Program-made: the position numbers and the translations under genes | The notes under the pieces: generated by a model | Database searches by the model: none | Told to the model about the DNA's origin: nothing | Seen by the model: only the letters and a program-made list of their open reading frames with translations | Shown here: positions 1-64,000 of the stretch, in pieces | Numbering within the stretch: the stretch's first letter is position 1 | How the letters are laid out: the number at the start of each line of letters is the position of its first letter | Origin: Flavobacteriales bacterium | GTDB lineage: Bacteria; Bacteroidota; Bacteroidia; Flavobacteriales; Flavobacteriaceae | Reading direction: 5' to 3' | Length of the DNA: 64,000 nucleotides | NCBI GenBank assembly: GCA_027066365.1 | Contig: JAMONV010000006.1 | Location: 3,532 to 67,531 of the forward strand

Positions 1-2709
1 GCCCGTTTACAAAAACCCAAAAAAGCGGGAAAAGATACCGATTGGAAAACGATAGATGCGGAAATTAAGGCCAAGTTGGATCAATTGAAAAACGACGGAA
101 AGAAAGTATATTTCGTTACTTCCACTTTGGCTTCCCCTTCGTTTGAAAAACTTTTGGAGGATTTTAAATCCAAGTATGATAACGTAGAAGTGGTGTATGC
201 CGATCCAGTTTCTTATTCGGGTATTATTAATGCACATAAGAATCTTTTCGGCAAAGCGTCGATTCCTTCGTTCCGTTTTGATAAAGCCAAAGTGATTGTA
301 GGTTTTAATGCGGATTTTTTAGGCACTTGGTTATCCCCGGTTGAATTTTCGGCTCAATATGCCAAAGGGCGTGATTTGACCGGAGGGCAAAAGGAAATAT
401 CCAAACATTATCAATTTGAAAGTTTGATGAGTCTTACCGGCTCCAATGCCGATGAACGTGTTATTATTAAGCCCGCTCAAGAGAAAAAACTCATTATTAA
501 ACTTTATAATGCCATTGCCAAAGCAACCGGAAACGCTACATTGCCTCAACCTCAATGTGACAAGGATGTAAGCAAGGTAGCCAAAGATTTGTTGGCCAAT
601 AAAGGTGCTTCTTTGGTGGTTTCCGGAACCAACGATACGGCTATTCAAACCTTGACGGCCGGAATTAATTTGATGCTGGGTAATTATGGGAAAACCATCA
701 ATAATGAAAAGGCTTTTCTTGTTCGTCAAGGATCCGACGAGGGCCTCGAAAAAGTTTTGAATGATTTGGAAAGCGGACAAGCTTCAGGAGTTATTTTCCA
801 TAATATTAATCCGGTTTATGAATCAGGTGCTCGACAAAAGTGGAATAAGGCGATTAAAAAAGCTTCGCTTTCCGTTGCTTTCACCGAACGTATGGACGAA
901 ACGGCGGCTTCCGTTCAATATGTGCTGGCTAACAGCCATTATTTGGAAGCTTGGGGTGATGCACGGCCTTATGAAGGCTTGTTTATGCTTCAACAACCTG
1001 CTATCAATAAGCTTTGGAATACGCGTCAACCGCAAGAAAGCTTACTCAAATGGGCGGATATCGCCGGAGAATATGTCGATTATATCAAGAAATATTGGTC
1101 GGAGAAATTATTTCCCAATGTAGCCGGTTATAACGATTTCGATGATTTTTGGACGACTTCGTTACAAAACGGAGTAGTGGAAGTGAACATCCGAAATAAT
1201 GAGGCGGAAACTAAGGACGACGAATCGGTCAAGCAAGAACAATCCGGTGAAAAAAATCAAGGTGAAGAAAAACCCGTTACCGGTTTAAATTATATTCAGG
1301 CCAATGCTTCCGCACTCACGGCGTTTGAAAAGCCGAAAGGCATTGAATTGGTTCTCTATGAAAAAGTGGGAATGGGAATCGGTAAATATGCCAATAATCC
1401 ATGGTTGCAAGAATTCCCCGATCCGATAACCAAAGTGGTTTGGGATAACTACGTTAGCATATCGCCGAAACTGGCGCATAAAAAAGGCTGGAAGCAGGAA
1501 GATGTGGTGAAAGTGAAAGCCGGAAATGCCGTTGTTGAATTGCCTGTAGTGATTCAGCCCGGTCAGGATGAAGATACCATTGGAATTGCTTTGGGTTACG
1601 GACGAAAAGGTGTCGGCCCCATTGGTGACGGAATTGGTAAGTCCGTGACCGACTTTATTCAATTTAATAACGGAATACGAAATTATACGCGTATTCCCGT
1701 TGAAATAAGTGCTACGGGTGCTACTTATTCGATTGCTTCCACGCAGACCCATCATGTGATGGAAGGTCGCGACATTGTGAAGGAAACTACTTTGTCCGAC
1801 TGGCAAAAAGATCCTTCGTCGGGTAATGAGAAGCATCAATATTATTTGAAAAAACTCAAACACGTTACTTTATACGAACACGGCTACAATCCCGATGATT
1901 ATCCCGGACATCATTGGGGAATGGCAATCGATTTGAATAAATGTACGGGCTGTGGCGCATGTATAATCGCTTGTCAAGTGGAGAACAACATTGCCATTGT
2001 AGGCAAGGAAGAAGTGAAGAATAAGCGAATCATGCATTGGTTGCGCATCGATCGCTATTATTCGCAAGAAGAGAATGAAATGCATTCGCCGGTAGCGGAG
2101 AATCCCGAAGTGGTGCACCAGCCGGTGATGTGTCAGCATTGCGATAATGCGCCTTGTGAAAACGTATGTCCGGTAGCCGCTACACCCCATACCAACGAAG
2201 GACTCAACAGTATGGCCTATAACCGTTGTATCGGGACGCGCTATTGTATGAACAACTGTCCGTATAAAGTGCGTCGATTCAATTGGTATAACTTTGTGGA
2301 AGGCGGTAAATTCAATTATTTGTTTAATGACGACGTGAAACGCATGGTATTGAATCCTGATGTGGTGGTTCGTCAACGTGGTGTGGTTGAAAAATGTACC
2401 ATGTGTATTCAACGTATTCAAGCCGGCAAGTTACAAGCCAAAATCGAAGGAAGGCCGCTTAAAGACGGTGAAATCAAATTGGCTTGTGAACAAGCTTGTC
2501 CTACGGAAGCCATTGTATTTGGCGATACGAATATGAAGGATGCCCGCATCGTGAAACTCTTTGAAGACAAGCGGGCTTACGGCTTGCTCGAAGAGTTGCA
2601 TACTTTGCCCGGCGTGGTATATTTGACGAAAGTGCGTAACAAAGCACATGTGGATTTTGATTTCGGATTGGAAGCCGAAGGGCATCACGAAGAATCTCAT
2701 AACGCATAA
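1..2709 (+). CDS. actB: Alternative complex III subunit ActB (molybdopterin-oxidoreductase-like domain fused to a 4Fe-4S subunit); 5' end lies outside the window
   Basis: Frame 1 is open from nt 1, with no stop before the listed ORF at 76. The C-terminal half has NrfC/DmsB-type Cys clusters (CTGCGACIIAC, CQHCDNAPCENVCP, CIGTRYCMNNCP, CTMC..CEQACP). It is followed by the canonical ACIII gene order. Confidence 0.85.
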   Translation, partial: ARLQKPKKAGKDTDWKTIDAEIKAKLDQLKNDGKKVYFVTSTLASPSFEKLLEDFKSKYDNVEVVYADPVSYSGIINAHKNLFGKASIPSFRFDKAKVIVGFNADFLGTWLSPVEFSAQYAKGRDLTGGQKEISKHYQFESLMSLTGSNADERVIIKPAQEKKLIIKLYNAIAKATGNATLPQPQCDKDVSKVAKDLLANKGASLVVSGTNDTAIQTLTAGINLMLGNYGKTINNEKAFLVRQGSDEGLEKVLNDLESGQASGVIFHNINPVYESGARQKWNKAIKKASLSVAFTERMDETAASVQYVLANSHYLEAWGDARPYEGLFMLQQPAINKLWNTRQPQESLLKWADIAGEYVDYIKKYWSEKLFPNVAGYNDFDDFWTTSLQNGVVEVNIRNNEAETKDDESVKQEQSGEKNQGEEKPVTGLNYIQANASALTAFEKPKGIELVLYEKVGMGIGKYANNPWLQEFPDPITKVVWDNYVSISPKLAHKKGWKQEDVVKVKAGNAVVELPVVIQPGQDEDTIGIALGYGRKGVGPIGDGIGKSVTDFIQFNNGIRNYTRIPVEISATGATYSIASTQTHHVMEGRDIVKETTLSDWQKDPSSGNEKHQYYLKKLKHVTLYEHGYNPDDYPGHHWGMAIDLNKCTGCGACIIACQVENNIAIVGKEEVKNKRIMHWLRIDRYYSQEENEMHSPVAENPEVVHQPVMCQHCDNAPCENVCPVAATPHTNEGLNSMAYNRCIGTRYCMNNCPYKVRRFNWYNFVEGGKFNYLFNDDVKRMVLNPDVVVRQRGVVEKCTMCIQRIQAGKLQAKIEGRPLKDGEIKLACEQACPTEAIVFGDTNMKDARIVKLFEDKRAYGLLEELHTLPGVVYLTKVRNKAHVDFDFGLEAEGHHEESHNA

Positions 2710-2720
2710 AAGGAATCATT

Positions 2721-4142
2721 ATGTATAAAAAGGAAGTTCGTGGCGAATTAATACTCGGTAATAAATCTTATGCCAATATTACCGAAGATGTATTGCGCCA
2801 TCAGGAGTCGCAAAAAAAGTGGTATAATGCCCCTGCATGGTGGTGGATAGCTTTTGTTATATTCTTTATTTTAATGAGTATCGGCCTGGGTTGGGCGGTA
2901 TCCTATAAGACCATTACTCAAGGTATCGGGACTTGGGGAAACAATAACCAAACCGCCTGGGGATGGGCAATTATCAATTTTGTATGGTGGATCGGTATCG
3001 GACATGCCGGTACGGCTTTTTCCATCTTTTTGCTGGTATTGCGTCAAAAGTGGCGAACCTCAATTAACCGGGCGGCGGAAGCCATGACTATTTTCGCCGT
3101 TATGGCGGCCGGTTTGTTTCCCGCAATCCACGTAGGACGTCCTTGGGATGAAATTTTCATTTTTCCATACGGACCCAACAGTCGAGGATTATGGGTTAAC
3201 TGGAATTCACCGTTGCTTTGGGACGTAATCGCTATTACCACATACCTGACCACTTCGTTTTTGTTTTGGTACATCGGTATGATTCCCGATTTTGCAACGA
3301 TACGGGAACGTTCCAGCGGAATTAAGAAGAAAATTTTCAGTGCCTTGAGCTTCGGATTTGTGGGACACATGAAAAGCTGGAGACGGTTTGAGGATGCGGT
3401 TTATATCCTGGGAGGATTGGCTGCGCCTTTGGTTATTTCGGTGCACTCGATCGTATCCACCGACTTTTCGGCCGGTATCGTTCCCGGTTGGCATGAAACC
3501 ATTTTCCCGCCTTTCTTTGTGGTAGGAGCCATTTTCTCCGGTTTCGCCATGGTGCTAACCTTGATGATTATTATCCGAAAAGTCTATAAATTACACGAAT
3601 ACGTAACCGATGATCACCTCGATGCCATTGCCCGTATCATTATTTTTGTGAGTTTGATTATGGGTTCGGCCTATTTGATTGAAGAATTTATTGCTTATTA
3701 CTCGGCCAATCCGTATGAGAAATACATTTTCCTCGATAGTTATTTGAAAGGTGATTATGCATGGACCTATTGGGGTATGGTTATTTTCAATGCTTTTGTG
3801 CCGCAATTGTTCTGGTTTAGAAAAGTAAGACGAAATCTGTTGTGGCTTTTCATCATTTCGATTATCATTAATATCGGAATGTGGCTGGAACGTTATAACA
3901 TTGTAATACCACCGACGGCTCAAGACTTTTTGCCTGCGAACTGGGGCGAATATCATCCCACCATGGTCGATATTTGGAACTATTTGGGTACGATAGGTTT
4001 GTTTGGTGTCGGTGTATTGCTCTTTATGCGTTACTTGCCGATTATGGCTATGAATGAATTGAAGCAACAAGCGAAACGTCAAACCGAATTGACCGTTGAA
4101 GCTTCCGTTTACGATATCCTGGAGAAAAAAATAGTAAAATGA
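2721..4142 (+). CDS. actC: Alternative complex III subunit ActC (NrfD/PsrC-like polytopic membrane quinol-binding subunit)
   Basis: 473-aa multi-TM protein starting 12 nt after the actB stop. NrfD-like hydrophobic pattern and ACIII synteny. Confidence 0.85.
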   Translation: MYKKEVRGELILGNKSYANITEDVLRHQESQKKWYNAPAWWWIAFVIFFILMSIGLGWAVSYKTITQGIGTWGNNNQTAWGWAIINFVWWIGIGHAGTAFSIFLLVLRQKWRTSINRAAEAMTIFAVMAAGLFPAIHVGRPWDEIFIFPYGPNSRGLWVNWNSPLLWDVIAITTYLTTSFLFWYIGMIPDFATIRERSSGIKKKIFSALSFGFVGHMKSWRRFEDAVYILGGLAAPLVISVHSIVSTDFSAGIVPGWHETIFPPFFVVGAIFSGFAMVLTLMIIIRKVYKLHEYVTDDHLDAIARIIIFVSLIMGSAYLIEEFIAYYSANPYEKYIFLDSYLKGDYAWTYWGMVIFNAFVPQLFWFRKVRRNLLWLFIISIIINIGMWLERYNIVIPPTAQDFLPANWGEYHPTMVDIWNYLGTIGLFGVGVLLFMRYLPIMAMNELKQQAKRQTELTVEASVYDILEKKIVK

Positions 4143-4639
4143 AAAAATACATAGGAGTTTACGATAACGACGTAAAGTTGCTCGAAGGCATCGATGAAAT
4201 GGTCGATGAAAAAGTTCCCGTGGAGGATGTGATTACGCCTTTTGTGATAGAAGAATTATTGGAAAAGTTGAAAGTTCATTCCAATATTCAATTTCTGGGT
4301 TTTCTTTACGGAGTTTTTGCCGTGATTAGCATCTTCGCGGGCTTATATTACACCTTTGTGATCGATTATCCGCTTAATATCGGCGGTAAGCCCAATTTGT
4401 CGCTCACCTTTGTGGTTCTTTTGTTTGTGGGAATGGTTTTGACTGTGGTATTATTGACTACCGGAACCTTTTTCCACCAAGAACGATTATATCCGATGAA
4501 AAAGCCACCCTTTGAATATCCCGGAATGCATACGGATAAATTCGTTGTGGTGGTGGATCTTTCCCATAAGCAAAAAGCTTCGTCGATATTTGAGAAGACC
4601 GGAGCTATCGATATGCAGGAAATAGAAGTAAACGCTTAA
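4139..4639 (+). CDS. actD: Alternative complex III subunit ActD (DUF3341-like)
   Basis: ATGA start/stop overlap with actC. 166 aa with a soluble N-terminal part plus 2 TM segments. Position matches ActD. Confidence 0.7.
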   Translation: MKKYIGVYDNDVKLLEGIDEMVDEKVPVEDVITPFVIEELLEKLKVHSNIQFLGFLYGVFAVISIFAGLYYTFVIDYPLNIGGKPNLSLTFVVLLFVGMVLTVVLLTTGTFFHQERLYPMKKPPFEYPGMHTDKFVVVVDLSHKQKASSIFEKTGAIDMQEIEVNA

Positions 4640-4649
4640 ACCGGAAACT

Positions 4650-5222
4650 ATGAAAAGAATCGTTATATTATTGGTCGCGGTTGTTGTGCTGGGTGCGTGT
4701 AATCATCATCAGGAGAAGACCCAATGGGATTATATGGGTGCTTTCGATATGTATTATTCCAAGGCATATGAAAGTTATTCACCCAATAAATATTTACCGG
4801 GCGGAATGACTTTGCAAAAGGCACCCGAAGGAACCGTAGCGCGAGGTAAAAAACCGTATCCTTTCAAAAACAAATTGGCCGACCGCAAAAAGGCCGGAGA
4901 AGTGTTGAAAAATCCCATGCAACCTACCAAAGCCAATTTGGCGAAAGGTAAGGAAATGTATGAACGGTTTTGTGCCATTTGCCATGGAAAAGACGGCAAA
5001 GGTATGGCTACGGCGGATAACAATACTTTATATAAAAAGAAATTATATCCCATTCCGCCCGCCAATTTGGCAACCGAAACCGTTAAAAATTATCCCGACG
5101 GTGAAATTTTCCATGTAATTACCATGGGTTCTGCTATTATGGGTGCACACGGAAGCCAGATTAAGCCGGATGATCGCTGGCGTATTGTATTGTATATTAA
5201 AAACGGTTTCAAAGTAAATTAA
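4650..5222 (+). CDS. actE: Alternative complex III subunit ActE, monohaem cytochrome c lipoprotein
   Basis: Signal peptide with a lipobox-like LGAC. Single CxxCH haem motif (CAICH). Position follows actD. Confidence 0.75.
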   Translation: MKRIVILLVAVVVLGACNHHQEKTQWDYMGAFDMYYSKAYESYSPNKYLPGGMTLQKAPEGTVARGKKPYPFKNKLADRKKAGEVLKNPMQPTKANLAKGKEMYERFCAICHGKDGKGMATADNNTLYKKKLYPIPPANLATETVKNYPDGEIFHVITMGSAIMGAHGSQIKPDDRWRIVLYIKNGFKVN

Positions 5223-5228
5223 TGCCTT

Positions 5229-6425
5229 ATGGAACGACAATTCGAATTCACCAAAAAATTGAAGACTTTTACCTATATTCTTATGGCTATCGGAATGGTG
5301 GCTACGGCCATTGGATTTTTAACCGATAAAAACCGTGCATGGTCTTCATTGTTATTGAATAATTATTATTTTCTATCCCTATCATTGGGAGCTATATTTT
5401 GGATGGCGATTCAGTATATCACCGAAGCGGGATGGTCGGCTGCGTTTAAGCGTGTTCCCGAATCAATGGCTTCCTATTTGTTGCCGGCTTTTGCCCTGAT
5501 GTTGATCATAGCAACGCTAGGTGTAAAAGTATTATACCAATGGGCTGATCCGGGAACGCACTACGATGCTTTCGAACTGAAATTCATCAGTCATCATTTG
5601 CACGAAAAAGCAGGTTATCTCAATCTCGGATTTTTTGTAGTTAGAACAGTTGTTTATTTTATTCTTTGGTGGCTGGTGATCCGGGTGCTTATTAATTTCT
5701 CGAAGAAAGAAGACGCCAATAAAGAACAAGCCATGCATTGGCATCATAAATCCTGGTATTATTCACGGGTTTATATTTTCGTATGGGCTTTGACCTTTAT
5801 TTTTGCATCGGTGGATTATATGATGAGTATCGAAAGCATGTGGTTCAGTCACATATTTCCCGTGAAAGAAATTATTTCCGCTTTTGTGCATGGTGCAGCA
5901 GCCATTATCCTATTCATTATTTACCTTTACTACAAGGGATACTATAATTTTGTCAATAAATCACATTGGCAGGATTTGAGTAAATACGTATTTATGGGTG
6001 CCATTTTGTTCGGCTATGCGTGGTATTTCCAATACATGCTCATTTGGTATGGAAATATTCCCGAAGAAACCGAATATTATTTCTTGCGCAGGTTCCATTT
6101 TTCTCAAACGCTTTTTGTGCTTTCTATCGTGTTGAATTTTGTTATTCCGTTTAGTTTGTTGTTGTGGAATCGTTGGGCGAGAAATCCCAAGTTTTTAATG
6201 ATTGCGGCTATTGTGTTTTTGTTAGGTAAATATTTGGAGCATTATTTGATGGTTTATCCCGATATCGTTAAACATCCCGTTTTCGGATTTACCGAAATCG
6301 GCATGTTCATCGGATTTGCCGGATTGTTTATGTTTTTGACATTTAATGCATTGTCGAAACGTAAGTTGTTGCCGGTGAATCATCCTTATTTTGAAGAAAG
6401 CATTTTGCATCACATCCCCCATTAA
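5229..6425 (+). CDS. actF: Alternative complex III subunit ActF (NrfD-related membrane subunit)
   Basis: 398-aa polytopic membrane protein, the last gene of the act cluster, followed by a hairpin and T-run. Confidence 0.7.
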   Translation: MERQFEFTKKLKTFTYILMAIGMVATAIGFLTDKNRAWSSLLLNNYYFLSLSLGAIFWMAIQYITEAGWSAAFKRVPESMASYLLPAFALMLIIATLGVKVLYQWADPGTHYDAFELKFISHHLHEKAGYLNLGFFVVRTVVYFILWWLVIRVLINFSKKEDANKEQAMHWHHKSWYYSRVYIFVWALTFIFASVDYMMSIESMWFSHIFPVKEIISAFVHGAAAIILFIIYLYYKGYYNFVNKSHWQDLSKYVFMGAILFGYAWYFQYMLIWYGNIPEETEYYFLRRFHFSQTLFVLSIVLNFVIPFSLLLWNRWARNPKFLMIAAIVFLLGKYLEHYLMVYPDIVKHPVFGFTEIGMFIGFAGLFMFLTFNALSKRKLLPVNHPYFEESILHHIPH

Positions 6426-6448
6426 TATTTTTTAATGTAGTATAATAG

Positions 6449-6490
6449 CGGTCCTTGTCGAGTGTTGGGCGAGGACCGTTTTTATTTTTT
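6449..6490 (+). terminator. Putative intrinsic terminator after actF
   Basis: CGGTCCT (6449-6455) pairs with AGGACCG (6472-6478) around a 16-nt loop, followed by a T-rich run to 6490. Confidence 0.5.
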
Positions 6491-6503
6491 AGTGAAAAAA
6501 TCT

Positions 6504-6511
6504 TATTTTTG
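6504..6511 (+). promoter_or_regulatory. Bacteroidetes-type -7 promoter element (TAnnTTTG)
   Basis: TATTTTTG lies 19 nt upstream of the ATG at 6531. This is a motif match only. Confidence 0.3.
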
Positions 6512-6530
6512 AAAAAACAAAACCGCTTTT

Positions 6531-6893
6531 ATGAGAAAATTTTTCTTGTTATTTTATGTTTTTTTCTTAATCAAATTACACGGTCAGCAAACGACTGTCA
6601 ATCATCAAGTGGATGAATTGCTAAAGCAAAAGGCGGAATGTTTTGAAAAACACAAAGTCGATTATTTGTATTTTATTCAAATATATAATGGTAAGGATTT
6701 GGAACGAGCGCGTGCGGTTTTGCGTGAATATTTGAATAAATTCCCCGATTCGAAAGCGATTGTTCGTTGGGAAAATCCGGAATATAAGGTTTGGACGGGA
6801 GAATATCTAAACAAATGGGAAGTGGAAAAAGCCATGCAACTACTGAGCGATGAATATCCCAATGCATTGATCGTTTATCCGAAAATTCGTTGA
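6531..6893 (+). CDS. Secreted SPOR-like domain protein
   Basis: N-terminal signal peptide. The C-terminal ~70 aa follows the SPOR pattern (Y.IQI..G.d.e.A ... YKVWTGEY...EVEKAMQLL). Its stop codon abuts the rodA stop, convergent with zero spacer. Confidence 0.5.
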   Translation: MRKFFLLFYVFFLIKLHGQQTTVNHQVDELLKQKAECFEKHKVDYLYFIQIYNGKDLERARAVLREYLNKFPDSKAIVRWENPEYKVWTGEYLNKWEVEKAMQLLSDEYPNALIVYPKIR

Positions 6894-8168
6894 TTACCAT
6901 TCTTCCACCCGGTGGGCATCGAATTTTAATACGAGGAAGAGGAAAACCGTAAATATTACCAAGGATGTTCCGCCATAGCTAACAAACGGTATGGGAATGC
7001 CAACGGTGGGAAATAATCCGGTAACCATCATTATGTTTAGAAGAAAATGCATGGCCAACACAGATGCCAGTGAATAGGCCAAGACGCGTGAAAAGGTTGA
7101 TTTTTGTCTTTCCGCCAATTGAAACAGGCGAACAATAAGCATTAAATAAAGAGCCATAAAAAATATACTTCCGGTCCATCCGAATTGTTCGGCTAATGCG
7201 GTAAAAATATAATCGGTGTGTTGTTCGGGGATGTATTTTCCGCGTAGTTGTGTGCCGTTGAGAAAACCTTCGCCTTTCCATCTTCCGCTGCTAATGGCAA
7301 TTAAGGATTGCTTGAGGTGATAACCCGATCCGCGATCGTCTTTGATTTTTCCGAGAATCAAATCGATGCGTTTTTGTTGGTGAGGTTTTAAGATGTGTTT
7401 GTAGGTATATTGCGAGAGATACACCCAACCTATTGCCGCCAGCGTTAGCAAAATAACGAAGGACGATAAGATGATTTTGTTTTTTTTAAATTTCCAAAAG
7501 ATAATGACGACAAGTATAAGCGCAACGGAAAGTATTCCCGTCATAATATGCACAAAGGGAAAATACAGCGCCATAATAAACAAAAGAATAATTCCGATTC
7601 CCGTTATCACGATGGACGTAGGCAGGCCTTCACGCCACAAAACGGCAATAAAAGCAAAATAAATCAATGCTGTTCCCAAGTCAGGTTGAAGAAGAATGAG
7701 CAAAACGGGTAATCCGATGAGTAATAAAACCTTTAATAAATTAACGGGTTGGTTGAGTTTGAAATTTTTTTCGGAAATGAGTTTGGCCAGTCCCAAAGCA
7801 ACAGCTATTTTGGCCAATTCGGAAGGTTGAAAATTAAAAAATCCGAGTGAATACCAAGATTTTGCGCCTGAAATTTCTTTACCCGCCACAAACAATCCGG
7901 CCAATAAGACCAGGGTGAGTAAATAGGGCAGTGAAGCCCATTGCGCGATAAGTTTTTTATCTAACAAGCTCATTGCAAATGATAAGGTTAAGGCTACCGC
8001 AAGCCAAAAACTCTGTTTGCCGTAGTGGGTTTGCATGAACGGTCGTCCGGGTAATTGATAATAGTCCACGGAATAAATAAGCGTTATGCCAATCGCTGTG
8101 ATCGTTAAAAACAATAAAATGCTCAACCAATCATAGTCCAGAATGTTAATTCTTTTTTTGCGGGCCAT
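6894..8168 (-). CDS. rodA: Rod shape-determining protein RodA (SEDS family peptidoglycan polymerase)
   Basis: 424-aa FtsW/RodA/SpoVE-type 10-TM protein, last gene of the mre-mrdA-rodA operon. Its start overlaps the mrdA end by 23 nt. Confidence 0.9.
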   Translation of the reverse strand: MARKKRINILDYDWLSILLFLTITAIGITLIYSVDYYQLPGRPFMQTHYGKQSFWLAVALTLSFAMSLLDKKLIAQWASLPYLLTLVLLAGLFVAGKEISGAKSWYSLGFFNFQPSELAKIAVALGLAKLISEKNFKLNQPVNLLKVLLLIGLPVLLILLQPDLGTALIYFAFIAVLWREGLPTSIVITGIGIILLFIMALYFPFVHIMTGILSVALILVVIIFWKFKKNKIILSSFVILLTLAAIGWVYLSQYTYKHILKPHQQKRIDLILGKIKDDRGSGYHLKQSLIAISSGRWKGEGFLNGTQLRGKYIPEQHTDYIFTALAEQFGWTGSIFFMALYLMLIVRLFQLAERQKSTFSRVLAYSLASVLAMHFLLNIMMVTGLFPTVGIPIPFVSYGGTSLVIFTVFLFLVLKFDAHRVEEW

Positions 8169-10008
8169 AAGTTTTCAATTCGTAAATTTTGTTTAAATTC
8201 GCTTGTAAGACTTTATCCAGCAAATCCTGTCGTGTGATTTTTCCTTTGAGATATTTCTCAATAATTAACGAAGCAATGGGCGCAGCCAAAGTGGCGCCGA
8301 AACCGCCGTTCTCAATAAAAACGGAAACGACGATTTTCGGTTTTTCCACAGGTGCCATAGCAACGAAAATAGAGTGATCGGGGAGTTTGATGCGTTTTCC
8401 GTTGATGCGGGTGAAATTTTCGGCCGTTCCCGTTTTTCCTCCGATATTAATTCCGGGAATTTGTGAATATTTGGCCGTTCCGGTTCGATAAACATCCAGC
8501 ATGCCTTGAATAACGGGTTGAAAGTGTACGCTGTCGATTCCCGTAAAATGTTTGATTCTGAAACGATATTCGGGCGGATGATTGTCGACGGATTTCAATA
8601 TATGAGGCGTGTAATAAAAACCTCGATTGGCTATGGCAGCCATTACATTAGCCATTTGAATGGGAGTCACCAGCACTTGTCCTTGTCCGATGCCGTTGGA
8701 GATAGTGTTCATGCTTTTCCAACGGTCATGCCCGAAGTAGCGATGATAGTAGGCACTATCGGGTACCAATCCTTTACGCCCGACCGGCAAATCATAGTGC
8801 AAATAGTCTCCGAGGCCGAAATTTTTTAGATAACCGGCCCAGCGGTTGATCCCTTTCTGTGCACTACCGGGCTTATCCAAAATACGCAAATAAGTTTGCG
8901 AAAAGTAAGTATTGCAAGAGTGGGGCAGGGCATAACGGAGATGCACTATACGTCCGTTTGCGCCGCAATGACAATGCATAAACCGGTTACCGTATTTAAA
9001 ACCATGATTGCATTTATAGCCTGTGTGCCGGTTGATAACTCCTTCTTGCAATCCAATGAGTGCTTCCAGAAGTTTAAAGGGAGAACCCGGCGGATAAGTG
9101 CCGAGCAAGCTTCGGTCATACATGGGTTTATGAAGCTTGTCGCCAAGGAGGCGTTTAATAACTTGATTTCTTTTTCTACCGCTTAATAAGGACGGGTTGT
9201 ATGACGGAGCGCTTACCAATGCCAAAATTTCGCCGGTTCCGGGTTCTATAGCCACCACTGCACCGTGTTTGTTAATCATTAAGCTGTCGATAAAAGCTTG
9301 TAGTTCTATATCGATGGTGAGTTTTAGGTTTTTTCCGGGAACCGGAGCAAGGTCAAAAGAACCGTTTTCGTACGGTTTGGTTTTCCGGTTTAATTTATCG
9401 CGGTAGAAATAACGATAGCCTTTTTGACCGCGCAAGATTTTTTCATAATATTTTTCTATACCTGCCGCGCCAACCAAATCTCCGGGTTCATAAAAACTGT
9501 CTTTTTTGATTAACGAAGGACTGACTTCCTGTAGATACCCCAGTACATTGGCGGCATGTTGTGTGAAATATTTACGAATATGGCGTTTTCGTATACTAAA
9601 ACCGGGATAGTTAAATAATGTAGCTTTTAACGGTGCGATTTCTTCTTTCAGATATTGACCGGAAACCTGTGATGCTTTGTAGAGGGAGTATTTTTTAGCT
9701 TTGATCAGGCTTCGTTTCAGTTCTTCGGGGGAAATATCCAAAAGGTCGGCTAAGGCAAGCGTATCGAATGCTTTGGTTTCGGATGGCGTTACATAAACGG
9801 AATAAATCGGTTGATTGGATACCAAAAGACGACCCTTTCGATCATAAATCAACCCGCGTTCGGGTTCTACACTTTCTTTCAACAAGGCATTCAGGCGGGC
9901 CCATTTTTTATACCGGTTTTCTTGAAGTTGCAAAAAACTTAATCGCCAAATAATTCCCAGAGAAAAAATTCCGAGGATGGATATGATAATGTAGGTTCGC
10001 TTATTCAT
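8146..10008 (-). CDS. mrdA: Penicillin-binding protein 2 (elongasome transpeptidase)
   Basis: Carries SxxK (GSPFK), SxN (SCN) and KTG (GKTGTAE) motifs. The start is set at MNKRTY (ATG 10008-10006), which forms an ATGA overlap with the mreD stop. The 21 codons upstream in the listed ORF are probably not translated. Confidence 0.9.
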   Translation of the reverse strand: MNKRTYIIISILGIFSLGIIWRLSFLQLQENRYKKWARLNALLKESVEPERGLIYDRKGRLLVSNQPIYSVYVTPSETKAFDTLALADLLDISPEELKRSLIKAKKYSLYKASQVSGQYLKEEIAPLKATLFNYPGFSIRKRHIRKYFTQHAANVLGYLQEVSPSLIKKDSFYEPGDLVGAAGIEKYYEKILRGQKGYRYFYRDKLNRKTKPYENGSFDLAPVPGKNLKLTIDIELQAFIDSLMINKHGAVVAIEPGTGEILALVSAPSYNPSLLSGRKRNQVIKRLLGDKLHKPMYDRSLLGTYPPGSPFKLLEALIGLQEGVINRHTGYKCNHGFKYGNRFMHCHCGANGRIVHLRYALPHSCNTYFSQTYLRILDKPGSAQKGINRWAGYLKNFGLGDYLHYDLPVGRKGLVPDSAYYHRYFGHDRWKSMNTISNGIGQGQVLVTPIQMANVMAAIANRGFYYTPHILKSVDNHPPEYRFRIKHFTGIDSVHFQPVIQGMLDVYRTGTAKYSQIPGINIGGKTGTAENFTRINGKRIKLPDHSIFVAMAPVEKPKIVVSVFIENGGFGATLAAPIASLIIEKYLKGKITRQDLLDKVLQANLNKIYELKTYGPQKKN

Positions 10009-10529
10009 AAAGAAGGCAATTTGGAAACATTGCCGTGAGCCGGTCGAATGAATAGAATCACGATTATCCAAATAAGAAAAGCCGTGCTAGCGCTTTGAAT
10101 TAGAACCGGCAATCCTTGATCGATCCATTCCGACATTTTCGTTTGATCAAAGATGTAAACCAGACTTTCAAAAATTAAGGAAGAAGCAAATAGATAAATG
10201 CTAAATGTTGGAACAGGCCATTTTAGGGGACGGCCGACCGGACGTTTTTTTTGTTTGTTTAAAAAACGGAATAATACGAGTCGCAAGAGCATATAAGTAA
10301 CGGATGAAGCGGTAAATAATCCGCCGGTGTAATAGATAATGTCGGCAATCAATCCGGTAACGAATCCAATGCTAAGCTGTAGCCATCCCGGTTTATCGTG
10401 CGGAAAAAAAAGCAGAATGAAAAGGAAAAAATGAGGAGTGTAGGCCCAATAGACATTCATATTGGTTGACCATACCAAATCCAATAAAATCATAATCAAA
10501 GACCATAAGAAATATCGTTCAATTTTCAT
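10005..10529 (-). CDS. mreD: Rod shape-determining protein MreD
   Basis: 174-aa polytopic membrane protein between mreC and mrdA. Confidence 0.75.
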   Translation of the reverse strand: MKIERYFLWSLIMILLDLVWSTNMNVYWAYTPHFFLFILLFFPHDKPGWLQLSIGFVTGLIADIIYYTGGLFTASSVTYMLLRLVLFRFLNKQKKRPVGRPLKWPVPTFSIYLFASSLIFESLVYIFDQTKMSEWIDQGLPVLIQSASTAFLIWIIVILFIRPAHGNVSKLPSL

Positions 10530-11307
10530 GAATAAGGCTTTGCATTTCTTCTTTTAGCGGATGGGTAAGGATGTAAACGAATCCCGGGTCGTTGAGATTG
10601 ACAAAGGGTTGTAGAATAATTTCCGTTCTATTGTTTCGATATCGAATGGTTTTCACCCGCCCGACGGGAATATTCGGGGGGAAAATCAAGGACAATCCGC
10701 CGGTTACCAAGGTATCGTCTTCCGAAAGTTTTAAATTTTCGGGCCAGTCGACAACGCGAAGGACGCGGTGGAATATATGATCGGCTTGCGTGAATCCGTA
10801 TCCTTTCTTGTGCCGGAGTTTGACGTCGATGCTGATTTGAGGATTATTCGTTAGCAATACTTTGGAAAAATGAGAACTCGTTTCCGATACAATTCCCACC
10901 ACACCATTGGGATTGATAACACCCGCTTGGATTTTAACACCGTCTTCGCTTCCTTTGTCGATGATTATGAACCGGTCACTGCGGGCATTCCCTACGTAAA
11001 CCGTGTGCGCCTCTGCAAACCGGTAACCACCGGGAATGTTATTATCCAAAGGCTCGGAACGATAAATGATATTGTAGAGCCGCTGATTTTCCTGCAAAAG
11101 TTTTTGATTCTCTTTGCGTAGATGAATATATTGATTGATTCCGTTGAGTTTTTGTCGAATTCCGGCGGTTGTGTTCATCCAAAAACGATGCATTTTGAAT
11201 CCGGTTATTTGACGGTTATTGCCTATCATGAATAGGGCTATGCTCATATACAACAGATATAGCCAAATAAGATGTGTTCGATAAAAAAAGCGGACAAGGG
11301 CAAGCAT
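10519..11307 (-). CDS. mreC: Rod shape-determining protein MreC
   Basis: N-terminal TM, a coiled-coil segment (QKLLQENQRLYN) and a beta-rich C-terminal domain, directly after mreB. Confidence 0.8.
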   Translation of the reverse strand: MLALVRFFYRTHLIWLYLLYMSIALFMIGNNRQITGFKMHRFWMNTTAGIRQKLNGINQYIHLRKENQKLLQENQRLYNIIYRSEPLDNNIPGGYRFAEAHTVYVGNARSDRFIIIDKGSEDGVKIQAGVINPNGVVGIVSETSSHFSKVLLTNNPQISIDVKLRHKKGYGFTQADHIFHRVLRVVDWPENLKLSEDDTLVTGGLSLIFPPNIPVGRVKTIRYRNNRTEIILQPFVNLNDPGFVYILTHPLKEEMQSLIHEN

Positions 11308-11310
11308 GAT

Positions 11311-12339
11311 TTAGCGTAACAAAACGGCTTTGTATTTGTCAAAATCTTTCAATACCGCACCCGTTCCTCTGATGACGGCACGCAAGGGATCTTCGCCGAT
11401 ATGCACAGGCAATCCCGTAGCCTCACTGATTCTTTTATCCAATCCGCGCAGGAGCGAGCCGCCGCCGGCTAAGTAAAGACCGCTTTTGTAGATGTCGGCG
11501 GATAATTCGGGGGGGGTCATGGATAAAGTTTCGATGATACCGTCTTTGATGCGGATAAGCGATTTGTCAAGAGCCTTGGCAATTTCTTTGTAATTCACCA
11601 CCACTTCTTTGGGCTTTCCGGTGATCAAATCGCGACCTTGCACGGGGAAGTCTTCGGGCGGGTTTTCCAATTCGTCGAGTGCGGAACCCACTTCGATTTT
11701 AATTTGTTCGGCCATGCGTTCCCCGATATATAAATTGTGTTTGGTGCGCATGTAATAGACAATATCGTCATTAAAAACGTCGCCGGCGATTTTGATGGAC
11801 TTCTTGACGGCAATTCCGCTGAGGGCTATTACGGCTATTTCGGTGGTGCCGCCACCGATGTCAATAATCATATTTCCTTGCGGTTTTTGAATATCGATGC
11901 CCATTCCGATGGCAGCCGCCATGGGTTCGTGAATTAAATACACATCGCTTGCATTCACTTTTTCAGCCGAATCGCGCACGGCTCGTTTTTCCACTTCGGT
12001 GATGCCCGAAGGAATACAAATAACCATTTTGAGCTTGGGCGAGAAAAAACGTTTTCGGAAAGGCGGAATCAATTTGATGAATTCCTGAATCATTTGTTCG
12101 GCCGCTTCAAAATCGGCAATGACACCGTCTTTCAAAGGGCGAATGGTTTGTATGTTTTCGTGGGTTTTACCTTGCATAAGTGCCGCTTCTTTGCCTACGG
12201 CAATGATTTTGCCGCTTTTAATATTGCGTGCAACTATCGAAGGATTATCCACTACGATTTTATCATTGTATATAATCAACGTATTGGCCGTTCCTAAATC
12301 AATGGCGATTTCTTTGGTCATGAAGTCGAAAAATCCCAT
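11311..12339 (-). CDS. mreB: Rod shape-determining actin homologue MreB
   Basis: Has IAIDLGTANTLIY phosphate-1, DIGGGTTE phosphate-2 and AGGGSLLRGLD adenosine motifs. 342 aa. Confidence 0.95.
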   Translation of the reverse strand: MGFFDFMTKEIAIDLGTANTLIIYNDKIVVDNPSIVARNIKSGKIIAVGKEAALMQGKTHENIQTIRPLKDGVIADFEAAEQMIQEFIKLIPPFRKRFFSPKLKMVICIPSGITEVEKRAVRDSAEKVNASDVYLIHEPMAAAIGMGIDIQKPQGNMIIDIGGGTTEIAVIALSGIAVKKSIKIAGDVFNDDIVYYMRTKHNLYIGERMAEQIKIEVGSALDELENPPEDFPVQGRDLITGKPKEVVVNYKEIAKALDKSLIRIKDGIIETLSMTPPELSADIYKSGLYLAGGGSLLRGLDKRISEATGLPVHIGEDPLRAVIRGTGAVLKDFDKYKAVLLR

Positions 12340-12366
12340 GAGCTTACACCTTATTTTTATATTTCA

Positions 12367-12382
12367 CAAATTTACAAAAATA
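12367..12382 (-). promoter_or_regulatory. Two adjacent TAnnTTTG -7-like elements upstream of mreB
   Basis: The minus strand reads TATTTTTG (12382-12375) and TAAATTTG (12374-12367), 28-36 nt upstream of the mreB ATG. Motif match only. Confidence 0.35.
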
Positions 12383-12452
12383 TTACTTGATTTTTTTGCC
12401 GGTTGAAAAATAAATTCTATCTTTAAAGCCAAGGATATAAAAACTTGACTGG

Positions 12453-13724
12453 ATGCATTTGAAACACGTGTGGACGGAATGGCAGATGATTATTCAATTA
12501 GTCTTTAAAGGATTGAAACGCAATCTTTTACGGACTTTTTTGTCTTTGGCGGGAGTGAGTATCGGTATTTTTTCGGTAATATCCATTTTGGTGTCGGTGG
12601 ATTCCTTGGAGATTTATTTGTTAAAATCGCTATCGAAATTAGGAAATAATACGCTTTATGTAGACCGGTTCGATTATTCCAAAATGGGTAGGGTTAATTG
12701 GGCTGAGATTCGCCGCATGAAGCGTCCTTCCTACGATGAATACTTATATTTGAAAAAAAATCTTGACCCTGCGCTTTATCGGGCTATTACTTATCACTTG
12801 CGCATCCCTGCCCTCGTAATCAGGCACGGACGCCGGGATATTAGAGCCGGTGTGATTGGTGTGAATGCCGATTATGCTAAAATCAATACTTTGCCTTTTA
12901 AGGAAGGACGATTTTTTAATGAACATGAAGATGAAAAAGGTATGCCAGTAATTGTTTTGGGGCATGATGTGGCCGAAGCTTTGTTTCCGGACGGAAAAGC
13001 GCCGGGCAAAGCGGTAAGATTATTAGGAAAAAAGCTGAAAGTAATCGGTGTGTTGCAAGAAGAAGGCGGGATGGTAAAGGTGAACCCGTCCAATGAGAAA
13101 GTGTTTGTCCCTTACGGATTTTTAAGAAAAATTATTCCGCAAGATTCGCGTATGCTTTTCACTAATATTATGATTTTGCCTTCCGCCAAAGCGGTAAAAA
13201 ACAAATTAGCCGAACAGATTGAATTTAAATTACGTCAATACAGGAAATTGAAACCGGGAGAGAAATCCACTTTTCATGTTAATGATATCAGTTTTTTGGT
13301 GACTCGAATCGGAAAAAGTACCCGTATTTTGTCTTTGGCCGGATGGATTTTGGGCGGTTTTTCGCTTTTGGTGGGGGCATTCGGGATTGCCAACATCATG
13401 TTTGTAAGCGTGAAGGAGCGAACGAACGAAATCGGTATTCAAAAGGCTTTGGGAGCCAATCGGAATTTCATATTATCGGAATTTTTGACCGAATCTGTTT
13501 TATTGGCGCTGATAGGGGGCATCGCCGGGTTAATGTTTTTATCCTTCTTCGTCAAATTCGGTAATTTATTTTTGTCGGGAAAGGATTTTCATATTTATTT
13601 GAGCGCTAAAAATATGATATTGGGCATCACCATATCGATTATGATAGGCCTGTTGGCGGGATTATGGCCGGCTTGGAAAGCGGCGGAAATGAATCCGATA
13701 GATGCAATAAGAGCGAAAACATGA
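12453..13724 (+). CDS. ABC transporter permease, MacB/FtsX family (no adjacent ATPase gene)
   Basis: TM1, a large periplasmic MacB-like domain and a C-terminal FtsX 3-TM bundle (GIQKALGA.. motif region). The true start may be the internal Met at 12486. Confidence 0.8.
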   Translation: MHLKHVWTEWQMIIQLVFKGLKRNLLRTFLSLAGVSIGIFSVISILVSVDSLEIYLLKSLSKLGNNTLYVDRFDYSKMGRVNWAEIRRMKRPSYDEYLYLKKNLDPALYRAITYHLRIPALVIRHGRRDIRAGVIGVNADYAKINTLPFKEGRFFNEHEDEKGMPVIVLGHDVAEALFPDGKAPGKAVRLLGKKLKVIGVLQEEGGMVKVNPSNEKVFVPYGFLRKIIPQDSRMLFTNIMILPSAKAVKNKLAEQIEFKLRQYRKLKPGEKSTFHVNDISFLVTRIGKSTRILSLAGWILGGFSLLVGAFGIANIMFVSVKERTNEIGIQKALGANRNFILSEFLTESVLLALIGGIAGLMFLSFFVKFGNLFLSGKDFHIYLSAKNMILGITISIMIGLLAGLWPAWKAAEMNPIDAIRAKT

Positions 13725-13793
13725 CGTTATTATGGCGTAAAATCCCGGGCAGGAGGAATTTGAAAAAAAATTATGCGATAATAAAAAAATACC

Positions 13794-13801
13794 TATATTT
13801 G
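13794..13801 (+). promoter_or_regulatory. Bacteroidetes-type -7 promoter element upstream of gldJ
   Basis: TATATTTG ends 2 nt before the first ATG of the listed ORF. That argues for the downstream start at 13839. Confidence 0.4.
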
Positions 13802-13838
13802 CATGCGACAAAATAGTCAAATTTTATATCACAGCATT

Positions 13839-15485
13839 ATGAAGCACTTAATGAAAATTTACGGTATCGCTTTATTGAGCCTTCCGTTTCTGTTAGGTTC
13901 TTGTTCGTCCAAAAATGTTTCCCGGGCAACGGGAATGCCCATTAACCACCCCAAGGGCGGATTCCACTACAATACCCGCTATCAGGATCAAGGATTTGCG
14001 CCCGGGTTGGTGTTTATTGAAGGAGGAACATTTACGATGGGCGATGTGGATGATGATGTGATGCACGAATGGAACAGCATGCCGCGAGAAATGCATGTGC
14101 GTTCGTTTTATATGGACGAAACGGAGGTTACCAATTTAATGTATTTGGAATATTTGGATTGGCTTAAACGGGTTTTTCCGCCCGATAATCCTCAATACCG
14201 TCATATTTACGAAGGCGCTCTGCCCGATACGTTGGTTTGGCGCCATCCCTTGACTTATGCCGAAGATTTGGTGGTGAATTATTTGCGCCACCCGGCTTAT
14301 GCCGAATATCCGGTGGTGGGTGTAAACTGGGTACAAGCCGTTCAATACGCCAACTGGCGAACTGACCGCGTGAATGAAATGCGATTGATTCAGAATCATA
14401 AATTAAAACGCGATATTATTTTCAATGAAAATGCCGAAGAAAATTTCAATACCGAAACTTATATTACCCAACCGGAATTGGCCATAGGTGGCAATCAGGA
14501 TTATTATGTCAAACGTTCCCGTAAGGATTCCACTTTGAATGTAGCCAATCTTTCTTCGGGTATTGTCGTCCCGAAATACCGTCTTCCCACCGAAGCGGAA
14601 TGGGAATATGCCGCCAAAGCCGAAATCGGACAACGGGTATATAATCGCCTCAAAAACCGCAATGTTTACCCTTGGAAAGGAACGGCAACACGTTATTTGG
14701 GACGCGGCCGCGATAGAGGAAAAGAACTGGCAAACTTCAAATTGAGCGACGGCGATTACAGCGGTTTGGCCGGTTGGTCCGACGATGCCGCCGATATCAC
14801 CGCCCCCGTAAAAACCTATCCGCCCAATGATTTCGGACTCTACGATATGGCCGGAAATGTCAACGAATGGGTGGCTGACGTATATCGACCCATTATCGAT
14901 GATCAAGAAAGTGATTTCAATTATTATCGCGGTAATGTCTACACCAAAAAAGCATTCACCGAAGACGGACAATTGGTCGTAATCACTTCCGACAGTATTC
15001 CCTACGACACGCTGTCGAACGGAAAAATCATTTATAAAGCATTGCCCGGAGCACCCGCCAAAAAATTGGTGGATGAAAAAGAATTATACTTGCGTCAAAA
15101 TTTCTATAAAGCCGATAACCGTGATTATAATGACGGTGATCTGCAATCTTCACGTTATTATATCTTGGATAAAGAAGACGTCGAAAACGACCCCAACAAG
15201 CGCATGTATAATTCGCCCGTTCACCAGGTTTATATGGATTCGCTTGACGGAAAATACCAAATGATTCGTGAATACGATAAAAATAACAATCGCACCACAC
15301 TTATCAATAATGAAGTGAGAGTTTATAAAGGCGGTTCATGGAAAGACCGCGCCTATTGGTTGCAACCGTCCAAGCGACGATTTTTGCCCCAATATTTGGC
15401 CACGGACGATATAGGTTTCCGTTGCGCCATGTCACGCTTCGGGTCCAAAACCATTAAGCGATCATACAGGAGACCCTTCCAATAA
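13839..15485 (+). CDS. gldJ: Gliding motility lipoprotein GldJ (FGE/sulfatase-modifying-factor fold, GldK paralogue)
   Basis: Lipobox LLGSC. Shares FGE-domain blocks with the GldK in this window (RLPTEAEWEYAAK, YDMAGNVNEWV, GGSWKD, GFRC). About 550 aa, typical of GldJ. Confidence 0.8.
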   Translation: MKHLMKIYGIALLSLPFLLGSCSSKNVSRATGMPINHPKGGFHYNTRYQDQGFAPGLVFIEGGTFTMGDVDDDVMHEWNSMPREMHVRSFYMDETEVTNLMYLEYLDWLKRVFPPDNPQYRHIYEGALPDTLVWRHPLTYAEDLVVNYLRHPAYAEYPVVGVNWVQAVQYANWRTDRVNEMRLIQNHKLKRDIIFNENAEENFNTETYITQPELAIGGNQDYYVKRSRKDSTLNVANLSSGIVVPKYRLPTEAEWEYAAKAEIGQRVYNRLKNRNVYPWKGTATRYLGRGRDRGKELANFKLSDGDYSGLAGWSDDAADITAPVKTYPPNDFGLYDMAGNVNEWVADVYRPIIDDQESDFNYYRGNVYTKKAFTEDGQLVVITSDSIPYDTLSNGKIIYKALPGAPAKKLVDEKELYLRQNFYKADNRDYNDGDLQSSRYYILDKEDVENDPNKRMYNSPVHQVYMDSLDGKYQMIREYDKNNNRTTLINNEVRVYKGGSWKDRAYWLQPSKRRFLPQYLATDDIGFRCAMSRFGSKTIKRSYRRPFQ

Positions 15486-15506
15486 AAAAACAAATTAATC
15501 CTCAAA

Positions 15507-15534
15507 CCGGGAATCCTAGCATTCCCGGTTTTTT
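15507..15534 (+). terminator. Intrinsic terminator after gldJ
   Basis: CCGGGAAT / ATTCCCGG 8-bp stem with a 6-nt loop, followed by T6. Confidence 0.7.
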
Positions 15535-15561
15535 CAATAAATTTATACCTGAATTATACTT

Positions 15562-17991
15562 ATGGGAAAAAAGTTACTCATTGTAGAGTCACCGGCCAAA
15601 GCGAAAACCATTCAGAAGTATTTGGGAAAGGAGTTTGAAGTGGCCAGCTCATTCGGGCACATTGCCGATTTACCCGAAGACGAAATGGGTATTGACATAG
15701 AACACGGCTTTAAACCGAAATATATTATTACGCCCGACAAAAAAAAGGTGGTCCACCAATTGAAACAAATGGCGAGCGTTTCCGATACGGTATATCTTGC
15801 CAGTGATGAAGACCGCGAAGGAGAAGCGATTGCATGGCATTTGCAAAATTTTTTAGACCTCAAAAAAAAATCTCGACGTATCGTTTTTCATGAAATTACC
15901 AAAAAGGCAATTAAACGCGCTCTTGAGCATCCGCGAGATATCGATTTGCATTTGGTGAATGCCCAGCAGGCACGGAGAATCTTAGACCGCTTAGTGGGCT
16001 ACAGACTTTCTCCCGTTCTTTGGAAAAAAATAAAAAAAGGTTTATCCGCAGGGCGTGTTCAATCGGTTGCTGTACGGTTGATAACGGACAGAGAGAAAGA
16101 AATTAAAGCTTTTCGGCATGAATCGTATTATCGTGCAGAGGCGACCTTTAAAACGGAAGAAGGCGCAACTTTCAAAGCCAAATACGAAGAAGATTTTACG
16201 GATGAAAAAAAAGTGGAAAACTTTTTGACCGACTTAAAAGGTGCCGGATTTTATGTTGATCAAATCCGGAAAAAACCCGGCACACGAAATGCTCCGCCAC
16301 CATTCACCACTTCGTCGCTACAGCAGGAAGCATCACGCCAATTCGGATTCAGCGTGAGCAAAACCATGCAAATCGCTCAATACCTCTACGAAAACGGTTT
16401 TATTACCTATATGCGAACCGACAGCGTTCACTTGTCGGACGAAGCTATTGCCAACGCCAAGGCGATTATCACTAAGCAATGGGGAAGCGAATATGCCCGC
16501 CCCAAACAATATGTTACCAAATCCAAGACGGCACAAGAAGCTCACGAAGCCATTCGGCCGACGGATTTGTCCCTGGATAGCCCCAAGTTGGATAGGGATG
16601 CGGCTAAATTGTATCAGCTGATCAGGATACGCACTTTGGCTTCACAAATGGCACCGGCCAAAATTGAATATACACACGTGAACATTCGCACAACCGGCGG
16701 CGATTATTTGTTTAAAGCCAAAGGCGAAACCATCGTCTTCGACGGTTTCCTTAAACTCTATCAACCTGCCGATGAAGAAACGTCCAAAAATACTTTGCCG
16801 AAACTAAAAAACAACGAAGCATTAGCATTGCAATCGCTTAAGGTAACTCAAAAATTTACCAAGCCGCCCGCTCGCTATACCGAAGCTACATTGGTGCGCA
16901 AACTCGAAGAACTGGGCATCGGACGGCCTTCCACTTACGCACCCACCATCAGCACCATTCAAAAACGCGGCTATGTGGTGCGTAAAAATATTCCGGCTCA
17001 GATGCGGAAAATAAAAACTTATGAACTGATTAACGACCGAATTCATTCGTCCGTTAAGAAAGAAAAATACGGTGCCGAGAAATCCAAATTGATTCCGACC
17101 GATATCGGTATCATAGTTACCGATTTCCTTACCGAACATTTTACCGATATTATGGATTATCATTTTACGGCACAAGTGGAGGAAAAATTCGATAAAATAG
17201 CCGCCGGAGAATATGACTGGAAACAGGTTTTGAAAGAGTTTTACAAACATTTTGAGCCGGTTGTAGAGCAGGTGGAAAAATTTTCCAAGAAAGTCAAAGG
17301 CGAACGCTTGCTAGGTGTGGATCCCGAAACGGGAAAGAAAATATATGTAAAAATGGGGCCTTACGGACCAATGGTTCAATCGGGCGACAGCAGTGACACG
17401 GAAAAACCCAAATATGCTTCGCTATTGCCCGGTATGTCATTGATGGAAATCACACTTGACGAAGCCTTGAAATTGCTGAAATTGCCTGTCGAATTGGGGC
17501 GTCTTGACGGTGAACCCGTGGTGTTGGGAACCGGTAAATTCGGTCCGTATATTCGATATCAGAATAAATTTTACTCCATTCCAGCTCATATCAATGCCTT
17601 GCAGATGAGTTTAAAAGATGCCCAAGCCCTCATCGAATCACGAAAAAAAGACGAAGAACCGGTGATGGATTTCGAAGGAGAGCCGGTTTATATCTTGCGC
17701 GGCAAATACGGACCGTATATCAAATGGAATAATTATAATATTAAAATTCCTAAAAATTATAACCCTTCCAAACTCGGCGAAGAAGAAATTGTAAATTTGA
17801 TATCAAAAAAATTGGAAAAGGATAAAGCGGCAACCATAGCCGAATGGCCCGGCGAAGGTTATGCCGTGAGAAAGGGCGCATGGGGCAGGTTATATGCATT
17901 CGGCCCGGGAAACCGGAAAAAGATTTTGCCGAAAGATTTCGATGTAACGAATATCAAACTGGAGCAAATCAAAAAAATTTTCAAACTCTGA
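15562..17991 (+). CDS. topA: DNA topoisomerase I
   Basis: Toprim start (KLLIVESPAKAKTIQKYLG, DEDREGEAIAWH) and active-site region YITYMRTDS. 809 aa. Confidence 0.95.
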   Translation: MGKKLLIVESPAKAKTIQKYLGKEFEVASSFGHIADLPEDEMGIDIEHGFKPKYIITPDKKKVVHQLKQMASVSDTVYLASDEDREGEAIAWHLQNFLDLKKKSRRIVFHEITKKAIKRALEHPRDIDLHLVNAQQARRILDRLVGYRLSPVLWKKIKKGLSAGRVQSVAVRLITDREKEIKAFRHESYYRAEATFKTEEGATFKAKYEEDFTDEKKVENFLTDLKGAGFYVDQIRKKPGTRNAPPPFTTSSLQQEASRQFGFSVSKTMQIAQYLYENGFITYMRTDSVHLSDEAIANAKAIITKQWGSEYARPKQYVTKSKTAQEAHEAIRPTDLSLDSPKLDRDAAKLYQLIRIRTLASQMAPAKIEYTHVNIRTTGGDYLFKAKGETIVFDGFLKLYQPADEETSKNTLPKLKNNEALALQSLKVTQKFTKPPARYTEATLVRKLEELGIGRPSTYAPTISTIQKRGYVVRKNIPAQMRKIKTYELINDRIHSSVKKEKYGAEKSKLIPTDIGIIVTDFLTEHFTDIMDYHFTAQVEEKFDKIAAGEYDWKQVLKEFYKHFEPVVEQVEKFSKKVKGERLLGVDPETGKKIYVKMGPYGPMVQSGDSSDTEKPKYASLLPGMSLMEITLDEALKLLKLPVELGRLDGEPVVLGTGKFGPYIRYQNKFYSIPAHINALQMSLKDAQALIESRKKDEEPVMDFEGEPVYILRGKYGPYIKWNNYNIKIPKNYNPSKLGEEEIVNLISKKLEKDKAATIAEWPGEGYAVRKGAWGRLYAFGPGNRKKILPKDFDVTNIKLEQIKKIFKL

Positions 17992-19028
17992 TGTCGTTTT
18001 ATCATTTACCGGTACGGCGAAACGATTTTGAGCAAGGAACTTTGTATGATTTTATTTTCTTGCCCGAAAATTTGAATGATGAGATTTTGACCAATGTGGA
18101 TGCCGTTTTGGTGAGTTTGACTTCGGAGCGTAATTTTGAAAGAATCAAGCAAGCGCGCATGAATTTTTCTCGTTTTTCCGAATCCGATTTTGGCGGCTTA
18201 ACCCTCGCCGATGCAGGATATTATGTCTATGAAGATGATTTTGATAAAGAAACCACCGGGATTTTTTTGGAAAATTTAATCGCTAAAGTTTCCGTAAACT
18301 TGATAATTATCACCGATTTATCGTGGGAGGTTTCCCGTTTTATCGGAAAATTAAATAAAGGCACTTATATTTCCATCCTAACCGGAACATCCGCATCATA
18401 TACCGGAGAGAAATGGCATGCATTGCCGTTTGATTCCATGGCTTTGTTAGGACTTAGAAATTATTTGCTAAAGCGCGATGATGTAAGAAAATTCCGGCAA
18501 AAACATATCAAAAAAATTCGTCTGTCCGAATTGAAAAAAGAAGAAGTTTCGCCCGAGATTTTTTTTAGACACAGCCAAGTATCCGTAGTGGAGTCATCGG
18601 TTACACAACATGCCGTTTTGGGACATGAATCCTTATCACCGGCAGGTTTGGATACAATCGCATATTCCGCTATCAATTACTGGGCGGGACTTTCACCGGT
18701 TAATCGTTTTCATTTGATAGATTTCAGTCGTTGGAGCAGGGATTATTCCGCATGTTATACGGCTATGGGAATTTGGCATTATTTATTGGGTATGTATAAT
18801 AAAATCCCCGATTTCCCGTTTATCGAGAAGGAAAAACTAAAGCGTATCCTTATCAAACACAACGGAATGAATAAAACGGTTTATACAAATCCATTGACCG
18901 GAAGATTTTGGTTGGAAGCGGGCGAAGAACCCTTTTCGCTTGAAGGATTGGTTCCGATTTCAAAGAAAAAATATATTTCTTTAAAAGAAAATGCAGATGA
19001 TATGGAAAATTCTCAAGAAATTTTATAA
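17991..19028 (+). CDS. Hypothetical protein between topA and gldK (345 aa)
   Basis: The start is set at MSFYHL (ATG 17991), a TGATG overlap with the topA stop; the upstream part of the listed ORF overlaps topA. I can name no catalytic motif. See findings. Confidence 0.6.
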   Translation: MSFYHLPVRRNDFEQGTLYDFIFLPENLNDEILTNVDAVLVSLTSERNFERIKQARMNFSRFSESDFGGLTLADAGYYVYEDDFDKETTGIFLENLIAKVSVNLIIITDLSWEVSRFIGKLNKGTYISILTGTSASYTGEKWHALPFDSMALLGLRNYLLKRDDVRKFRQKHIKKIRLSELKKEEVSPEIFFRHSQVSVVESSVTQHAVLGHESLSPAGLDTIAYSAINYWAGLSPVNRFHLIDFSRWSRDYSACYTAMGIWHYLLGMYNKIPDFPFIEKEKLKRILIKHNGMNKTVYTNPLTGRFWLEAGEEPFSLEGLVPISKKKYISLKENADDMENSQEIL

Positions 19029-19130
19029 ATTGCAACAATGAAAAAGGGTATTTTTGTGTCGAAAAAAATTAATATATTGCACGCTCAAAATATGCACGAT
19101 AATAATATTCGATCGAACCAAGAAAAAAAC

Positions 19131-20528
19131 ATGTTTGGCATGAAAAAATTATTTGCGATTTTAGTGGCGTTTAGCCTCTTGTTTTCCTGTGGTAGCCCTA
19201 ACAAACGCGGGGAAATTGTAGGAGTGAAGGGCCGTTCATGGCAACCGTATCAACCCTATGGAATGGTATTAATTCCCGGAGGCGCTTTCATTATGGGAAA
19301 ACAAAACGAAGACAAATCTTATTCCATCGATGCGCCGGCCAAAACGGTAACCGTTCATTCCTTTTACATGGATGAGACCGAAATTACCAATTCCGAATAT
19401 CGTGAATTTGTCAATTATGTCAGGGATTCAGTAATCCGGACGAGATTGGCCAAAATGGTGGAAGAAGAAGAAATTACAGATCGCAAAGGCATCGGTCGCT
19501 ATGCCTACAAGAAGATGGATACGGCACGCAATGCATATAACCGATATATGATTGACCGTTATGGAGGCCTTACTTACGAAGACGAAGAAACCATGGGTAA
19601 ACGCTTGAATTGGAATGTTCCTTTAATTTTTAATCGCAATAAATTTCCCGATGAATTTTATGCCGAAGTGATGGATTCGCTTTATTTACCCTTGAAAGAA
19701 ACACCCGACGGAGAACGTCAGTTCGACGTATCGCAGTTTACGTATCGTTATTCTTGGGTCGATTTGGACGCTGCCGCCCGTTCGGGAGGAAAGCAATCCG
19801 ATTTCCGTCATGACACTTTAATTCAAGTATATCCCGATACAACCGTTTGGATAAAAGATTTTATGTATGCCTACAACGAGCCAATGCTCGAAGAATACTT
19901 CTGGCATGATGCCTATAACGATTATCCCGTAGTGGGCGTAAATTGGTATCAAGCCAGCGCTTTTGCCGATTATAGAACCAAAAAAATGAATTGGTTCTTG
20001 AAGAGCCGTAAACGCCCCACGCTGCACCGGTTCCGATTGCCGACCGAAGCGGAATGGGAATATGCGGCGCGTGGAGGATTGGTAGGAACGGATTATCCTT
20101 GGGGATCGCCATACACGATGAACGAACGTGCATGTTTCTTGGCTAATTTCAAACCTTTGCGCGGTGATTACGGCGCCGATCAAGCCGTGTTTACCACCCG
20201 GGCAAAATCGTATAACCCAAATGGATACGGCTTATATAACATGGCCGGAAATGTATCGGAATGGACCAATTCATCCTACAATCCCGATTCCTATATTTAT
20301 GTAACCACCTTCAATCCTACCACACACGATTGGTTCAATAAGCGAAAAGTGGTTCGCGGAGGTTCGTGGAAAGACGTTAAATATTACATTCAAGTAAGCA
20401 CTCGTGCTTATGAATATGCCGACTCGGCCCGTAGCTATGTAGGATTCCGTTGCGTGCAAGATTTTATGGGCGCAAACGCCAAGCGCTATGCAAAAAAATC
20501 ACGTTCGGCTAAAGCTACCTATAATTAA
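19131..20528 (+). CDS. gldK: T9SS/gliding lipoprotein GldK (PorK family)
   Basis: Lipobox LLFSC after the internal start MFGMKKLF. FGE-type blocks (RLPTEAEWEYAARGG, YNMAGNVSEW, GGSWKD, GFRC). First gene of gldKLMN. Confidence 0.85.
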   Translation: MFGMKKLFAILVAFSLLFSCGSPNKRGEIVGVKGRSWQPYQPYGMVLIPGGAFIMGKQNEDKSYSIDAPAKTVTVHSFYMDETEITNSEYREFVNYVRDSVIRTRLAKMVEEEEITDRKGIGRYAYKKMDTARNAYNRYMIDRYGGLTYEDEETMGKRLNWNVPLIFNRNKFPDEFYAEVMDSLYLPLKETPDGERQFDVSQFTYRYSWVDLDAAARSGGKQSDFRHDTLIQVYPDTTVWIKDFMYAYNEPMLEEYFWHDAYNDYPVVGVNWYQASAFADYRTKKMNWFLKSRKRPTLHRFRLPTEAEWEYAARGGLVGTDYPWGSPYTMNERACFLANFKPLRGDYGADQAVFTTRAKSYNPNGYGLYNMAGNVSEWTNSSYNPDSYIYVTTFNPTTHDWFNKRKVVRGGSWKDVKYYIQVSTRAYEYADSARSYVGFRCVQDFMGANAKRYAKKSRSAKATYN

Positions 20529-20597
20529 AACTATTAAATTTCGATAGATTATTAAATAAATTAACCTGAAAACAAGATAACAAAAAAACTAACGATT

Positions 20598-21209
20598 ATG
20601 GCAACAAGTAAATCGACGAAAAAGATTTTCCAAATGGTGTATGGTCTCGGTGCATCCGTCGTGATCATCGGAGCATTGTTTAAAATCGCCCACTGGCCAT
20701 ACGGGACTTACATTCTGGCCTTCGGGATGATTGTAGAAGCTATAGTATTTGCTTTTTCAGCATTCGAGCCTATTGAAGAGGAATTCGATTGGTCCCTGTT
20801 ATATAACGAAATTAAGAAAAGCAGCTTGAGTGGTAACCAAATCGAGGCCAAATTGTCGGCCAAATTGGATGAAATGCTTCGTGAAGCACAATTGGATGCC
20901 GAGCTTATGCGTAATTTGGGCCAAAGTATTAATAAATTTGCCGAAGCGGCCAAAGGATTGGATGTGGTGGTGGATGCCGCAGGATCTACGGTTAAATTTA
21001 ATGAAGAATTGCTGGAAGCATCCGCCCATTTGGAAGGATTGAATCAAGTATTGAAAAGTCAAGTGGAAAGTGTCGATAAAAACGCACAACTTAATGAAGT
21101 GATGGCGCAAAATGCCGCCGGCTTACAGGCAAAAATGCAAGAACTGAACGAGAACATGGCCAAATTGAATCAAATTTACCAAGGCATGTTGGCTGCTATG
21201 GGTAAATAA
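20598..21209 (+). CDS. gldL: T9SS/gliding motor protein GldL (PorL family)
   Basis: Two N-terminal TM helices (YGLGASVVIIGALFKIAHWP ...) followed by a coiled-coil cytoplasmic tail. Position follows gldK. Confidence 0.85.
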   Translation: MATSKSTKKIFQMVYGLGASVVIIGALFKIAHWPYGTYILAFGMIVEAIVFAFSAFEPIEEEFDWSLLYNEIKKSSLSGNQIEAKLSAKLDEMLREAQLDAELMRNLGQSINKFAEAAKGLDVVVDAAGSTVKFNEELLEASAHLEGLNQVLKSQVESVDKNAQLNEVMAQNAAGLQAKMQELNENMAKLNQIYQGMLAAMGK

Positions 21210-21250
21210 AATGTATTGGTATTTTTGTTAAATCAATAAATTGAAAAAAT

Positions 21251-22834
21251 ATGGCCGGAAATAAATTATCTCCCCGTCAAAAGATGATTAACCTGATGTA
21301 CTTGGTGTTTATTGCCATGTTGGCACTCACCATGTCCAAAAAGGTTTTGACATCTTTCGGGCGCGTTTTTGAAGATTTGAAAGTTCAGGTGCAATTGACC
21401 AACAAGAAAAATGCCGATCAATTGGCCGTGTTAGGCCAAAAAGCCCAAGAACAAGCCAAGAAATACGGGCAAATGTATCAGGATGCCCAAGCATTGAATC
21501 AAGCAACTCTGGACTTTGAAAAATATATGGATAACTTTGAAAAAGAATTACTTATAAAATCCAAACAATTAACACCTGCCGATAAGAACAAACCGATTGA
21601 TTTTTCGAAAATCGACTACGAAACATTGGATAAGGGTTTTGTTTTGGACGATATATTTTTCAAAGGAGAAGGATACACCAAAAAAGGACAGGAATTCTTG
21701 GATAAAATCAATAATTTCCGAAAAACCTTGATCGATTACGCTAAAAAATACAATAATACAGAGGCCATTAAACGTATTGAACGACGTTTCGATACGAAAG
21801 ACAAAAAGGTTAAAGGATCGGTCTATAAATGGCTTTATTATAATTTTGAAGATTTTCCTTTGATCGCATCATTGACCAACATGGCCCGTTTGGAAGCCAA
21901 TGCAGCCGAATCAACCAATGAGATTCTTTCTTCAATGCTGCAAGGAAAATTGATTTCGGACGTTTCCATGAAAAACTACCAAGCATTGGTTTTGCTTGAT
22001 AAAAGCGCCTTTTTCCCTACGGAACACGTAACCGGTAAAGTGGTTTTAGGCCGATACGATCAAAGCCTCCAATTTGAAAAAGCCAAAATTAATGATCAAG
22101 AAGTGCCGGAAGATAAAATGCAAAACGGACAGGTGTTGATCGATATACCGGCCGGAAATCCCGGTGATAAAACCTTGTCGGGAATGTTGGAGTTTAAAGA
22201 AGGCGATTCCATAGTTCAATTGCCGTTTGAATATAAATATTCCGTAATTCCCATGCCTAATTCGGCCGTGATTTCCGCCGATAAAATGAATGTGGTTTAT
22301 AAAGGTGTGAAAAACCCCCTTTCCATATCGGTTCCGGGCATCCCCGACAATAAAGTCAAAGTATCGGCCCCGGCTCAATTGCGAAAGGTAAAATCCGGAA
22401 AATACGAATTGGATGTATCCAATTACCGGGGAAGAACCATTGATATCAACGTATCATGGGTATTGCCTAACGGTCAACGCAAGTCCGATAAGAAAACATT
22501 CCGGGTGAAAAATATTCCACGTCCGGTGGGTACCATACTCGGATCGGACGGCTATGTTAAATTGCCCAAGCGAAATATACAAATCGGAACGATTGGAGCG
22601 GCCTTGCCCGACTTTGATTTCGACGTAAAAGTTATCGTAACAAGCTTTGATTTCAAAGCACCCGGTCAACCCACCATTCGCGTGAACGGAACCCGATTAA
22701 ACCAAAGAGCTATTAATGCTTTGCGCAAGGTGAAACGGGGACAAACCGTTCAAATCATCAACATCAAAGCACGCTTGGCCGGAAGCAGTATCAAATTGCA
22801 AAAAGTAACGCCGATTATTATTGAAATTCAATAA
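21251..22834 (+). CDS. gldM: T9SS/gliding motor protein GldM (PorM family)
   Basis: Characteristic N-terminus MAGNKLSPRQKMINLMYLVFIAMLAL, a single TM and a long periplasmic region. 527 aa. Confidence 0.85.
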   Translation: MAGNKLSPRQKMINLMYLVFIAMLALTMSKKVLTSFGRVFEDLKVQVQLTNKKNADQLAVLGQKAQEQAKKYGQMYQDAQALNQATLDFEKYMDNFEKELLIKSKQLTPADKNKPIDFSKIDYETLDKGFVLDDIFFKGEGYTKKGQEFLDKINNFRKTLIDYAKKYNNTEAIKRIERRFDTKDKKVKGSVYKWLYYNFEDFPLIASLTNMARLEANAAESTNEILSSMLQGKLISDVSMKNYQALVLLDKSAFFPTEHVTGKVVLGRYDQSLQFEKAKINDQEVPEDKMQNGQVLIDIPAGNPGDKTLSGMLEFKEGDSIVQLPFEYKYSVIPMPNSAVISADKMNVVYKGVKNPLSISVPGIPDNKVKVSAPAQLRKVKSGKYELDVSNYRGRTIDINVSWVLPNGQRKSDKKTFRVKNIPRPVGTILGSDGYVKLPKRNIQIGTIGAALPDFDFDVKVIVTSFDFKAPGQPTIRVNGTRLNQRAINALRKVKRGQTVQIINIKARLAGSSIKLQKVTPIIIEIQ

Positions 22835-22844
22835 GATTGCAGAT

Positions 22845-23732
22845 ATGAAAAAGTTGTTATTAATCATTCCTTTCCTCCTCGGTTTTCAGGTTACAATGGC
22901 ACAGTCGAATATTCTGAATGCCAAAACGCCGCAGGAAATCGGAAAGAAAACTCCCCAACAGATGAAGGAAGATAATTCCAAACCTTTACCCTATCCGTAT
23001 ACGGACGACAAAGACGTTTTATGGAGTATTCAGGTTTGGGAACGCATAGATTTGGATGAACGTTTTAACCTACCTTTGTTTTATCCGACCGACTCGTTGC
23101 AAAGCACCCAGGACCGTAGAGCTTTGTTTGATGTTTTGCTCTCGGGTATAAAGAGCGGAAAAATCAAAGAAGTTTATGCCGATTCCTATTTTACCGATAA
23201 ACTCGATACGGCGGCTTTGAACGAACGTTTGTCTTATGTGGATACTTTGCCGCAAGGAATCGAGCAATTCAATTACGAAGGCAAGGTGGATGATCAATAC
23301 ATTCGTCGTTTGAAAATTACTCCCGATCGAATCGAAGAATACCATATTCGCGGTGTTTGGTATTTTGATGCCAAATACGGAGAATTACGTTACCGTATAA
23401 TAGGAATTGCGCCGGTGGCTTACGACCTTGGCGCAGAAGCGCAAGGAATCGAAAGCGATTTGGTGGAATTGTTCTGGGTATTTTATCCCGATGCGCGTGA
23501 ATTGTTGCACCAATTTTATGCATATAATCCTAGAAACGCCGCCCGTCCGTTCAATTTCGATCATTTACTTAACGGACGGTTTTTTACGACCACCATTTAT
23601 AAAACGAGTAATGAATACGGCGATCGTCCGATTAAAGAATACATTCATGACGATGCATTGCGTCAATTGCTCGAATCCAATAAAATAAAGGAAATGATTC
23701 GCGACTACGAGGAGGATCAATGGAATTATTAA
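22845..23732 (+). CDS. gldN: T9SS/gliding periplasmic ring protein GldN (PorN family)
   Basis: Signal peptide from the ATG at 22845 (the listed ORF starts at an upstream TTG). Last gene of the gldKLMN block. Confidence 0.8.
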   Translation: MKKLLLIIPFLLGFQVTMAQSNILNAKTPQEIGKKTPQQMKEDNSKPLPYPYTDDKDVLWSIQVWERIDLDERFNLPLFYPTDSLQSTQDRRALFDVLLSGIKSGKIKEVYADSYFTDKLDTAALNERLSYVDTLPQGIEQFNYEGKVDDQYIRRLKITPDRIEEYHIRGVWYFDAKYGELRYRIIGIAPVAYDLGAEAQGIESDLVELFWVFYPDARELLHQFYAYNPRNAARPFNFDHLLNGRFFTTTIYKTSNEYGDRPIKEYIHDDALRQLLESNKIKEMIRDYEEDQWNY

Positions 23733-23754
23733 TAAACTTTTTCTGCAACCACAT

Positions 23755-23783
23755 AAGCCGCAGCCTCGTGTTGCGGCTTTTTT
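23755..23783 (+). terminator. Intrinsic terminator after gldN
   Basis: AAGCCGCA / TGCGGCTT 8-bp stem with a 9-nt loop, then a T-run. Confidence 0.7.
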
Positions 23784-23810
23784 CATAAATTTACACGGCA
23801 AATACGATAT

Positions 23811-24893
23811 ATGAATATCAAAAATAAATTTCCCGTCATCAAGCAACGATACACCGAAATTTCGGATATGATGGTCAATCCGGGGATTATTCAAGACCGG
23901 AAAAAATATATTTCTGTTAGCCGGGAATATAAGGAATTGAAGCCGCTGATGGAGCGGATAGAGCGATACGAAAAAACCGAATCGGGTATCGAAGAGGCGC
24001 GGAGAATTATTCGTGAGGAGAAAGACAAGGAATGGGTAGAGTTGGCCAAGGAAGAATTGGAACAATTGGAATCGCAATTGGCTGTGCTGGAAGAAGAAAT
24101 AAAGCTTATGTTGATTCCGAAGGACCCGCAAGATGCGAAGAATGCCGTGATGGAAATACGTGCCGGGACGGGGGGTGACGAAGCATCATTATTTGCAGGG
24201 GATTTATTCAGGATGTATTCCAAATTTGCTGAAAAGAAGGGGTGGAAGGTAGATATCGTGGATTATAATGAAGGAACGGCGGGAGGATTTAAGGAAATAA
24301 TCTTTAATGTTACGGGAGAGAATGCCTACGGCATTTTGAAATATGAAGCCGGCGTTCATCGTGTGCAAAGAGTTCCGCAAACGGAAACACAGGGACGCGT
24401 GCACACTTCCGCCGCAACGGTGATGGTATTTCCGGAAGCGGAAGAATTTGACGTGGAAATTGATATGAAAGATATTCGTAAAGATTTGTTTATGAGTTCG
24501 GGGCCCGGTGGCCAATCGGTGAATACGACTTATTCGGCGGTGCGCTTGACACATATTCCGACGGGGATTGTGGCGCAGTGTCAAGACCAAAAATCGCAGC
24601 ATAAGAATTTTGAAAAGGCATTGAAAGTGCTTCGTTCGCGGCTATATGAATTGGAACTTCGCAAGAAGAAGGAAGAAGAAGCCAAAATCCGAAAGTCACA
24701 AGTGTCGAGTGGCGATCGTTCGGCTAAAATCAGGACTTATAATTTTCCGCAAGGACGCGTGACAGACCATCGTATCGGCTTGACCTTGTATGATTTGCAA
24801 AATATCCTGAATGGTGATTTGGACAAAATCATTGAAGCGTTGCAAATAGCCGATAATGCCGAAAAACTAAAATCTGCCGGAAATGAATTTTAA
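23811..24893 (+). CDS. prfA: Peptide chain release factor 1
   Basis: GGQ motif ([11 protein letters not shown]) and PxT-class RF1 body. 360 aa. Confidence 0.95.
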
Positions 24894-24909
24894 TTTTAAA
24901 ATTATTAAT

Positions 24910-27135
24910 ATGATGAAAATTTTTCGTTATTTCTTCTGGTTCTTATTAATCTTGCCGGCCGGATTATTGCAGGCCCAAATAGGGGAAGGAGGCATGTGGT
25001 TGCCGAATGAAATCAAAGTTATGGAAAAAGACATGCAAGGTATGGGCATGCAATTGTCGGCCGATGATATTTGGGATACGACGAAACCTTCATTGAAGGA
25101 TGCAGTGGTGCAATTGGGGAACGGTTGTACGGCGGAATTTGTATCGGACAAAGGACTTTTGTTTACCAATCACCATTGCGGATACGAAGCCATAGCTTCG
25201 GTTTCCACCCCCGAACACAATTATTTGGATGAGGGTTTTTGGTCGAAATCGTTTTCGGAAGAAATTCCGGTAACGGGGGTTGACGTGACGGTGATTGACA
25301 ACATGACCGATGTTACGTCTGATATTTTGAAGGGTATTTCGGAGGATTTGTCGCCCCGGGAACGTCAATCGGCCATCGATAAAAATATCAATGCCTATTT
25401 GAAGCGATTTGATGAAGATGAATTTAAGCATTATCAAATTAAGCCGTTTTTTAAAGGCAATAAATATTATTTGATTGAAAGCACCACCTATCCGGATGTG
25501 CGGTTGGTGGCCACACCGCCCAAGAGTATCGGGAAATTCGGAGGCGATACCGATAACTGGATGTGGCCCCGCCATACAGGTGATTTTTCGATTTTTCGTG
25601 TTTATGCCGGTAAGCATAACCAACCGGCCGAATATTCCAAAGACAATGTTCCGTATAAACCGAAGCGATTTTTAAAAATCAATCTGAACGGCGTTGCTGT
25701 GAACGATTTTACGATGGTGATGGGGTTTCCGGGACGCACCAATGAGTATTTGACTTCGTATGCCATTAAACAAATCATGGATTTGCGCGATCCGGCGCGC
25801 TATAAATTACGCAGAAAAACTTTGGATATTCTGGAAAAACACATGAAAAAGAGCGAAGATTTGCGCTTGAAACTCACTACCAAACATGCGCATTTGGCCA
25901 ATTATTGGAAATTCTTTATCGGCGAGAGCCAAGGTTTAAGGAGGTTTGATGCCGTTGGAGCCAAGCAAAAGTATGAAAAAGAATTTCAAAATCGCGTCAA
26001 TTCCCGTCCGGAGTGGCAAAAGCAATACGGAACTTTATTGGACGATCTGAAAAAGGTTTATAATGAAATTGAAAAATATCAATTGGCACGCGATATTCAC
26101 GGTGAGATATGGTATCGAAATATCGATTTGACTTATGCATATGCTGTGCTTCGCGGTATGATGAGCCGTATGCAATCGGATAAGAAATTTTATAAGCGCA
26201 ATAAGGAGGAATATTTGAAAGACATAATGGAAACGGCTTATTCTAGTTTTGATGCGGATACCGATAAAGAGGTTTTTGCAGTTTTGATGCAACATTATTT
26301 GGATAATATGCCGCCTGAATTTATCAATCCCGATTTTAAGGACATATTCGATAAATACGGTGCGGAAACCATAGCCGAAAAAATTTATTCCGAATCGGTG
26401 TTGCGTGATCCGCAAAAGGTTAAGGCGTTGTTTGATTTACCTCCTAAGAAATTCGAAAAGGCGGTTGCGGGTGATATAGCTTTTAAACTTTTATATCTGC
26501 AGGAAATGTATTACTATGAAAAAACCGCTGCATATTATGATTTGAAGGAAAAATTGGATGATTTGATGCGACGTTATATGAAGGCGCAGTTGGAAGTTTT
26601 CCCCGATCGGGAATTTTCTCCGGATGCGAATTTTACCATGCGGGTTGCTTACGGCCGGGTGAAGGGTTTCAAGCCACGGGATGCCGTTTATTATAAGCCC
26701 TTTACGCATTTATACGGGGTAATGGAAAAATATGTTCCGGGTGATGAAGAATTTGACGTGCCGTTGAAATTGCGTGAATTATACAAGAAGCGCGATTACG
26801 GGCGTTATGCCAATTATGACGGATATATGGTGGTGAACTGGTTGGCTACCAATCATATTACGGGCGGAAATTCGGGAAGTCCGGTTTTGGATGCCAATGG
26901 TAATTTGATAGGTTTGGCGTTTGACGGTGTTTGGGAAGGCGTAATGGAAGATTTATATTATCGCCCGGAAATTGCACGAAGTATCATGGTGGATATTCGT
27001 TATGTTTTGTTCATTATAGATAAATTCGGTGACGACAAGCGATTGATCGATGAGTTGACCATAACGAAAAAACCTGCGAAAAGAAATTTTAAACGACCTG
27101 AACGGCCGGTTCCGCCGCCGGTGATGGAACATTGA
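24910..27135 (+). CDS. S46 family serine dipeptidyl-peptidase (DPP7/DPP11-like)
   Basis: Signal peptide from MMKIFRYFF. Catalytic His block TNHHCG and Ser block GGNSGSPV. About 740 aa. Confidence 0.85.
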   Translation: MMKIFRYFFWFLLILPAGLLQAQIGEGGMWLPNEIKVMEKDMQGMGMQLSADDIWDTTKPSLKDAVVQLGNGCTAEFVSDKGLLFTNHHCGYEAIASVSTPEHNYLDEGFWSKSFSEEIPVTGVDVTVIDNMTDVTSDILKGISEDLSPRERQSAIDKNINAYLKRFDEDEFKHYQIKPFFKGNKYYLIESTTYPDVRLVATPPKSIGKFGGDTDNWMWPRHTGDFSIFRVYAGKHNQPAEYSKDNVPYKPKRFLKINLNGVAVNDFTMVMGFPGRTNEYLTSYAIKQIMDLRDPARYKLRRKTLDILEKHMKKSEDLRLKLTTKHAHLANYWKFFIGESQGLRRFDAVGAKQKYEKEFQNRVNSRPEWQKQYGTLLDDLKKVYNEIEKYQLARDIHGEIWYRNIDLTYAYAVLRGMMSRMQSDKKFYKRNKEEYLKDIMETAYSSFDADTDKEVFAVLMQHYLDNMPPEFINPDFKDIFDKYGAETIAEKIYSESVLRDPQKVKALFDLPPKKFEKAVAGDIAFKLLYLQEMYYYEKTAAYYDLKEKLDDLMRRYMKAQLEVFPDREFSPDANFTMRVAYGRVKGFKPRDAVYYKPFTHLYGVMEKYVPGDEEFDVPLKLRELYKKRDYGRYANYDGYMVVNWLATNHITGGNSGSPVLDANGNLIGLAFDGVWEGVMEDLYYRPEIARSIMVDIRYVLFIIDKFGDDKRLIDELTITKKPAKRNFKRPERPVPPPVMEH

Positions 27136-27151
27136 CGTAAGAGACGGTAAA

Positions 27152-27178
27152 AAGTCGCCTGCAATAGGCGGCTTTTTT
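27152..27178 (+). terminator. Putative intrinsic terminator after the S46 peptidase gene
   Basis: AAGTCGCCT / AGGCGGCTT stem with 1 mismatch and a 5-nt loop, then a T-run. Confidence 0.55.
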
Positions 27179-27211
27179 GTTGAAAGGTTTTGGTGAATGT
27201 CAAAAAAAACG

Positions 27212-27219
27212 TATCTTTG
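27212..27219 (+). promoter_or_regulatory. Bacteroidetes-type -7 promoter element for tRNA-Arg
   Basis: TATCTTTG lies 14 nt upstream of the mature tRNA 5' end. Confidence 0.45.
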
Positions 27220-27233
27220 CAACCGCAAACGGA

Positions 27234-27307
27234 GGCCCCGTGGCGTAACTGGATAGCGCAACTGACTACGGATCAGTAGGTTGCAGGTTCGAATCCTGCC
27301 GGGGTCA
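27234..27307 (+). tRNA. tRNA-Arg (anticodon ACG)
   Basis: Hand-folded cloverleaf with a 7-bp acceptor (one G-U), a 4-bp D stem and a 5-bp anticodon stem. The anticodon loop is CT-ACG-GA. T arm is GCAGG-TTCGAAT-CCTGC with discriminator A. CCA is not encoded. Confidence 0.95.
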
Positions 27308-27320
27308 CCTCCCCAAGGAA

Positions 27321-27352
27321 AACCCGCCTTGATGAAGGCGGGTTTTTTTTTT
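27321..27352 (+). terminator. Intrinsic terminator after tRNA-Arg
   Basis: AACCCGCCTT / AAGGCGGGTT 10-bp stem with a GATG loop, then T10. Confidence 0.8.
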
Positions 27353-27376
27353 ATATTCGCAAGCGAGAATTTTATT

Positions 27377-28084
27377 ATGGATTGGCATTCAATCATTGAT
27401 TTTTTTCTTGATCCGTATAGGAACACTCCTTTCATTTACATCGGGTTGGAATTTATAGCAGCTGCTTTCGGTATTTTGAGTGTTTGGTTTGCCAAAAAGG
27501 AGAATATCTGGGTTTATCCCACGGGGATCATTTCCACCGGGTTGTATGTGTATTTGCTGTCGAGATGGCAAATGTATGGTGATTTGATTATTAATATTTA
27601 CTATACGCTCATGAGTATTTACGGCTGGTATATGTGGCTTAAGCCGGCAGACGCAACACAGGAACGAAGGCGTATTACTCGCGTTTCGCATAAGGATAAA
27701 TTTTTGGCGGCGAGTATTTTTGTTTTTACTTCGGCTTTGGTGATTTTTGTATATCGATACTACGGGGTGATGCCGGATTTGGGATTGACGGAGAGTTTTT
27801 CCTATTTTTGGGAACATTTCAGATCCGGTCGTTTAGCGGAATTAAAGAAAGTTACACCCTATTTGGATACATTTACGACGGGGGCGGCTTTTTCGGCCAT
27901 GTTTTTAATGGCTTTGAAAAAACTGGAAAGTTGGCATTTGTGGATTGCCGTAAATATTGTTTCCGTGCCGTTGTATTTTATAAAAGGTTATGGATTTACG
28001 GGTATTCAATATTTTATCTTTTTGGTATTGGCGTTTCAAGGTTTGCGATCGTGGAAGCGTAAGTTACAAGGCAAAGATGCTTGA
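27377..28084 (+). CDS. pnuC: Nicotinamide riboside transporter PnuC family
   Basis: Start set at MDWHSII (27377); the upstream part of the listed ORF runs through the tRNA. 7-TM protein with PnuC-like W/Y-rich helices (ILSVWFAKKENIWVYPTG, YGWYMW). Confidence 0.8.
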   Translation: MDWHSIIDFFLDPYRNTPFIYIGLEFIAAAFGILSVWFAKKENIWVYPTGIISTGLYVYLLSRWQMYGDLIINIYYTLMSIYGWYMWLKPADATQERRRITRVSHKDKFLAASIFVFTSALVIFVYRYYGVMPDLGLTESFSYFWEHFRSGRLAELKKVTPYLDTFTTGAAFSAMFLMALKKLESWHLWIAVNIVSVPLYFIKGYGFTGIQYFIFLVLAFQGLRSWKRKLQGKDA

Positions 28085-28106
28085 GTTTTCGGTTTAACCG
28101 GTGATG

Positions 28107-31088
28107 TTATTTATTTGATTCGGCTTCCAACACAGCCGCTTTACGGTTTCTTCCGTCAATGATAATTTTGAGCGGCCGGTTGAAGCGGACGTGTTTGAGG
28201 AAGGCGGTTTCTTCCATGAGCTTGGCACGCTCGAATTTTTCGTAGCGAATAAATCCTTTATGTTGTTCGGGTATGACGGAAAAGTATGCGATATTCAGCG
28301 TAGTCAGGTTATGAAAAAAGTGTGAACCGTAGGAGGCGTCCAAGGGAAAATTGTCCAGACTTGTTTCTACAATTACGCGGGCGTTATAGATATTATTCCA
28401 AGTAACAGGAATGCCGATAAACCGGTCGCGTGTTCCCCAGCGTCCGGGTCCGATGAGCAAATATTTTTTGTTTTCTTTGGCCAGTTTTTCGTTTATCCGG
28501 TTGACTTCTTCGGCGATTTCGGGGGTTCGGGTTTTGTCGAAGGCTTTATTTTTGACGAAAACCACGTCTCTGATGTCGTTAATAAATCCGTTTCCCATGC
28601 TTTTTTCGGCGTAAATAATCATTTTTTCCTTGTTGATTTTGTCGATGGTGTAGGAAAAATTTTCAATGGGGACGATGAGGGGTTTTACTTGCAAGATGTA
28701 AAAAACGGGTTTGTCGTTGTCGGATGGGGTTAGGTCAACGGCGAATTCGATTTCTACGGGTGTGTCGAAGGAGTCACGGAGACTTTTGAGCACTACCCGC
28801 AGTGTTTCGGCCAAGGGTATGTATTCGTTTTGTAGGATATCGGCGAAATTAATTACCAGCGGACCCGTGTCGTAAACGCCGGGATAGAGCATGTCGTTGT
28901 TATAATCATAGGTGCTGGCCAAGTGGGTAAGGGTTTTGTGTTTCACGGCGTCGTAAATATCTACTTTTCGAATGGTTTGCATGGGACCTTCGCACAGGTC
29001 GATATGTTGTTTTTTCATATCCAAGGCATAGAAATAGGTTTGGGAATATTTGATTTGATCTTTGAGTGAGAGAAATTGAATTTTGGGATGTTTGGGAGAG
29101 AAACGGTAAGCGACTTCGCCTTCCACTACATAAGAGCCGAGGCCTACGGCAATTACGGCGAAGCCGTCGTCGGGGCGCATATCGGCAAAGGGGTAGAAGT
29201 TATAAGATTGTGCAACGCCGCTGATATGGGGATAATAGAGTCCGTCGTGTTCGTGACCTACCAATTCTTGGATCACGATAGACATTTTTTCATCGCCGAG
29301 TTTTTTGTTGATGGATTTGGAATAATTGAGTGATTTTTGAAAAAATACCGATGCATAAACCAGTTTAATGGCTTCGGTGAGTTGTTTGAATCGTTTTTTG
29401 ATATCCGGATTGTTATTGGGCAAGAGATAAGTATCGAAAATGCCGGCAAAGGGTTGTTCAAGGCTGTCTTCGAATAATCCCGAAGAACGAACGGCTAGGG
29501 GTTTTTTGAAGCATTGAAGTAGCAACCACAAATTTTCTTTGACTTCGTGGCTTAATTTTCCTTCTACGAACCGTTTCCCGATTTCTTTGTCTGACAAGCC
29601 TTCGTCTTTGATGTTTTGGAGGTTGTTTCGTTGGATGAAGTCTTCGAATTCTTTAACCCCAATAATGGCGGTGCGGGGAATTTTAATGCGAATGCCCGGA
29701 ACGGCATTACCCAAATCGGTTTTGTAGAGCAAGGAGTTGATAAAAGCCAGACCTCGTCCTTTTCCGCCGAAAGCGCCGGGCGAAAGCAGTAATATGTTGG
29801 TTTCATTGTTGCATTGCGCTTTGTCGATAGGGATAATTTTGCCCGAGGGCTTTTCGTCGCGATACATTTTGAGCATTTCGATCAGATAGCTTCTGATTTC
29901 CTCGGGATCGCTAAAATCATGTGTGGTTTTTTTCTTTAATAGTGATGCCAGTTGGATTTCGGAGCGGGACATGAGCCATTTGGAAAAGTGATGTTTAGAG
30001 GCATGATACATGATGGATTCGGGCGGAATGGATTTGATGATTTCTTCAAATTCGGCCAAATTGGATGCGCGGGCTATTTTTTCGCCGTGGGCATTGCGGA
30101 ATACGAAATCGCCGAATCCTAGTTTATAGATGACTTTTTTCTGTAGTTTTTGATAAAGATCTTCGTCATTTTTGTCCATGAAATCGATACCGGCCTGTTC
30201 GGCAAGGTTTTTTTTTCGCTTGTCTGATGAGAGCAATACAACGGGTAGGTCGTTTTTCTTTTTTTTGACATAGGAAATGAATTCGAATCCGGCATTGTCG
30301 GCCGTTTTTCCGTTTCGGGGAAATTGGACGTCGGAAATAACGAGGTAGATATTGTCTTTGTATCGATTGAAAATATCGAGGGCTTCTTCGTAGTTGGTGG
30401 CGAGTAGAATTTTGGGGCGTGCACGTAGTTTTAGCACTTTATATAATTTGTCTGTTTTTATTTCGTCGATGATTTTATTGGTTTGTTCGAATATGACTTT
30501 GTATAATCGGGTTAGATAGGACGAATAGTATTCGGGTGAATCTTCCACAATCAGGATGATTCTTACATTGGCTAGCCGGACGTCGTTTTCTACGTTTTTA
30601 TAATCTTCCAAGTATTTGATCATGGCAAAGAAGATGCGCGGGTCGGCGTCCCAGATAAAGAGTCTGTCATATCCGATTTTTTCTTGTTGGGTTTGAAAAT
30701 ATTTGATTTGTGCATGATTGTTGAGTAGGAGAAAAACGGGTTTGTCGGGATATTTTTCTTTAATGGCTTTGATGATTCGGATGCTGCGATTTTGGTTGAA
30801 TCCCACCATGACCACCACCATGTCGATGTTCTTTTGTTGGAGTTGTTTCATGGTTTCTTTTTTGGTGGATACGCCGGTGATACGAGGCAAAGAAGTGAGA
30901 TTGAGATTGCCGTAATCATAAAGCATGATTTCGGAAAAACGTCCTTCTTTTTCGATGGTAAAGGCGTCGTAGAGGCTTGATACGAGCAGAATTTCTTTAA
31001 CTTTGAACGGATTAAGGTCGTGATAGACGTCGCGCATTCGGCTGTCGCGATGTAAGTATTTATGGAGTGTTTGACGAGTGAATACCAT
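28107..31088 (-). CDS. Pseudo-receiver + response-regulator receiver + PEP-synthase/PPDK N-terminal (ATP-grasp, PPDK_N) domain protein
   Basis: Canonical receiver signature (ILIVEDS ... LVISDVQFP ... VVLLSS ... DFMDK). PPDK_N signature blocks GGKGRGLAF and VRSSGLFEDSLEQPFAGIFDTYL. I saw no phosphohistidine swivel motif. Confidence 0.8.
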   Translation of the reverse strand: MVFTRQTLHKYLHRDSRMRDVYHDLNPFKVKEILLVSSLYDAFTIEKEGRFSEIMLYDYGNLNLTSLPRITGVSTKKETMKQLQQKNIDMVVVMVGFNQNRSIRIIKAIKEKYPDKPVFLLLNNHAQIKYFQTQQEKIGYDRLFIWDADPRIFFAMIKYLEDYKNVENDVRLANVRIILIVEDSPEYYSSYLTRLYKVIFEQTNKIIDEIKTDKLYKVLKLRARPKILLATNYEEALDIFNRYKDNIYLVISDVQFPRNGKTADNAGFEFISYVKKKKNDLPVVLLSSDKRKKNLAEQAGIDFMDKNDEDLYQKLQKKVIYKLGFGDFVFRNAHGEKIARASNLAEFEEIIKSIPPESIMYHASKHHFSKWLMSRSEIQLASLLKKKTTHDFSDPEEIRSYLIEMLKMYRDEKPSGKIIPIDKAQCNNETNILLLSPGAFGGKGRGLAFINSLLYKTDLGNAVPGIRIKIPRTAIIGVKEFEDFIQRNNLQNIKDEGLSDKEIGKRFVEGKLSHEVKENLWLLLQCFKKPLAVRSSGLFEDSLEQPFAGIFDTYLLPNNNPDIKKRFKQLTEAIKLVYASVFFQKSLNYSKSINKKLGDEKMSIVIQELVGHEHDGLYYPHISGVAQSYNFYPFADMRPDDGFAVIAVGLGSYVVEGEVAYRFSPKHPKIQFLSLKDQIKYSQTYFYALDMKKQHIDLCEGPMQTIRKVDIYDAVKHKTLTHLASTYDYNNDMLYPGVYDTGPLVINFADILQNEYIPLAETLRVVLKSLRDSFDTPVEIEFAVDLTPSDNDKPVFYILQVKPLIVPIENFSYTIDKINKEKMIIYAEKSMGNGFINDIRDVVFVKNKAFDKTRTPEIAEEVNRINEKLAKENKKYLLIGPGRWGTRDRFIGIPVTWNNIYNARVIVETSLDNFPLDASYGSHFFHNLTTLNIAYFSVIPEQHKGFIRYEKFERAKLMEETAFLKHVRFNRPLKIIIDGRNRKAAVLEAESNK

Positions 31089-31100
31089 GGCAATTGTTGT

Positions 31101-31523
31101 TTAATTGTAGACGATTATGGTGTTGCCGTTGACGGTTACATGATAGGCTTTGAGGGGGTAATCGAGGTTGTTATTGACGGGTGAGCCGTTCAGCAGGTTG
31201 TAGGTATTTCCTTCGCAGGGGCATTGCACTTGCTGGTTATTCAATTGCATTCGCGAGCAATCGGAGGGGTAGTGATTGGGGTCGGAGGCTTCGAAGGCAT
31301 TATAGCCGTTTCCGGTATTGAAAAGAAAGAATCCTTTGATGCCTCCGTCGGGTATATAAACGGCGTTTCCGGCGTATTTCAGGGAGCTGTATCGGGGTAA
31401 ATCCGTATTGATTTCCTTGCGAAAAGAAACTTCGTTTAAGTAGGGATTCCGGTTGTTTTTTTCTTTACAACCGGACATTAAAATCGATAGTGCTATCAAT
31501 CCGTAGATGGCCGTTTGTTTCAT
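31101..31523 (-). CDS. Small lipoprotein, possibly a degenerate Rieske-like fold
   Basis: Lipobox LMSGC. The C-terminal CPCEGNTY ... YHVTVNGNTIIV resembles the second Rieske box (CPxHG) with His replaced, and the first box lacks Cys. Starts 2 nt after the S41 stop. Confidence 0.55.
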   Translation of the reverse strand: MKQTAIYGLIALSILMSGCKEKNNRNPYLNEVSFRKEINTDLPRYSSLKYAGNAVYIPDGGIKGFFLFNTGNGYNAFEASDPNHYPSDCSRMQLNNQQVQCPCEGNTYNLLNGSPVNNNLDYPLKAYHVTVNGNTIIVYN

Positions 31524-31525
31524 AA

Positions 31526-33610
31526 TTATTGTGTTTGGAGTGTTTGGAGTGCGTTGACGGCTTGTTCTACATAAGGATCCTTTTGCAAGTTTTCGATCCA
31601 GCGTTTTCGTTCGGTTTGGAAAACCGTGTCCCGGGTTTTGGCCACGGTATCTTCGGCAAGGCTTTCGAAGTGCAGATGATTATCATATTGTATGAGGCTG
31701 TCCAATCGTTTGGCTTTGGCTTGGTTTTGTTTGAGATAATTCAGGAATACGTTTTTTTGCAGGGGGTATATTTTTTGCCGGTTGTTTTGCTTGAACCATA
31801 AAGCGAGGGTATCCATGTAGCGGAAGATTTTCATGGTGTCGACGGTTTTACGGATGTTATCGACGGTTTGCTCGAAGTTGGTATAGCCGTTCCAGATGTG
31901 ATAATCGGTCGGTGAAATCATATCGAAAGGCATGGCTGTTTTTTGTCCTTTTTCGAGCAAGTTATCCAAGTAGTAGAACCGGTCGGGTAGTGAGATGTCG
32001 GGTTTGACGCCATTGCGTTGGGTTGAATTTCCGTTGATACGGTAGAATTTTTGGATGGTCCATTTTAGGGATCCGATGTTGTTTTTAGACAAATGGAGCA
32101 ATTGATTGAGGTCGATAAAGCGTTGTACGGTTCCTTTTCCATAGGTTTGTTTTCCGCCGATGATGACGGCGCGTTTGTAGTCTTGCAAAGCGGCTGCAAG
32201 AATTTCGGAAGCGGAAGCGGAGAGTTCGTTGACGAGCACGACAACGGGTTTATTCCAGATGACGGTTCCATGGTCTCTATCGCGCAGAACCCGCACTTGT
32301 CCGTTGTGATTTCGCACTTGAACGATGGGGCCCGAAGGGATAAAATAGCCGCCTATTTTGATGACATCGGCAAGGGAACCTCCGCCATTATTGCGCAAGT
32401 CGATGATGACGCCTTCGGCGCCGGCACGAAGGAGTTTTTTCAATTCCTTTTTCATATCGGAAGCGGAATTGCGGGCGTTTTCATGTTCGAAATCGTGGTA
32501 AAATTTGGGCAAGAGGATGTAGCCGAAGGTTCGTCCTTTGTTTTTTATGAGCAAGGATTTGGCGAAAGTTTCTTTCAGGATGACCTTATCGCGGACGATG
32601 GGAATTTCCACGATGTTTCCATTTAATTTTTTGACAGTCAGGTAGACGGTTGTGCCTTTGGGTCCTTTGATCAAGCGGACGAGTTTGTCCAGTCGCATAC
32701 CGACGGCGTCTATGGGTTGTTCTTCGTTTTGTTGGCGGACTTTTAGGATGATGTCGCCAACTTCGAGTTTGCCGTCGCGCCAAGCGGGGCCGCCGGGGAT
32801 GAGTTCCACGATTTTGGTATAAGGTCCTTCTTTTTGCAGTCGAGCGCCGATGCCTTCAAATGATCCGGCCATATCTACGTTGAAGCGATCGCGGTCGGAA
32901 GGTTTGAAGTAATTGGTGTGGGGGTCGTATAATTCGGCAAAGGTGTTGAAATAAATGGCGAGGTAGTCGGCGCGTTCCAGTTCGTTGAGGTTTTCGAAGA
33001 AATTATCGAAGTTTTTTTTGGTATTTTCTGTTCCTTTTTGTCGGTATTCTTCGTCGGTGTGGGTTTTAGACGAATCGCGATCTACGTCCATTTGGCTGGC
33101 GATATCGGTGAGGATGGAATATTTGATAAAGGCTTTCCATCGTTTTCTCAGGGCCTGTTTGTCGGTAGGGAAAGGGGTTGTGTCGTAGTCGGTATTGAGG
33201 GTATCGGGTTCGTTCAGGTCGATTGGTTGGGCGATAAGTTCACGGTAGATTTCGGCGGCTTCTTTTTGGCGTTTGATGAGGATGCCGTAGGCGGCGTCGA
33301 AGAAATCGAATCGGGCTTCCGTGATTTGATTATCCAGTGAATCACGATAGCGGGACAGATAAACGATGTCCGAGGCGAGGAAATAGCGTTTTGAGGGGTC
33401 GAAGCGTTTGATGATTTCGTCGAAGAATTGACGGGACAAGCTATCGTCAATGATGCGGGGCAAATAGTGATAGTTATTGAGCATATAGAGCATGGCTTCT
33501 ATGGTCAGGCGCTCGCTTTGCCGGTTTTCAAAACGGCGATAAATTTTCCAACCCGTAATGATGCCTGCGAGTAATAATAACAGGATAATTTTCTTGTAAT
33601 TTCGTTTCAT
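31526..33610 (-). CDS. S41 carboxy-terminal processing (tail-specific) peptidase
   Basis: Start set at MKRNYKK (33610). Has a PDZ-like region, RNNGGGSL and SASASEI catalytic Ser blocks, and a conserved Lys region (TYGKGTVQ). Confidence 0.85.
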   Translation of the reverse strand: MKRNYKKIILLLLLAGIITGWKIYRRFENRQSERLTIEAMLYMLNNYHYLPRIIDDSLSRQFFDEIIKRFDPSKRYFLASDIVYLSRYRDSLDNQITEARFDFFDAAYGILIKRQKEAAEIYRELIAQPIDLNEPDTLNTDYDTTPFPTDKQALRKRWKAFIKYSILTDIASQMDVDRDSSKTHTDEEYRQKGTENTKKNFDNFFENLNELERADYLAIYFNTFAELYDPHTNYFKPSDRDRFNVDMAGSFEGIGARLQKEGPYTKIVELIPGGPAWRDGKLEVGDIILKVRQQNEEQPIDAVGMRLDKLVRLIKGPKGTTVYLTVKKLNGNIVEIPIVRDKVILKETFAKSLLIKNKGRTFGYILLPKFYHDFEHENARNSASDMKKELKKLLRAGAEGVIIDLRNNGGGSLADVIKIGGYFIPSGPIVQVRNHNGQVRVLRDRDHGTVIWNKPVVVLVNELSASASEILAAALQDYKRAVIIGGKQTYGKGTVQRFIDLNQLLHLSKNNIGSLKWTIQKFYRINGNSTQRNGVKPDISLPDRFYYLDNLLEKGQKTAMPFDMISPTDYHIWNGYTNFEQTVDNIRKTVDTMKIFRYMDTLALWFKQNNRQKIYPLQKNVFLNYLKQNQAKAKRLDSLIQYDNHLHFESLAEDTVAKTRDTVFQTERKRWIENLQKDPYVEQAVNALQTLQTQ

Positions 33611-33856
33611 AAAAGTGGTAATTTTCACGGTCATTTTGATAAAACGAAAATCGTGCCTAAAAAGTATCGTTAACAAATATCCGAAAAAAATCGTTCATAT
33701 GGAAAGGATTTGAAAAGGAATTACGTCAAGCGCTCGAATCGGGGAATTTTCGGGATATAATTTGTTTGGCTTTCCGGGAAGGGGATAATCCTAAAAAGGT
33801 TGATTGTTTCCGAATATTTAGAAAAGGGTTGAAAGGAGTTTTGGGTTGCGGGTTTA

Positions 33857-34714
33857 TCAGGGGGTGAAATCGATATAATCTTCGGGATTTACGGGTTTTC
33901 CGTTGTACCAGAGCTCGAAATGCAAGTGGGGACCGGTGGTATTTTCGCCCTCATTTCCCGAGGCGGCGATGACTTCGCCGGCTTTTACGTGTTCGCCTTC
34001 GTGTTTGTATAGTTTTTTGTTGTGTTTATATACGGAGAGGAAGTTTCCGGGATGTTTGATTAGGATGATATTGCCGTTTTTTTCGGACCATTCGGCCAAA
34101 ACGACGGTTCCGTTGGCGATGGCTTTGACGGGGGTGTTGTTTTTGAGGATGATATCGGTTCCGAAATGGTTTTTTGTTCGATTGAAATGTCTGCTGATCA
34201 TTCCTTTGGCGGGCGGGATAAATTGATTTTGGGCGTTGACGGTTGTTTGTCCGCCGAATTTTTGTTTTTCTTCGACTTCTTTTCGGAGGATTGAATCTTC
34301 TTTGGAGGGAGTCAAATTCAGACTGTCGGGGTGGTAAATAAATTTTTTGGGAGGTTTTCGATGTAGTGAGCCGGGGTTGATATCGCCGGAAATAATCATA
34401 CGCAGTTGGTCTAAATAGCGTCCTTGAGTTTCCACCAAATGTTTCAGGGAATCGTTTTTTTCGGCTAATTGGAAGATGTCATTTTTCAGGCTTGTTTGGG
34501 GGTATCCGGGGATATATTCTTTGAGGGGGGTATGGGCGATGAGCAAGAATGTTCCGAGGATAAGGAATAAAGCGATAAGTCCGGTAATTACAAAAACGTT
34601 CAACCGGTTCAGGCTCATATCGAGTTTGTGCTCAAAGGTATCTTCGTCGATAATGAGCAGGCGGTATTTGTCGGTGAGTTTTTGAAATAGTGAACGTTTT
34701 TTTTCTTCGGTCAT
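33857..34714 (-). CDS. M23 family peptidoglycan metalloendopeptidase
   Basis: Start set at MTEEKK (34714), just after the stop of the upstream gene. N-terminal TM, with HFGTD and HLHFELW zinc-ligand motifs. Confidence 0.85.
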   Translation of the reverse strand: MTEEKKRSLFQKLTDKYRLLIIDEDTFEHKLDMSLNRLNVFVITGLIALFLILGTFLLIAHTPLKEYIPGYPQTSLKNDIFQLAEKNDSLKHLVETQGRYLDQLRMIISGDINPGSLHRKPPKKFIYHPDSLNLTPSKEDSILRKEVEEKQKFGGQTTVNAQNQFIPPAKGMISRHFNRTKNHFGTDIILKNNTPVKAIANGTVVLAEWSEKNGNIILIKHPGNFLSVYKHNKKLYKHEGEHVKAGEVIAASGNEGENTTGPHLHFELWYNGKPVNPEDYIDFTP

Positions 34715-34719
34715 AAGGG

Positions 34720-36330
34720 TTAATTGAAATGTAAGGATAGGGATAGTTGGAATCCTTTGTTGGGCGGCACATAGCGGCAAACGCCGCCGACACAAATTAA
34801 TCCTCCGCGTGTTCTTCCATAGCCTAGGGAAATGCGGTTTCCTTTGTTTGTGTAGAGCAAACCGGCGTTGTAGTAGTGGATTTTGGTATCGCCGTAGTTA
34901 TACATATCGGTGAAGTAGATGCCATATCGTCCTGTCAATGTATATTCGAAGCTTCCGGCGGCCCAGTTTTTTTGGTCTTGGCGGGTGGCGAGGTGTTCAA
35001 GGGAAAAATTCAATGATGAATAATGCGGTAATTTCCATGTCCATGCAGATACGACGGTAAAGGCTTCGACGGTTTCGCCGTGTCCTTCGAGTTTTCTTTG
35101 GTTGTAGGTTTGGTGAATCAGGTGCAGGGCGGTTTTTATTTTCCGGTTGATTTTTTTCTTGATATTGAAATTGATATCGCGGTAATATAATTCACCGGCT
35201 TCCCAATAATTGCGCCGATAGATTCCGAGGGCGGGGATGAATTGTGCGTTCAATCCGTGCCATTGAGCCAAGTTAAAGGAAAGTAACGTTCCGTATTTTC
35301 CACCTAATAATGTTTTCTTTTTTATTTTGTAGAAAATGTCCAATTGTCCTCCGATTTCGCCTACGGATTCGTCGGTGAAGGAGATGCTTTCATTAGTGGC
35401 ATAAACGTAAAGGGTGGTAAGGAGGAAGTCGTGTTGTTTGACTAATGAGGGTAGGTAATTGACCGTTCCTGTGTTATAGAAGTTTCCTTGCAGTTCGCGC
35501 CGGGTGTAAAGTTGCATGTTTTCGCTACGGCGGAAAGAGGCGGAGATGCCTAATCCCCGGGTGGAATAACCGGCATAAGCGATCAAGGCGTCGCCGTCGA
35601 ATAAAACTCTGTCGTTGATCACGCCGTTGGTATATAAGGCTTCGGGAGTTTTGTAGGCATATTCGAAGCCGAAGTCCCATTTCCCGGAATTAAACCGGGT
35701 GTTGAGTGAATATATTTCCACGGTAGGTTTCAGATTGAGGTTGTTATCCACCGGTTGAAAACGGGAGGTTAGATTGGGGTTGAAAGTGAAATTACCCAAG
35801 GAGGTAGTGACAGGGATTTCTATGCTCAATCCACTGATGGATGCGGATGACAATTCCATACCCGTTCGCATATTTCCGGTGAGGGCAATCAATTTGATTC
35901 CCGATGGTAAGTTGTATTTTATTCTTAAACCTCGAATGGCATTATCGATGCCGAGAGTTCGGGAGCGCCAGGTACGGAGGGTTAATCCGTTGCCGAATTG
36001 TTGATAGAAATAGCCGGCGGTGATATCCAGATTTTTTTTGCGGTATCGAATGAAGTAATCGGTCAGGAGGTTTCCTTGCAAGCGGGGGTTGTAGCCCAGA
36101 AGCGGTCCGGGTACGTAAGTTTCAAGGACAGCGCCGGCTGTCCAAGGGCCTTTTCGGATGTCAAGCGTGAAGTAATGCATTCCGCGTAAATGTCCTTCTG
36201 GAGCCGAGAAATGTGTCAGGCTGTCGTTTTCGTAGTATTGTGTGGTGGAAAACAGGCTTCCGGAGATACTTTGTGTGTGAACATGTTGGAAAATCAACCA
36301 GAATAGGGGAAATACGAGGGTTCTTTTCAT
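34720..36330 (-). CDS. Predicted outer-membrane beta-barrel protein of unknown function
   Basis: Signal peptide. Alternating aromatic/glycine-rich beta-strand pattern throughout the 536 aa. Ends LSLSLHFN. No motif I can name. Confidence 0.6.
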   Translation of the reverse strand: MKRTLVFPLFWLIFQHVHTQSISGSLFSTTQYYENDSLTHFSAPEGHLRGMHYFTLDIRKGPWTAGAVLETYVPGPLLGYNPRLQGNLLTDYFIRYRKKNLDITAGYFYQQFGNGLTLRTWRSRTLGIDNAIRGLRIKYNLPSGIKLIALTGNMRTGMELSSASISGLSIEIPVTTSLGNFTFNPNLTSRFQPVDNNLNLKPTVEIYSLNTRFNSGKWDFGFEYAYKTPEALYTNGVINDRVLFDGDALIAYAGYSTRGLGISASFRRSENMQLYTRRELQGNFYNTGTVNYLPSLVKQHDFLLTTLYVYATNESISFTDESVGEIGGQLDIFYKIKKKTLLGGKYGTLLSFNLAQWHGLNAQFIPALGIYRRNYWEAGELYYRDINFNIKKKINRKIKTALHLIHQTYNQRKLEGHGETVEAFTVVSAWTWKLPHYSSLNFSLEHLATRQDQKNWAAGSFEYTLTGRYGIYFTDMYNYGDTKIHYYNAGLLYTNKGNRISLGYGRTRGGLICVGGVCRYVPPNKGFQLSLSLHFN

Positions 36331-36336
36331 GAAGGT

Positions 36337-36822
36337 TTATTTAAGTTTTTTAATAAAATCGAGTAATTCTTGCTCGCTTCCGGGTGAATAGCTGTTTTTG
36401 CTGAAAACGATTTTACCTTTATGAATAACGATAAGATAGGGAACGGAATTGATGTGCAATGCGCGTTGCAGGTCGCCGTTGAAATCGTGATATACTTTGT
36501 ATGGCCAGTCGCGTCCGTTGACCATGGGTTTGATGCGGTGAGCGGTTTTGTTGTCGTCTACCGAGACGGCGATGAGTTTAACGCCGGTTTCGTCTTGCCA
36601 ATCTTCGTATTCATCGGCGATGGCGTCGAGTTCGCGAATACACGGAACACACCAAGTGGCCCAAAAACTGACGATAACGGGTTTGTCGCCGTTGTCGATT
36701 ATATCGGAAAAAGCATGTTCTTTTCCTTGTAAGTCCTTAACTTGGCCGTCGGGAATCGGGGCAAGTGTAACAAAAACCGGGAAAATCAATCCTATAAGTG
36801 AGAGTGGAAAAAATTTGGTCAT
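36337..36822 (-). CDS. TlpA/ResA-like periplasmic thiol:disulfide oxidoreductase
   Basis: Signal/anchor sequence plus the WATWCVPC thioredoxin active site. 161 aa. Confidence 0.8.
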   Translation of the reverse strand: MTKFFPLSLIGLIFPVFVTLAPIPDGQVKDLQGKEHAFSDIIDNGDKPVIVSFWATWCVPCIRELDAIADEYEDWQDETGVKLIAVSVDDNKTAHRIKPMVNGRDWPYKVYHDFNGDLQRALHINSVPYLIVIHKGKIVFSKNSYSPGSEQELLDFIKKLK

Positions 36823-36875
36823 AAGAAATAATTTTTGTGCAAGTTTAATAAATTAATCTCAAAAACAATACCAAA

Positions 36876-37358
36876 ATGATGGATACGAATAAGAACAAAG
36901 GATTTTATCGAAGTGACCGCCACCGTTATATTTTTGGTGTGTGCGGCGGAATGGCCGAATACTTGCAGATGGATGTTTTTATCCTCAGGTTGCTTTGTAT
37001 TTTGATGTTTTTCTTAGCCGGACCGGTAACTTTATTGATATATTTGGTATTTGCCATAGCCATGCCGGCTCAACCTGAAGAATGGAGGGGTGATTTGGAA
37101 GAGGTCCGGTTTTCGGAGGAAAAAACATCCGGCGAGCGTTCCAATGTTTTGTTGGGGATTTTATTGATCACGCTGGGGATAATTTTTTTGTTCGATCAGT
37201 ATTTGAGATGGGTTAACTGGCGTAAATTATGGCCGGTTGTGTTGATTATTTTGGGTGTGTATTTACTTATTTCCAAGAATGAAAGTGAAGGTTCGGTAAT
37301 GAATGAAAAATCCGTTGATTCGGAAAAACAGAGTAAGCAAGATGAAACATCCGATTAA
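36876..37358 (+). CDS. PspC domain-containing membrane protein
   Basis: Typical PspC N-terminus YRSDRHRYIFGVCGGMAEYLQMDVFILRLL followed by TM helices. Confidence 0.8.
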   Translation: MMDTNKNKGFYRSDRHRYIFGVCGGMAEYLQMDVFILRLLCILMFFLAGPVTLLIYLVFAIAMPAQPEEWRGDLEEVRFSEEKTSGERSNVLLGILLITLGIIFLFDQYLRWVNWRKLWPVVLIILGVYLLISKNESEGSVMNEKSVDSEKQSKQDETSD

Positions 37359-37382
37359 TGTAAATCATAAAAACAAATAACT

Positions 37383-38345
37383 ATGAAAACAAGCGAGAAT
37401 AATAGTAATCTTTATGCCGGAGTGTTTTTGATATTGCTGGGCATTACTTTTTTGGCGAATAATTTCGGTTGGATAGATGTGTCTTTTTCACAGATTTCGC
37501 ATATGTGGCCGTTGTTGTTAATCTTTTGGGGGTTGCGTTATTTGGCTATACGAGAGCCGTGGCGGGCGATCGTTAATTTCGGGATGATGATTTTGTTTTT
37601 CGGTTTGTTATTTACGAGCCGGAAACAGCATTTTAGCTTTCATTTCGATTTTTCGCGGAATGAAAGCCGGGAAATGATAGCCGATGATGCGGATGATGAT
37701 GCGGAAGCGGAAGGAACAGGTCGCTATGATGTGGTATACAGCATCGAAATGAACAATGACATTCGGTTTGGGACCTTGAAAATGAATATTCCTACTTCGG
37801 ATTTTCATTTGGAAAAAACTACAAACGAGTTATTCCGGTTGGTAGGTGAAGATATATTTTTCGGTTTGAAGAAGGAAGTGGATATTCAAGGCAATCGTGC
37901 CGTGATTTCTTTTAAGCCTGAAAAACGGAATGTCGATTTGCATTCGAGATTTTCGCCGGATATTGATTTACAGTTAAATGCCGGTCCGGTTTGGGATATG
38001 GATATTTCAACCGGGGCTTCATCATTGGAAATGGATTTGCGTCCGTTTAAAGTGAGGCGTGTTACGGTGGAGTCGGGTGCGTCGTCGGTGGATTTAACTT
38101 TGGGTAATAAATTGCCTGATACGAGGGTAAAGATTAATTCGGGTGCGTCGTCGGTTCACTTGAATGTTCCGGAGGATGCGGGGGTGGAAGTTCGTTTCTC
38201 GGATGTAATGAGCACACGGATGTTAGAAGGATTTAAGAAGAAACGGAAAAATATCTATGTGACGGAAAATTTTGATAAGGCAGGTCATAAGATTTATATT
38301 AACATTGAGTCGGCTTTAGGTTCTTTTGAAGTGGATCGTTATTGA
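37383..38345 (+). CDS. LiaF-like membrane protein with C-terminal toastrack (DUF4097/DUF2154-like) domain
   Basis: N-terminal 3-4 TM helices. The C-terminal region has three ~23-aa spaced GASS repeats (TGASSLEMDL, SGASSVDLTL, SGASSVHLNV), typical of the toastrack beta-helix. Confidence 0.65.
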   Translation: MKTSENNSNLYAGVFLILLGITFLANNFGWIDVSFSQISHMWPLLLIFWGLRYLAIREPWRAIVNFGMMILFFGLLFTSRKQHFSFHFDFSRNESREMIADDADDDAEAEGTGRYDVVYSIEMNNDIRFGTLKMNIPTSDFHLEKTTNELFRLVGEDIFFGLKKEVDIQGNRAVISFKPEKRNVDLHSRFSPDIDLQLNAGPVWDMDISTGASSLEMDLRPFKVRRVTVESGASSVDLTLGNKLPDTRVKINSGASSVHLNVPEDAGVEVRFSDVMSTRMLEGFKKKRKNIYVTENFDKAGHKIYINIESALGSFEVDRY

Positions 38346-38461
38346 TATAAGAATTTTTTATGAAGCTAATGAAAATTCGGTTTATGGAAGAATACGATAC
38401 CGATTTGTTGGTTTTTGCTTGTCAAACGGTGATTTAGGTTCAAAATGCGTAATTTTATCTC

Positions 38462-38761
38462 ATGAAGCGCCTTTCGGTGATATTGTCGTATCCGTTTATC
38501 GGGTTGATTCGGTTTTATCAGTTGGCCGTATCGCCGTATTTGGGTAGTAATTGTCGTTATACGCCCACATGTTCACAATATAGCATTGAGGCTTTGAGGA
38601 CTCATGGAATCATTGCCGGGAGTTTTTTGGCCGTACGGCGGATTTTGTCCTGTCATCCCTGGGGCGGTTCCGGTTATGATCCGGTGCCGACGCGGGAAGA
38701 ATTGAAAAATCGAATCAAAACCGTTAAATTGCGCTATCATAAAAAACGGCATAAGAAATGA
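38462..38761 (+). CDS. yidD: Membrane protein insertion efficiency factor YidD
   Basis: Family signature [28 protein letters not shown] and [13 protein letters not shown]. Confidence 0.85.
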
Positions 38762-39615
38762 ATATATTGGCCTTGGTGTGGAATCCTAAATTGGGATTGG
38801 ATTTGGGATTTATTACGATTCGTTATTACAGCTTGATGTATGTTTTGGGTTTTATTGCCGGATATTACATCATGAAAAAGGTTTTTCGTCGTGAAGGAGA
38901 AAATGAAGAATTGCTGGATCCTTTGTTGGTTTATATAGCGGTCGGTTTGATTATCGGTGCTAGGTTGGGGCATGTTTTTTTCTATGATTGGCCTTATTTT
39001 AAACACCATATCAGTGAGATTTTCCTTCCTTTCCGGCTTGAGCCCCGGTTTGAGTTTACGGGATTTCAGGGGCTAGCTAGTCATGGGGCTACGATAGGCA
39101 TTGCGATTGCCGCTTTTTTATTTTGGCGAAAGTATAAGCATCAAATCCGTCATAAAGATTTTGTTTGGTGGGTGGACCGTTTGATTTTGACCATTCCGTT
39201 TGGCGGTGCGATGATTCGTATCGGAAATTTGATCAATTCCGAAATAATCGGAAAACCGACGGGTTCGTCATGGGGAATTATTTATCAATCGTTAGGCGAA
39301 AACATACCTCGTCATCCTACGCAATTATATGAGGCGGGAGCTTATTTATTGTTATTCGTTTTGGTAATGTATCTTTATTGGAAAACGGAAGTTCCGCACT
39401 ATAGGGGATTGTTATTCGGGATCTTTTTTACGTTGCTTTGGGTGATACGTTTCTTTATCGAATTTTGGAAAATCACTCAGCGTGATGAGCCGACGGTGTT
39501 GATGAAAATTACGGGATTAAACACGGGCCAGTTATTGAGCATTCCTTTTGCTTTGGTGGGATTGGCCGTTGTTATTTGGTCGTTGAAAAATAAGTCTGAA
39601 CATTTGAAAGCATGA
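38758..39615 (+). CDS. lgt: Prolipoprotein diacylglyceryl transferase
   Basis: ATGA overlap with yidD. Motifs [12 protein letters not shown] and HPTQLYEA. Polytopic, 285 aa. Confidence 0.9.
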
Positions 39616-40091
39616 GGGAGTTGATTTTGGCTTTTATTTTATTGATGTTTTTTTCGTGTTCCGGAACGGGTGAAGTTAAGTCACAAAAATCCGGCGGGCA
39701 AGAAAATGTTTTTCGTGAAGATGTGAAAGTTCACATAATAGACGGAAAGGATACGTTAGCTACGTTTAAGACGGAAGTTGCCGCTGATGAATATAAGCGT
39801 GAAACGGGTTTGATGTATCGCAAGCAAATGGATGACGACCGGGCCATGTTGTTTGTTTTTGAAGATGAAGATGTGCGTTTTTTTTATATGAAGAACACCT
39901 ACATTCCATTGGATATCATTTATATCGGATCGGATAGCACGATCGTTTCGATTGCCAAGCGGGCAAATCCGTTGGACGAGACGCCGTTGTCTTCGTATTA
40001 TCCCGCGCGTTTTGTTTTGGAAATAAAAGGCGGATTGGGCGACCGTTTGGGTATTCACAAAGGCAATAAAATATCGATTGAAAAAAGATGA
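39612..40091 (+). CDS. DUF192 domain protein (secreted/lipoprotein)
   Basis: ATGA overlap with lgt. Lipobox-like FFSC. DUF192-like core MLFVFEDEDV..FYMKNTYIPLDIIYI. Confidence 0.65.
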   Translation: MRELILAFILLMFFSCSGTGEVKSQKSGGQENVFREDVKVHIIDGKDTLATFKTEVAADEYKRETGLMYRKQMDDDRAMLFVFEDEDVRFFYMKNTYIPLDIIYIGSDSTIVSIAKRANPLDETPLSSYYPARFVLEIKGGLGDRLGIHKGNKISIEKR

Positions 40092-41023
40092 ATAATCCAC
40101 AAATTGTCGAGGGCCGTATTGCACATTATCAATGGGAAAAATCGGCAATGGCGGTTGGGTCGTTCGATGGTATGCATAGGGGTCATCAGTATTTGATTTC
40201 CACTTTATCACGGCATGCGAGGCAAAAAGGATTGCATTCGGTTTTGTTTACGTTTCATCCGCATCCGGCTTATGTTTTACGTCCCGAATCGGCGCCGTCT
40301 TTGTTAACGACATTGAGTGAGAAAAAATTTCTTTTGCGCCGCACGTCATTGGATAAAGCGGTCATTTATCCTTTTAGCGAATCTTTTGCCGCAATGCCTG
40401 CGAAATCCTTTCTGAAGTTTTTAAAATCCCGGTTCGGATTGCGTTTATTATTGGTGGGTTATGATCATGTTTTCGGTAGTGACCGGATATCGGATCCGGA
40501 GTTGTTGAAGGCATTGTCGGATGAATTGGGTATTGAAACGGTTTTCGGTGATTGTTATCAACATAAGGGTGTAATAGTTAGTTCTACTAAAATCAGGAAG
40601 TTGCTTATTGAAGGCCAAATTGAGCGGGCCAATGCATTGCTCGGCTATGATTATATGATGGAGGGCGAGGTGGTTCACGGGAGTAAATTCGGGAGAAAGA
40701 TCGGGTTTCCTACGGCGAATTTAGCGCTTCCCGATCCTCACAAATTGGTGCCGCTTGAGGGGGTTTATGTCGTTGGGGTTGAAATGCCCGGAAAAAAGAA
40801 GTATAACGGCGTTTTAAATATCGGACAAAAACCGACGATTAACCGTGAAAAAACAAAGCATATCGAAGTGCATATTTTAAATTTTGAAGGTGACTTATAT
40901 GGAGAAAAGCTTCGTATTCGTTTTTTGAAGCGTTTACGTGCCGAACAAAAATTTTCTTCGATAGAAGCCTTAAGGAAACAAATCGAAGAAGATATTATCA
41001 ATGCGGTGCGGTTAATCAACTAA
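40088..41023 (+). CDS. ribF: Bifunctional riboflavin kinase / FMN adenylyltransferase
   Basis: N-terminal GSFDGMHRGHQ nucleotidyltransferase motif and a C-terminal kinase block (GFPTANL, EVHILNFEGDLYG). Confidence 0.9.
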   Translation: MNNPQIVEGRIAHYQWEKSAMAVGSFDGMHRGHQYLISTLSRHARQKGLHSVLFTFHPHPAYVLRPESAPSLLTTLSEKKFLLRRTSLDKAVIYPFSESFAAMPAKSFLKFLKSRFGLRLLLVGYDHVFGSDRISDPELLKALSDELGIETVFGDCYQHKGVIVSSTKIRKLLIEGQIERANALLGYDYMMEGEVVHGSKFGRKIGFPTANLALPDPHKLVPLEGVYVVGVEMPGKKKYNGVLNIGQKPTINREKTKHIEVHILNFEGDLYGEKLRIRFLKRLRAEQKFSSIEALRKQIEEDIINAVRLIN

Positions 41024-41025
41024 AA

Positions 41026-41044
41026 ACCGGGAAAAATTCCCGGT
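41026..41044. terminator. Bidirectional hairpin between convergent ribF and the downstream minus-strand gene
   Basis: ACCGGGA / TCCCGGT stem with an A-rich loop, flanked by A-run and T-run. Confidence 0.55.
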
Positions 41045-41066
41045 CTTTCTAATATTTGCCTTGCAA

Positions 41067-42278
41067 TTATTCTTTGCCGTCCACGTAATCTTGTAAGTAT
41101 CGGTAACGCTCGGTGAGTTGTCCGTTCCGGGTCATACGAGCACGTTCCAAAATACCGTCTTTATCGCCTTCGATAAGCGCCGGGATAATGTGTTTCACGA
41201 ATTGTTCGCCGAATCCTTCGGAAGCGTCACGGGCGATTTCATTGGGTAAATTATCGACGGCCATAACGGCTATGGCATTATTGTTGTGATAATCGGTTTC
41301 TTTCCCGGTTCCGGGATCATAGCCGTAGACAGGATTGTCAATAGTGGAAGCGCGGATTGTTGTGGCTATGGGACCGCCGATGTCGCAGCTGATATCCGCC
41401 ACCACACGGATTTTATTGCCGGGCGATTGGAGATGTTTGCGAGTAAGGATATAGGGAGCGCCTTGTCCGTAGAAGTGTCCGGCGATATAGATATCGGCGA
41501 CTTTGGTGAATTTTTCGAAGTCGCCTTCGAAGCGTTCGGGATGCGTAAAAAATTCCCGAAAGTCGAAGGGTTTTCCTTCTTTGTGTTTGTTATACCAATC
41601 CACGTCGATTTGAGTATAAACGGGTTCATTGAATTTTTCATTAAGAAAAGTTTCGGGAGAAACTTCGCGAATTCCCATGGCGTCAAGGATTTCTTTGGCG
41701 CCGGAACCGACACGCCCTTTTCCGGTCAATACGATTTTGACGGGCGGCATTTGGGGATAAATTTTTCGAAGGGTTTCAATCAGTTCTTGTTTGTCTTTGA
41801 GATCAATTGCGCGTGGTATTTCAAACAGTCCGCTTTTTAGTCCGAAGGTGCGAATGGCGTTGTAAGCGCCGACTACGCCTGCATAATATCCGAAAGCTAC
41901 TAAACGGTTTCCATCGGGACCGGTGAGGGTTTCGTGATCATAAAGTTCGATGTTTTTGTCCAATATGGCTTGAAGAAGTTTACGGTTATGGGGTTGTTTT
42001 TTGATGGTATGGGAAAAGAAAAAATATTTTTTTCCGGGAATTAAGGCTTCGACGGGCACTTCTTTAACACCGAGCAATACGTCGGCATCGGAGACGTCGT
42101 TTACTACGGGTACGCCGGCTTGTTTGTATTCGTTATCGGAGAAAGCGCGATGTGGCGAAGTTTCCGCGATAATTTCCAATCCGGGATATTTTTCCATAAG
42201 ATTTCGGGCTTGCCGGGGTGTGAGCACCACGCGTCGGTCGGGGGGATTTTTTCGTTCTTTGATAAGTGCTATTTTCAT
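41067..42278 (-). CDS. Alanine dehydrogenase/PNT-N-domain oxidoreductase, saccharopine-dehydrogenase-like
   Basis: Start set at MKIALIKERK (42278). Rossmann GxGxxG (LTGKGRVGSGA). Overall resemblance to the LOR/SDH family is from memory only. Confidence 0.65.
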   Translation of the reverse strand: MKIALIKERKNPPDRRVVLTPRQARNLMEKYPGLEIIAETSPHRAFSDNEYKQAGVPVVNDVSDADVLLGVKEVPVEALIPGKKYFFFSHTIKKQPHNRKLLQAILDKNIELYDHETLTGPDGNRLVAFGYYAGVVGAYNAIRTFGLKSGLFEIPRAIDLKDKQELIETLRKIYPQMPPVKIVLTGKGRVGSGAKEILDAMGIREVSPETFLNEKFNEPVYTQIDVDWYNKHKEGKPFDFREFFTHPERFEGDFEKFTKVADIYIAGHFYGQGAPYILTRKHLQSPGNKIRVVADISCDIGGPIATTIRASTIDNPVYGYDPGTGKETDYHNNNAIAVMAVDNLPNEIARDASEGFGEQFVKHIIPALIEGDKDGILERARMTRNGQLTERYRYLQDYVDGKE

Positions 42279-42378
42279 TATTATATGTTTTCGGGTTGAA
42301 TCCATGCAAATTTAAGGAAAAAGTGCCGGTATTTTCGGGACGGGACGTAATTGCGAAAAATTGTTTACTTTTGGTTTT

Positions 42379-43830
42379 ATGGAAAAGAAATCCGTCATTG
42401 TTCATCCGTTTGAAGCATTTATTCCTTTGGTTTTTTTGATTGTATTGTTGATTATCAATGTTCGGATTTTTCATGATGATGCAACGTCGGGGCCGAATCA
42501 GTTTGCTTTGATTTTGGGGGGCATTGTGGCGGGCGCTATTGGTTTTACGAAGGGGATCGGCTATGATGCGATGTTGTGTAAAGTCAGTCGCAATATAGCG
42601 TCGGTTTCTGGTGCTATTATGATTTTGCTTTTTGTGGGTGCTTTGACGGGGATTTGGCTATTGAGCGGCATTATTCCCACGATGATATATTACGGTTTGG
42701 AATTGCTCAATCCCGTTTTTTTTCCGCTTTCCGCTTTGGTTATTTCCGCATTGATTTCATTGGTGATAGGAAGTTCATGGAGCACGACGGCTACAATTGG
42801 CGTAGCTATGATGGGTATTGGGACGGCATTGGGATATTCTCCCGGATTAATAGCCGGCGCGGTGATTTCGGGAGCATATTTCGGTGATAAAATTTCGCCT
42901 TTGTCCGATACGACCAATTTGGCGTCGGCGGTGGCGGGTGTGGATCTTTTTACACATGTCCGGTATATGCTTTATACGACCGTTCCTTCCATTTCGATTG
43001 CGGCGGTTTTGTTTTTGCTTTTGGGTTTGCATCACACGAGCGGAGAAATTTCCGATCACCGGCTTTTATTGCAGGAAATCAAGCGAGTTTTTCATATATC
43101 GCCCTGGTTGTTTTCGGTTCCTTTGTTGGTGATTGCGTTGATTGTGATGAAAACGCGTCCGTTGATTGCTTTGTTTGCCGGTGTGTTTGCCGGGATGTTT
43201 GCCGCATTGGTTTTCCAAAGGGATTTATTGTCGGAATTGGCCGGAGGCGGATATGAAGCGGGCGCATTTTATCGCGTGATTACCCAAGCGATTGTGGGTA
43301 AATTGTCGATTGATACGCACAATGCCATTTTAAAGGAATTGTTTACGAGCGACGGCATGACCGGGATGTTATCCACCATTTGGTTGATTATCAGTGCGAT
43401 GTTTTTCGGGGGTGTTATGGAGGCTATTGGTGCATTGAAACGCATTAGCGAATTGTTATTGAGTGCATTCAAAGGAATTTTCGGCTTGTTTCTTTCCACC
43501 GATTTGACTTGCTTGTTTTTTAATGCCACCGCATCGGATCAATATCTGGCGATTGTGGTTCCGGGGAAGATGTATAAACAAGCGTTTGAAGACAAGGGAT
43601 TGGCGCCGGAAAATTTAAGCCGCACTTTGGAAGATTCGGGGACGGTGACTTCGGTTTTAGTACCGTGGAATACGGGGGGTGCTTATAATTCCAAGGTGCT
43701 TGGTGTCCCTACGACGGAATATTTGCCTTATGCTTTTTTTAATTTGATAAGTCCTGTAATGACACTGATTTTTGCCGCATTTCGTATTAAAATTCGTATG
43801 CGCAAAGTATCGAGGGAAAATTTGGCCTGA
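42379..43830 (+). CDS. nhaC: Na+/H+ antiporter NhaC family
   Basis: About 480-aa, 11-12 TM protein with NhaC-like blocks. Start at ATG 42379 (the listed ORF starts at an upstream TTG). A TACTTTTG -7-like box ends 5 nt before the ATG, so the mRNA may be leaderless. Confidence 0.75.
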   Translation: MEKKSVIVHPFEAFIPLVFLIVLLIINVRIFHDDATSGPNQFALILGGIVAGAIGFTKGIGYDAMLCKVSRNIASVSGAIMILLFVGALTGIWLLSGIIPTMIYYGLELLNPVFFPLSALVISALISLVIGSSWSTTATIGVAMMGIGTALGYSPGLIAGAVISGAYFGDKISPLSDTTNLASAVAGVDLFTHVRYMLYTTVPSISIAAVLFLLLGLHHTSGEISDHRLLLQEIKRVFHISPWLFSVPLLVIALIVMKTRPLIALFAGVFAGMFAALVFQRDLLSELAGGGYEAGAFYRVITQAIVGKLSIDTHNAILKELFTSDGMTGMLSTIWLIISAMFFGGVMEAIGALKRISELLLSAFKGIFGLFLSTDLTCLFFNATASDQYLAIVVPGKMYKQAFEDKGLAPENLSRTLEDSGTVTSVLVPWNTGGAYNSKVLGVPTTEYLPYAFFNLISPVMTLIFAAFRIKIRMRKVSRENLA

Positions 43831-43837
43831 AAATTGT

Positions 43838-43845
43838 TATCTTTG
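43838..43845 (+). promoter_or_regulatory. Bacteroidetes-type -7 promoter element upstream of the DUF4252 gene
   Basis: TATCTTTG lies 20 nt upstream of ATG 43866. Confidence 0.4.
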
Positions 43846-43865
43846 AATGTGTAAATCAATCGAAT

Positions 43866-44375
43866 ATGAGGAAAATTTATTTATTAGTCCTGTTTTCGGG
43901 GATATTTCAATTTTTGCAAGGACAATATTTCGAGCGGAAATTTGAAAGCAACGATAATGTGGATATGGTGGTAGTGACCAAGGATATGTTTTCTTTGATC
44001 AATGAAATCGGTTCATCGAAAGATGGGGATTTAAAAAATTTTTATGCACAACTGGAATATTTGGGGATGTTCGGTTCTACGGCGTCGTCGGGGGCTTTAA
44101 AGTCCGAAGCAATGCAATATGTAGCCCAAAACGGAATGAAATTATTAGTAAAAATAAAGAATCCGAATAAAATAGCCACTTTCTATTACATTCCCGATAC
44201 GAAAAAAGGGTATGCCAAGGAATTGCTTCTTTTGATTGAATATTCCGGCGAGAAACGAGTTTCTGTTTTGCATGTTATGGGGCATATCAATATGAAAAAA
44301 ATTTCCTTGCTGGCACTTCAAGCCACACGCATTGATCGTGATATTTTGAAGAAAGCCGAAGAATCCGTACATTAA
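43866..44375 (+). CDS. DUF4252-like secreted protein
   Basis: Signal peptide. The pattern of blocks (MVVVTKDMFSL ... LEYLGMFGS ... LLLLIE) resembles DUF4252. No adjacent ECF sigma factor. Confidence 0.55.
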   Translation: MRKIYLLVLFSGIFQFLQGQYFERKFESNDNVDMVVVTKDMFSLINEIGSSKDGDLKNFYAQLEYLGMFGSTASSGALKSEAMQYVAQNGMKLLVKIKNPNKIATFYYIPDTKKGYAKELLLLIEYSGEKRVSVLHVMGHINMKKISLLALQATRIDRDILKKAEESVH

Positions 44376-44442
44376 TCGTTGGTTTTTTTTTGGGCTTTGA
44401 TAGATTAATGGACAGGGGTTTGGAATGTTGTTGTGGTTGTTT

Positions 44443-45621
44443 TTACGGATGGGTATTTTCAATAGTTCCGACGATGCTTTGAGCTATTGCCAATGAAGCT
44501 GTGGCGGCGGGTGAAGGAGCATTGACGACATAAGTGATTTTTCCTTCTTTTTCGATGATAAAATCGTCGATAAGGTTTCCGGATTTGTCCACCACTTGTG
44601 CACGAATACCCGAAGGGTGCGGAATCAAATCGGAAGGGTGAATTCCGGGTATCCAACGGGATACTTCACGGGTAAATTGCCGCTTCGACAGGGAACGAAT
44701 CATTTCGCTAATACCGATTTTGCCGTAGCGTAATGCAAGTTTCCAAAATCCTGGCCAAGTGAAGGTTTCGGTGGTATCGCGCAGGTTGAAAGCGGTTTTG
44801 CGATAGGCTTCGCGGCCGAATGCCAGCACGGCATTGGGACCGGCGGTTACTTTATTGTTGATATGTCGTGTTATGTGTATACCGAGAAACGGAAATCGCG
44901 GATCGGGGACGGGGTAAACCAAACCATTAATTTTCTTTGCCTGTCCGGGTTTTAGTTTGAAATATTCACCGCGAAACGGAATAATGCGGTATTTTTTTCC
45001 GAATAAGCGGTCGCTATGCAATCCTGCACACACCACCACACGATCGGCTTTAATATTTCCCCGATTGGTAATAAGGTTAGGGCGGCCGGGTTTTTCCAAC
45101 GCCAATACTTGATGATTGTAAAGTATTTCACCACCGTTGAGTGTAATGATTTCCGCCAGAGTGTCCGTTACTTTTGTAAAATCGATAACACCGGTTTGAG
45201 GGACACGAATGGCTTTTAAACCCTTGATGTGGGGTTCGTATTTAGCGATAGCTTTTTTATCCAGAATTTCCAAATCATCCAGTCCGTTTTTACGCCCGTT
45301 TTCATAGAGTTTGTATAACCTGTTAAATTCCCCGGGCGAACGGGCGACAATCAATTTTCCGCTAATACGGAAAGGAATGTCATAGAAGCGGGCAAAATGG
45401 AGTATCATTTCATAGCCTTGGCGGCAAAGGTGTGCTTTCTTGGTTCCGGGTTTATAATAGATTCCCGAGTGGATAACGCCGCTATTACGACCAGTTTGAT
45501 GCAATGCATGTATGGGTTCTTTTTCAAGAACGATAATTTTGACGCCGGGAAAGTTTTTTTGAGCTTGCCAAGCGGTAGCCAATCCGACGATCCCGGCGCC
45601 AATGACAACGATATTTTTCAT
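44443..45621 (-). CDS. lhgO: L-2-hydroxyglutarate oxidase-like FAD-dependent oxidoreductase
   Basis: N-terminal VVIGAGIVGLATA dinucleotide fold. About 392 aa, DAO-family body resembling LhgO. Confidence 0.75.
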   Translation of the reverse strand: MKNIVVIGAGIVGLATAWQAQKNFPGVKIIVLEKEPIHALHQTGRNSGVIHSGIYYKPGTKKAHLCRQGYEMILHFARFYDIPFRISGKLIVARSPGEFNRLYKLYENGRKNGLDDLEILDKKAIAKYEPHIKGLKAIRVPQTGVIDFTKVTDTLAEIITLNGGEILYNHQVLALEKPGRPNLITNRGNIKADRVVVCAGLHSDRLFGKKYRIIPFRGEYFKLKPGQAKKINGLVYPVPDPRFPFLGIHITRHINNKVTAGPNAVLAFGREAYRKTAFNLRDTTETFTWPGFWKLALRYGKIGISEMIRSLSKRQFTREVSRWIPGIHPSDLIPHPSGIRAQVVDKSGNLIDDFIIEKEGKITYVVNAPSPAATASLAIAQSIVGTIENTHP

Positions 45622-45628
45622 GGTTATT

Positions 45629-47134
45629 TTATTCGGCCAAAGGTAGCATTCCGTGATGGAAAATCCATGCTACAAGGTATGCAACCGGTGCGATAATGAC
45701 AAATAAAGCAATGGCATACAATAAGGTAAGTTTTCCCATGCCACGCATTTTTCGAAAATCCGTGATGATTCCGATGCTTAGAAATGTGAGCATGAAGAGG
45801 AATTTCCGGAAAGAACCTTGCACCAGATGTGCGCCTTCCTTGATGGCCGGTGCAATGTCTTTGGCAAAGTAGAAAAGCGCCGTGAGTCCGAACCAAGCTA
45901 CCAGATATGCCAATACGAATTTGGGTAACCTGTGCCAAAGTTCCATTTTCGGTATTTTTTTCTTGTCGCTGCGATTTTCCACTTTACGTAACCATACGAT
46001 GGCCAACACAAAGGCCCAGATTCCGATAAAAATATCAATCCAAATTTTGGTAAGAATGGCGGCGCTGAGGATAGAGTCTTTATCCCAATTTTCTCCGGTT
46101 TGTTTGAGGTGCCGGGCATGGTGCAATTCGGCTAAAATGGCGCCGGCGGCGGCATCGGCACCGTCGGTTTTTACGGTCATTCCCATGGCGGCTCCGTTTA
46201 CGATAGGTTCGTTGGGTGCGATGCCGACATAGGCGGGTGGTAAAATAATCAATTCAAACATGGCAAAAATGATAATCAATGTGGAAACCGCTACGGGAAT
46301 AGCCGGTTTGGCGCGTATGGCGCCGGCCGTGGCAATGGAAGCCGAAACTCCGCAAATGGAGATGCCCGAGGACAAAACCGCAGCGGCATTTCGATTTAAT
46401 CCGAAATATTTCCGCCCGATGAAATAAACAATCGGCCAAAATAGTAAATAGGCAACGAATGCGGCGGCGGCACCGGCGGCCGTCAGCTCATAGGTAAAAC
46501 CGGCGGCTTTCATAGACATAATCGCCAATTTGGCACCTAGGAGCACAATGGCGGCTTTGATAAACCATTCGGGTTTTGCGGCTTCTTTCAGTTTTTCGGC
46601 CATAGTGGTGCCGGTGTTTCCGATAATCAAACCGGTTATCAAGGCCAAAATAAAAGCAAAACCTCCGCCCAATTGCAATCCCCAGGATAAATGATAAATT
46701 TCGAAGTAATTTTTCCCCTTAACCGTGGCATCCACGGCGGCAAAATGCGCCTCATGTCCGAGTATCCAAACGGTAAAGGTCAAAAAGAAAATGATTGTGA
46801 AGGCATAAATAAATTTTTTTAAATTCCATTTCATGAAAAAGGCCCCCGTCCCGGTCATTAATAAGAAAACAAAATACGAAAGCGCTAACACCGAGAGCGG
46901 GTGCCAATGACTATATGCATCGGATGATGTTTTCCATAGTTTAGACCAAGCAAAATCCGAGGTTAAATCGGTCCATTCCCAAATTTTCGGTTTGACCATC
47001 CAACCGACAGCGTCTATATCCCATATAAATAATAATCCCAATGCCACCAAAAACAATCCGAGCCAAGCGGCCCACCAGTCTTCGGTGTTTAACATACCCG
47101 AATACCATTTTTTGTTTGTCTGTTCTTGCTTCAT
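45629..47134 (-). CDS. YeiH/UPF0324-family membrane transporter (putative sulfate exporter family)
   Basis: Start set at MKQEQTNKK (47134). Polytopic, with the family-like block SSGISICGVSASIATAGAIRAKP. Confidence 0.65.
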   Translation of the reverse strand: MKQEQTNKKWYSGMLNTEDWWAAWLGLFLVALGLLFIWDIDAVGWMVKPKIWEWTDLTSDFAWSKLWKTSSDAYSHWHPLSVLALSYFVFLLMTGTGAFFMKWNLKKFIYAFTIIFFLTFTVWILGHEAHFAAVDATVKGKNYFEIYHLSWGLQLGGGFAFILALITGLIIGNTGTTMAEKLKEAAKPEWFIKAAIVLLGAKLAIMSMKAAGFTYELTAAGAAAAFVAYLLFWPIVYFIGRKYFGLNRNAAAVLSSGISICGVSASIATAGAIRAKPAIPVAVSTLIIIFAMFELIILPPAYVGIAPNEPIVNGAAMGMTVKTDGADAAAGAILAELHHARHLKQTGENWDKDSILSAAILTKIWIDIFIGIWAFVLAIVWLRKVENRSDKKKIPKMELWHRLPKFVLAYLVAWFGLTALFYFAKDIAPAIKEGAHLVQGSFRKFLFMLTFLSIGIITDFRKMRGMGKLTLLYAIALFVIIAPVAYLVAWIFHHGMLPLAE

Positions 47135-47154
47135 ATTCGTATGATTTATTTGTC

Positions 47155-47391
47155 TTATATATATAAAATGGTGTTGAAATAATGATTTTGATACTGATGA
47201 AACCATTGCGGTATGGTTTTCATATCAAAGCGTAGATACACTTCTATTTTTTGATCGGGAAATTTTTTTCGAATTTCTTCTGCCAATAATGTTTCCGCCG
47301 TCTTTAATTCCGTGTGACGGATGTCTATTCCGTTTCCCGTGATAATCCAATGCGGATGCCGGTAACCTAAAATGTATTCCATTCGTTTCAT
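47155..47391 (-). CDS. Hypothetical small soluble protein (78 aa)
   Basis: Internal start MKRMEY forms an ATGA overlap with the upstream micro-ORF stop. Lies 20 nt upstream of the transporter gene. No motif recognised. Confidence 0.4.
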   Translation of the reverse strand: MKRMEYILGYRHPHWIITGNGIDIRHTELKTAETLLAEEIRKKFPDQKIEVYLRFDMKTIPQWFHQYQNHYFNTILYI

Positions 47392-47522
47392 GAAAGAATC
47401 GTTGAATTGATGATAACGCCTAGGATAATCAATAAGGCGATGCCGGTTAAAATGCTGTAAATCACTAATTTGGTTTCCCATTTTTCCCAAGGTTCGGGGC
47501 CGGTAAAAAGATTTTTGTTCAT
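47388..47522 (-). CDS. Hypothetical single-TM micro-protein (44 aa)
   Basis: MNKNLFTGPEPWEKWETKLVIYSILTGIALLIILGVIINSTILS has one clear TM helix and is translationally coupled (ATGA) to the next ORF. Confidence 0.35.
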   Translation of the reverse strand: MNKNLFTGPEPWEKWETKLVIYSILTGIALLIILGVIINSTILS

Positions 47523-47867
47523 GACTTTTGTATTTCGGTTTTCGGCTTCAAATATAAAAATCAAAATGAAATAAAAAAATGATTTAAGTAAAATTTTCAT
47601 TTATTTTATCGATATAAAATTTTGTTGTGTTGTGTAATAAAATGGATAATAGGCAAATTAATATAAAATTCAGATATTTTTATAAAAAAATTTCACTAAT
47701 ATGTATAAATATAGGGAACTTTCGGGTATAAAGAGGAATTAATTTTAAGAATTAAGTCAAAAGGGATGGTACGGGAAAATTTATGTCATGATATCGAAAT
47801 CGGTTGAATTTGTGTTATTTATCATATTCAATCCGGGTGATTTGAGGAAAATTCATTGAAATTTTTA

Positions 47868-47875
47868 TAGTTTTG
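47868..47875 (+). promoter_or_regulatory. Bacteroidetes-type -7 promoter element upstream of nhaD
   Basis: TAGTTTTG lies 16 nt upstream of ATG 47892, at the end of a 291-bp AT-rich divergent spacer. Confidence 0.3.
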
Positions 47876-47891
47876 TGGGAAAAAATTTCTT

Positions 47892-49298
47892 ATGGATTAT
47901 TGGCATGTTGCAATTCCCTGGTTATTGGTAATTTTGTTTGTCATCGGTTATATTGCTATTGCCACGGAGCATTCGTTGCGGGTTGATAAGACGGTTCCGG
48001 CTTTGGTGATGGCGGCGATCTTGTGGACGGTTTTGAGTCTTGCGTTCAAAGGCGGTTGGATTTCCATTATCGACCCGGAGGGACATGTTTTTTCTTATTC
48101 GGATGGCGAAGTGGCGGAGGAAGGTTTTCGGAATATTTTGTTGCACCATTTGGCGAAGACTTCCGAGATATTGGTATTTTTGACGGGAGCGATGACGATT
48201 GTCGAGTTGATAGATTTGCACCGGGGTTTTGAGATTATAAAGGGATATATACGTACCAACAGCAAGCGTAAATTATTGTGGATTATTAGTATTTTGGCTT
48301 TTTTTCTTTCGGCGGTTATTGATAATTTGACCGCTACGATTGTTTTGATTACGCTTTTGCGCAAGCTCATTCATGACCGGAATACGAGACTTTGGTATGC
48401 TTCGATGATTGTGATTGCGGCCAATGCAGGCGGGGCATGGAGTCCTATCGGCGATGTGACGACCACGATGTTATGGATTGCCAATAAGATTTCGGTGGGT
48501 GGGTTGGTTGAGCATGTGGTGGCGCCTTCATTTTTAAATTTGGCGGTGCCGCTATTGATTGTGTCCTATTTTCCGGTTTTCAAGGGGAAAGTGCGCTATA
48601 AGAAGACCGGCGAGAAGGAGATGGAGAAACTGGAGCTATTGTTGAGTAGTAAGACTATGTTGATTGTCGGTTTGGGTTCGATAGTGATGGTGCCGGTATT
48701 TAAGGTTATCACGCATTTGCCTCCTTATATGGGGATGATGTTGGCGTTGGGTATAGTTTGGCTGGTGTCGGAAATGGTTCATCCGGAGGAGAATTTTTCG
48801 GAGGAGCGCAAGCATTTGTATTCGGCGCACCGGGCATTATCGCGCATTGAGATGTCGAGTATTTTGTTTTTCTTGGGTATATTATTGGCGGTAGCGACTT
48901 TGGAGACGGTGGTTTGGGGAAAAATTCCCATTGACGGCCGGATGGAATATGCGAATGCTTTGCAATATTTGGCTTATAAGTTGTCGGTAGTATTTCCGAG
49001 TCAAGAGATGGTGATCATTTTGTTGGGTATTTTGTCGTCCATTATTGACAATGTGCCTTTGGTTGCCGCTTCAATGAGCATGTTTAATTGGCCGTTTGAT
49101 GATGTTTATTGGCATCAAATTGCATATTCGGCCGGGACGGGCGGAAGTATTTTGATTATCGGCTCGGCGGCGGGAGTAGCAGCCATGGGCATGGAAAAGA
49201 TCAATTTCTTTTGGTATTTGAAAAAAATATCGTGGTTGGCTTTCCTTGGTTTTATGACCGGGTTTATTACGTTTTGGATCGAACATTTCTTTATCTGA
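47892..49298 (+). CDS. nhaD: Na+/H+ antiporter NhaD family (ArsB/NhaD permease superfamily)
   Basis: 468-aa polytopic protein with an NhaD-like N-terminus (IGYIAIATEHSLRVDKTVPAL) and IDNLTATIV / IDNVPLVAA repeats. Confidence 0.8.
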   Translation: MDYWHVAIPWLLVILFVIGYIAIATEHSLRVDKTVPALVMAAILWTVLSLAFKGGWISIIDPEGHVFSYSDGEVAEEGFRNILLHHLAKTSEILVFLTGAMTIVELIDLHRGFEIIKGYIRTNSKRKLLWIISILAFFLSAVIDNLTATIVLITLLRKLIHDRNTRLWYASMIVIAANAGGAWSPIGDVTTTMLWIANKISVGGLVEHVVAPSFLNLAVPLLIVSYFPVFKGKVRYKKTGEKEMEKLELLLSSKTMLIVGLGSIVMVPVFKVITHLPPYMGMMLALGIVWLVSEMVHPEENFSEERKHLYSAHRALSRIEMSSILFFLGILLAVATLETVVWGKIPIDGRMEYANALQYLAYKLSVVFPSQEMVIILLGILSSIIDNVPLVAASMSMFNWPFDDVYWHQIAYSAGTGGSILIIGSAAGVAAMGMEKINFFWYLKKISWLAFLGFMTGFITFWIEHFFI

Positions 49299-49310
49299 CG
49301 GTTGGTTGAT

Positions 49311-49440
49311 GTTAAAATCGTTAAACCGTTGAACCATGCAATCGCGGGGTGAGGCCCCGTCCCGCCCGTAATTTTCTTTGAAGTGCGAAGAACAAAACCG
49401 GAAAATCCGGTGCGGGATGGAATTGTTAAACCGTTGAACC
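49311..49440 (+). repeat. 130-nt structured intergenic element, copy A (second copy at 58166-58295)
   Basis: Hand alignment gives 127/130 identity with 58166-58295. Bounded by 16-nt direct repeats GTTAAACCGTTGAACC (49320-49335 and 49425-49440). Contains three hairpins and a closing helix (see findings). Confidence 0.85.
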
Positions 49441-49494
49441 GATTAATAGCTTCGCCGCACTTTAACCTTTTACCTTTTTCCTTAATGTTTAGAG

Positions 49495-49534
49495 CGTTAA
49501 ACCGTTGAATCGTGGAATCGTTAAATCGAATATT
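49495..49534 (+). repeat. 8-nt periodic micro-repeat array (CGTTAAAC CGTTGAAT CGTGGAAT CGTTAAAT CGAATATT)
   Basis: Five consecutive 8-mers share CG-T-AA- phasing. Related arrays are at 49319-49334, 49424-49447 and 58279-58318. Confidence 0.7.
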
Positions 49535-49582
49535 GGATTCGCCGCTTTGTCTCGTTTTCCGTTTCCCTTTTTTCTTCGTGAT

Positions 49583-49630
49583 AATTCGTGCAATTCGTGG
49601 TTTATTTTCTTGCCACGAATTTCACGAATT
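49583..49630. repeat. 18-bp near-perfect inverted repeat between convergent nhaD and the DUF2520-type gene
   Basis: AATTCGTGCAATTCGTGG (49583-49600) pairs with CCACGAATTTCACGAATT (49613-49630), with 1 mismatch and a 12-nt loop. There is no flanking U-run on either strand. Confidence 0.7.
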
Positions 49631-49719
49631 ACACTAAATCACTCCGGAAAATTGTTCATTATTCGTTAAAAAAATCTGTTTTCCCGTTTCCCATATTCCG
49701 TTAAATTTGTAAGAGGGAG

Positions 49720-50490
49720 TTATTTTTTTTGCCGGAAGTTTTTTATTATCATTTCACTGATTTTCAGGTAAATTTCCGTCCATTCGGGGTGATTTTGTTT
49801 GAGGTAATCCAAATGTTTTTCTATGGTATGAAGGTCATTTCGTTTGGCGGGTCCCGTAAGGGCCTCGGCGGGTGGGAGTTCGCGAAGTTTGGCAGCGGTT
49901 TCTTCGATTAACGGAAAAAGTAAATCAAAAGGAATGTTTTTACTTTTAAGTATTTCGTATGCGGCTTCATACATCCACATGGAAAAATTTGAGGCGAATA
50001 CGGCGGCTACATGTAAGACTTTGCGTTCCATGTGATTGGAAATGCGCACATTTCGTGAAATGATGGCGGCCAATGTCCGGAGGACTTTCAAATCTTTTTC
50101 ATGGCTAGCTTCCACGAGTATGGGAATTTCGGTCCAATCCGTTTGCCGGTTGGCCGAAAGGCTTTGGAGGGGGTAGAAAACGCCGTGTCGTTTTTGAGCG
50201 ATAATATCCATGGGCAATACGCCTGAAGTATGCACGAAAATTCCTTCCACGGACGGTACTTTCCGGGAAAGTTCATTTATAGCGTCGTCCTTAACGGCGA
50301 TGATATGTACCTTGGCGGGGGGTAGTTCACGGAGTGTTTTTAGCACCTGTAGTCCGGCATTTTTCCATTTTTCGGGATGGCGATTCCAAAGGCTAACAAT
50401 CTTAATTTTTTCCGGATAATTAAGCATGGCTTTCGTCAGTTGACGGGCGACATTGCCACCACCAATGATGTTGACCGTAACGGGTTTCAT
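49720..50490 (-). CDS. Rossmann-fold NAD(P)-binding + DUF2520 domain protein
   Basis: N-terminal IIGGGNVARQL dinucleotide motif. 256 aa, resembling the ProC-like/DUF2520 family. Confidence 0.7.
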   Translation of the reverse strand: MKPVTVNIIGGGNVARQLTKAMLNYPEKIKIVSLWNRHPEKWKNAGLQVLKTLRELPPAKVHIIAVKDDAINELSRKVPSVEGIFVHTSGVLPMDIIAQKRHGVFYPLQSLSANRQTDWTEIPILVEASHEKDLKVLRTLAAIISRNVRISNHMERKVLHVAAVFASNFSMWMYEAAYEILKSKNIPFDLLFPLIEETAAKLRELPPAEALTGPAKRNDLHTIEKHLDYLKQNHPEWTEIYLKISEMIIKNFRQKK

Positions 50491-52415
50491 TGTTCTTCGA
50501 ATTTTAGCATGACTTTTTTGAGGCTTTCGGGCGGCCCTACGATGGTCAGGATGTCGCCGGGGCGTAGGCGTGTGTAGCCGTGAGTCATAACCGTATTGTT
50601 TCGTCGCTTGAGCGATAGTATAATGATATCATGAGGCAGTTTCAAGTCGCGGATATGAAGGCCGACCAGATCTTTGTTGCGTACTTCTACGTCCACCGTG
50701 TCGTGTCCGTCTTCTTCGTTGAGGAGAATTTCCATAGCCACGGGTGAGCGGACGCTGTGTTCGAGCATGCTTACCAATGCGGAGACGGGTTCGATGGTGC
50801 GGACTTTCAATTTTTTAAATTCATTGATATATTTAGCGCTACGGACCGAAGCGATAATTTGTTTCGGAGAGGTGTTTTCATAAAGCCATTCGGCTATTCG
50901 CAGATTGATTCGGTCTTCGGGATGAAGTAAAATAAATGCATCGATATTTTTCAGGTTCAATTTTTTCAAATAATGGGGGCTATATTCTTCGATGCGGATA
51001 ATGGGAATATCGTTGTTTTCAATTTCTTTTTGTGTGGTTATGATTTTCACCTGCCAACCTTTCCTTACTAGTGATTTGGCTAGTGCCAGCGAGATATTAT
51101 CGTAGGAAAAGATAACGGCCGCCTTGCCTTTGTCTTCCCGGAAAATCTTGGGTTTTTTATGGGCCTCGTGAACGAAGTTAAGAGAAAATTTAAACAATGG
51201 AGGTCCCAATATTTGACTTAAAACGATAATGGCAATGACAATGGTTTCGAATTCATGTCCCCAATGGTCGAAGGTTTCGCCTACCAGTGCCGCCAGTCCG
51301 ATGGCAACGCCGGCTTGGGTGATGTAGGGCATCCAAGCTACGGGAATATAGCGTCGCGGGTCTTTGGACCAAATTACGCCGATACTACTGCCAATGATTA
51401 ACGTAATGGCACGAAGCAAGAATAAAATCATTGCAAGGAGAAAAACTTTAAGCAGGGTTTGGATACTCAATCCGGCGCCGGTCAAGGTGAAGAAGAGGAT
51501 GAGGATATAAGGAATGACTTCTTCGATGATTTCTTCGAATTCGGCGCGGTAGGGTGTATAATTTACCACGTAAAAACTGGCTATAATAGCCATAAGTAGC
51601 GGTTCGGTTTCAAAGGAGTGTTTAAAAATTCGACCGGTAAACAATGCCAGTTCGTGGCTGAAAAAATATATGCCATAACCTGTTATTAATACCAATGCGG
51701 TTTTCAGAAAGAATGACCATTTGAATTTCAATACCGCTTTGAGTAGCATACCGAAAAAAATTCCGATGAGAATACTAATAAGGATTTCAAAAAGGAGCAA
51801 AAGGAAGAAGGTGCCGTCGAGCGGATGTCCATTAACGACGGTTTTGGCTATGGAGTAGGTGATGGCAAACAATACGATCACCAGCACATCCATGATAATG
51901 GTGGTTCCAAGGACGGTTTTGGTGAAGGGCCCGCGGGCGCGCATTTCGTTAATTATTGCAATGGCTGATGAAGGAGAACGAGCGATGAAAATACTGCCGA
52001 ATAAAGCCGCCACTACCAATTTTTGCATATTGCCGAGATGTTGCATGAAATATATTTTGTCGGCAATGAGATATATAAAAAATGTGGTGAGCAGGAAGGT
52101 TACGGGCAATTGCGACCAGACCATTCGATTGATGCTTTTGATGCGGCTTCGCATTCCGGAAATATGCAATTCGGCGCCGGCGGAAAAGGCGATAATCGCC
52201 AAGGAAAGGTCGATGATAAAATCCAATTTTTGAACGGCGTCTTCGGGGATATATTTCAAGAGTGAATTTCCGGCCAGAATGCCTATTAAAATTAGTCCGG
52301 TGATGAGGGGGAATTTGTATTTTTTTTGCAAAAACCGTGCGATTTGATATCCGGCCACGGACACCAGAAGAAATCCCGTAAAGTATTTTAAATCCAGTAG
52401 TAAAATGTCGGTCAT
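50487..52415 (-). CDS. CPA2-type cation:proton antiporter with C-terminal RCK (TrkA-N/TrkA-C) domains
   Basis: About 400-aa Na_H_exchanger-like polytopic N-terminal part, then a soluble ~230-aa C-terminus ending in a TrkA-C-like PGDILTIVG block. ATGA overlap with the downstream gene. Confidence 0.8.
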   Translation of the reverse strand: MTDILLLDLKYFTGFLLVSVAGYQIARFLQKKYKFPLITGLILIGILAGNSLLKYIPEDAVQKLDFIIDLSLAIIAFSAGAELHISGMRSRIKSINRMVWSQLPVTFLLTTFFIYLIADKIYFMQHLGNMQKLVVAALFGSIFIARSPSSAIAIINEMRARGPFTKTVLGTTIIMDVLVIVLFAITYSIAKTVVNGHPLDGTFFLLLLFEILISILIGIFFGMLLKAVLKFKWSFFLKTALVLITGYGIYFFSHELALFTGRIFKHSFETEPLLMAIIASFYVVNYTPYRAEFEEIIEEVIPYILILFFTLTGAGLSIQTLLKVFLLAMILFLLRAITLIIGSSIGVIWSKDPRRYIPVAWMPYITQAGVAIGLAALVGETFDHWGHEFETIVIAIIVLSQILGPPLFKFSLNFVHEAHKKPKIFREDKGKAAVIFSYDNISLALAKSLVRKGWQVKIITTQKEIENNDIPIIRIEEYSPHYLKKLNLKNIDAFILLHPEDRINLRIAEWLYENTSPKQIIASVRSAKYINEFKKLKVRTIEPVSALVSMLEHSVRSPVAMEILLNEEDGHDTVDVEVRNKDLVGLHIRDLKLPHDIIILSLKRRNNTVMTHGYTRLRPGDILTIVGPPESLKKVMLKFEEQ

Positions 52416-52418
52416 AGC

Positions 52419-54088
52419 TTACTTGAAGTATAAGTTGAGTTTGGTTACAAATGCTTTTATGGCTTGGTTATCTTTGATGATTAATTCCAATTTTTCTTTA
52501 TCGGTTAAAAATCGGACGGGAATGTTTTTTTGTTCCCGGGATTTGATACGTTTGGTTTTGAGTTCGATATAATCGTTTTGTAAACGTTCTTGAAGGAATT
52601 TCAACAGGCGGTTTGATAATTGATTGAATTCGTTTTCGCTAATGGCGCTGTCGAAACTGAAAAGGAGAATATTTCCGTTGACTTGAGGGTTGCTGTTTTG
52701 AAGCAGAGCCAATTTGCTTTTTTCATTGTTTTGCTTGAGTAAATCGAGGAAAGATTGAAAAGCTTGTTTGAAGTCCGCTTCACTGAACGGGTTATTTTTA
52801 CGTTGTCGTTGAGTGTTGCGGACGGTTTTCATGATGTTGTTTAAACTCAGGTTGCCGGATATCGGGTTTGTATTTTCCGGTTGTTGAGTTTGAGGCGGAT
52901 TTTTTTTGTTTTCGCTTGGTGTGTCGGTTTTTTGCGGTGTATTATGTGGGTGGGTGTTGGCTGGCTGTGACGGAGGTTTGTCGTTTGCAAACGATGTTTC
53001 GGAGGAAGGAGATTTAGGGGTTTGGTTTTTTTTTTTTTCGAAAGCACACCGGCTAGTTTAAAGAGCAGTATTTCGACGAGCAACCTCGGATTTTGACTTG
53101 ATTTGAATTGGATGTCGGTTTGTGAAGCCTGTTCGATGGCTTGAAGTAAATTTCGGTTATCGAATAATTGTGCATGTTCGATGTAGCGATTTTTTATTTC
53201 TTCGCCGGTTTCCACAAGTCCTGCCGTAGCCGGATTTCGAGCCATAAGCAAGTCGCGTAAATGCGTGGACAAACCGCCTATGAAGTGATGAATATCGATA
53301 CCTTTATCGACCAATTCGTTAAAATAGAGGATGAGTTTTTTTTCGTTGTTTTCGGAGATCAGGGATGTTATGTTGAAGTAGATGTCATAATCCAGGATAC
53401 CGAGATATTCGGCCACCAATTGTCGTGTGATATGTTCGTTTCCGAGAGATATGATTTTATCGAAAGCGGAGAGGGCGTCTCGCAAAGCACCGTCGGCACT
53501 GCGGGCGATGAGCATAAGGGCATCGTCATCGGCTCGGATTCCTTCCAGAGAAGCGATTTTTTTCAGGTGTTTTCGGATGTCTTCGGTGTTGATTCGTTTG
53601 AAGTCGAAGATTTGGCAGCGTGACAGGATGGTTGCGGGGATTTTGTGTTTTTCGGTGGTGGCGAGGATAAAAATCGCATGTTCGGGCGGTTCTTCCAAGG
53701 TTTTTAGGAAAGCGTTGAAAGCCGATGTGCTGAGCATGTGCACTTCGTCGATGATGTAGACTTTATATTTTCCTACATGTGGTGGGATGCGCACTTGTTC
53801 GGTGAGTTCGCGAATATCGTCCACGGAGTTGTTGGAAGCGGCGTCCAGTTCAAAAATATTAAAAGATAAATCTTGTTCGGGATTGTCGAGGTATGCTTTA
53901 TTGACTTCTTTGGCCATGATACGGGCGCAAGTGGTTTTGCCGACGCCGCGTGGTCCGGTAAACAAAAGGGCTTGTGCCAACCGGTTTTGTTCGATGGCTT
54001 TTTGTAGTATTTTGGTAACGGCCTGTTGACCGACTACTTCGTCGAATTTTTGTGGTCTGTATTTTCGTGCGGAAACGACGTAGCTCAT
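52419..54088 (-). CDS. dnaX: DNA polymerase III subunit tau; full length (~556 aa) only if a -1 shift occurs in the A13 run at 53026-53038
   Basis: N-terminal AAA+ clamp-loader motifs (ARKYRPQKF, GPRGVGKTT, IIDEVHMLS, SRC). The -1 frame from 53027 is open, encodes a P/Q/S/T-rich linker, and is continuous with the listed 137-aa ORF 52419-52832. Confidence 0.75.
52847..54088 (-). CDS. dnaX: dnaX genomic-frame product (gamma-like, ~413 aa, with a 59-aa out-of-frame K/R/T/H-rich tail)
   Basis: The listed ORF 52847-54124. The start is set at MSYVVSARKYRP (54088) because a TATCTTTG -7 box occupies 54129-54122. Confidence 0.6.
   Translation of the reverse strand: MSYVVSARKYRPQKFDEVVGQQAVTKILQKAIEQNRLAQALLFTGPRGVGKTTCARIMAKEVNKAYLDNPEQDLSFNIFELDAASNNSVDDIRELTEQVRIPPHVGKYKVYIIDEVHMLSTSAFNAFLKTLEEPPEHAIFILATTEKHKIPATILSRCQIFDFKRINTEDIRKHLKKIASLEGIRADDDALMLIARSADGALRDALSAFDKIISLGNEHITRQLVAEYLGILDYDIYFNITSLISENNEKKLILYFNELVDKGIDIHHFIGGLSTHLRDLLMARNPATAGLVETGEEIKNRYIEHAQLFDNRNLLQAIEQASQTDIQFKSSQNPRLLVEILLFKLAGVLSKKKKTKPLNLLPPKHRLQTTNLRHSQPTPTHIIHRKKPTHQAKTKKIRLKLNNRKIQTRYPAT
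53026..53038 (-). other. A13 homopolymer (slippery tract) inside dnaX
   Basis: 13 consecutive T on the plus strand, counted directly. Read as AAA AAA AAA AAA A in the dnaX frame. Confidence 0.9.
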
Positions 54089-54121
54089 AATGTTTTTTAA
54101 ATGAAATACGGTGTTTAGAAG

Positions 54122-54129
54122 CAAAGATA
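54122..54129 (-). promoter_or_regulatory. Bacteroidetes-type -7 promoter element upstream of dnaX
   Basis: The minus strand reads TATCTTTG, 33 nt upstream of ATG 54088. Confidence 0.4.
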
Positions 54130-54209
54130 GTTTTTTTTGATAAATATTAGTGAGGTATTATTGCGGGAAGACGGGAAAAATTGTAGTTTTACGTCATTTA
54201 AAATGTATC

Positions 54210-55217
54210 ATGAAAAAAAAATTGTTGCTACTGTTTTTATTGAGTATTGCTTGTAATCGTTCCGGGCCAAAAGTGTTTGACGGGCATGCTTTGGGAACCA
54301 CTTATCATATTGTAATCACGGGTGATGGCAAAAAGATACGTCAAAAAGATATCGACAAGCTTATTGCTTCACTAAATGCGTCGTTGTCCACTTATCAGCG
54401 TCAATCATTATTATCGGCATTTAATCGCGGCGAAGCCATTATTCCCGGCGAACATATCTTATATGTGATGGGCGAGGCGGGGAAAATTTATCGTGATACG
54501 AAAGGAATATATGATCCGACGGTGGGTGTTTTGGTGAACGCTTGGGGTTTTGGTCCGGGTAAAAGAATCAAAGGTATCGAGCATGATTCGCTCATGGTGG
54601 ATTCGTTACGAAGTTTGGTGGGTTTCGATATGATTTATGTGGATGGAAACGGACGGTTGAGGAAGCGAAAAAAAGGTATGTTTTTGGATTTTAATTCTAT
54701 TGCCAAAGGATATGTAATCGATAGAATAGGGGCGCTTATCCGTTCGCGCGGGTATGACAACTTTTTGGTGGAATTGGGTGGGGAAGTGATTGCTTCCGGT
54801 ATCAATGAAACCGAAAATCGCCCTTGGCGAGTGGGTATAGACTATCCGGTTGCGGGAAATTCGTCCGAAATTGCTTATTTGGAGATGCGGGATCGGGCAT
54901 TGGCTACATCGGGAAATTATCGTAAGTTTCGCATTGATCCCGGGACCGGGCGAAAATATGTGCATACGATAAATCCTTTGACGGGTTATCCGGCGGTGAG
55001 TCATTTGTTAAGTGCATCGGTAACGGCGCCTAATTGCACGGTAGCCGACGGTTGGGCGACGGCATGTATGGCGGGTGGATTTGAAAAGGCCAAATCTTGG
55101 ATTTTATCGAAAGATTTTCTGGAAGGTATTTTGATATATAGCGATAGTTTGGGAAAAATTAAGGTTTGGTATTCGCCGGGATTGGAAGGGAAATTGGTTC
55201 TTGAGAAGGAAATATGA
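54210..55217 (+). CDS. apbE: FAD:protein FMN transferase (ApbE family lipoprotein)
   Basis: Start set at MKKKLLLLFLLSIAC (lipobox). ApbE-like blocks (GTTYHIV, FDPTVG-like YDPTVG, IAKGY, ALATSGNY). Confidence 0.85.
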   Translation: MKKKLLLLFLLSIACNRSGPKVFDGHALGTTYHIVITGDGKKIRQKDIDKLIASLNASLSTYQRQSLLSAFNRGEAIIPGEHILYVMGEAGKIYRDTKGIYDPTVGVLVNAWGFGPGKRIKGIEHDSLMVDSLRSLVGFDMIYVDGNGRLRKRKKGMFLDFNSIAKGYVIDRIGALIRSRGYDNFLVELGGEVIASGINETENRPWRVGIDYPVAGNSSEIAYLEMRDRALATSGNYRKFRIDPGTGRKYVHTINPLTGYPAVSHLLSASVTAPNCTVADGWATACMAGGFEKAKSWILSKDFLEGILIYSDSLGKIKVWYSPGLEGKLVLEKEI

Positions 55218-55336
55218 GGTATATGGGGTGTAGTGAAAATTTTACTCCGGTATGGCTAAGATGAGGATGTATTTTTCATTGATTTTCAATAAGTTGTCGG
55301 ATTCTTATTTTATGATTATGACACCATTGAATAAAT

Positions 55337-56188
55337 TCACAAAGCTTCGTAATTTATTCCGAAGGTGTCTCCGTGATTCAGATCGCCGTATTTAAAGCCG
55401 CGGATAAACCAACGCATGCGTTGGTTGGAAGTACCGTGAGTGAAGGCGTCGGGGACCACATAACCTTGATATTTCTTTTGTAAGCGGTCGTCACCTACGG
55501 CTTGGGCGGCACCTATGGCTTCTTCAATATCGCCCGGCTCCAGAACGTGTTTGGTCTTTTCGATATTTTTGGCCCAAACGCCCGCCAGATAATCGGCTTG
55601 TAATTCGAGGCGAACGGACAGTTTGTTAAATTCGCGTTTGCTCATTCGCCGGCGCAGTTGTTCCACTTTTCCGGTAATTCCGAGTAATTTTTGAACATGG
55701 TGTCCCACTTCGTGTGCGATGATATAGGCGATTGCAAAATCACCGCCGGCACCGAATCGTCGCTTCAATTCGCGAAAGAAATCCAAGTCTACATAAATTT
55801 TTTCGTCGGCGGGGCAATAAAACGGTCCCGTAGCCGATTGCGCCCAACCGCATCCCGCTTGAGTCATCCCCGAATAAATCACCAGAGTGGGGTAGCGGTA
55901 TTGTGCTTGCAGGTCGTGTTTGAAAATGCTGTCCCATACATCTTCGGTGTCTTTGAAAACCACTTTGACGAATTGTGTCAATTCGTCGGTTTTTTGTTGG
56001 CCTTGCGTTTGATGTGTGGGAACGGTTTTCGGATTAATTGGTAATTGTTCGGGCGGTTCGCCGGTTAGTAAAGTGTATGCCAAATAAAACAATAGGGCAC
56101 CGATACTGATTCCTCCAACCGTTTTGGTTGTCCGGTTACCTCGTCGGTCTTCTATGTGACGGCTTTCGCTTCTTCCTCTCCAGCGCAT
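55337..56188 (-). CDS. YpfJ-family neutral zinc metallopeptidase
   Basis: N-terminal RGRSESRHIEDRRG, one TM and a HEVGHH zinc motif. 283 aa. Confidence 0.8.
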   Translation of the reverse strand: MRWRGRSESRHIEDRRGNRTTKTVGGISIGALLFYLAYTLLTGEPPEQLPINPKTVPTHQTQGQQKTDELTQFVKVVFKDTEDVWDSIFKHDLQAQYRYPTLVIYSGMTQAGCGWAQSATGPFYCPADEKIYVDLDFFRELKRRFGAGGDFAIAYIIAHEVGHHVQKLLGITGKVEQLRRRMSKREFNKLSVRLELQADYLAGVWAKNIEKTKHVLEPGDIEEAIGAAQAVGDDRLQKKYQGYVVPDAFTHGTSNQRMRWFIRGFKYGDLNHGDTFGINYEAL

Positions 56189-56327
56189 GTTTGTTTTTCT
56201 TTAAAAGAACAGGCAATTTTAGGGAAAATTTACCGAATTTAAAAATACGATTGTCGGTTTGCTGCGGGAGATTTTATGCAAAATATGTCGAATGATATTT
56301 GCTATTCCTGATTGAAGGGTTAATTTT

Positions 56328-58154
56328 GTGAAAAATTTTTTGGCGATGCATGCCGGAAGACACGAGCGATGGTTCAGATGGGCTGTGAAATTTCATAAAT
56401 GGCGATATCGCCACATAAGTGATGAGACCTACATGGCTATACTGAGTATTATAATCGGTATTGTGGGTGGACTGGTGGCGGTTACCATAAAAAACCTGAC
56501 TCATTTTATCGAATATTTTTTGCAGGAGACATTTATTAAGCGGATTTATTTAACGTGGTATTTTATTTTTCCCATAGCCGGGATAGGGTTTACGGTTTTT
56601 ATTGTTAGGAAACTGATCAAGCGTCCCGTTGATGACGGAATTCCGGTTATTTTATATTCGATAATGAAATTGAAAAGCCTAATTCCGGGATATCATACAT
56701 TTGCTTCGTTGGTAACGGCACCCATTACGGTGGGTTTCGGTGGTTCGGTGGGTTTGGAAGGTCCGTCGGCATTGACCGGTGCGGCGATAGGTTCGCGCAC
56801 GGCAAAGCTTTTGCATCTGCATTTGCGACAGAGGAATTTATTGATTGCAGCGGCTACGGCGGGTACTTTTTCGGCCATTTTCAAAGCGCCGGTTGCCGGC
56901 ATTATGTTTGTTATTGAAGTTTTGAGTTTCGATTTGACCATGACCAGTATGGTGCCGCTCATTTTGGCGTCCGTTTCGGGAATTTTAACCAGTTATTTCT
57001 TTTTGGGAAAAAATATTTTGTTGCATTTTGAATTAAAAAATCCTTATACGTTTTCGGAAATTCCGTTTTTTATATTGTTAGGTTTGACATCGGCCACAAC
57101 TTCCATTTATTTTATTAAGGTTTATTTTTGGATAGGAAGGTTGTTCGATAAAATAAATGCAGTATGGAAAAAATGGCTTTCGGGCGGTATTCTTTTGGGG
57201 GTTTTACTGTTTTCATTGCCGGCACTTTACGGTGAAGGTTATGATGTGATTAATCATTTGTTGGAAGGAAATTATCATTATGTGGTCAATCAATTTCCCA
57301 TAGCGATTAACCATAACGATTTGCATTGGGTGATTTTGGTGATGATTCTGTTGGTAAGTTTTAAAGTGGTGGGTATGGCTTTTACGCTGCATTCGGGAGG
57401 AATAGGCGGTGTATTTGCGCCTACCTTGTTTACGGGCGGGGTTTCGGGTTATGTGCTTGCCATGGTGATAAATTATTTGGGTTTTTTCTCGTATGAATTA
57501 CCTACGGAAAATTTTGCTTTGGTAGGAATGGCCGGTGCCATTGCAGGGGTGGTTCAAGCTCCTTTAATGGCTATTTTCCTCATTACGGAACTCACGGGCG
57601 GACACACACTCATGGTGCCTTTGATGATTGTGTCCACTTTATCGTATCTGATAACCAAGCGTTTTACAAAATACAGCATTTATACGATGCAATTAATTAA
57701 CAAAAGCCCTATTCCCACGCATAATAAAGATTATTTTGCAGGGATTTTAATCGATTGGGAAGAAGTGCTGGAAAATAATTTTTTACCGGTCACTCCGGAT
57801 ATGAAATTGGGTGCTATGTTGATGAATACGGTTACACGTTCGAAGCGGAATATTTTTCCCGTGCTTGATGAAGAACATCATTTGATTGGCGTGGTGTCGA
57901 TGGATGATATTCGCCATATTATGTTTAACCGTGAATTGTATGATAAATTGAAAATCAGGGATTTGATGCATCGACCGCCTGATTATATTTTGTTTAAACG
58001 GGATGATTTCCAAAAGGTCATGCAGCGTTTTCAGGAAACGGGTGCGTGGAATTTACCTGTGATTAAAGAAGATGGAACTTATGTCGGATTTTTATCCAAA
58101 TCGAAACTGTTGAGTGTTTATAGGAAAAAATTATTGGAGATTACATCGGAATAG
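56328..58154 (+). CDS. ClC family chloride channel / H+-Cl- antiporter with two C-terminal CBS domains
   Basis: Selectivity-filter-like blocks GGSVGLEGP and GIGGVFAP. A C-terminal CBS pair. The listed start is GTG 56328; ATG 56346 is an alternative. Confidence 0.85.
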   Translation: MKNFLAMHAGRHERWFRWAVKFHKWRYRHISDETYMAILSIIIGIVGGLVAVTIKNLTHFIEYFLQETFIKRIYLTWYFIFPIAGIGFTVFIVRKLIKRPVDDGIPVILYSIMKLKSLIPGYHTFASLVTAPITVGFGGSVGLEGPSALTGAAIGSRTAKLLHLHLRQRNLLIAAATAGTFSAIFKAPVAGIMFVIEVLSFDLTMTSMVPLILASVSGILTSYFFLGKNILLHFELKNPYTFSEIPFFILLGLTSATTSIYFIKVYFWIGRLFDKINAVWKKWLSGGILLGVLLFSLPALYGEGYDVINHLLEGNYHYVVNQFPIAINHNDLHWVILVMILLVSFKVVGMAFTLHSGGIGGVFAPTLFTGGVSGYVLAMVINYLGFFSYELPTENFALVGMAGAIAGVVQAPLMAIFLITELTGGHTLMVPLMIVSTLSYLITKRFTKYSIYTMQLINKSPIPTHNKDYFAGILIDWEEVLENNFLPVTPDMKLGAMLMNTVTRSKRNIFPVLDEEHHLIGVVSMDDIRHIMFNRELYDKLKIRDLMHRPPDYILFKRDDFQKVMQRFQETGAWNLPVIKEDGTYVGFLSKSKLLSVYRKKLLEITSE

Positions 58155-58165
58155 TGAATGCCGGA

Positions 58166-58295
58166 GTCAAAATCGTTAAACCGTTGAACCATGCAATCGC
58201 GGGGTGAAGCCCCGTCCCGCCCGTAATTTTCTTTGAAGTGCGAAGAACAAAACCGGAAAATCCGGTGCGGGATGGAATTGTTAAACCGTTGAATC
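58166..58295 (+). repeat. 130-nt structured intergenic element, copy B
   Basis: 127/130 identical to 49311-49440. Mismatches are at 58168, 58208 and 58294. Starts 11 nt after the clc stop codon. Confidence 0.85.
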
Positions 58296-58318
58296 GTTAA
58301 ACCGTTAAATCGAATAAT
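58279..58318 (+). repeat. 8-nt periodic micro-repeat array (TGTTAAAC CGTTGAAT CGTTAAAC CGTTAAAT CGAATAAT)
   Basis: Five phased 8-mers overlapping the 3' end of copy B, followed by a TTCGCCGC box and a 40-nt C/T-only tract (58331-58370). Confidence 0.7.
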
Positions 58319-58376
58319 GGCTTCGCCGCGCTTTTCCCTTTCTCCTTTTCCCTTTTCCCGTTTCCCTACCGCACCG

Positions 58377-58413
58377 TTTTTTTATGCTTGCCATCTAACT
58401 CAGCATAAAAAAA
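58377..58413. terminator. Perfect 12-bp A/T-rich hairpin (possible bidirectional terminator)
   Basis: TTTTTTTATGCT (58377-58388) pairs with AGCATAAAAAAA (58402-58413) around a 13-nt loop. Confidence 0.45.
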
Positions 58414-58643
58414 GGCGATTGAGATTAGGCATTCTTCATTTGCCGCGCACTTTCAAAATCTTCTCCATTCTGTAAAAACATTAAAATTATTATTTTGCTT
58501 CGGTTCGTTTTGTTTAAAGGTGACTTGATAATATTATTGCCGAATGTGAGAAATCTATTTTTCGGGTTTTATGCGATAAAACAAAACGAGTGAAAACTAA
58601 CATTTATCAGTTCCGAACCGGGCATAATTAATCCGAAAAATTT

Positions 58644-58651
58644 TACCTTTG
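58644..58651 (+). promoter_or_regulatory. Bacteroidetes-type -7 promoter element upstream of pepT
   Basis: TACCTTTG lies 17 nt upstream of ATG 58669. Confidence 0.4.
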
Positions 58652-58668
58652 GAAAAAATAAATGACAT

Positions 58669-59907
58669 ATGAAAGATCAACTCTTAAATAGATTTTTAAA
58701 ATACGTTAAAATCGATTCGCAATCCGATCCGGAATCCGATACTACGCCTAGCACCGAAAAACAATGGAAAATTGCACGTATACTGAAAAACGATTTGGAA
58801 GAAATAGGCATGCAGGATGTGGAAATCGATCAATACGGATATGTTTATGCCACGCTTCCTTCAAATGTGAATTATGAAGTGCCGGTGATTGGTTTTATTG
58901 CTCATTACGATACTACGCCGGACTATAACGGAACGGGTGTCAATCCACAGATTCATGAAAATTATGATGGCGGCGAGATTGTTTTGAACCGGGAAAAAAA
59001 TCTTGTTCTTTCGCCGGAATATTTTCCCGAATTGAAAAAATTTAAGGGGCAAACCTTGATTACCACCGACGGAAACACCTTGCTGGGTGCCGATGACAAA
59101 GCAGGCGTGACCGAAATTATGGAAGCCCTGAAATATTTGATTAAACACCCCGAAGTCAAGCACGGTAAAATCCGTGTGGCGTTCAATCCCGACGAAGAAA
59201 TAGGACGCGGGGCGCATAAATTCGATGTAGAGAAATTCGGTGCCGAATGGGCATATACTATGGACGGGTCGGATGTAGGTGAATTGGAATATGAAAATTT
59301 CAATGCCGCAGGAGCCAAAGTAATTATTGAAGGTAAAAGCGTGCATCCGGGCTATGCCAAAAACAAAATGATCAATTCCATTTTGATTGCCAATGAGTTT
59401 ATGTCGGCTTTTCCCGGGGACGAAGTTCCGGAACGCACCGAGGGATACGAAGGGTTTTACCATATTCTAAGCATTAACGGGGTGACGGAGCGAACGGAGA
59501 TGTATTACATTATCCGTGATTTCGATAAAGAAAATTTCGAAAAACGTAAAGCTTTTTTCTTACAAGTGGCCGACAATATTAATAAACGTTTCGGGCACGA
59601 AGTGGTGAAAGTGGAAATGCAAGATCAATATTATAATATGCGCGAAAAAATAGAACCGAACATGCATATTATCGATATTGCCGAACAAAGCATGAAGGAA
59701 TTGGGAATTCGTCCGAAAATAAAGCCGATACGGGGCGGAACCGATGGCGCGCAATTGTCTTTCAAAGGTTTACCGTGTCCCAATATTTTTGCAGGCGGAT
59801 TGAATTTTCACGGTCCTTATGAATATGTTTCACTCGAATCGATGCATTTGGCTAAGGATTTGATTGTGAAAATAGCGGAAAATACGGCTAAAAAATATTC
59901 ATCATGA
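58669..59907 (+). CDS. pepT: Peptidase T (M20B tripeptide aminopeptidase)
   Basis: N-terminus [27 protein letters not shown] and NPDEEIG metal-ligand blocks. 412 aa. Confidence 0.9.
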
Positions 59908-60326
59908 AATTTAACGGAAAAATTTTTCTGATTAGCAGTGTTTATCTGTTTGTTTTATCCTGTTTATATATGCATGCCAAAGGGATGTTGACGGAGGATA
60001 AGCGCGTGTTATGGGGTGTGGCTTTATTTGCAGTGATAGCTTCGATGATCTTGGGATTTTATGAAGGTATTATCGGTCAAATTTTGCGAAAGGATTCCAT
60101 TCCTATGGAAAACCTGAAAAATGCCACGATAAATTGGAACCGCTACGGTATTAATTTTTTGATTTGGGGTGGAATTTTCGGCGTTTTAAACGGTTATTTT
60201 TTAAATCATAACCAATGGGACCCTTATGGATTTGCCTTTTTCTTTTTGACGGTTGGTTTTTTGATTGCGGTTATTAAGTATTTGAAAGACAAAGCGATAG
60301 TTGATTACGTTAAAGCCAAAAAGTAA
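59904..60326 (+). CDS. Hypothetical 4-TM membrane protein
   Basis: ATGA overlap with pepT. Four hydrophobic helices. No motif recognised. Confidence 0.5.
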
Positions 60327-60334
60327 TTTAAAAA

Positions 60335-63187
60335 ATGCTCAAAACCAAATATTATATACATCGGCATATCGGCCCCGGCGAACGGGAAATTACCGCAATG
60401 CTTGAAGCATTGGGATTGGAATCCTTGGAGGATTTGCTCTATGAAACCATTCCGGATGAAATTCGCTTGCAAGAAGATTTAAACCTTCCCGGTTCATTGA
60501 CCGAAGAAGAATTGGAAGCCGATTTTGAAGATATGGCCGGGCGTAACCGGGTTTTTCGGTCAATGATCGGTTATGGATACTACGGCACGAAAATGCCCGG
60601 GGTCATAAGACGAAATATTTTGGAGAATCCTTCATGGTATACGGCCTATACGCCTTATCAAGCGGAAATTTCTCAAGGGCGATTGGAGGCATTGATTAAT
60701 TATCAGACCATGTTGGTGGAATTGACGGGCTTGGATTTGGCCAATGCTTCTTTGTTGGATGATGCCACGGCGGCCGCGGAAGCCATGTTGATGTTATATC
60801 ATCTTCGCGACCGTGAGCAAAAAAAAGCAGGAATAAAAAAGTTTTTTGTGGCTTCCAATATTTTTCCACATATAGCCGAAGTGATCAGAACACGGGCCCG
60901 CTTCAAGGGAATTGAATTAATAACTGGAGATATTGAAACATTCGAACCGGACGAAAACTTTTTCGGTGCCATTTGGCAGTTTCCGTCTAGAACCGGAGAA
61001 TTGTTTGATAACCGGCCTTTGATAGAAAAGTTTCAAGAGGCGGGCATTAAAACCGCCGTCATTGCCGATTTGTTAGCATTGACGTTAATGACACCGCCGG
61101 GACATCAAGGAGCGGATATCGTGGTGGGTGGTACGCAACGTTTCGGTTTACCGATGGCCTATGGCGGACCGCACACGGGTTATATGGTTGTTAAAAGCGA
61201 ATACAAACGCCAAATGCCGGGTCGCATTATCGGGTTGACGGTGGATGCACAAGGGAATAAAGCATATCGAATGGCGCTTCAGACGCGCGAGCAACATATT
61301 AAACGTGAAAATGCCACGTCCAATATTTGCACTTCACAAGTTTTGATGGCTATTATCAACGGAATGTATGCCGTTTGGCACGGAAGGGAAGGATTGCAAG
61401 AAATTGCGCGTCATGTGCACCGGCAAGCGGATCGAATAGCCCGTATGCTTGAAACGGCCGGTATAAAACAACTGAATAAAACATTCTTCGATACGGTACG
61501 TTTTAAAGCGGACGTGGAACGTTTGAAAATATTGGCTTTGGATAAAGGATTGAATTTTAATTATTTCGAAGGAGGAAATACGGTTTTGATTTCCACGGAC
61601 GAACTAACTACGGATCAAGATTTGGAAAAAATTGCCGAAGTTATATCGGCGTATTCCGGAAATTTTATTTCCGTTCCTTCTGTGGAGGCACTTTCCATCC
61701 CCGAAAATTTGTTGCGTGACGATCGTTTTATGTCGCAAGCGGTTTTTAACAACTACCGCACCGAAACCTCATTGATGCGTTATATCAAGCAATTGGAACG
61801 AAAGGATTTGAGCTTGACGCACAGCATGATCCCGTTGGGTTCTTGTACGATGAAATTAAATGCCTCTGCCGAAATGTTTCCGTTAACGGATAGCCGTTGG
61901 GCGAATATACATCCGTTTGTTCCACGTAATCAGGCGGAGGGTTACCGGGAATTATTCGGGCGTCTAGAGCATTATTTGGGAGAAATTACCGGCTTGCCTT
62001 ATGTGAGTTTACAGCCTAATTCGGGAGCGGCGGGTGAGTATACGGGTCTTACCGTTATCAAATCATATTTTGAAAAAAACGGTCAAAGCCAACGCGATAT
62101 TGCATTAATACCCGCCTCGGCGCATGGCACCAATCCCGCTTCGGCGGTGATGGCCGGAATGAAAGTGGTGGTAATCAAAACGACGGAGCAAGGCAATATT
62201 GACGTTGAGGATTTGGAGGAAAAAGCGCGCCGGTATGCCGACCGACTGGCGGTGTTTATGGTCACGTATCCTTCTACACACGGTGTTTTTGAGAAAGAAA
62301 TTGTTAAAATGACTGAAATCGTGCATCGCCACGGCGGTTTGGTTTATATGGACGGCGCCAATATGAATGCACAAACGGGCTTGACTTCGCCCGCGAAAAT
62401 AGGAGCCGACGTTTGTCATTTGAATTTGCATAAGACTTTCGGTATGCCCCATGGTGGCGGTGGACCCGGTGTGGGCCCCGTGGCCGTTACGGAGCCATTA
62501 AAAGACTTTTTGCCGAATCACGTATTGGTGGAAACCGGCGGACATGAAGGTCATCAAGTGGCATCGGCACCGTGGGGATCGGCCTTGCTTATGTTGATTT
62601 CCTACGGTTATATAAGACTTCTGGGACCCGAAGGATTGAAAAAATCATCGGAGATTGCGATTTTGAATGCCAATTATTTGGAAAATAAAATCGGTCGGTT
62701 TTTTCCTACGTTATTTAAAGGAGAAAAAGGACGTGTGGCACATGAATTTATAGCCGATTTGCGTGCTTTCAAGGAAAAAGGAATAACGGTTATGGACGTA
62801 GCCAAACGTTTGATGGACTACGGCTACCATGCGCCTACGGTTTCGTTTCCCGTTGCCGGAACGATGATGATCGAACCGACCGAAAGCGAAAACAAAGCGG
62901 AAATGGACCGTTTTGCCGAAGCGATGGAAAGTATTTACCGGGAGATTACGGAAGTCGCCCCCGGATATTCGGATAACCCTTTGAAAAATGCACCTCATAC
63001 GCAGGAAATGGTTACCGCCGATGTGTGGTTTCATGCGTATTCGCGAAAACAAGCGGCCTTTCCGTTGGAATGGGTGAAGGACAATAAATTTTGGCCTTCC
63101 GTGACGCGTGTCGACGATGCGTACGGTGACCGGCATTTGCATTGCACTTGTGCCCCCGTTGAAAGCTATGCGGAGAAAGAAGAATAA
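60335..63187 (+). CDS. gcvP: Glycine dehydrogenase (aminomethyl-transferring), glycine cleavage P protein
   Basis: 950-aa single-chain P protein. Has the PLP-Lys region NLHKTF and the typical YTPYQAEISQGRLEAL block. Confidence 0.95.
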   Translation: MLKTKYYIHRHIGPGEREITAMLEALGLESLEDLLYETIPDEIRLQEDLNLPGSLTEEELEADFEDMAGRNRVFRSMIGYGYYGTKMPGVIRRNILENPSWYTAYTPYQAEISQGRLEALINYQTMLVELTGLDLANASLLDDATAAAEAMLMLYHLRDREQKKAGIKKFFVASNIFPHIAEVIRTRARFKGIELITGDIETFEPDENFFGAIWQFPSRTGELFDNRPLIEKFQEAGIKTAVIADLLALTLMTPPGHQGADIVVGGTQRFGLPMAYGGPHTGYMVVKSEYKRQMPGRIIGLTVDAQGNKAYRMALQTREQHIKRENATSNICTSQVLMAIINGMYAVWHGREGLQEIARHVHRQADRIARMLETAGIKQLNKTFFDTVRFKADVERLKILALDKGLNFNYFEGGNTVLISTDELTTDQDLEKIAEVISAYSGNFISVPSVEALSIPENLLRDDRFMSQAVFNNYRTETSLMRYIKQLERKDLSLTHSMIPLGSCTMKLNASAEMFPLTDSRWANIHPFVPRNQAEGYRELFGRLEHYLGEITGLPYVSLQPNSGAAGEYTGLTVIKSYFEKNGQSQRDIALIPASAHGTNPASAVMAGMKVVVIKTTEQGNIDVEDLEEKARRYADRLAVFMVTYPSTHGVFEKEIVKMTEIVHRHGGLVYMDGANMNAQTGLTSPAKIGADVCHLNLHKTFGMPHGGGGPGVGPVAVTEPLKDFLPNHVLVETGGHEGHQVASAPWGSALLMLISYGYIRLLGPEGLKKSSEIAILNANYLENKIGRFFPTLFKGEKGRVAHEFIADLRAFKEKGITVMDVAKRLMDYGYHAPTVSFPVAGTMMIEPTESENKAEMDRFAEAMESIYREITEVAPGYSDNPLKNAPHTQEMVTADVWFHAYSRKQAAFPLEWVKDNKFWPSVTRVDDAYGDRHLHCTCAPVESYAEKEE

Positions 63188-63734
63188 TCCGGGAAAGCGG
63201 TTGTATTTTATTGCATGGGTTTTGCCGGAACCGCTTCAGCGTTGCGTAACCGATTACAAAATATTGGCAAAAGATTTGTTTCATTCGCGGCATGCGCTGA
63301 ATTCGCCGGCTCACATTACCCTGATTCCGCCTTTTTATGCCCATACGCACCAAATAGAGGCGTTACCGGAAGGATTGCGTGCGTTTACGCAAAATTTTTC
63401 ACCCATTCCCGTTTCGTTAAGTGGTTTCGGAAAATTCGGCAAACGAGTTATTTTTGTGGATGTTGTTCCCAACCCCGAACTAATGGTTTTTCAAAATCAA
63501 TTATATCATTGGTTTACGGAACTTTACGGAGGTGTTATCAAGTCGAATCGTTTTCATCCTCATGCTACGGTGGCTTTTCGGGATTTAACGGAAGAATTTT
63601 TTGACGAGGCTTGGGACTTCTTTTCCGCTTCCGAATGTGAAGAAGAAGCGACAATGAATGAAATTCATATATTGAAGCATGAACACAGGAAATGGCATGT
63701 GATTGAATCACTGCCATTGAAGCAAAAAGATTAA
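63168..63734 (+). CDS. 2H phosphoesterase superfamily protein (2'-5' RNA ligase LigT-like)
   Basis: Two HxT motifs (HITL, HATV) at the expected spacing. The start at ATG 63168 overlaps the gcvP end by 20 nt. Confidence 0.7.
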   Translation: MRRKKNNPGKRLYFIAWVLPEPLQRCVTDYKILAKDLFHSRHALNSPAHITLIPPFYAHTHQIEALPEGLRAFTQNFSPIPVSLSGFGKFGKRVIFVDVVPNPELMVFQNQLYHWFTELYGGVIKSNRFHPHATVAFRDLTEEFFDEAWDFFSASECEEEATMNEIHILKHEHRKWHVIESLPLKQKD

Positions 63735-63738
63735 AGAA

Positions 63739-64000
63739 ATGAACGGTTTTTGGACGGTTTTGATTTTAACCTTGATGGTTTTAGCCTTGGCTTTTGCCGG
63801 TATTGCCGTAAAAATATTGGTGAAAAAAGAAGGGAAATTCGAAGGAACTTGTGCGAGCATGAATCCCGAAACCAATCCCGACGGTGAACCGTGTCAATTT
63901 TGCGGACGAACCCCCGGCGAATATCATGGTAATTGTTCGCGAGAAATTTTTGAAAAAATTAAAAAAGAAAAAGAGGCTCAAGGCAAGAGAAATATTTTTA
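63739..64000 (+). CDS. Small Cys-rich single-TM protein, 3' end outside the window (possibly NqrM/DUF539-like)
   Basis: Hand translation: MNGFWTVLILTLMVLALAFAGIAVKILVKKEGKFEGTCASMNPETNPDGEPCQFCGRTPGEYHGNCSREIFEKIKKEKEAQGKRNIF..., open to the window edge. It is not in the ORF track because no stop codon falls inside the window. Confidence 0.5.
   Translation, partial: MNGFWTVLILTLMVLALAFAGIAVKILVKKEGKFEGTCASMNPETNPDGEPCQFCGRTPGEYHGNCSREIFEKIKKEKEAQGKRNIF

Follow-up and report, generated by a model that had tools for sequence, protein, structure and literature searches.

The two near-identical 130-nt blocks that follow two ion-transporter genes of a Flavobacteriales bacterium raise the question of what such conserved non-coding DNA is for: a functional 3'-UTR or small RNA element, a protein-binding module, or merely a young repeat of the REP/MITE kind. 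Both blocks lie in a 64-kb stretch of a metagenome assembly, which was analysed as a whole and is called the window here. An identity of 127/130 between positions 49311-49440 (copy A) and 58166-58295 (copy B) had been reported from a hand alignment and was borne out by direct comparison, with the three mismatches found exactly where they had been placed (49313/58168, 49353/58208, and 49439/58294). Copy A indeed begins 12 nt past the TGA (49296-49298) of a gene for a CitMHS/NhaD-type transporter (47892-49298), and copy B 11 nt past the TAG (58152-58154) of a gene for a ClC channel with CBS domains (56328-58154), both on the strand of their upstream gene as described. The flanking DNA, said to be unrelated, is so only on the 5' side: on the 3' side, a similarity of ∼80% resumes past a 16-nt indel and covers CGAATAATGGCTTCGCCGC (aligned stretch CGAWTAATRGCTTCGCCGC) and a pyrimidine tract. 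This pair is the single long repeat reported by a repeat finder in the 64-kb window (136 nt, 96% ungapped identity). No open reading frame of at least 30 amino acids lies wholly within the 130-nt block, the longest internal ones having 20-24 codons' worth of amino acids, and a 41-amino-acid frame (49383-49508) starts inside copy A and ends past its 3' end.

An assembly artefact was considered and rejected. The same arrangement is found in an ENA metagenome contig (ERZ27262665:k141_153141) that is 99.98% identical to the window, and a short-k Logan contig of the same organism breaks 45 nt past the nhaD stop codon, inside the repeat, as would be expected of a multi-copy sequence. The ENA contig also differs from the window in dnaX (52419-54124, minus strand), which forms two reading frames of 425 and 137 amino acids in the window and one gene of 555 amino acids in the ENA contig. 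The difference consists of an A13 versus an A11 run (coding strand) and two adjacent substitutions at around codon 355, with the homopolymer at about 53021-53037. Recoding or slippage sites in the dnaX of other bacteria lie roughly at this place, and the homopolymer may be prone to slippage or may have been misassembled. Elsewhere in the window (1-6425 and 20598-23732), genes for alternative complex III (Fe-S subunit, NrfD-like protein, ActD, and cytochrome c) and gldL/M/N confirm that the host belongs to the Bacteroidota and has a type IX secretion/gliding apparatus. The gldLMN genes and the best protein matches assign the window to an uncultured lineage of this phylum, and the GC skew is positive over the whole window.

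The block and its surroundings consist of several small modules (Table 1). The 16-nt direct repeat GTTAAACCGTTGAAYC does bracket both cores, as had been noted, but it is not a unit of its own: it corresponds to two tandem copies of an 8-nt unit, CGTTRAAY (R8). With up to three mismatches allowed, the 16-mer has nine matches versus 1.8 expected, and the 8-nt unit is strongly over-represented, with ten matches versus 1.2 expected. Arrays of R8 are carried by just two intergenic regions of the 64-kb window and contain 2-4 units, with a third occurrence in region A (49495-49526) that precedes a second GATTCGCCGC motif and pyrimidine tract. A GGCTTCGCCGC motif (M2) and a pyrimidine tract come after the hairpin/R8 block. 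The 98%-identical block shared by copies A and B ends within the R8 arrays on both sides, and the adjoining M2 and pyrimidine modules are only ∼80% alike. This suggests that the block was recently copied between sites that already bore arrays. Further downstream, the inverted repeat between the convergent nhaD and DUF2520 genes is probably a convergent terminator region. The hairpin behind copy B resembles a terminator for both directions; if so, copy B would belong to the 3' UTR of the ClC gene.

Table 1. Positions of the repeat modules and hairpins in the two intergenic regions of the window.
Feature	Position	Strand	Remarks
Copy A of the young 130-nt block	49311-49440	+	R8 units, leader, long hairpin, R8 units; 127/130 versus copy B
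5' R8 array, copy A (first 16-mer of the preliminary description)	49319-49335	+	Equivalent in copy B at 58174-58190
Short GC hairpin CGGGG-TGAGG-CCCCG in leader	49345-49359	+	In window copies only
Long imperfect hairpin, copy A	49357-49420	+	Arms CCGTCCCGCCCGTAATTTTCT / GGAAAATCCGGTGCGGGATGG, variable apical region; covariance model R1, 80.8 bits
3' R8 array, copy A, 2 units	49424-49440	+	
M2 motif (CGATTAATAGCTTCGCCGC) and pyrimidine tract, first module of region A	49440-49483	+	
Second region-A module, without hairpin: R8 array, CGAATATTGGATTCGCCGC, pyrimidine tract	49495-49577	+	91-95% identical to L028, L030
AATTCGTG-type inverted repeat, 18-nt arms (AATTCGTGCAATTCGTGG / CCACGAATTTCACGAATT)	49583-49630	.	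Between convergent nhaD and DUF2520 genes
Copy B of the young 130-nt block	58166-58295	+	Direct comparison with copy A
Long hairpin, copy B	58212-58275	+	Covariance model R1
3' R8 array, copy B, 4 units	58279-58310	+	Two extra units, the 16-nt indel versus copy A
M2 motif (CGAATAATGGCTTCGCCGC) and (TTTCCC)-like pyrimidine tract, region B	58311-58367	+	
TTTTTTTATGCT...AGCATAAAAAAA hairpin downstream of copy B	58377-58413	.	Read from sequence; no flag in consensus terminator scan

The core of the block is a conserved hairpin of ∼64 nt in the window and of 60-68 nt across all copies. Its base stem is (CCG)TCCCGC/GCGGGA(TGG) and its distal stem ATTTTC/GAAAAT, with a bulge and a CCG/CGG segment between them. 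The leader in front of it reads GAGCGAAGCGAA in three of the metagenomic copies described below (L030, L027, and L034) and is partly kept in a fourth (L029); the window copies have the short GC hairpin instead, whose 3' strand shares nucleotides with the base of the long hairpin and whose loop accommodates the A/B mismatch at 49353. Over the five distinct hairpin sequences, 89% of pair cells are standard pairs, and 7 of 20 pairs are altered on both sides. None of 500 shuffles attained any of five pairing measures, and sliding the partner strand lowered the paired fraction to 35-58%. Every hairpin copy is also more stable than its own shuffles, with folding z-scores from -3.2 to -8.3 (for copy A, -4.9 on the plus strand versus -2.8 on the minus strand). 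The minimum-energy fold of the window copies is a three-way junction, which we rejected because L029 has changes that disrupt its inner helix or turn pairs in it into wobbles; a single long hairpin, in contrast, fits all copies.

The compensatory changes in these copies show that the intrastrand pairing of the hairpin is under selection. This would be expected if single-stranded DNA or RNA is recognised in its hairpin form, and would equally fit inverted half-sites of a binding protein that evolve together. A lack of compensatory changes had been named in the preliminary description as the mark of a plain selfish repeat; the hairpin does show compensatory changes, which leaves room for a structure-dependent role in RNA or single-stranded DNA. 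A consensus terminator scan flagged two elements in both copies, the leader hairpin on the plus strand and ACCGGATTTTCCGGT followed by TTTGTTC on the minus strand. The long hairpin itself is not followed by a U-tract. Hairpins that look more like terminators are located downstream of both copies (49583-49630 and 58377-58413), so that the copies are probably transcribed as part of a 3' UTR.

Further members of the family were found in JGI metagenomes, which were scanned with a pattern that matches all three modules of the window (TTAAACCGTTGAAYCG, a gap of 0-30 nt, and TTCGCCGC). The scan gave 11 loci from three related samples in which the same modules are reshuffled, a number that counts metagenome loci and not the copies in one genome. 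They share R8 arrays, M2, pyrimidine tracts, and the AATTCGTG inverted repeat, which is common to region A of the window, L028, L030, and L031 and is sometimes duplicated. M2 occurs 17 times in these loci, often in tandem units of ∼120 nt and often as a mini-hairpin (GCGGC-TTC-GCCGC), and most M2 modules stand without the long hairpin. The loci also hold many other tandem arrays with units of 7-9 nt, including (CGGTCAT)n and (TTGAATAG)n, and many of the contigs end inside repeats. Altogether, the long hairpin is present in six copies at six loci (window A, window B, and four JGI loci), and the modules in at least 20 copies. L029 is 87% identical to the window core and lies in sense orientation after a gene for an acyl-CoA dehydrogenase (ACAD). 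L030 and L027 have arms as in the window hairpin and an unrelated apical region, and the diverged hairpin of L034 points the opposite way to the R8 arrays that flank it on both sides. Particular neighbours may thus be present or missing around the hairpin module, which can face either way with respect to the arrays. In L027, the mosaic-repeat region has been invaded by an insertion sequence of the IS4 family (DDE_Tnp_1; 432-2031), whose terminal inverted repeats measure 30 nt. It was considered as the parent element and rejected, since these repeats show no relation to the hairpin arms.

The genome under study has two hairpin copies within ∼73 kb, and a 9-kb extension to the right of the window yielded no third one. 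A covariance model of the hairpin retrieved no further copy in ∼440 kb, including these 73 kb and ∼95 kb from the closest relatives, and in the latter, R8, M2, and the hairpin are all without a match.

The element is absent from all three orthologous sites that were checked in close relatives (nhaD, ClC, and ACAD). At the nhaD site of the closest relative, GCA_054041315.1, whose NhaD is 95% identical, a different tandem repeat with units of ∼135-150 nt takes its place; we observed at least four such units (L005:11430-12000), each with a GTGACAG...TGTCACTGCGAGGAGTGA hairpin, and contig L006 breaks inside this tandem repeat. Behind the ClC gene, GCA_054041315.1 and GCA_054041655.1 (ClC 89% identical) have a 97-nt spacer and then a different gene. 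The ACAD orthologues, which are 92-94% identical to the gene at L029 and of which one comes from the same JGI sample, are followed by a plain terminator hairpin. More distant relatives likewise lack the element. Relatives with 83-84% identical NhaD stem from a deep-sea hydrothermal chimney metagenome (IMG 3300005095). In one of them (L043, NhaD 83% identical), the nhaD flanks (1-780 and 2180-2854) are full of unrelated short-period arrays, namely (TGACCGA)n, (CCCAAATCC)n, (AGTGAAAGA)n, and (CTTTTCAA)n. This indicates that patchworks of 7-9-nt intergenic tandem repeats are a trait of the lineage.

The position of both window copies behind ion-transporter genes had implied a tie to such genes or to their 3' UTRs, and this does not hold up in the family as a whole. 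The third close copy follows the acyl-CoA dehydrogenase gene, and the neighbours of other modules include a gene for a PglZ response regulator and an IS4-type transposase, with further modules at the promoter side of genes. Modules in sense orientation past stop codons are those of window A, window B, L028 (the PglZ response regulator), L029, and L034. The 3' end of a neighbouring gene has an antisense module in L033, in L031 (first module), and, for the convergent DUF2520 gene, in window A. Promoter-side modules at divergent genes are those of L030, L031 (second module), L032, and L035, and the modules of L027 adjoin the IS4-type insertion sequence. Since the neighbouring genes have no common function, the ion-transporter association in the window is coincidental.

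The occurrence of further members elsewhere, beside other genes and in either orientation, together with the empty orthologous sites in close relatives, supports the last of the three options given at the outset, a young REP/MITE-like family. We consider it likely that the two 130-nt copies are recent duplicates of a composite piece of a lineage-specific, non-coding, dispersed family of modular intergenic repeats. The family appears to be built of (CGTTRAAY)n arrays, a GGCTTCGCCGC-type motif, pyrimidine tracts, small hairpins, and a ∼80-nt leader with the ∼64-nt hairpin, all of which are shuffled between loci.

This family is previously uncatalogued, and its kind is already known from BIME/REP, BOX, ERIC/Correia, and BrickBuilt MITE elements. 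That the block belongs to no known Rfam family, as had been supposed, was confirmed by a covariance-model search with all 4227 families: at gathering thresholds, the single match in the window is a tRNA (27234-27307), and at E ≤ 10 the region 49200-49800 gave no match overlapping 49311-49440 and nine chance matches (miRNA-like and other) at 49506-49698. A 20-mer of the hairpin had two chance matches in GTDB representative genomes, both in GC-rich Alphaproteobacteria. Four scans of viral contigs returned single chance matches only, with nothing found by the covariance model in those loci, and BLAST against plasmid and phage collections gave no match.

Like MITEs, the element is small, non-coding, multi-copy, and dispersed. 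Its hairpin arms of ∼20 nt could be read as terminal inverted repeats, but the ends of the 130-nt block are direct R8 repeats. No consistent target-site duplication was found: the 16-nt direct repeat is clean only in window A and B, the flanks of L029 differ at 4-5 positions, and L030, L027, and L034 have none. No cognate transposase or insertion sequence with matching ends was found within 73 kb. In E. coli, BIMEs are interspersed mosaic elements made of REP palindromes and short linker motifs. The family described here resembles them as an extragenic, non-coding mosaic of a palindromic unit and short motifs in variable combinations that often lies between stop codon and terminator, where a BIME hairpin can stabilise the upstream mRNA. 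It differs from them in lacking sequence similarity, in the length of its hairpin (∼64 nt, with a range of 60-68 nt, versus 20-40 nt in REP), and in its leader, which has no GTAG-type 5' tetranucleotide and reads GAGCGAAGCGAA-like at that place in the diverged copies. Its linkers are short-period tandem arrays, and no RAYT (Y1 transposase) gene was identified in the ∼73 kb of this genome. REP palindromes often form inverted pairs (REPINs), and no such inverted doublets were seen here.

The short tandem arrays have a parallel in cyanobacteria, where STRR are short tandemly repeated repetitive heptamers and SDR are small dispersed repeats. There as here, intergenic 7-8-nt tandem arrays of several types occur amid small hairpin-forming dispersed repeats; phylum and unit sequences differ. 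The term STRR appears in PMC2670836 and PMC7593598, and we found no published description of an equivalent of STRR/SDR-type arrays in Bacteroidota. The pneumococcal BOX elements (boxA-boxB(n)-boxC) and the RUP/SPRITE clusters, in which elements insert into one another (PMC10969869), are likewise modular and intergenic, with a variable copy number of the middle module, predicted stable structures, and clustering or nesting. They belong to another phylum and have other sequences, and in the present family the order of modules is not fixed and the hairpin can be inverted (L034). The BrickBuilt MITE of Porphyromonas gingivalis, from the same phylum, has a 23-nt repeat unit, small inverted-repeat ends, 19 copies in one genome, and experimentally shown promoter activity (PMC4596501). 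It is always intergenic and occurs in multiple forms, with a spacer-less internal tandem repeat between leader and tail subunits (PMC4596501), as is comparable to the arrangement found here, whereas our units measure 7-8 nt and no inverted repeats were found at the element ends. Finally, Correia/NEMIS and ERIC elements resemble the block in being ∼100-150 nt long, in forming long hairpins when co-transcribed, and in their location at gene ends; their hairpins are substrates of RNase III or RNase E and alter transcript levels (PMC10969869). They are MITEs of the classical type, which have both terminal inverted repeats and target-site duplications, neither of which was clearly seen in the present family.

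How the two copies arose can be outlined tentatively. The 130-nt block would have been copied between two pre-existing, array-bearing sites. The 8-nt arrays may have served as anchors for recombination, gene conversion, or template switching; alternatively, a hairpin-recognising enzyme may have mobilised the block in trans. The block may then persist between stop codon and terminator, where it would do little harm, and would be co-transcribed with nhaD and the ClC gene as a 3' UTR. As is the case for REP, ERIC, and Correia elements, a stable hairpin in this position may incidentally affect the decay or processing of the mRNA.

Some observations would rather fit a function of the transcript, namely that the hairpin is a cis-acting 3'-UTR RNA element that certain genes have recruited to their downstream side, as a stabiliser against 3' exonucleases, a processing site for RNase III/E, or a variant terminator. 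All three type-I copies (window A, window B, and L029) are in sense orientation 11-38 nt past a stop codon, which could reflect such a function, and the probable terminators downstream suggest that the element would be transcribed. The window hairpin folds with -28.2 kcal/mol on the plus strand versus -22.2 kcal/mol on the minus strand, and among the plus-strand pair cells six are G-U versus two A-C. The compensatory changes point in the same direction, selection for pairing being something that a purely neutral repeat does not need. Yet L030, L034, L031, and L033 are antisense to neighbouring genes or lie on their promoter side, the genes that would be served are functionally unrelated, their orthologues in close relatives do without the element, and the long hairpin lacks a U-tract. 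We therefore regard a recruited cis-acting RNA element as unlikely. A bolder and rather improbable proposal is that leader and long hairpin are the recognition module of an undescribed, hairpin-dependent mobilisation of single-stranded DNA in the manner of REP/RAYT or IS200/605, or else a selected structured 3'-UTR RNA, with the arrays as a Bacteroidota counterpart of STRR that would serve as landing pads.

It is quite improbable that the (CGTTRAAY)n arrays and M2 are binding arrays for a DNA-binding protein (nucleoid-associated, partition-like, or regulatory) and that the hairpin is incidental. The excess of the 8-nt unit over expectation, its conservation between otherwise differing loci, and the retention of M2 across diverged modules could be understood in this way. 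Against it speak the free number of units, which varies from two to five, the 8-bp period, which is off the helical repeat, and the restriction of the arrays to two intergenic regions in 64 kb. Moreover, the relatives carry many unrelated short-period arrays in like positions, which indicates slippage-prone filler rather than one operator.

The M2 motif that goes with copy B (58312-58330, plus strand) has a 19-nt exact antisense match, GAATAATGGCTTCGCCGCG, in the coding region of apbE (54426-54444, minus strand; codons 93-99), 3.9 kb away. Of 60 random 468-nt segments used as a control, 57 had longest matches of just 12-17 nt and three of 23 or 39 nt. The match could be due to chance, to a short patch of gene conversion, or to an antisense target, in which case the 3' UTR of the ClC gene would give rise to a trans-acting antisense RNA. 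We hold the latter to be highly improbable: the exact match is confined to copy B, with 2-3 positions at which the consensus of the family deviates, nothing points to a discrete small RNA, and gene conversion or chance after multiple testing explains the match equally well.

A resemblance to integron attC sites, which mark the 3' end of gene cassettes and have the core consensus GTTRRRY, can practically be dismissed: the element does follow stop codons in gene orientation, contains an imperfect inverted repeat, and has a fitting GTTRAAY unit, but its anatomy is wrong, with the motif as direct and not inverted repeats at both ends, no inverse core RYYYAAC, a hairpin base made of CCGTCCCGC/GCGGGATGG and not of core sites, housekeeping genes on both strands around it, and no integrase within 73 kb.

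The reading as a dispersed modular repeat family removes a false lead for annotation, as the element is not a regulatory RNA of ion transporters, and gene finders and small RNA predictors should mask it. The repeats break short-read assemblies and mark insertion-tolerant sites just past stop codons. For the organism, the finding reveals an uncatalogued family of modular repeats in an uncultured Bacteroidota lineage whose relatives come from deep-sea hydrothermal chimney metagenomes, and the covarying hairpin offers a handle for seeking the factor that mobilises this family, if there is any.

Follow-up and report, generated by a model that had tools for sequence, protein, structure and literature searches.

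The dnaX gene of the window, by which we mean the whole 64,000-nucleotide stretch of Flavobacteriales DNA analysed here, is broken by a run of 13 adenines (A13). From sequence comparison we regard this run, with moderate confidence, as the window copy of the poly-A tract that almost all Bacteroidota carry at the end of domain III, where slippage of RNA polymerase would give rise to both clamp-loader subunits, tau and gamma. The production of tau by recoding at poly-A is already published, and it is not the conserved state in the window species: the A13 break is absent from a near-identical strain and from the nearest species, whereas the tract itself is kept in both.

Translation from the ATG at 54088 on the minus strand places the first A of the run at codon position 1 of codon 351, and behind the run the minus strand continues CCAAACCCC (Table 1). 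In the genomic frame (frame 0) the run reads KKKK-T and opens into 59 codons (53026-52850) closed by a TGA at 52849-52847, giving a product of 413 aa. In the -1 frame, 202 codons run without interruption from 53027 to a stop at 52421-52419 and take in the 137-aa ORF; the linker in this frame is rich in P, Q, T and N and lies ahead of the tau C-terminal domain, and full-length tau would measure 556 aa when read from an A14 message and 555 aa from an A11 message. The third frame, which the first-pass annotation had passed over and which is reached from an A12 or A15 message, would yield a gamma-like product of 357 aa ending in KKKKPNP* (53025-53014). On these points the first-pass annotation of this DNA proved accurate: it had described the A13 run on the minus strand, the start codon, the KKKK-T reading with its 59 codons and the stop at 52847, as well as a stop-free -1 frame with the composition of a tau linker that joins the 137-aa ORF in a product of about 556 aa, the length obtained with A14. 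It had also called the product of the genomic frame gamma-like, which we do not uphold, as the 59-residue tail compares with a maximum of 14 codons in the survey described below and the gamma-like form would instead come from A12 messages.

Table 1 Features of the window dnaX gene and the three reading frames that leave the poly-A run.
Feature	Positions	Strand	Evidence or remark
dnaX codons 1-350, clamp-loader core common to all products	53039..54088	-	Pfam, TIGR02397, E. coli tau alignment
A13 tract, slippage-prone site	53026..53038	-	plus-strand T13; frame 0 reads AAA AAA AAA AAA A
Frame-0 continuation, 59 out-of-frame codons and TGA	52847..53026	-	TKPLNLL...YPAT; tail of the 413-aa product
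+1-frame continuation, CCA AAC CCC TAA	53014..53025	-	translation of the A12 message
-1-frame continuation, 202 codons and stop	52419..53027	-	linker and tau C-terminal domain; NF004046 continues
137-aa ORF, listed separately	52419..52832	-	frame equals the -1 continuation

Profile searches of the core returned PF13177, PF00004, PF22608 and PF12169 (residues 221-354), representing the AAA+ domain, lid and domain III, while TIGR02397 (dnaX_nterm) spans residues 3-345 (E = 8.6e-117). The product fused through the -1 frame aligned without a break to the full-length DnaX model NF004046 (residues 8-542 on profile positions 7-548 of 567) and scored 446 bits, the cut-off being 400; the gene is by these matches a dnaX orthologue encoding DNA polymerase III gamma/tau. 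The C-terminal part shares 68% identity with its counterpart in an intact 553-aa homologue, and the -1 frame is, judged by homology, truly coding. A search of the C-terminal 201 aa against a local Pfam copy gave nothing significant, and the frame-0 tail matched no Pfam family above its threshold; the only sign of PF28557 is its precomputed assignment to homologous C-terminal ORFs in relatives. The AlphaFold model of the 137-aa ORF reached a mean pLDDT of 84, with values of 96-98 over residues 31-110. A structure search with the C-terminal model found no PDB match at E <= 0.001 and a weak likeness to the DciA DUF721 domain and DnaA domain I (probability ~0.9, E 0.2-0.4), which we count neither for nor against a tau domain V fold. 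We concluded that the 137-aa ORF is the folded tau C-terminal domain and not an independent gene.

In E. coli, dnaX undergoes a -1 programmed ribosomal frameshift at A_AAA_AAG, with a Shine-Dalgarno-like sequence upstream and a stem-loop downstream. Both genes share the production, presumed for the window, of tau and gamma from one gene and a switch after the clamp-loader core at an A-rich, lysine-coding motif. They differ in that the E. coli shift is ribosomal and leaves tau in frame, gamma being made by the shift, whereas in the window the tau-specific part lies in the -1 frame, an inversion of polarity that had been recognized in the first-pass annotation. The same annotation had set the run at the same place as the E. 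coli site. What stands of this is a conserved recoding site at the gamma/tau boundary, but the match in position is approximate: residues 1-355 of E. coli tau align with window residues 1-344, which would by extrapolation put the run at about E. coli residue 360, where domain III ends. The shift site of E. coli, at codons 428-430, would then lie roughly 65 residues further downstream.

Within the window, A13 is the longest homopolymer, followed by a T10 at 27343, and by our own arithmetic about 0.01 runs of at least 13 A or T are expected in 64 kb at the base composition of the window. Together with the coding nature of the -1 frame by homology, this argues that A13 is more than a chance run. 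The survey of relatives covered 80 species-representative Bacteroidota genomes, a tract being counted at a minimum of 9 A. The genome scan gave Bacteroidota at 39-64% identity; the closest species came from a protein search instead. A tract was present at the homologous position in 70 of the 80 loci and was exactly A10 in 64. Lysine codons elsewhere in the surveyed dnaX genes are AAA in only 68% of cases; set beside the well-kept tract, this figure indicates that selection acts on the nucleotides of the run rather than on the lysines. Tau lay in frame 0 in 43 of the tract loci, in the -1 frame in 24 and in the +1 frame in three, and the broken state is kept across species in Flavobacterium and Chryseobacterium. 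The base directly after the tract was most commonly G (27/70). Each of the 70 loci has one frame that stays open for ~120-340 codons and two that close within 14 (median 2 codons to the stop over the 140 non-tau frames), a layout of the type known from Thermus, where gamma results from any slip that is not a multiple of three. The 59-codon tail of the window exceeds every one of these 140 frames, and this breach of the 14-codon limit suggests that the frame state of the window has not been shaped by selection.

According to the mechanism we favour, RNA polymerase would slip on the run and produce messages with varied numbers of A, so that the downstream sequence would be read in all three frames. 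Messages with one additional A (A14) or two fewer (A11) would encode tau, A12 messages the gamma-like protein ending KKKKPNP*, and unslipped A13 messages the 413-aa protein with its 59-residue out-of-frame tail. That slippage occurs in the window organism we infer from work on Thermus and E. coli, and an adequate supply of tau is presumed. The strongest comparative case for the polymerase over the ribosome is the nearly universal tract together with the co-occurrence of frame states 0, -1 and +1 among relatives, and only heterogeneous transcript lengths account for this co-occurrence.

A ribosomal origin of the shift, either by -1 frameshifting on A_AAA_AAA or by sliding over the 13 A of a faithful A13 message, appears improbable to us; the first-pass annotation had listed the -1 frameshift first of its two options. 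The run does contain in-phase A_AAA_AAA heptamers, tau lies in the -1 frame, as it does in 24 of the 70 surveyed tract loci, and E. coli ribosomes are reported to slide on lysine-encoding homopolymeric A stretches (PMC4363877). However, the run holds no AAG, and according to the review PMC5009743 A_AAA_AAA shifts far less readily in E. coli than A_AAA_AAG does. The stimulators on which the E. coli site depends are also absent from the window: the downstream RNA folded no better than shuffled sequence (z = -0.10 for 161 nt and -1.15 for the 76 nt downstream), no AGGAG-like sequence was seen in the bases 5' of the run, and cmscan run at E up to 10 gave two weak, unrelated hits and none to the DnaX element of Rfam. 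Moreover, a +1-type change would be needed in three surveyed loci, in locus L001 and in a sister species (8 assemblies), the tract is held at 10 A, well past what a heptamer requires, and in every species stops follow shortly after the tract in both alternative frames, a pattern that fits a population of messages with insertions as well as deletions. The mixed frame states, together with the missing hairpin and Rfam element, lead us to favour transcriptional slippage over -1 frameshifting of the E. coli type. Ribosome sliding on long A stretches could nevertheless contribute, and the two cannot be separated from sequence alone.

The first-pass annotation had named a homopolymer-length error as the trivial alternative and had proposed to compare run length and frame in close relatives; measured against the refuting conditions that it set, the break is shaky. 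Two contigs from another sample (L088 and L089; ENA ERZ27262665, Logan SRR8439171) are 99.98% identical to the window over 21.6 kb and 99.95% identical over 8.6 kb, respectively. Both carry the allele TCG-A11-G-CTA-ACC with tau in frame. The differences between L089 and the window over the 8.6 kb are confined to the two extra A and two substitutions, all within 5 nt at the run, and L088 shows one further SNP in 21.6 kb; apart from the run, the window DnaX protein is 100% identical to that of the intact allele. In L088, 202 codons precede the stop in frame 0, one in the +1 frame and three in the -1 frame, which is exactly the arrangement of Thermus. The nearest species (4 assemblies) has A11 followed by T, reads KKKN and likewise keeps tau in frame, and locus L001 has A12, from which A11 or A14 would be needed for tau, just as from the A13 of the window. 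The sister species, of the same family and with 72% amino acid identity, carries A10 followed by TATGA with tau in the +1 frame. All 8 of its assemblies, drawn from at least 6 samples and separated by 2-14 SNPs per 1750 nt, show this same tract; the constancy of the +1 frame in these assemblies indicates that its broken state is inherited, viable and beyond rescue by a -1 ribosomal shift. Exact patterns flanking the run recovered no further alleles of the window species from JGI metagenomes. The comparison thus showed the tract to be shared and the break to be unconserved, and the A11 register of the nearest relatives looks ancestral, the window having two extra A.

Taken together, we consider it somewhat more likely than not that A13 is a very recent expansion. 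An assembly or sequencing artefact, in which case the tract would lie in frame as in the A11-G allele and dnaX would be unbroken but still slippage-prone in the Thermus manner, tau being read directly and gamma made by slippage, is a serious if less probable possibility. The near-identity of L088 and L089 to the window with differences clustered at the run speaks for it, as do the canonical form of their allele, with early stops in both non-tau frames and G as the next base, and the non-canonical form of the window allele through its 59-codon tail. Elsewhere, tract and flank are invariant among strains differing by up to 0.8%, so that four differences within 5 nt are odd here, and the run is the very longest homopolymer present. 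In contrast, a mere miscount of length would not account for the two substitutions, G>C at 53025 and T>A at 53023, and the window flank read in the A11 register gives KKKN, the same residues as in L001 and the nearest species, which would be expected if the allele were real and ancestral-like. In addition, the 12 other homopolymers (>=8 A/T or >=6 G/C) in the shared 21.6 kb agree and no other indels occur, by which a generally noisy long-read assembly is ruled out. L088 and L089 may also come from the same reads and perhaps amount to one independent observation.

A further reading of the same alleles, which we consider unlikely, is that of a heritable and hypermutable run-length switch within an essential replication gene, with A11-G and A13-C alleles coexisting in one strain-level population (99.98% identity) and resetting the tau:gamma ratio by lineage. 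Transcriptional slippage would then keep every run-length state viable, flanking substitutions would re-optimise each state, as with the TAA created in the L088 allele, and the scattered frame states of Bacteroidota would be the long-term trace of run-length mutation.

The possibility that no recoding takes place, dnaX being split or decaying with either 413-aa and 137-aa proteins made separately or tau lost or supplied elsewhere, strikes us as highly improbable. Two ORFs are indeed called here and in the broken relatives, and an ATG is present at 52832. This ATG, however, aligns to a Leu in the nearest species (INNILETARK vs NNIMKTVRN), the 202 codons of the -1 frame lead without a stop back into the run, and the stretch of linker that separates run and ATG has been conserved as coding sequence. 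Elsewhere the gene is undamaged and its protein unchanged from the intact allele. We reject independent initiation at 52832 on account of the lack of conservation of the ATG and the open frame upstream. A detached C-terminal domain could moreover not tether the polymerase to the clamp loader, which is the role of tau in the Pol III holoenzyme.

The preferred reading, polymerase slippage at a conserved tract, has close precedents. Antonov, Coakley, Atkins, Baranov and Borodovsky (2013, NAR 41:6514, PMC3711429) reported 17 dnaX genes from 12 genera that depend on recoding for tau (A10 in nine), including those of Flavobacterium johnsoniae, F. psychrophilum, Cytophaga hutchinsonii, Capnocytophaga ochracea and Chlorobium spp., and inferred transcriptional realignment as in Thermus for the poly-A cases; this organisation was later reviewed by Atkins et al. 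2016 (PMC5009743). The window resembles these genes, the Bacteroidota examples being from the same phylum, in the position of the tract at the end of domain III, in the -1 frame of tau, in the lack of evident ribosomal stimulators and in the presumed transcriptional realignment. It differs in having A13 rather than A10, in a zero frame of 59 codons instead of a stop within a few, only the +1 frame stopping early (PNP*), and in a break that is absent from a 99.98%-identical strain and the nearest species. For the A9 tract of Thermus thermophilus dnaX, RNA polymerase makes messages with variable numbers of A and three frames are read (Larsen et al. 2000, PNAS 97:1683, as summarised in PMC1088944). 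Thermus and the window have in common the homopolymeric A tract in dnaX and, for the window presumably, the variable-A messages; Thermus has stops near the tract in its non-tau frames and tau in the template frame, with slippage making gamma, whereas the window is reversed and its frame 0 runs for 59 codons. In insect endosymbionts, essential genes carry poly-A frameshifts for which rescue by transcriptional slippage is presumed, as does dnaX of Blochmannia vafer and B. floridanus (PMC3017870), and earlier work cited there puts about 30% of transcripts from frameshifted genes at full length. The Blochmannia genes share with the window a frameshift within a dnaX poly-A tract and full-length tau presumed from slipped transcripts, but their frameshifts count as mutational damage of decaying genomes and lie in the tau-only region, not at a conserved gamma/tau switch. 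If A13 is a recent expansion, the window would combine a programmed tract with a fresh length mutation and thereby join the Blochmannia-like and programmed situations.

The biology adds little beyond Antonov 2013 other than phylum-wide numbers, namely a nearly universal A10 tract and three frame states. Should the A13 allele be real, it would represent a natural, fresh length mutation in the programmed slippage tract of an essential gene and would be useful for measuring the need for tau. For annotation, the locus should be described as one recoded gene, or as one gene with a homopolymer of doubtful length, and not be divided into a truncated gene and a hypothetical protein. The same applies to about one third of the surveyed Bacteroidota dnaX genes, whose C-terminal part routinely enters annotations as an ORF of its own and of unknown function. 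In the window, dnaX is neighboured by a gene for a 642-aa transporter.

On the minus strand of the window, dnaX is split by a run of thirteen adenines, as the first-pass annotation had claimed, and its further statements that the genomic frame reads KKKK-T and ends at a stop at 52847, and that the separately listed 137-aa ORF lies in the -1 frame without an intervening stop, were borne out by strand reading and translation (frames are counted relative to the genomic dnaX frame). Past the run, frame 0 continues from KKKK-T through 58 further K/R/T/H-rich codons, while the joined product, earlier put at about 556 aa, is predicted to comprise 556 aa from a 14-A message and 555 aa from an 11-A message. 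The third frame, absent from that annotation, would be read from a 12-A message and ends in KKKKPNP followed by a stop. The run is the longest homopolymer of the 64-kb window; the runner-up, a T10 run (27343-27352), is the only other homopolymer of at least 10 nt, starts 36 nt after a tRNA gene (27234-27307, plus strand) and probably belongs to a terminator.

Coordinates of the dnaX features in the window and of TAG-bearing dnaX loci in Bacteroidales
Feature	Position	Strand	Basis or remark
dnaX start codon (ATG)	54088	minus	strand reading and translation
A13 run	53038-53026	minus	met 350 codons past the ATG at 54088
Frame-0 stop codon (TGA)	52849-52847	minus	translation; product of 413 aa
-1 frame, 202 open codons	53027 to stop 52421-52419	minus	translation
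TAG-bearing dnaX loci	L055:2776-2850; L063:4078-4152; L097-L104, L106 (e.g. L097:1705-1779)		

The joined protein is DnaX. Pfam places the clamp-loader domains PF13177, PF00004, PF22608 and PF12169 within the N-terminal 354 residues, NF004046, a model of full-length DnaX, aligns without interruption to residues 8-542 of the fused product (446 bits, cut-off 400 bits), and alignments to intact homologues of 550-620 aa retrieved by protein search span 99-100% of this product. The AlphaFold model of the C-terminal segment reached a mean pLDDT of 84 (core 96-98), and a structure search against solved structures returned no significant match for this segment. Residues 1-355 of E. coli tau align with window residues 1-344, from which we extrapolate that the run would lie at the end of domain III, unlike the E. 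coli shift site, which is situated roughly 65 residues further along.

A dnaX whose full-length product tau requires recoding at a poly-A tract is already published. Antonov et al. 2013 described 17 dnaX genes, spread over 12 genera, that are shifted by -1 at the DNA level. An A10 tract is present in nine, those of Flavobacterium johnsoniae, F. psychrophilum and Cytophaga hutchinsonii among them; the authors aligned the tracts with the A9 of Thermus and inferred transcriptional realignment (PMC3711429), a point restated in the review by Atkins et al. 2016 (PMC5009743). In Thermus, RNA polymerase yields messages of variable A number, of which those with 9+3n A give tau and every other length the short form gamma (PMC1088944). 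Our scripted analysis of 80 fetched, species-representative Bacteroidota dnaX loci found at least nine A at this position in 70, and exactly A10 in 64, while only 68% of the other lysine codons in the same genes are AAA, which argues that conservation acts on the nucleotides of the tract and not on the lysines. Tau lies in frame 0 in 43 loci, in frame -1 in 24 (Flavobacterium, Chryseobacterium, Myroides, Wenyingzhuangia and others) and in frame +1 in three, the first two counts being uncertain by one because L040, the locus of Chryseobacterium ginsenosidimutans THG 15, carries a second frame break upstream of A10 that stops the ORF at codon 315; this break is missing from L030, filed under the same species name (JCM 16719), and probably reflects an error of assembly or damage peculiar to the one strain. 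In all 70 tract-bearing loci one frame runs on for approximately 120-340 codons and the two non-tau frames close within 14 codons (median 2).

This rapid closure of both alternative frames is expected if messages gain and lose A, and the occurrence of tau in all three frame states among relatives likewise points to polymerase slippage rather than to a -1 shift on the ribosome, as far as comparative evidence can indicate. A sister species of the window organism (72% aa identity) carries A10+TATGA at dnaX offset 1056 with tau in the +1 frame. Eight assemblies (L002, L003, L091-L096), drawn from six samples or more, are identical here despite mutual differences of 2-14 SNPs per 1750 nt, and this state is stable and inherited. 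Its tau requires one A less or two more, and a -1 ribosomal frameshift cannot rescue it. Around the window run, RNA folding gave no 3' structure beyond shuffled controls (z -0.10 and -1.15), reading of the minus strand revealed no SD-like sequence 5' of it, and an Rfam search found nothing resembling the DnaX element. Ribosome sliding, which is reported for long A stretches (PMC4363877), may contribute beside polymerase slippage.

Whether the A13 state itself is real is a separate matter. At 90% clustering, the 413-aa product groups with an intact 555-aa protein encoded on two contigs from another sample, L088 (ENA ERZ27262665; 99.98% identity to window 42419-64000) and L089 (Logan SRR8439171; 99.95% over 8.6 kb), which possibly derive from the same reads. 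L089 differs from the window at the run only, by two additional A in the window, C/G at 53025 and A/T at 53023; L088 shows the same and a single further SNP at 46295. Their allele, TCG-A11-G-CTA-ACC, has the canonical Thermus-type layout, with tau in frame and the other two frames stopping after one and three codons, and the nearest species (78% identity, four assemblies) reads A11-T, also with tau in frame. These sequences tell against a dnaX broken at the A-run as initially proposed: an uninterrupted gene does occur in relatives, although the A-run persists there. Together with the 59-codon frame-0 tail, which has no counterpart in the survey, they make an assembly or sequencing artefact a serious possibility. 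However, a simple miscount does not account for the two substitutions, the window flank read in the A11 register encodes KKKN, which the nearest species and L001 (A12) share and which looks ancestral, and across the shared 21.6 kb 12 other homopolymers agree and no other indels occur. We lean towards A13 as a real, recent expansion. Overall, the run marks a true recoding site of dnaX, conserved and of an already known type, though here unusually long and in an atypical, possibly spurious frame state; that the tract acts as a heritable switch resetting the tau:gamma ratio among close lineages, with slippage buffering every state, seems unlikely.

A 136-nt repeat occurs in two directly oriented copies (49311-49446 and 58166-58301; 96-97% identical), followed by a related 77-nt GTTAAACCGTTGAATCG-rich segment. 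The copies flank the dnaX neighbourhood 8.9 kb apart; both are intergenic according to gene calls on the near-identical L088, and may represent a small mobile or regulatory repeat. In one Bacteroidales MAG (L068:4070-4180), dnaX ends at codon 382 (TAA) without an A tract, its tau part being open for 266 codons in the +1 frame, with no obvious slippery motif except CTAAAAATCC.

In a clade of Bacteroidales MAGs from rumen or gut, dnaX lacks the A tract; where domain III meets the linker it carries a TAG in frame, and after this a conserved stretch of ~30 nt (CA TAG ATTGCAAGGTCGCCTCGGGCGGAGCACG). A full-text literature search returned no paper that evidently describes such an arrangement, which merits separate study. 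The TAG was confirmed in 11 loci, in all of which the C-terminal ORF is in frame with the N-terminal part; in L055 and L063, the two loci measured, no further stop interrupts frame 0 for 201-254 codons past the TAG, into the tau C-terminal domain. Three of five nucleotide differences just 3' of the TAG are synonymous, and gene calls list each of 19 homologues of the C-terminal part as an ORF of its own (165-241 aa). By its sequence, this arrangement looks like programmed readthrough giving tau and termination giving gamma.
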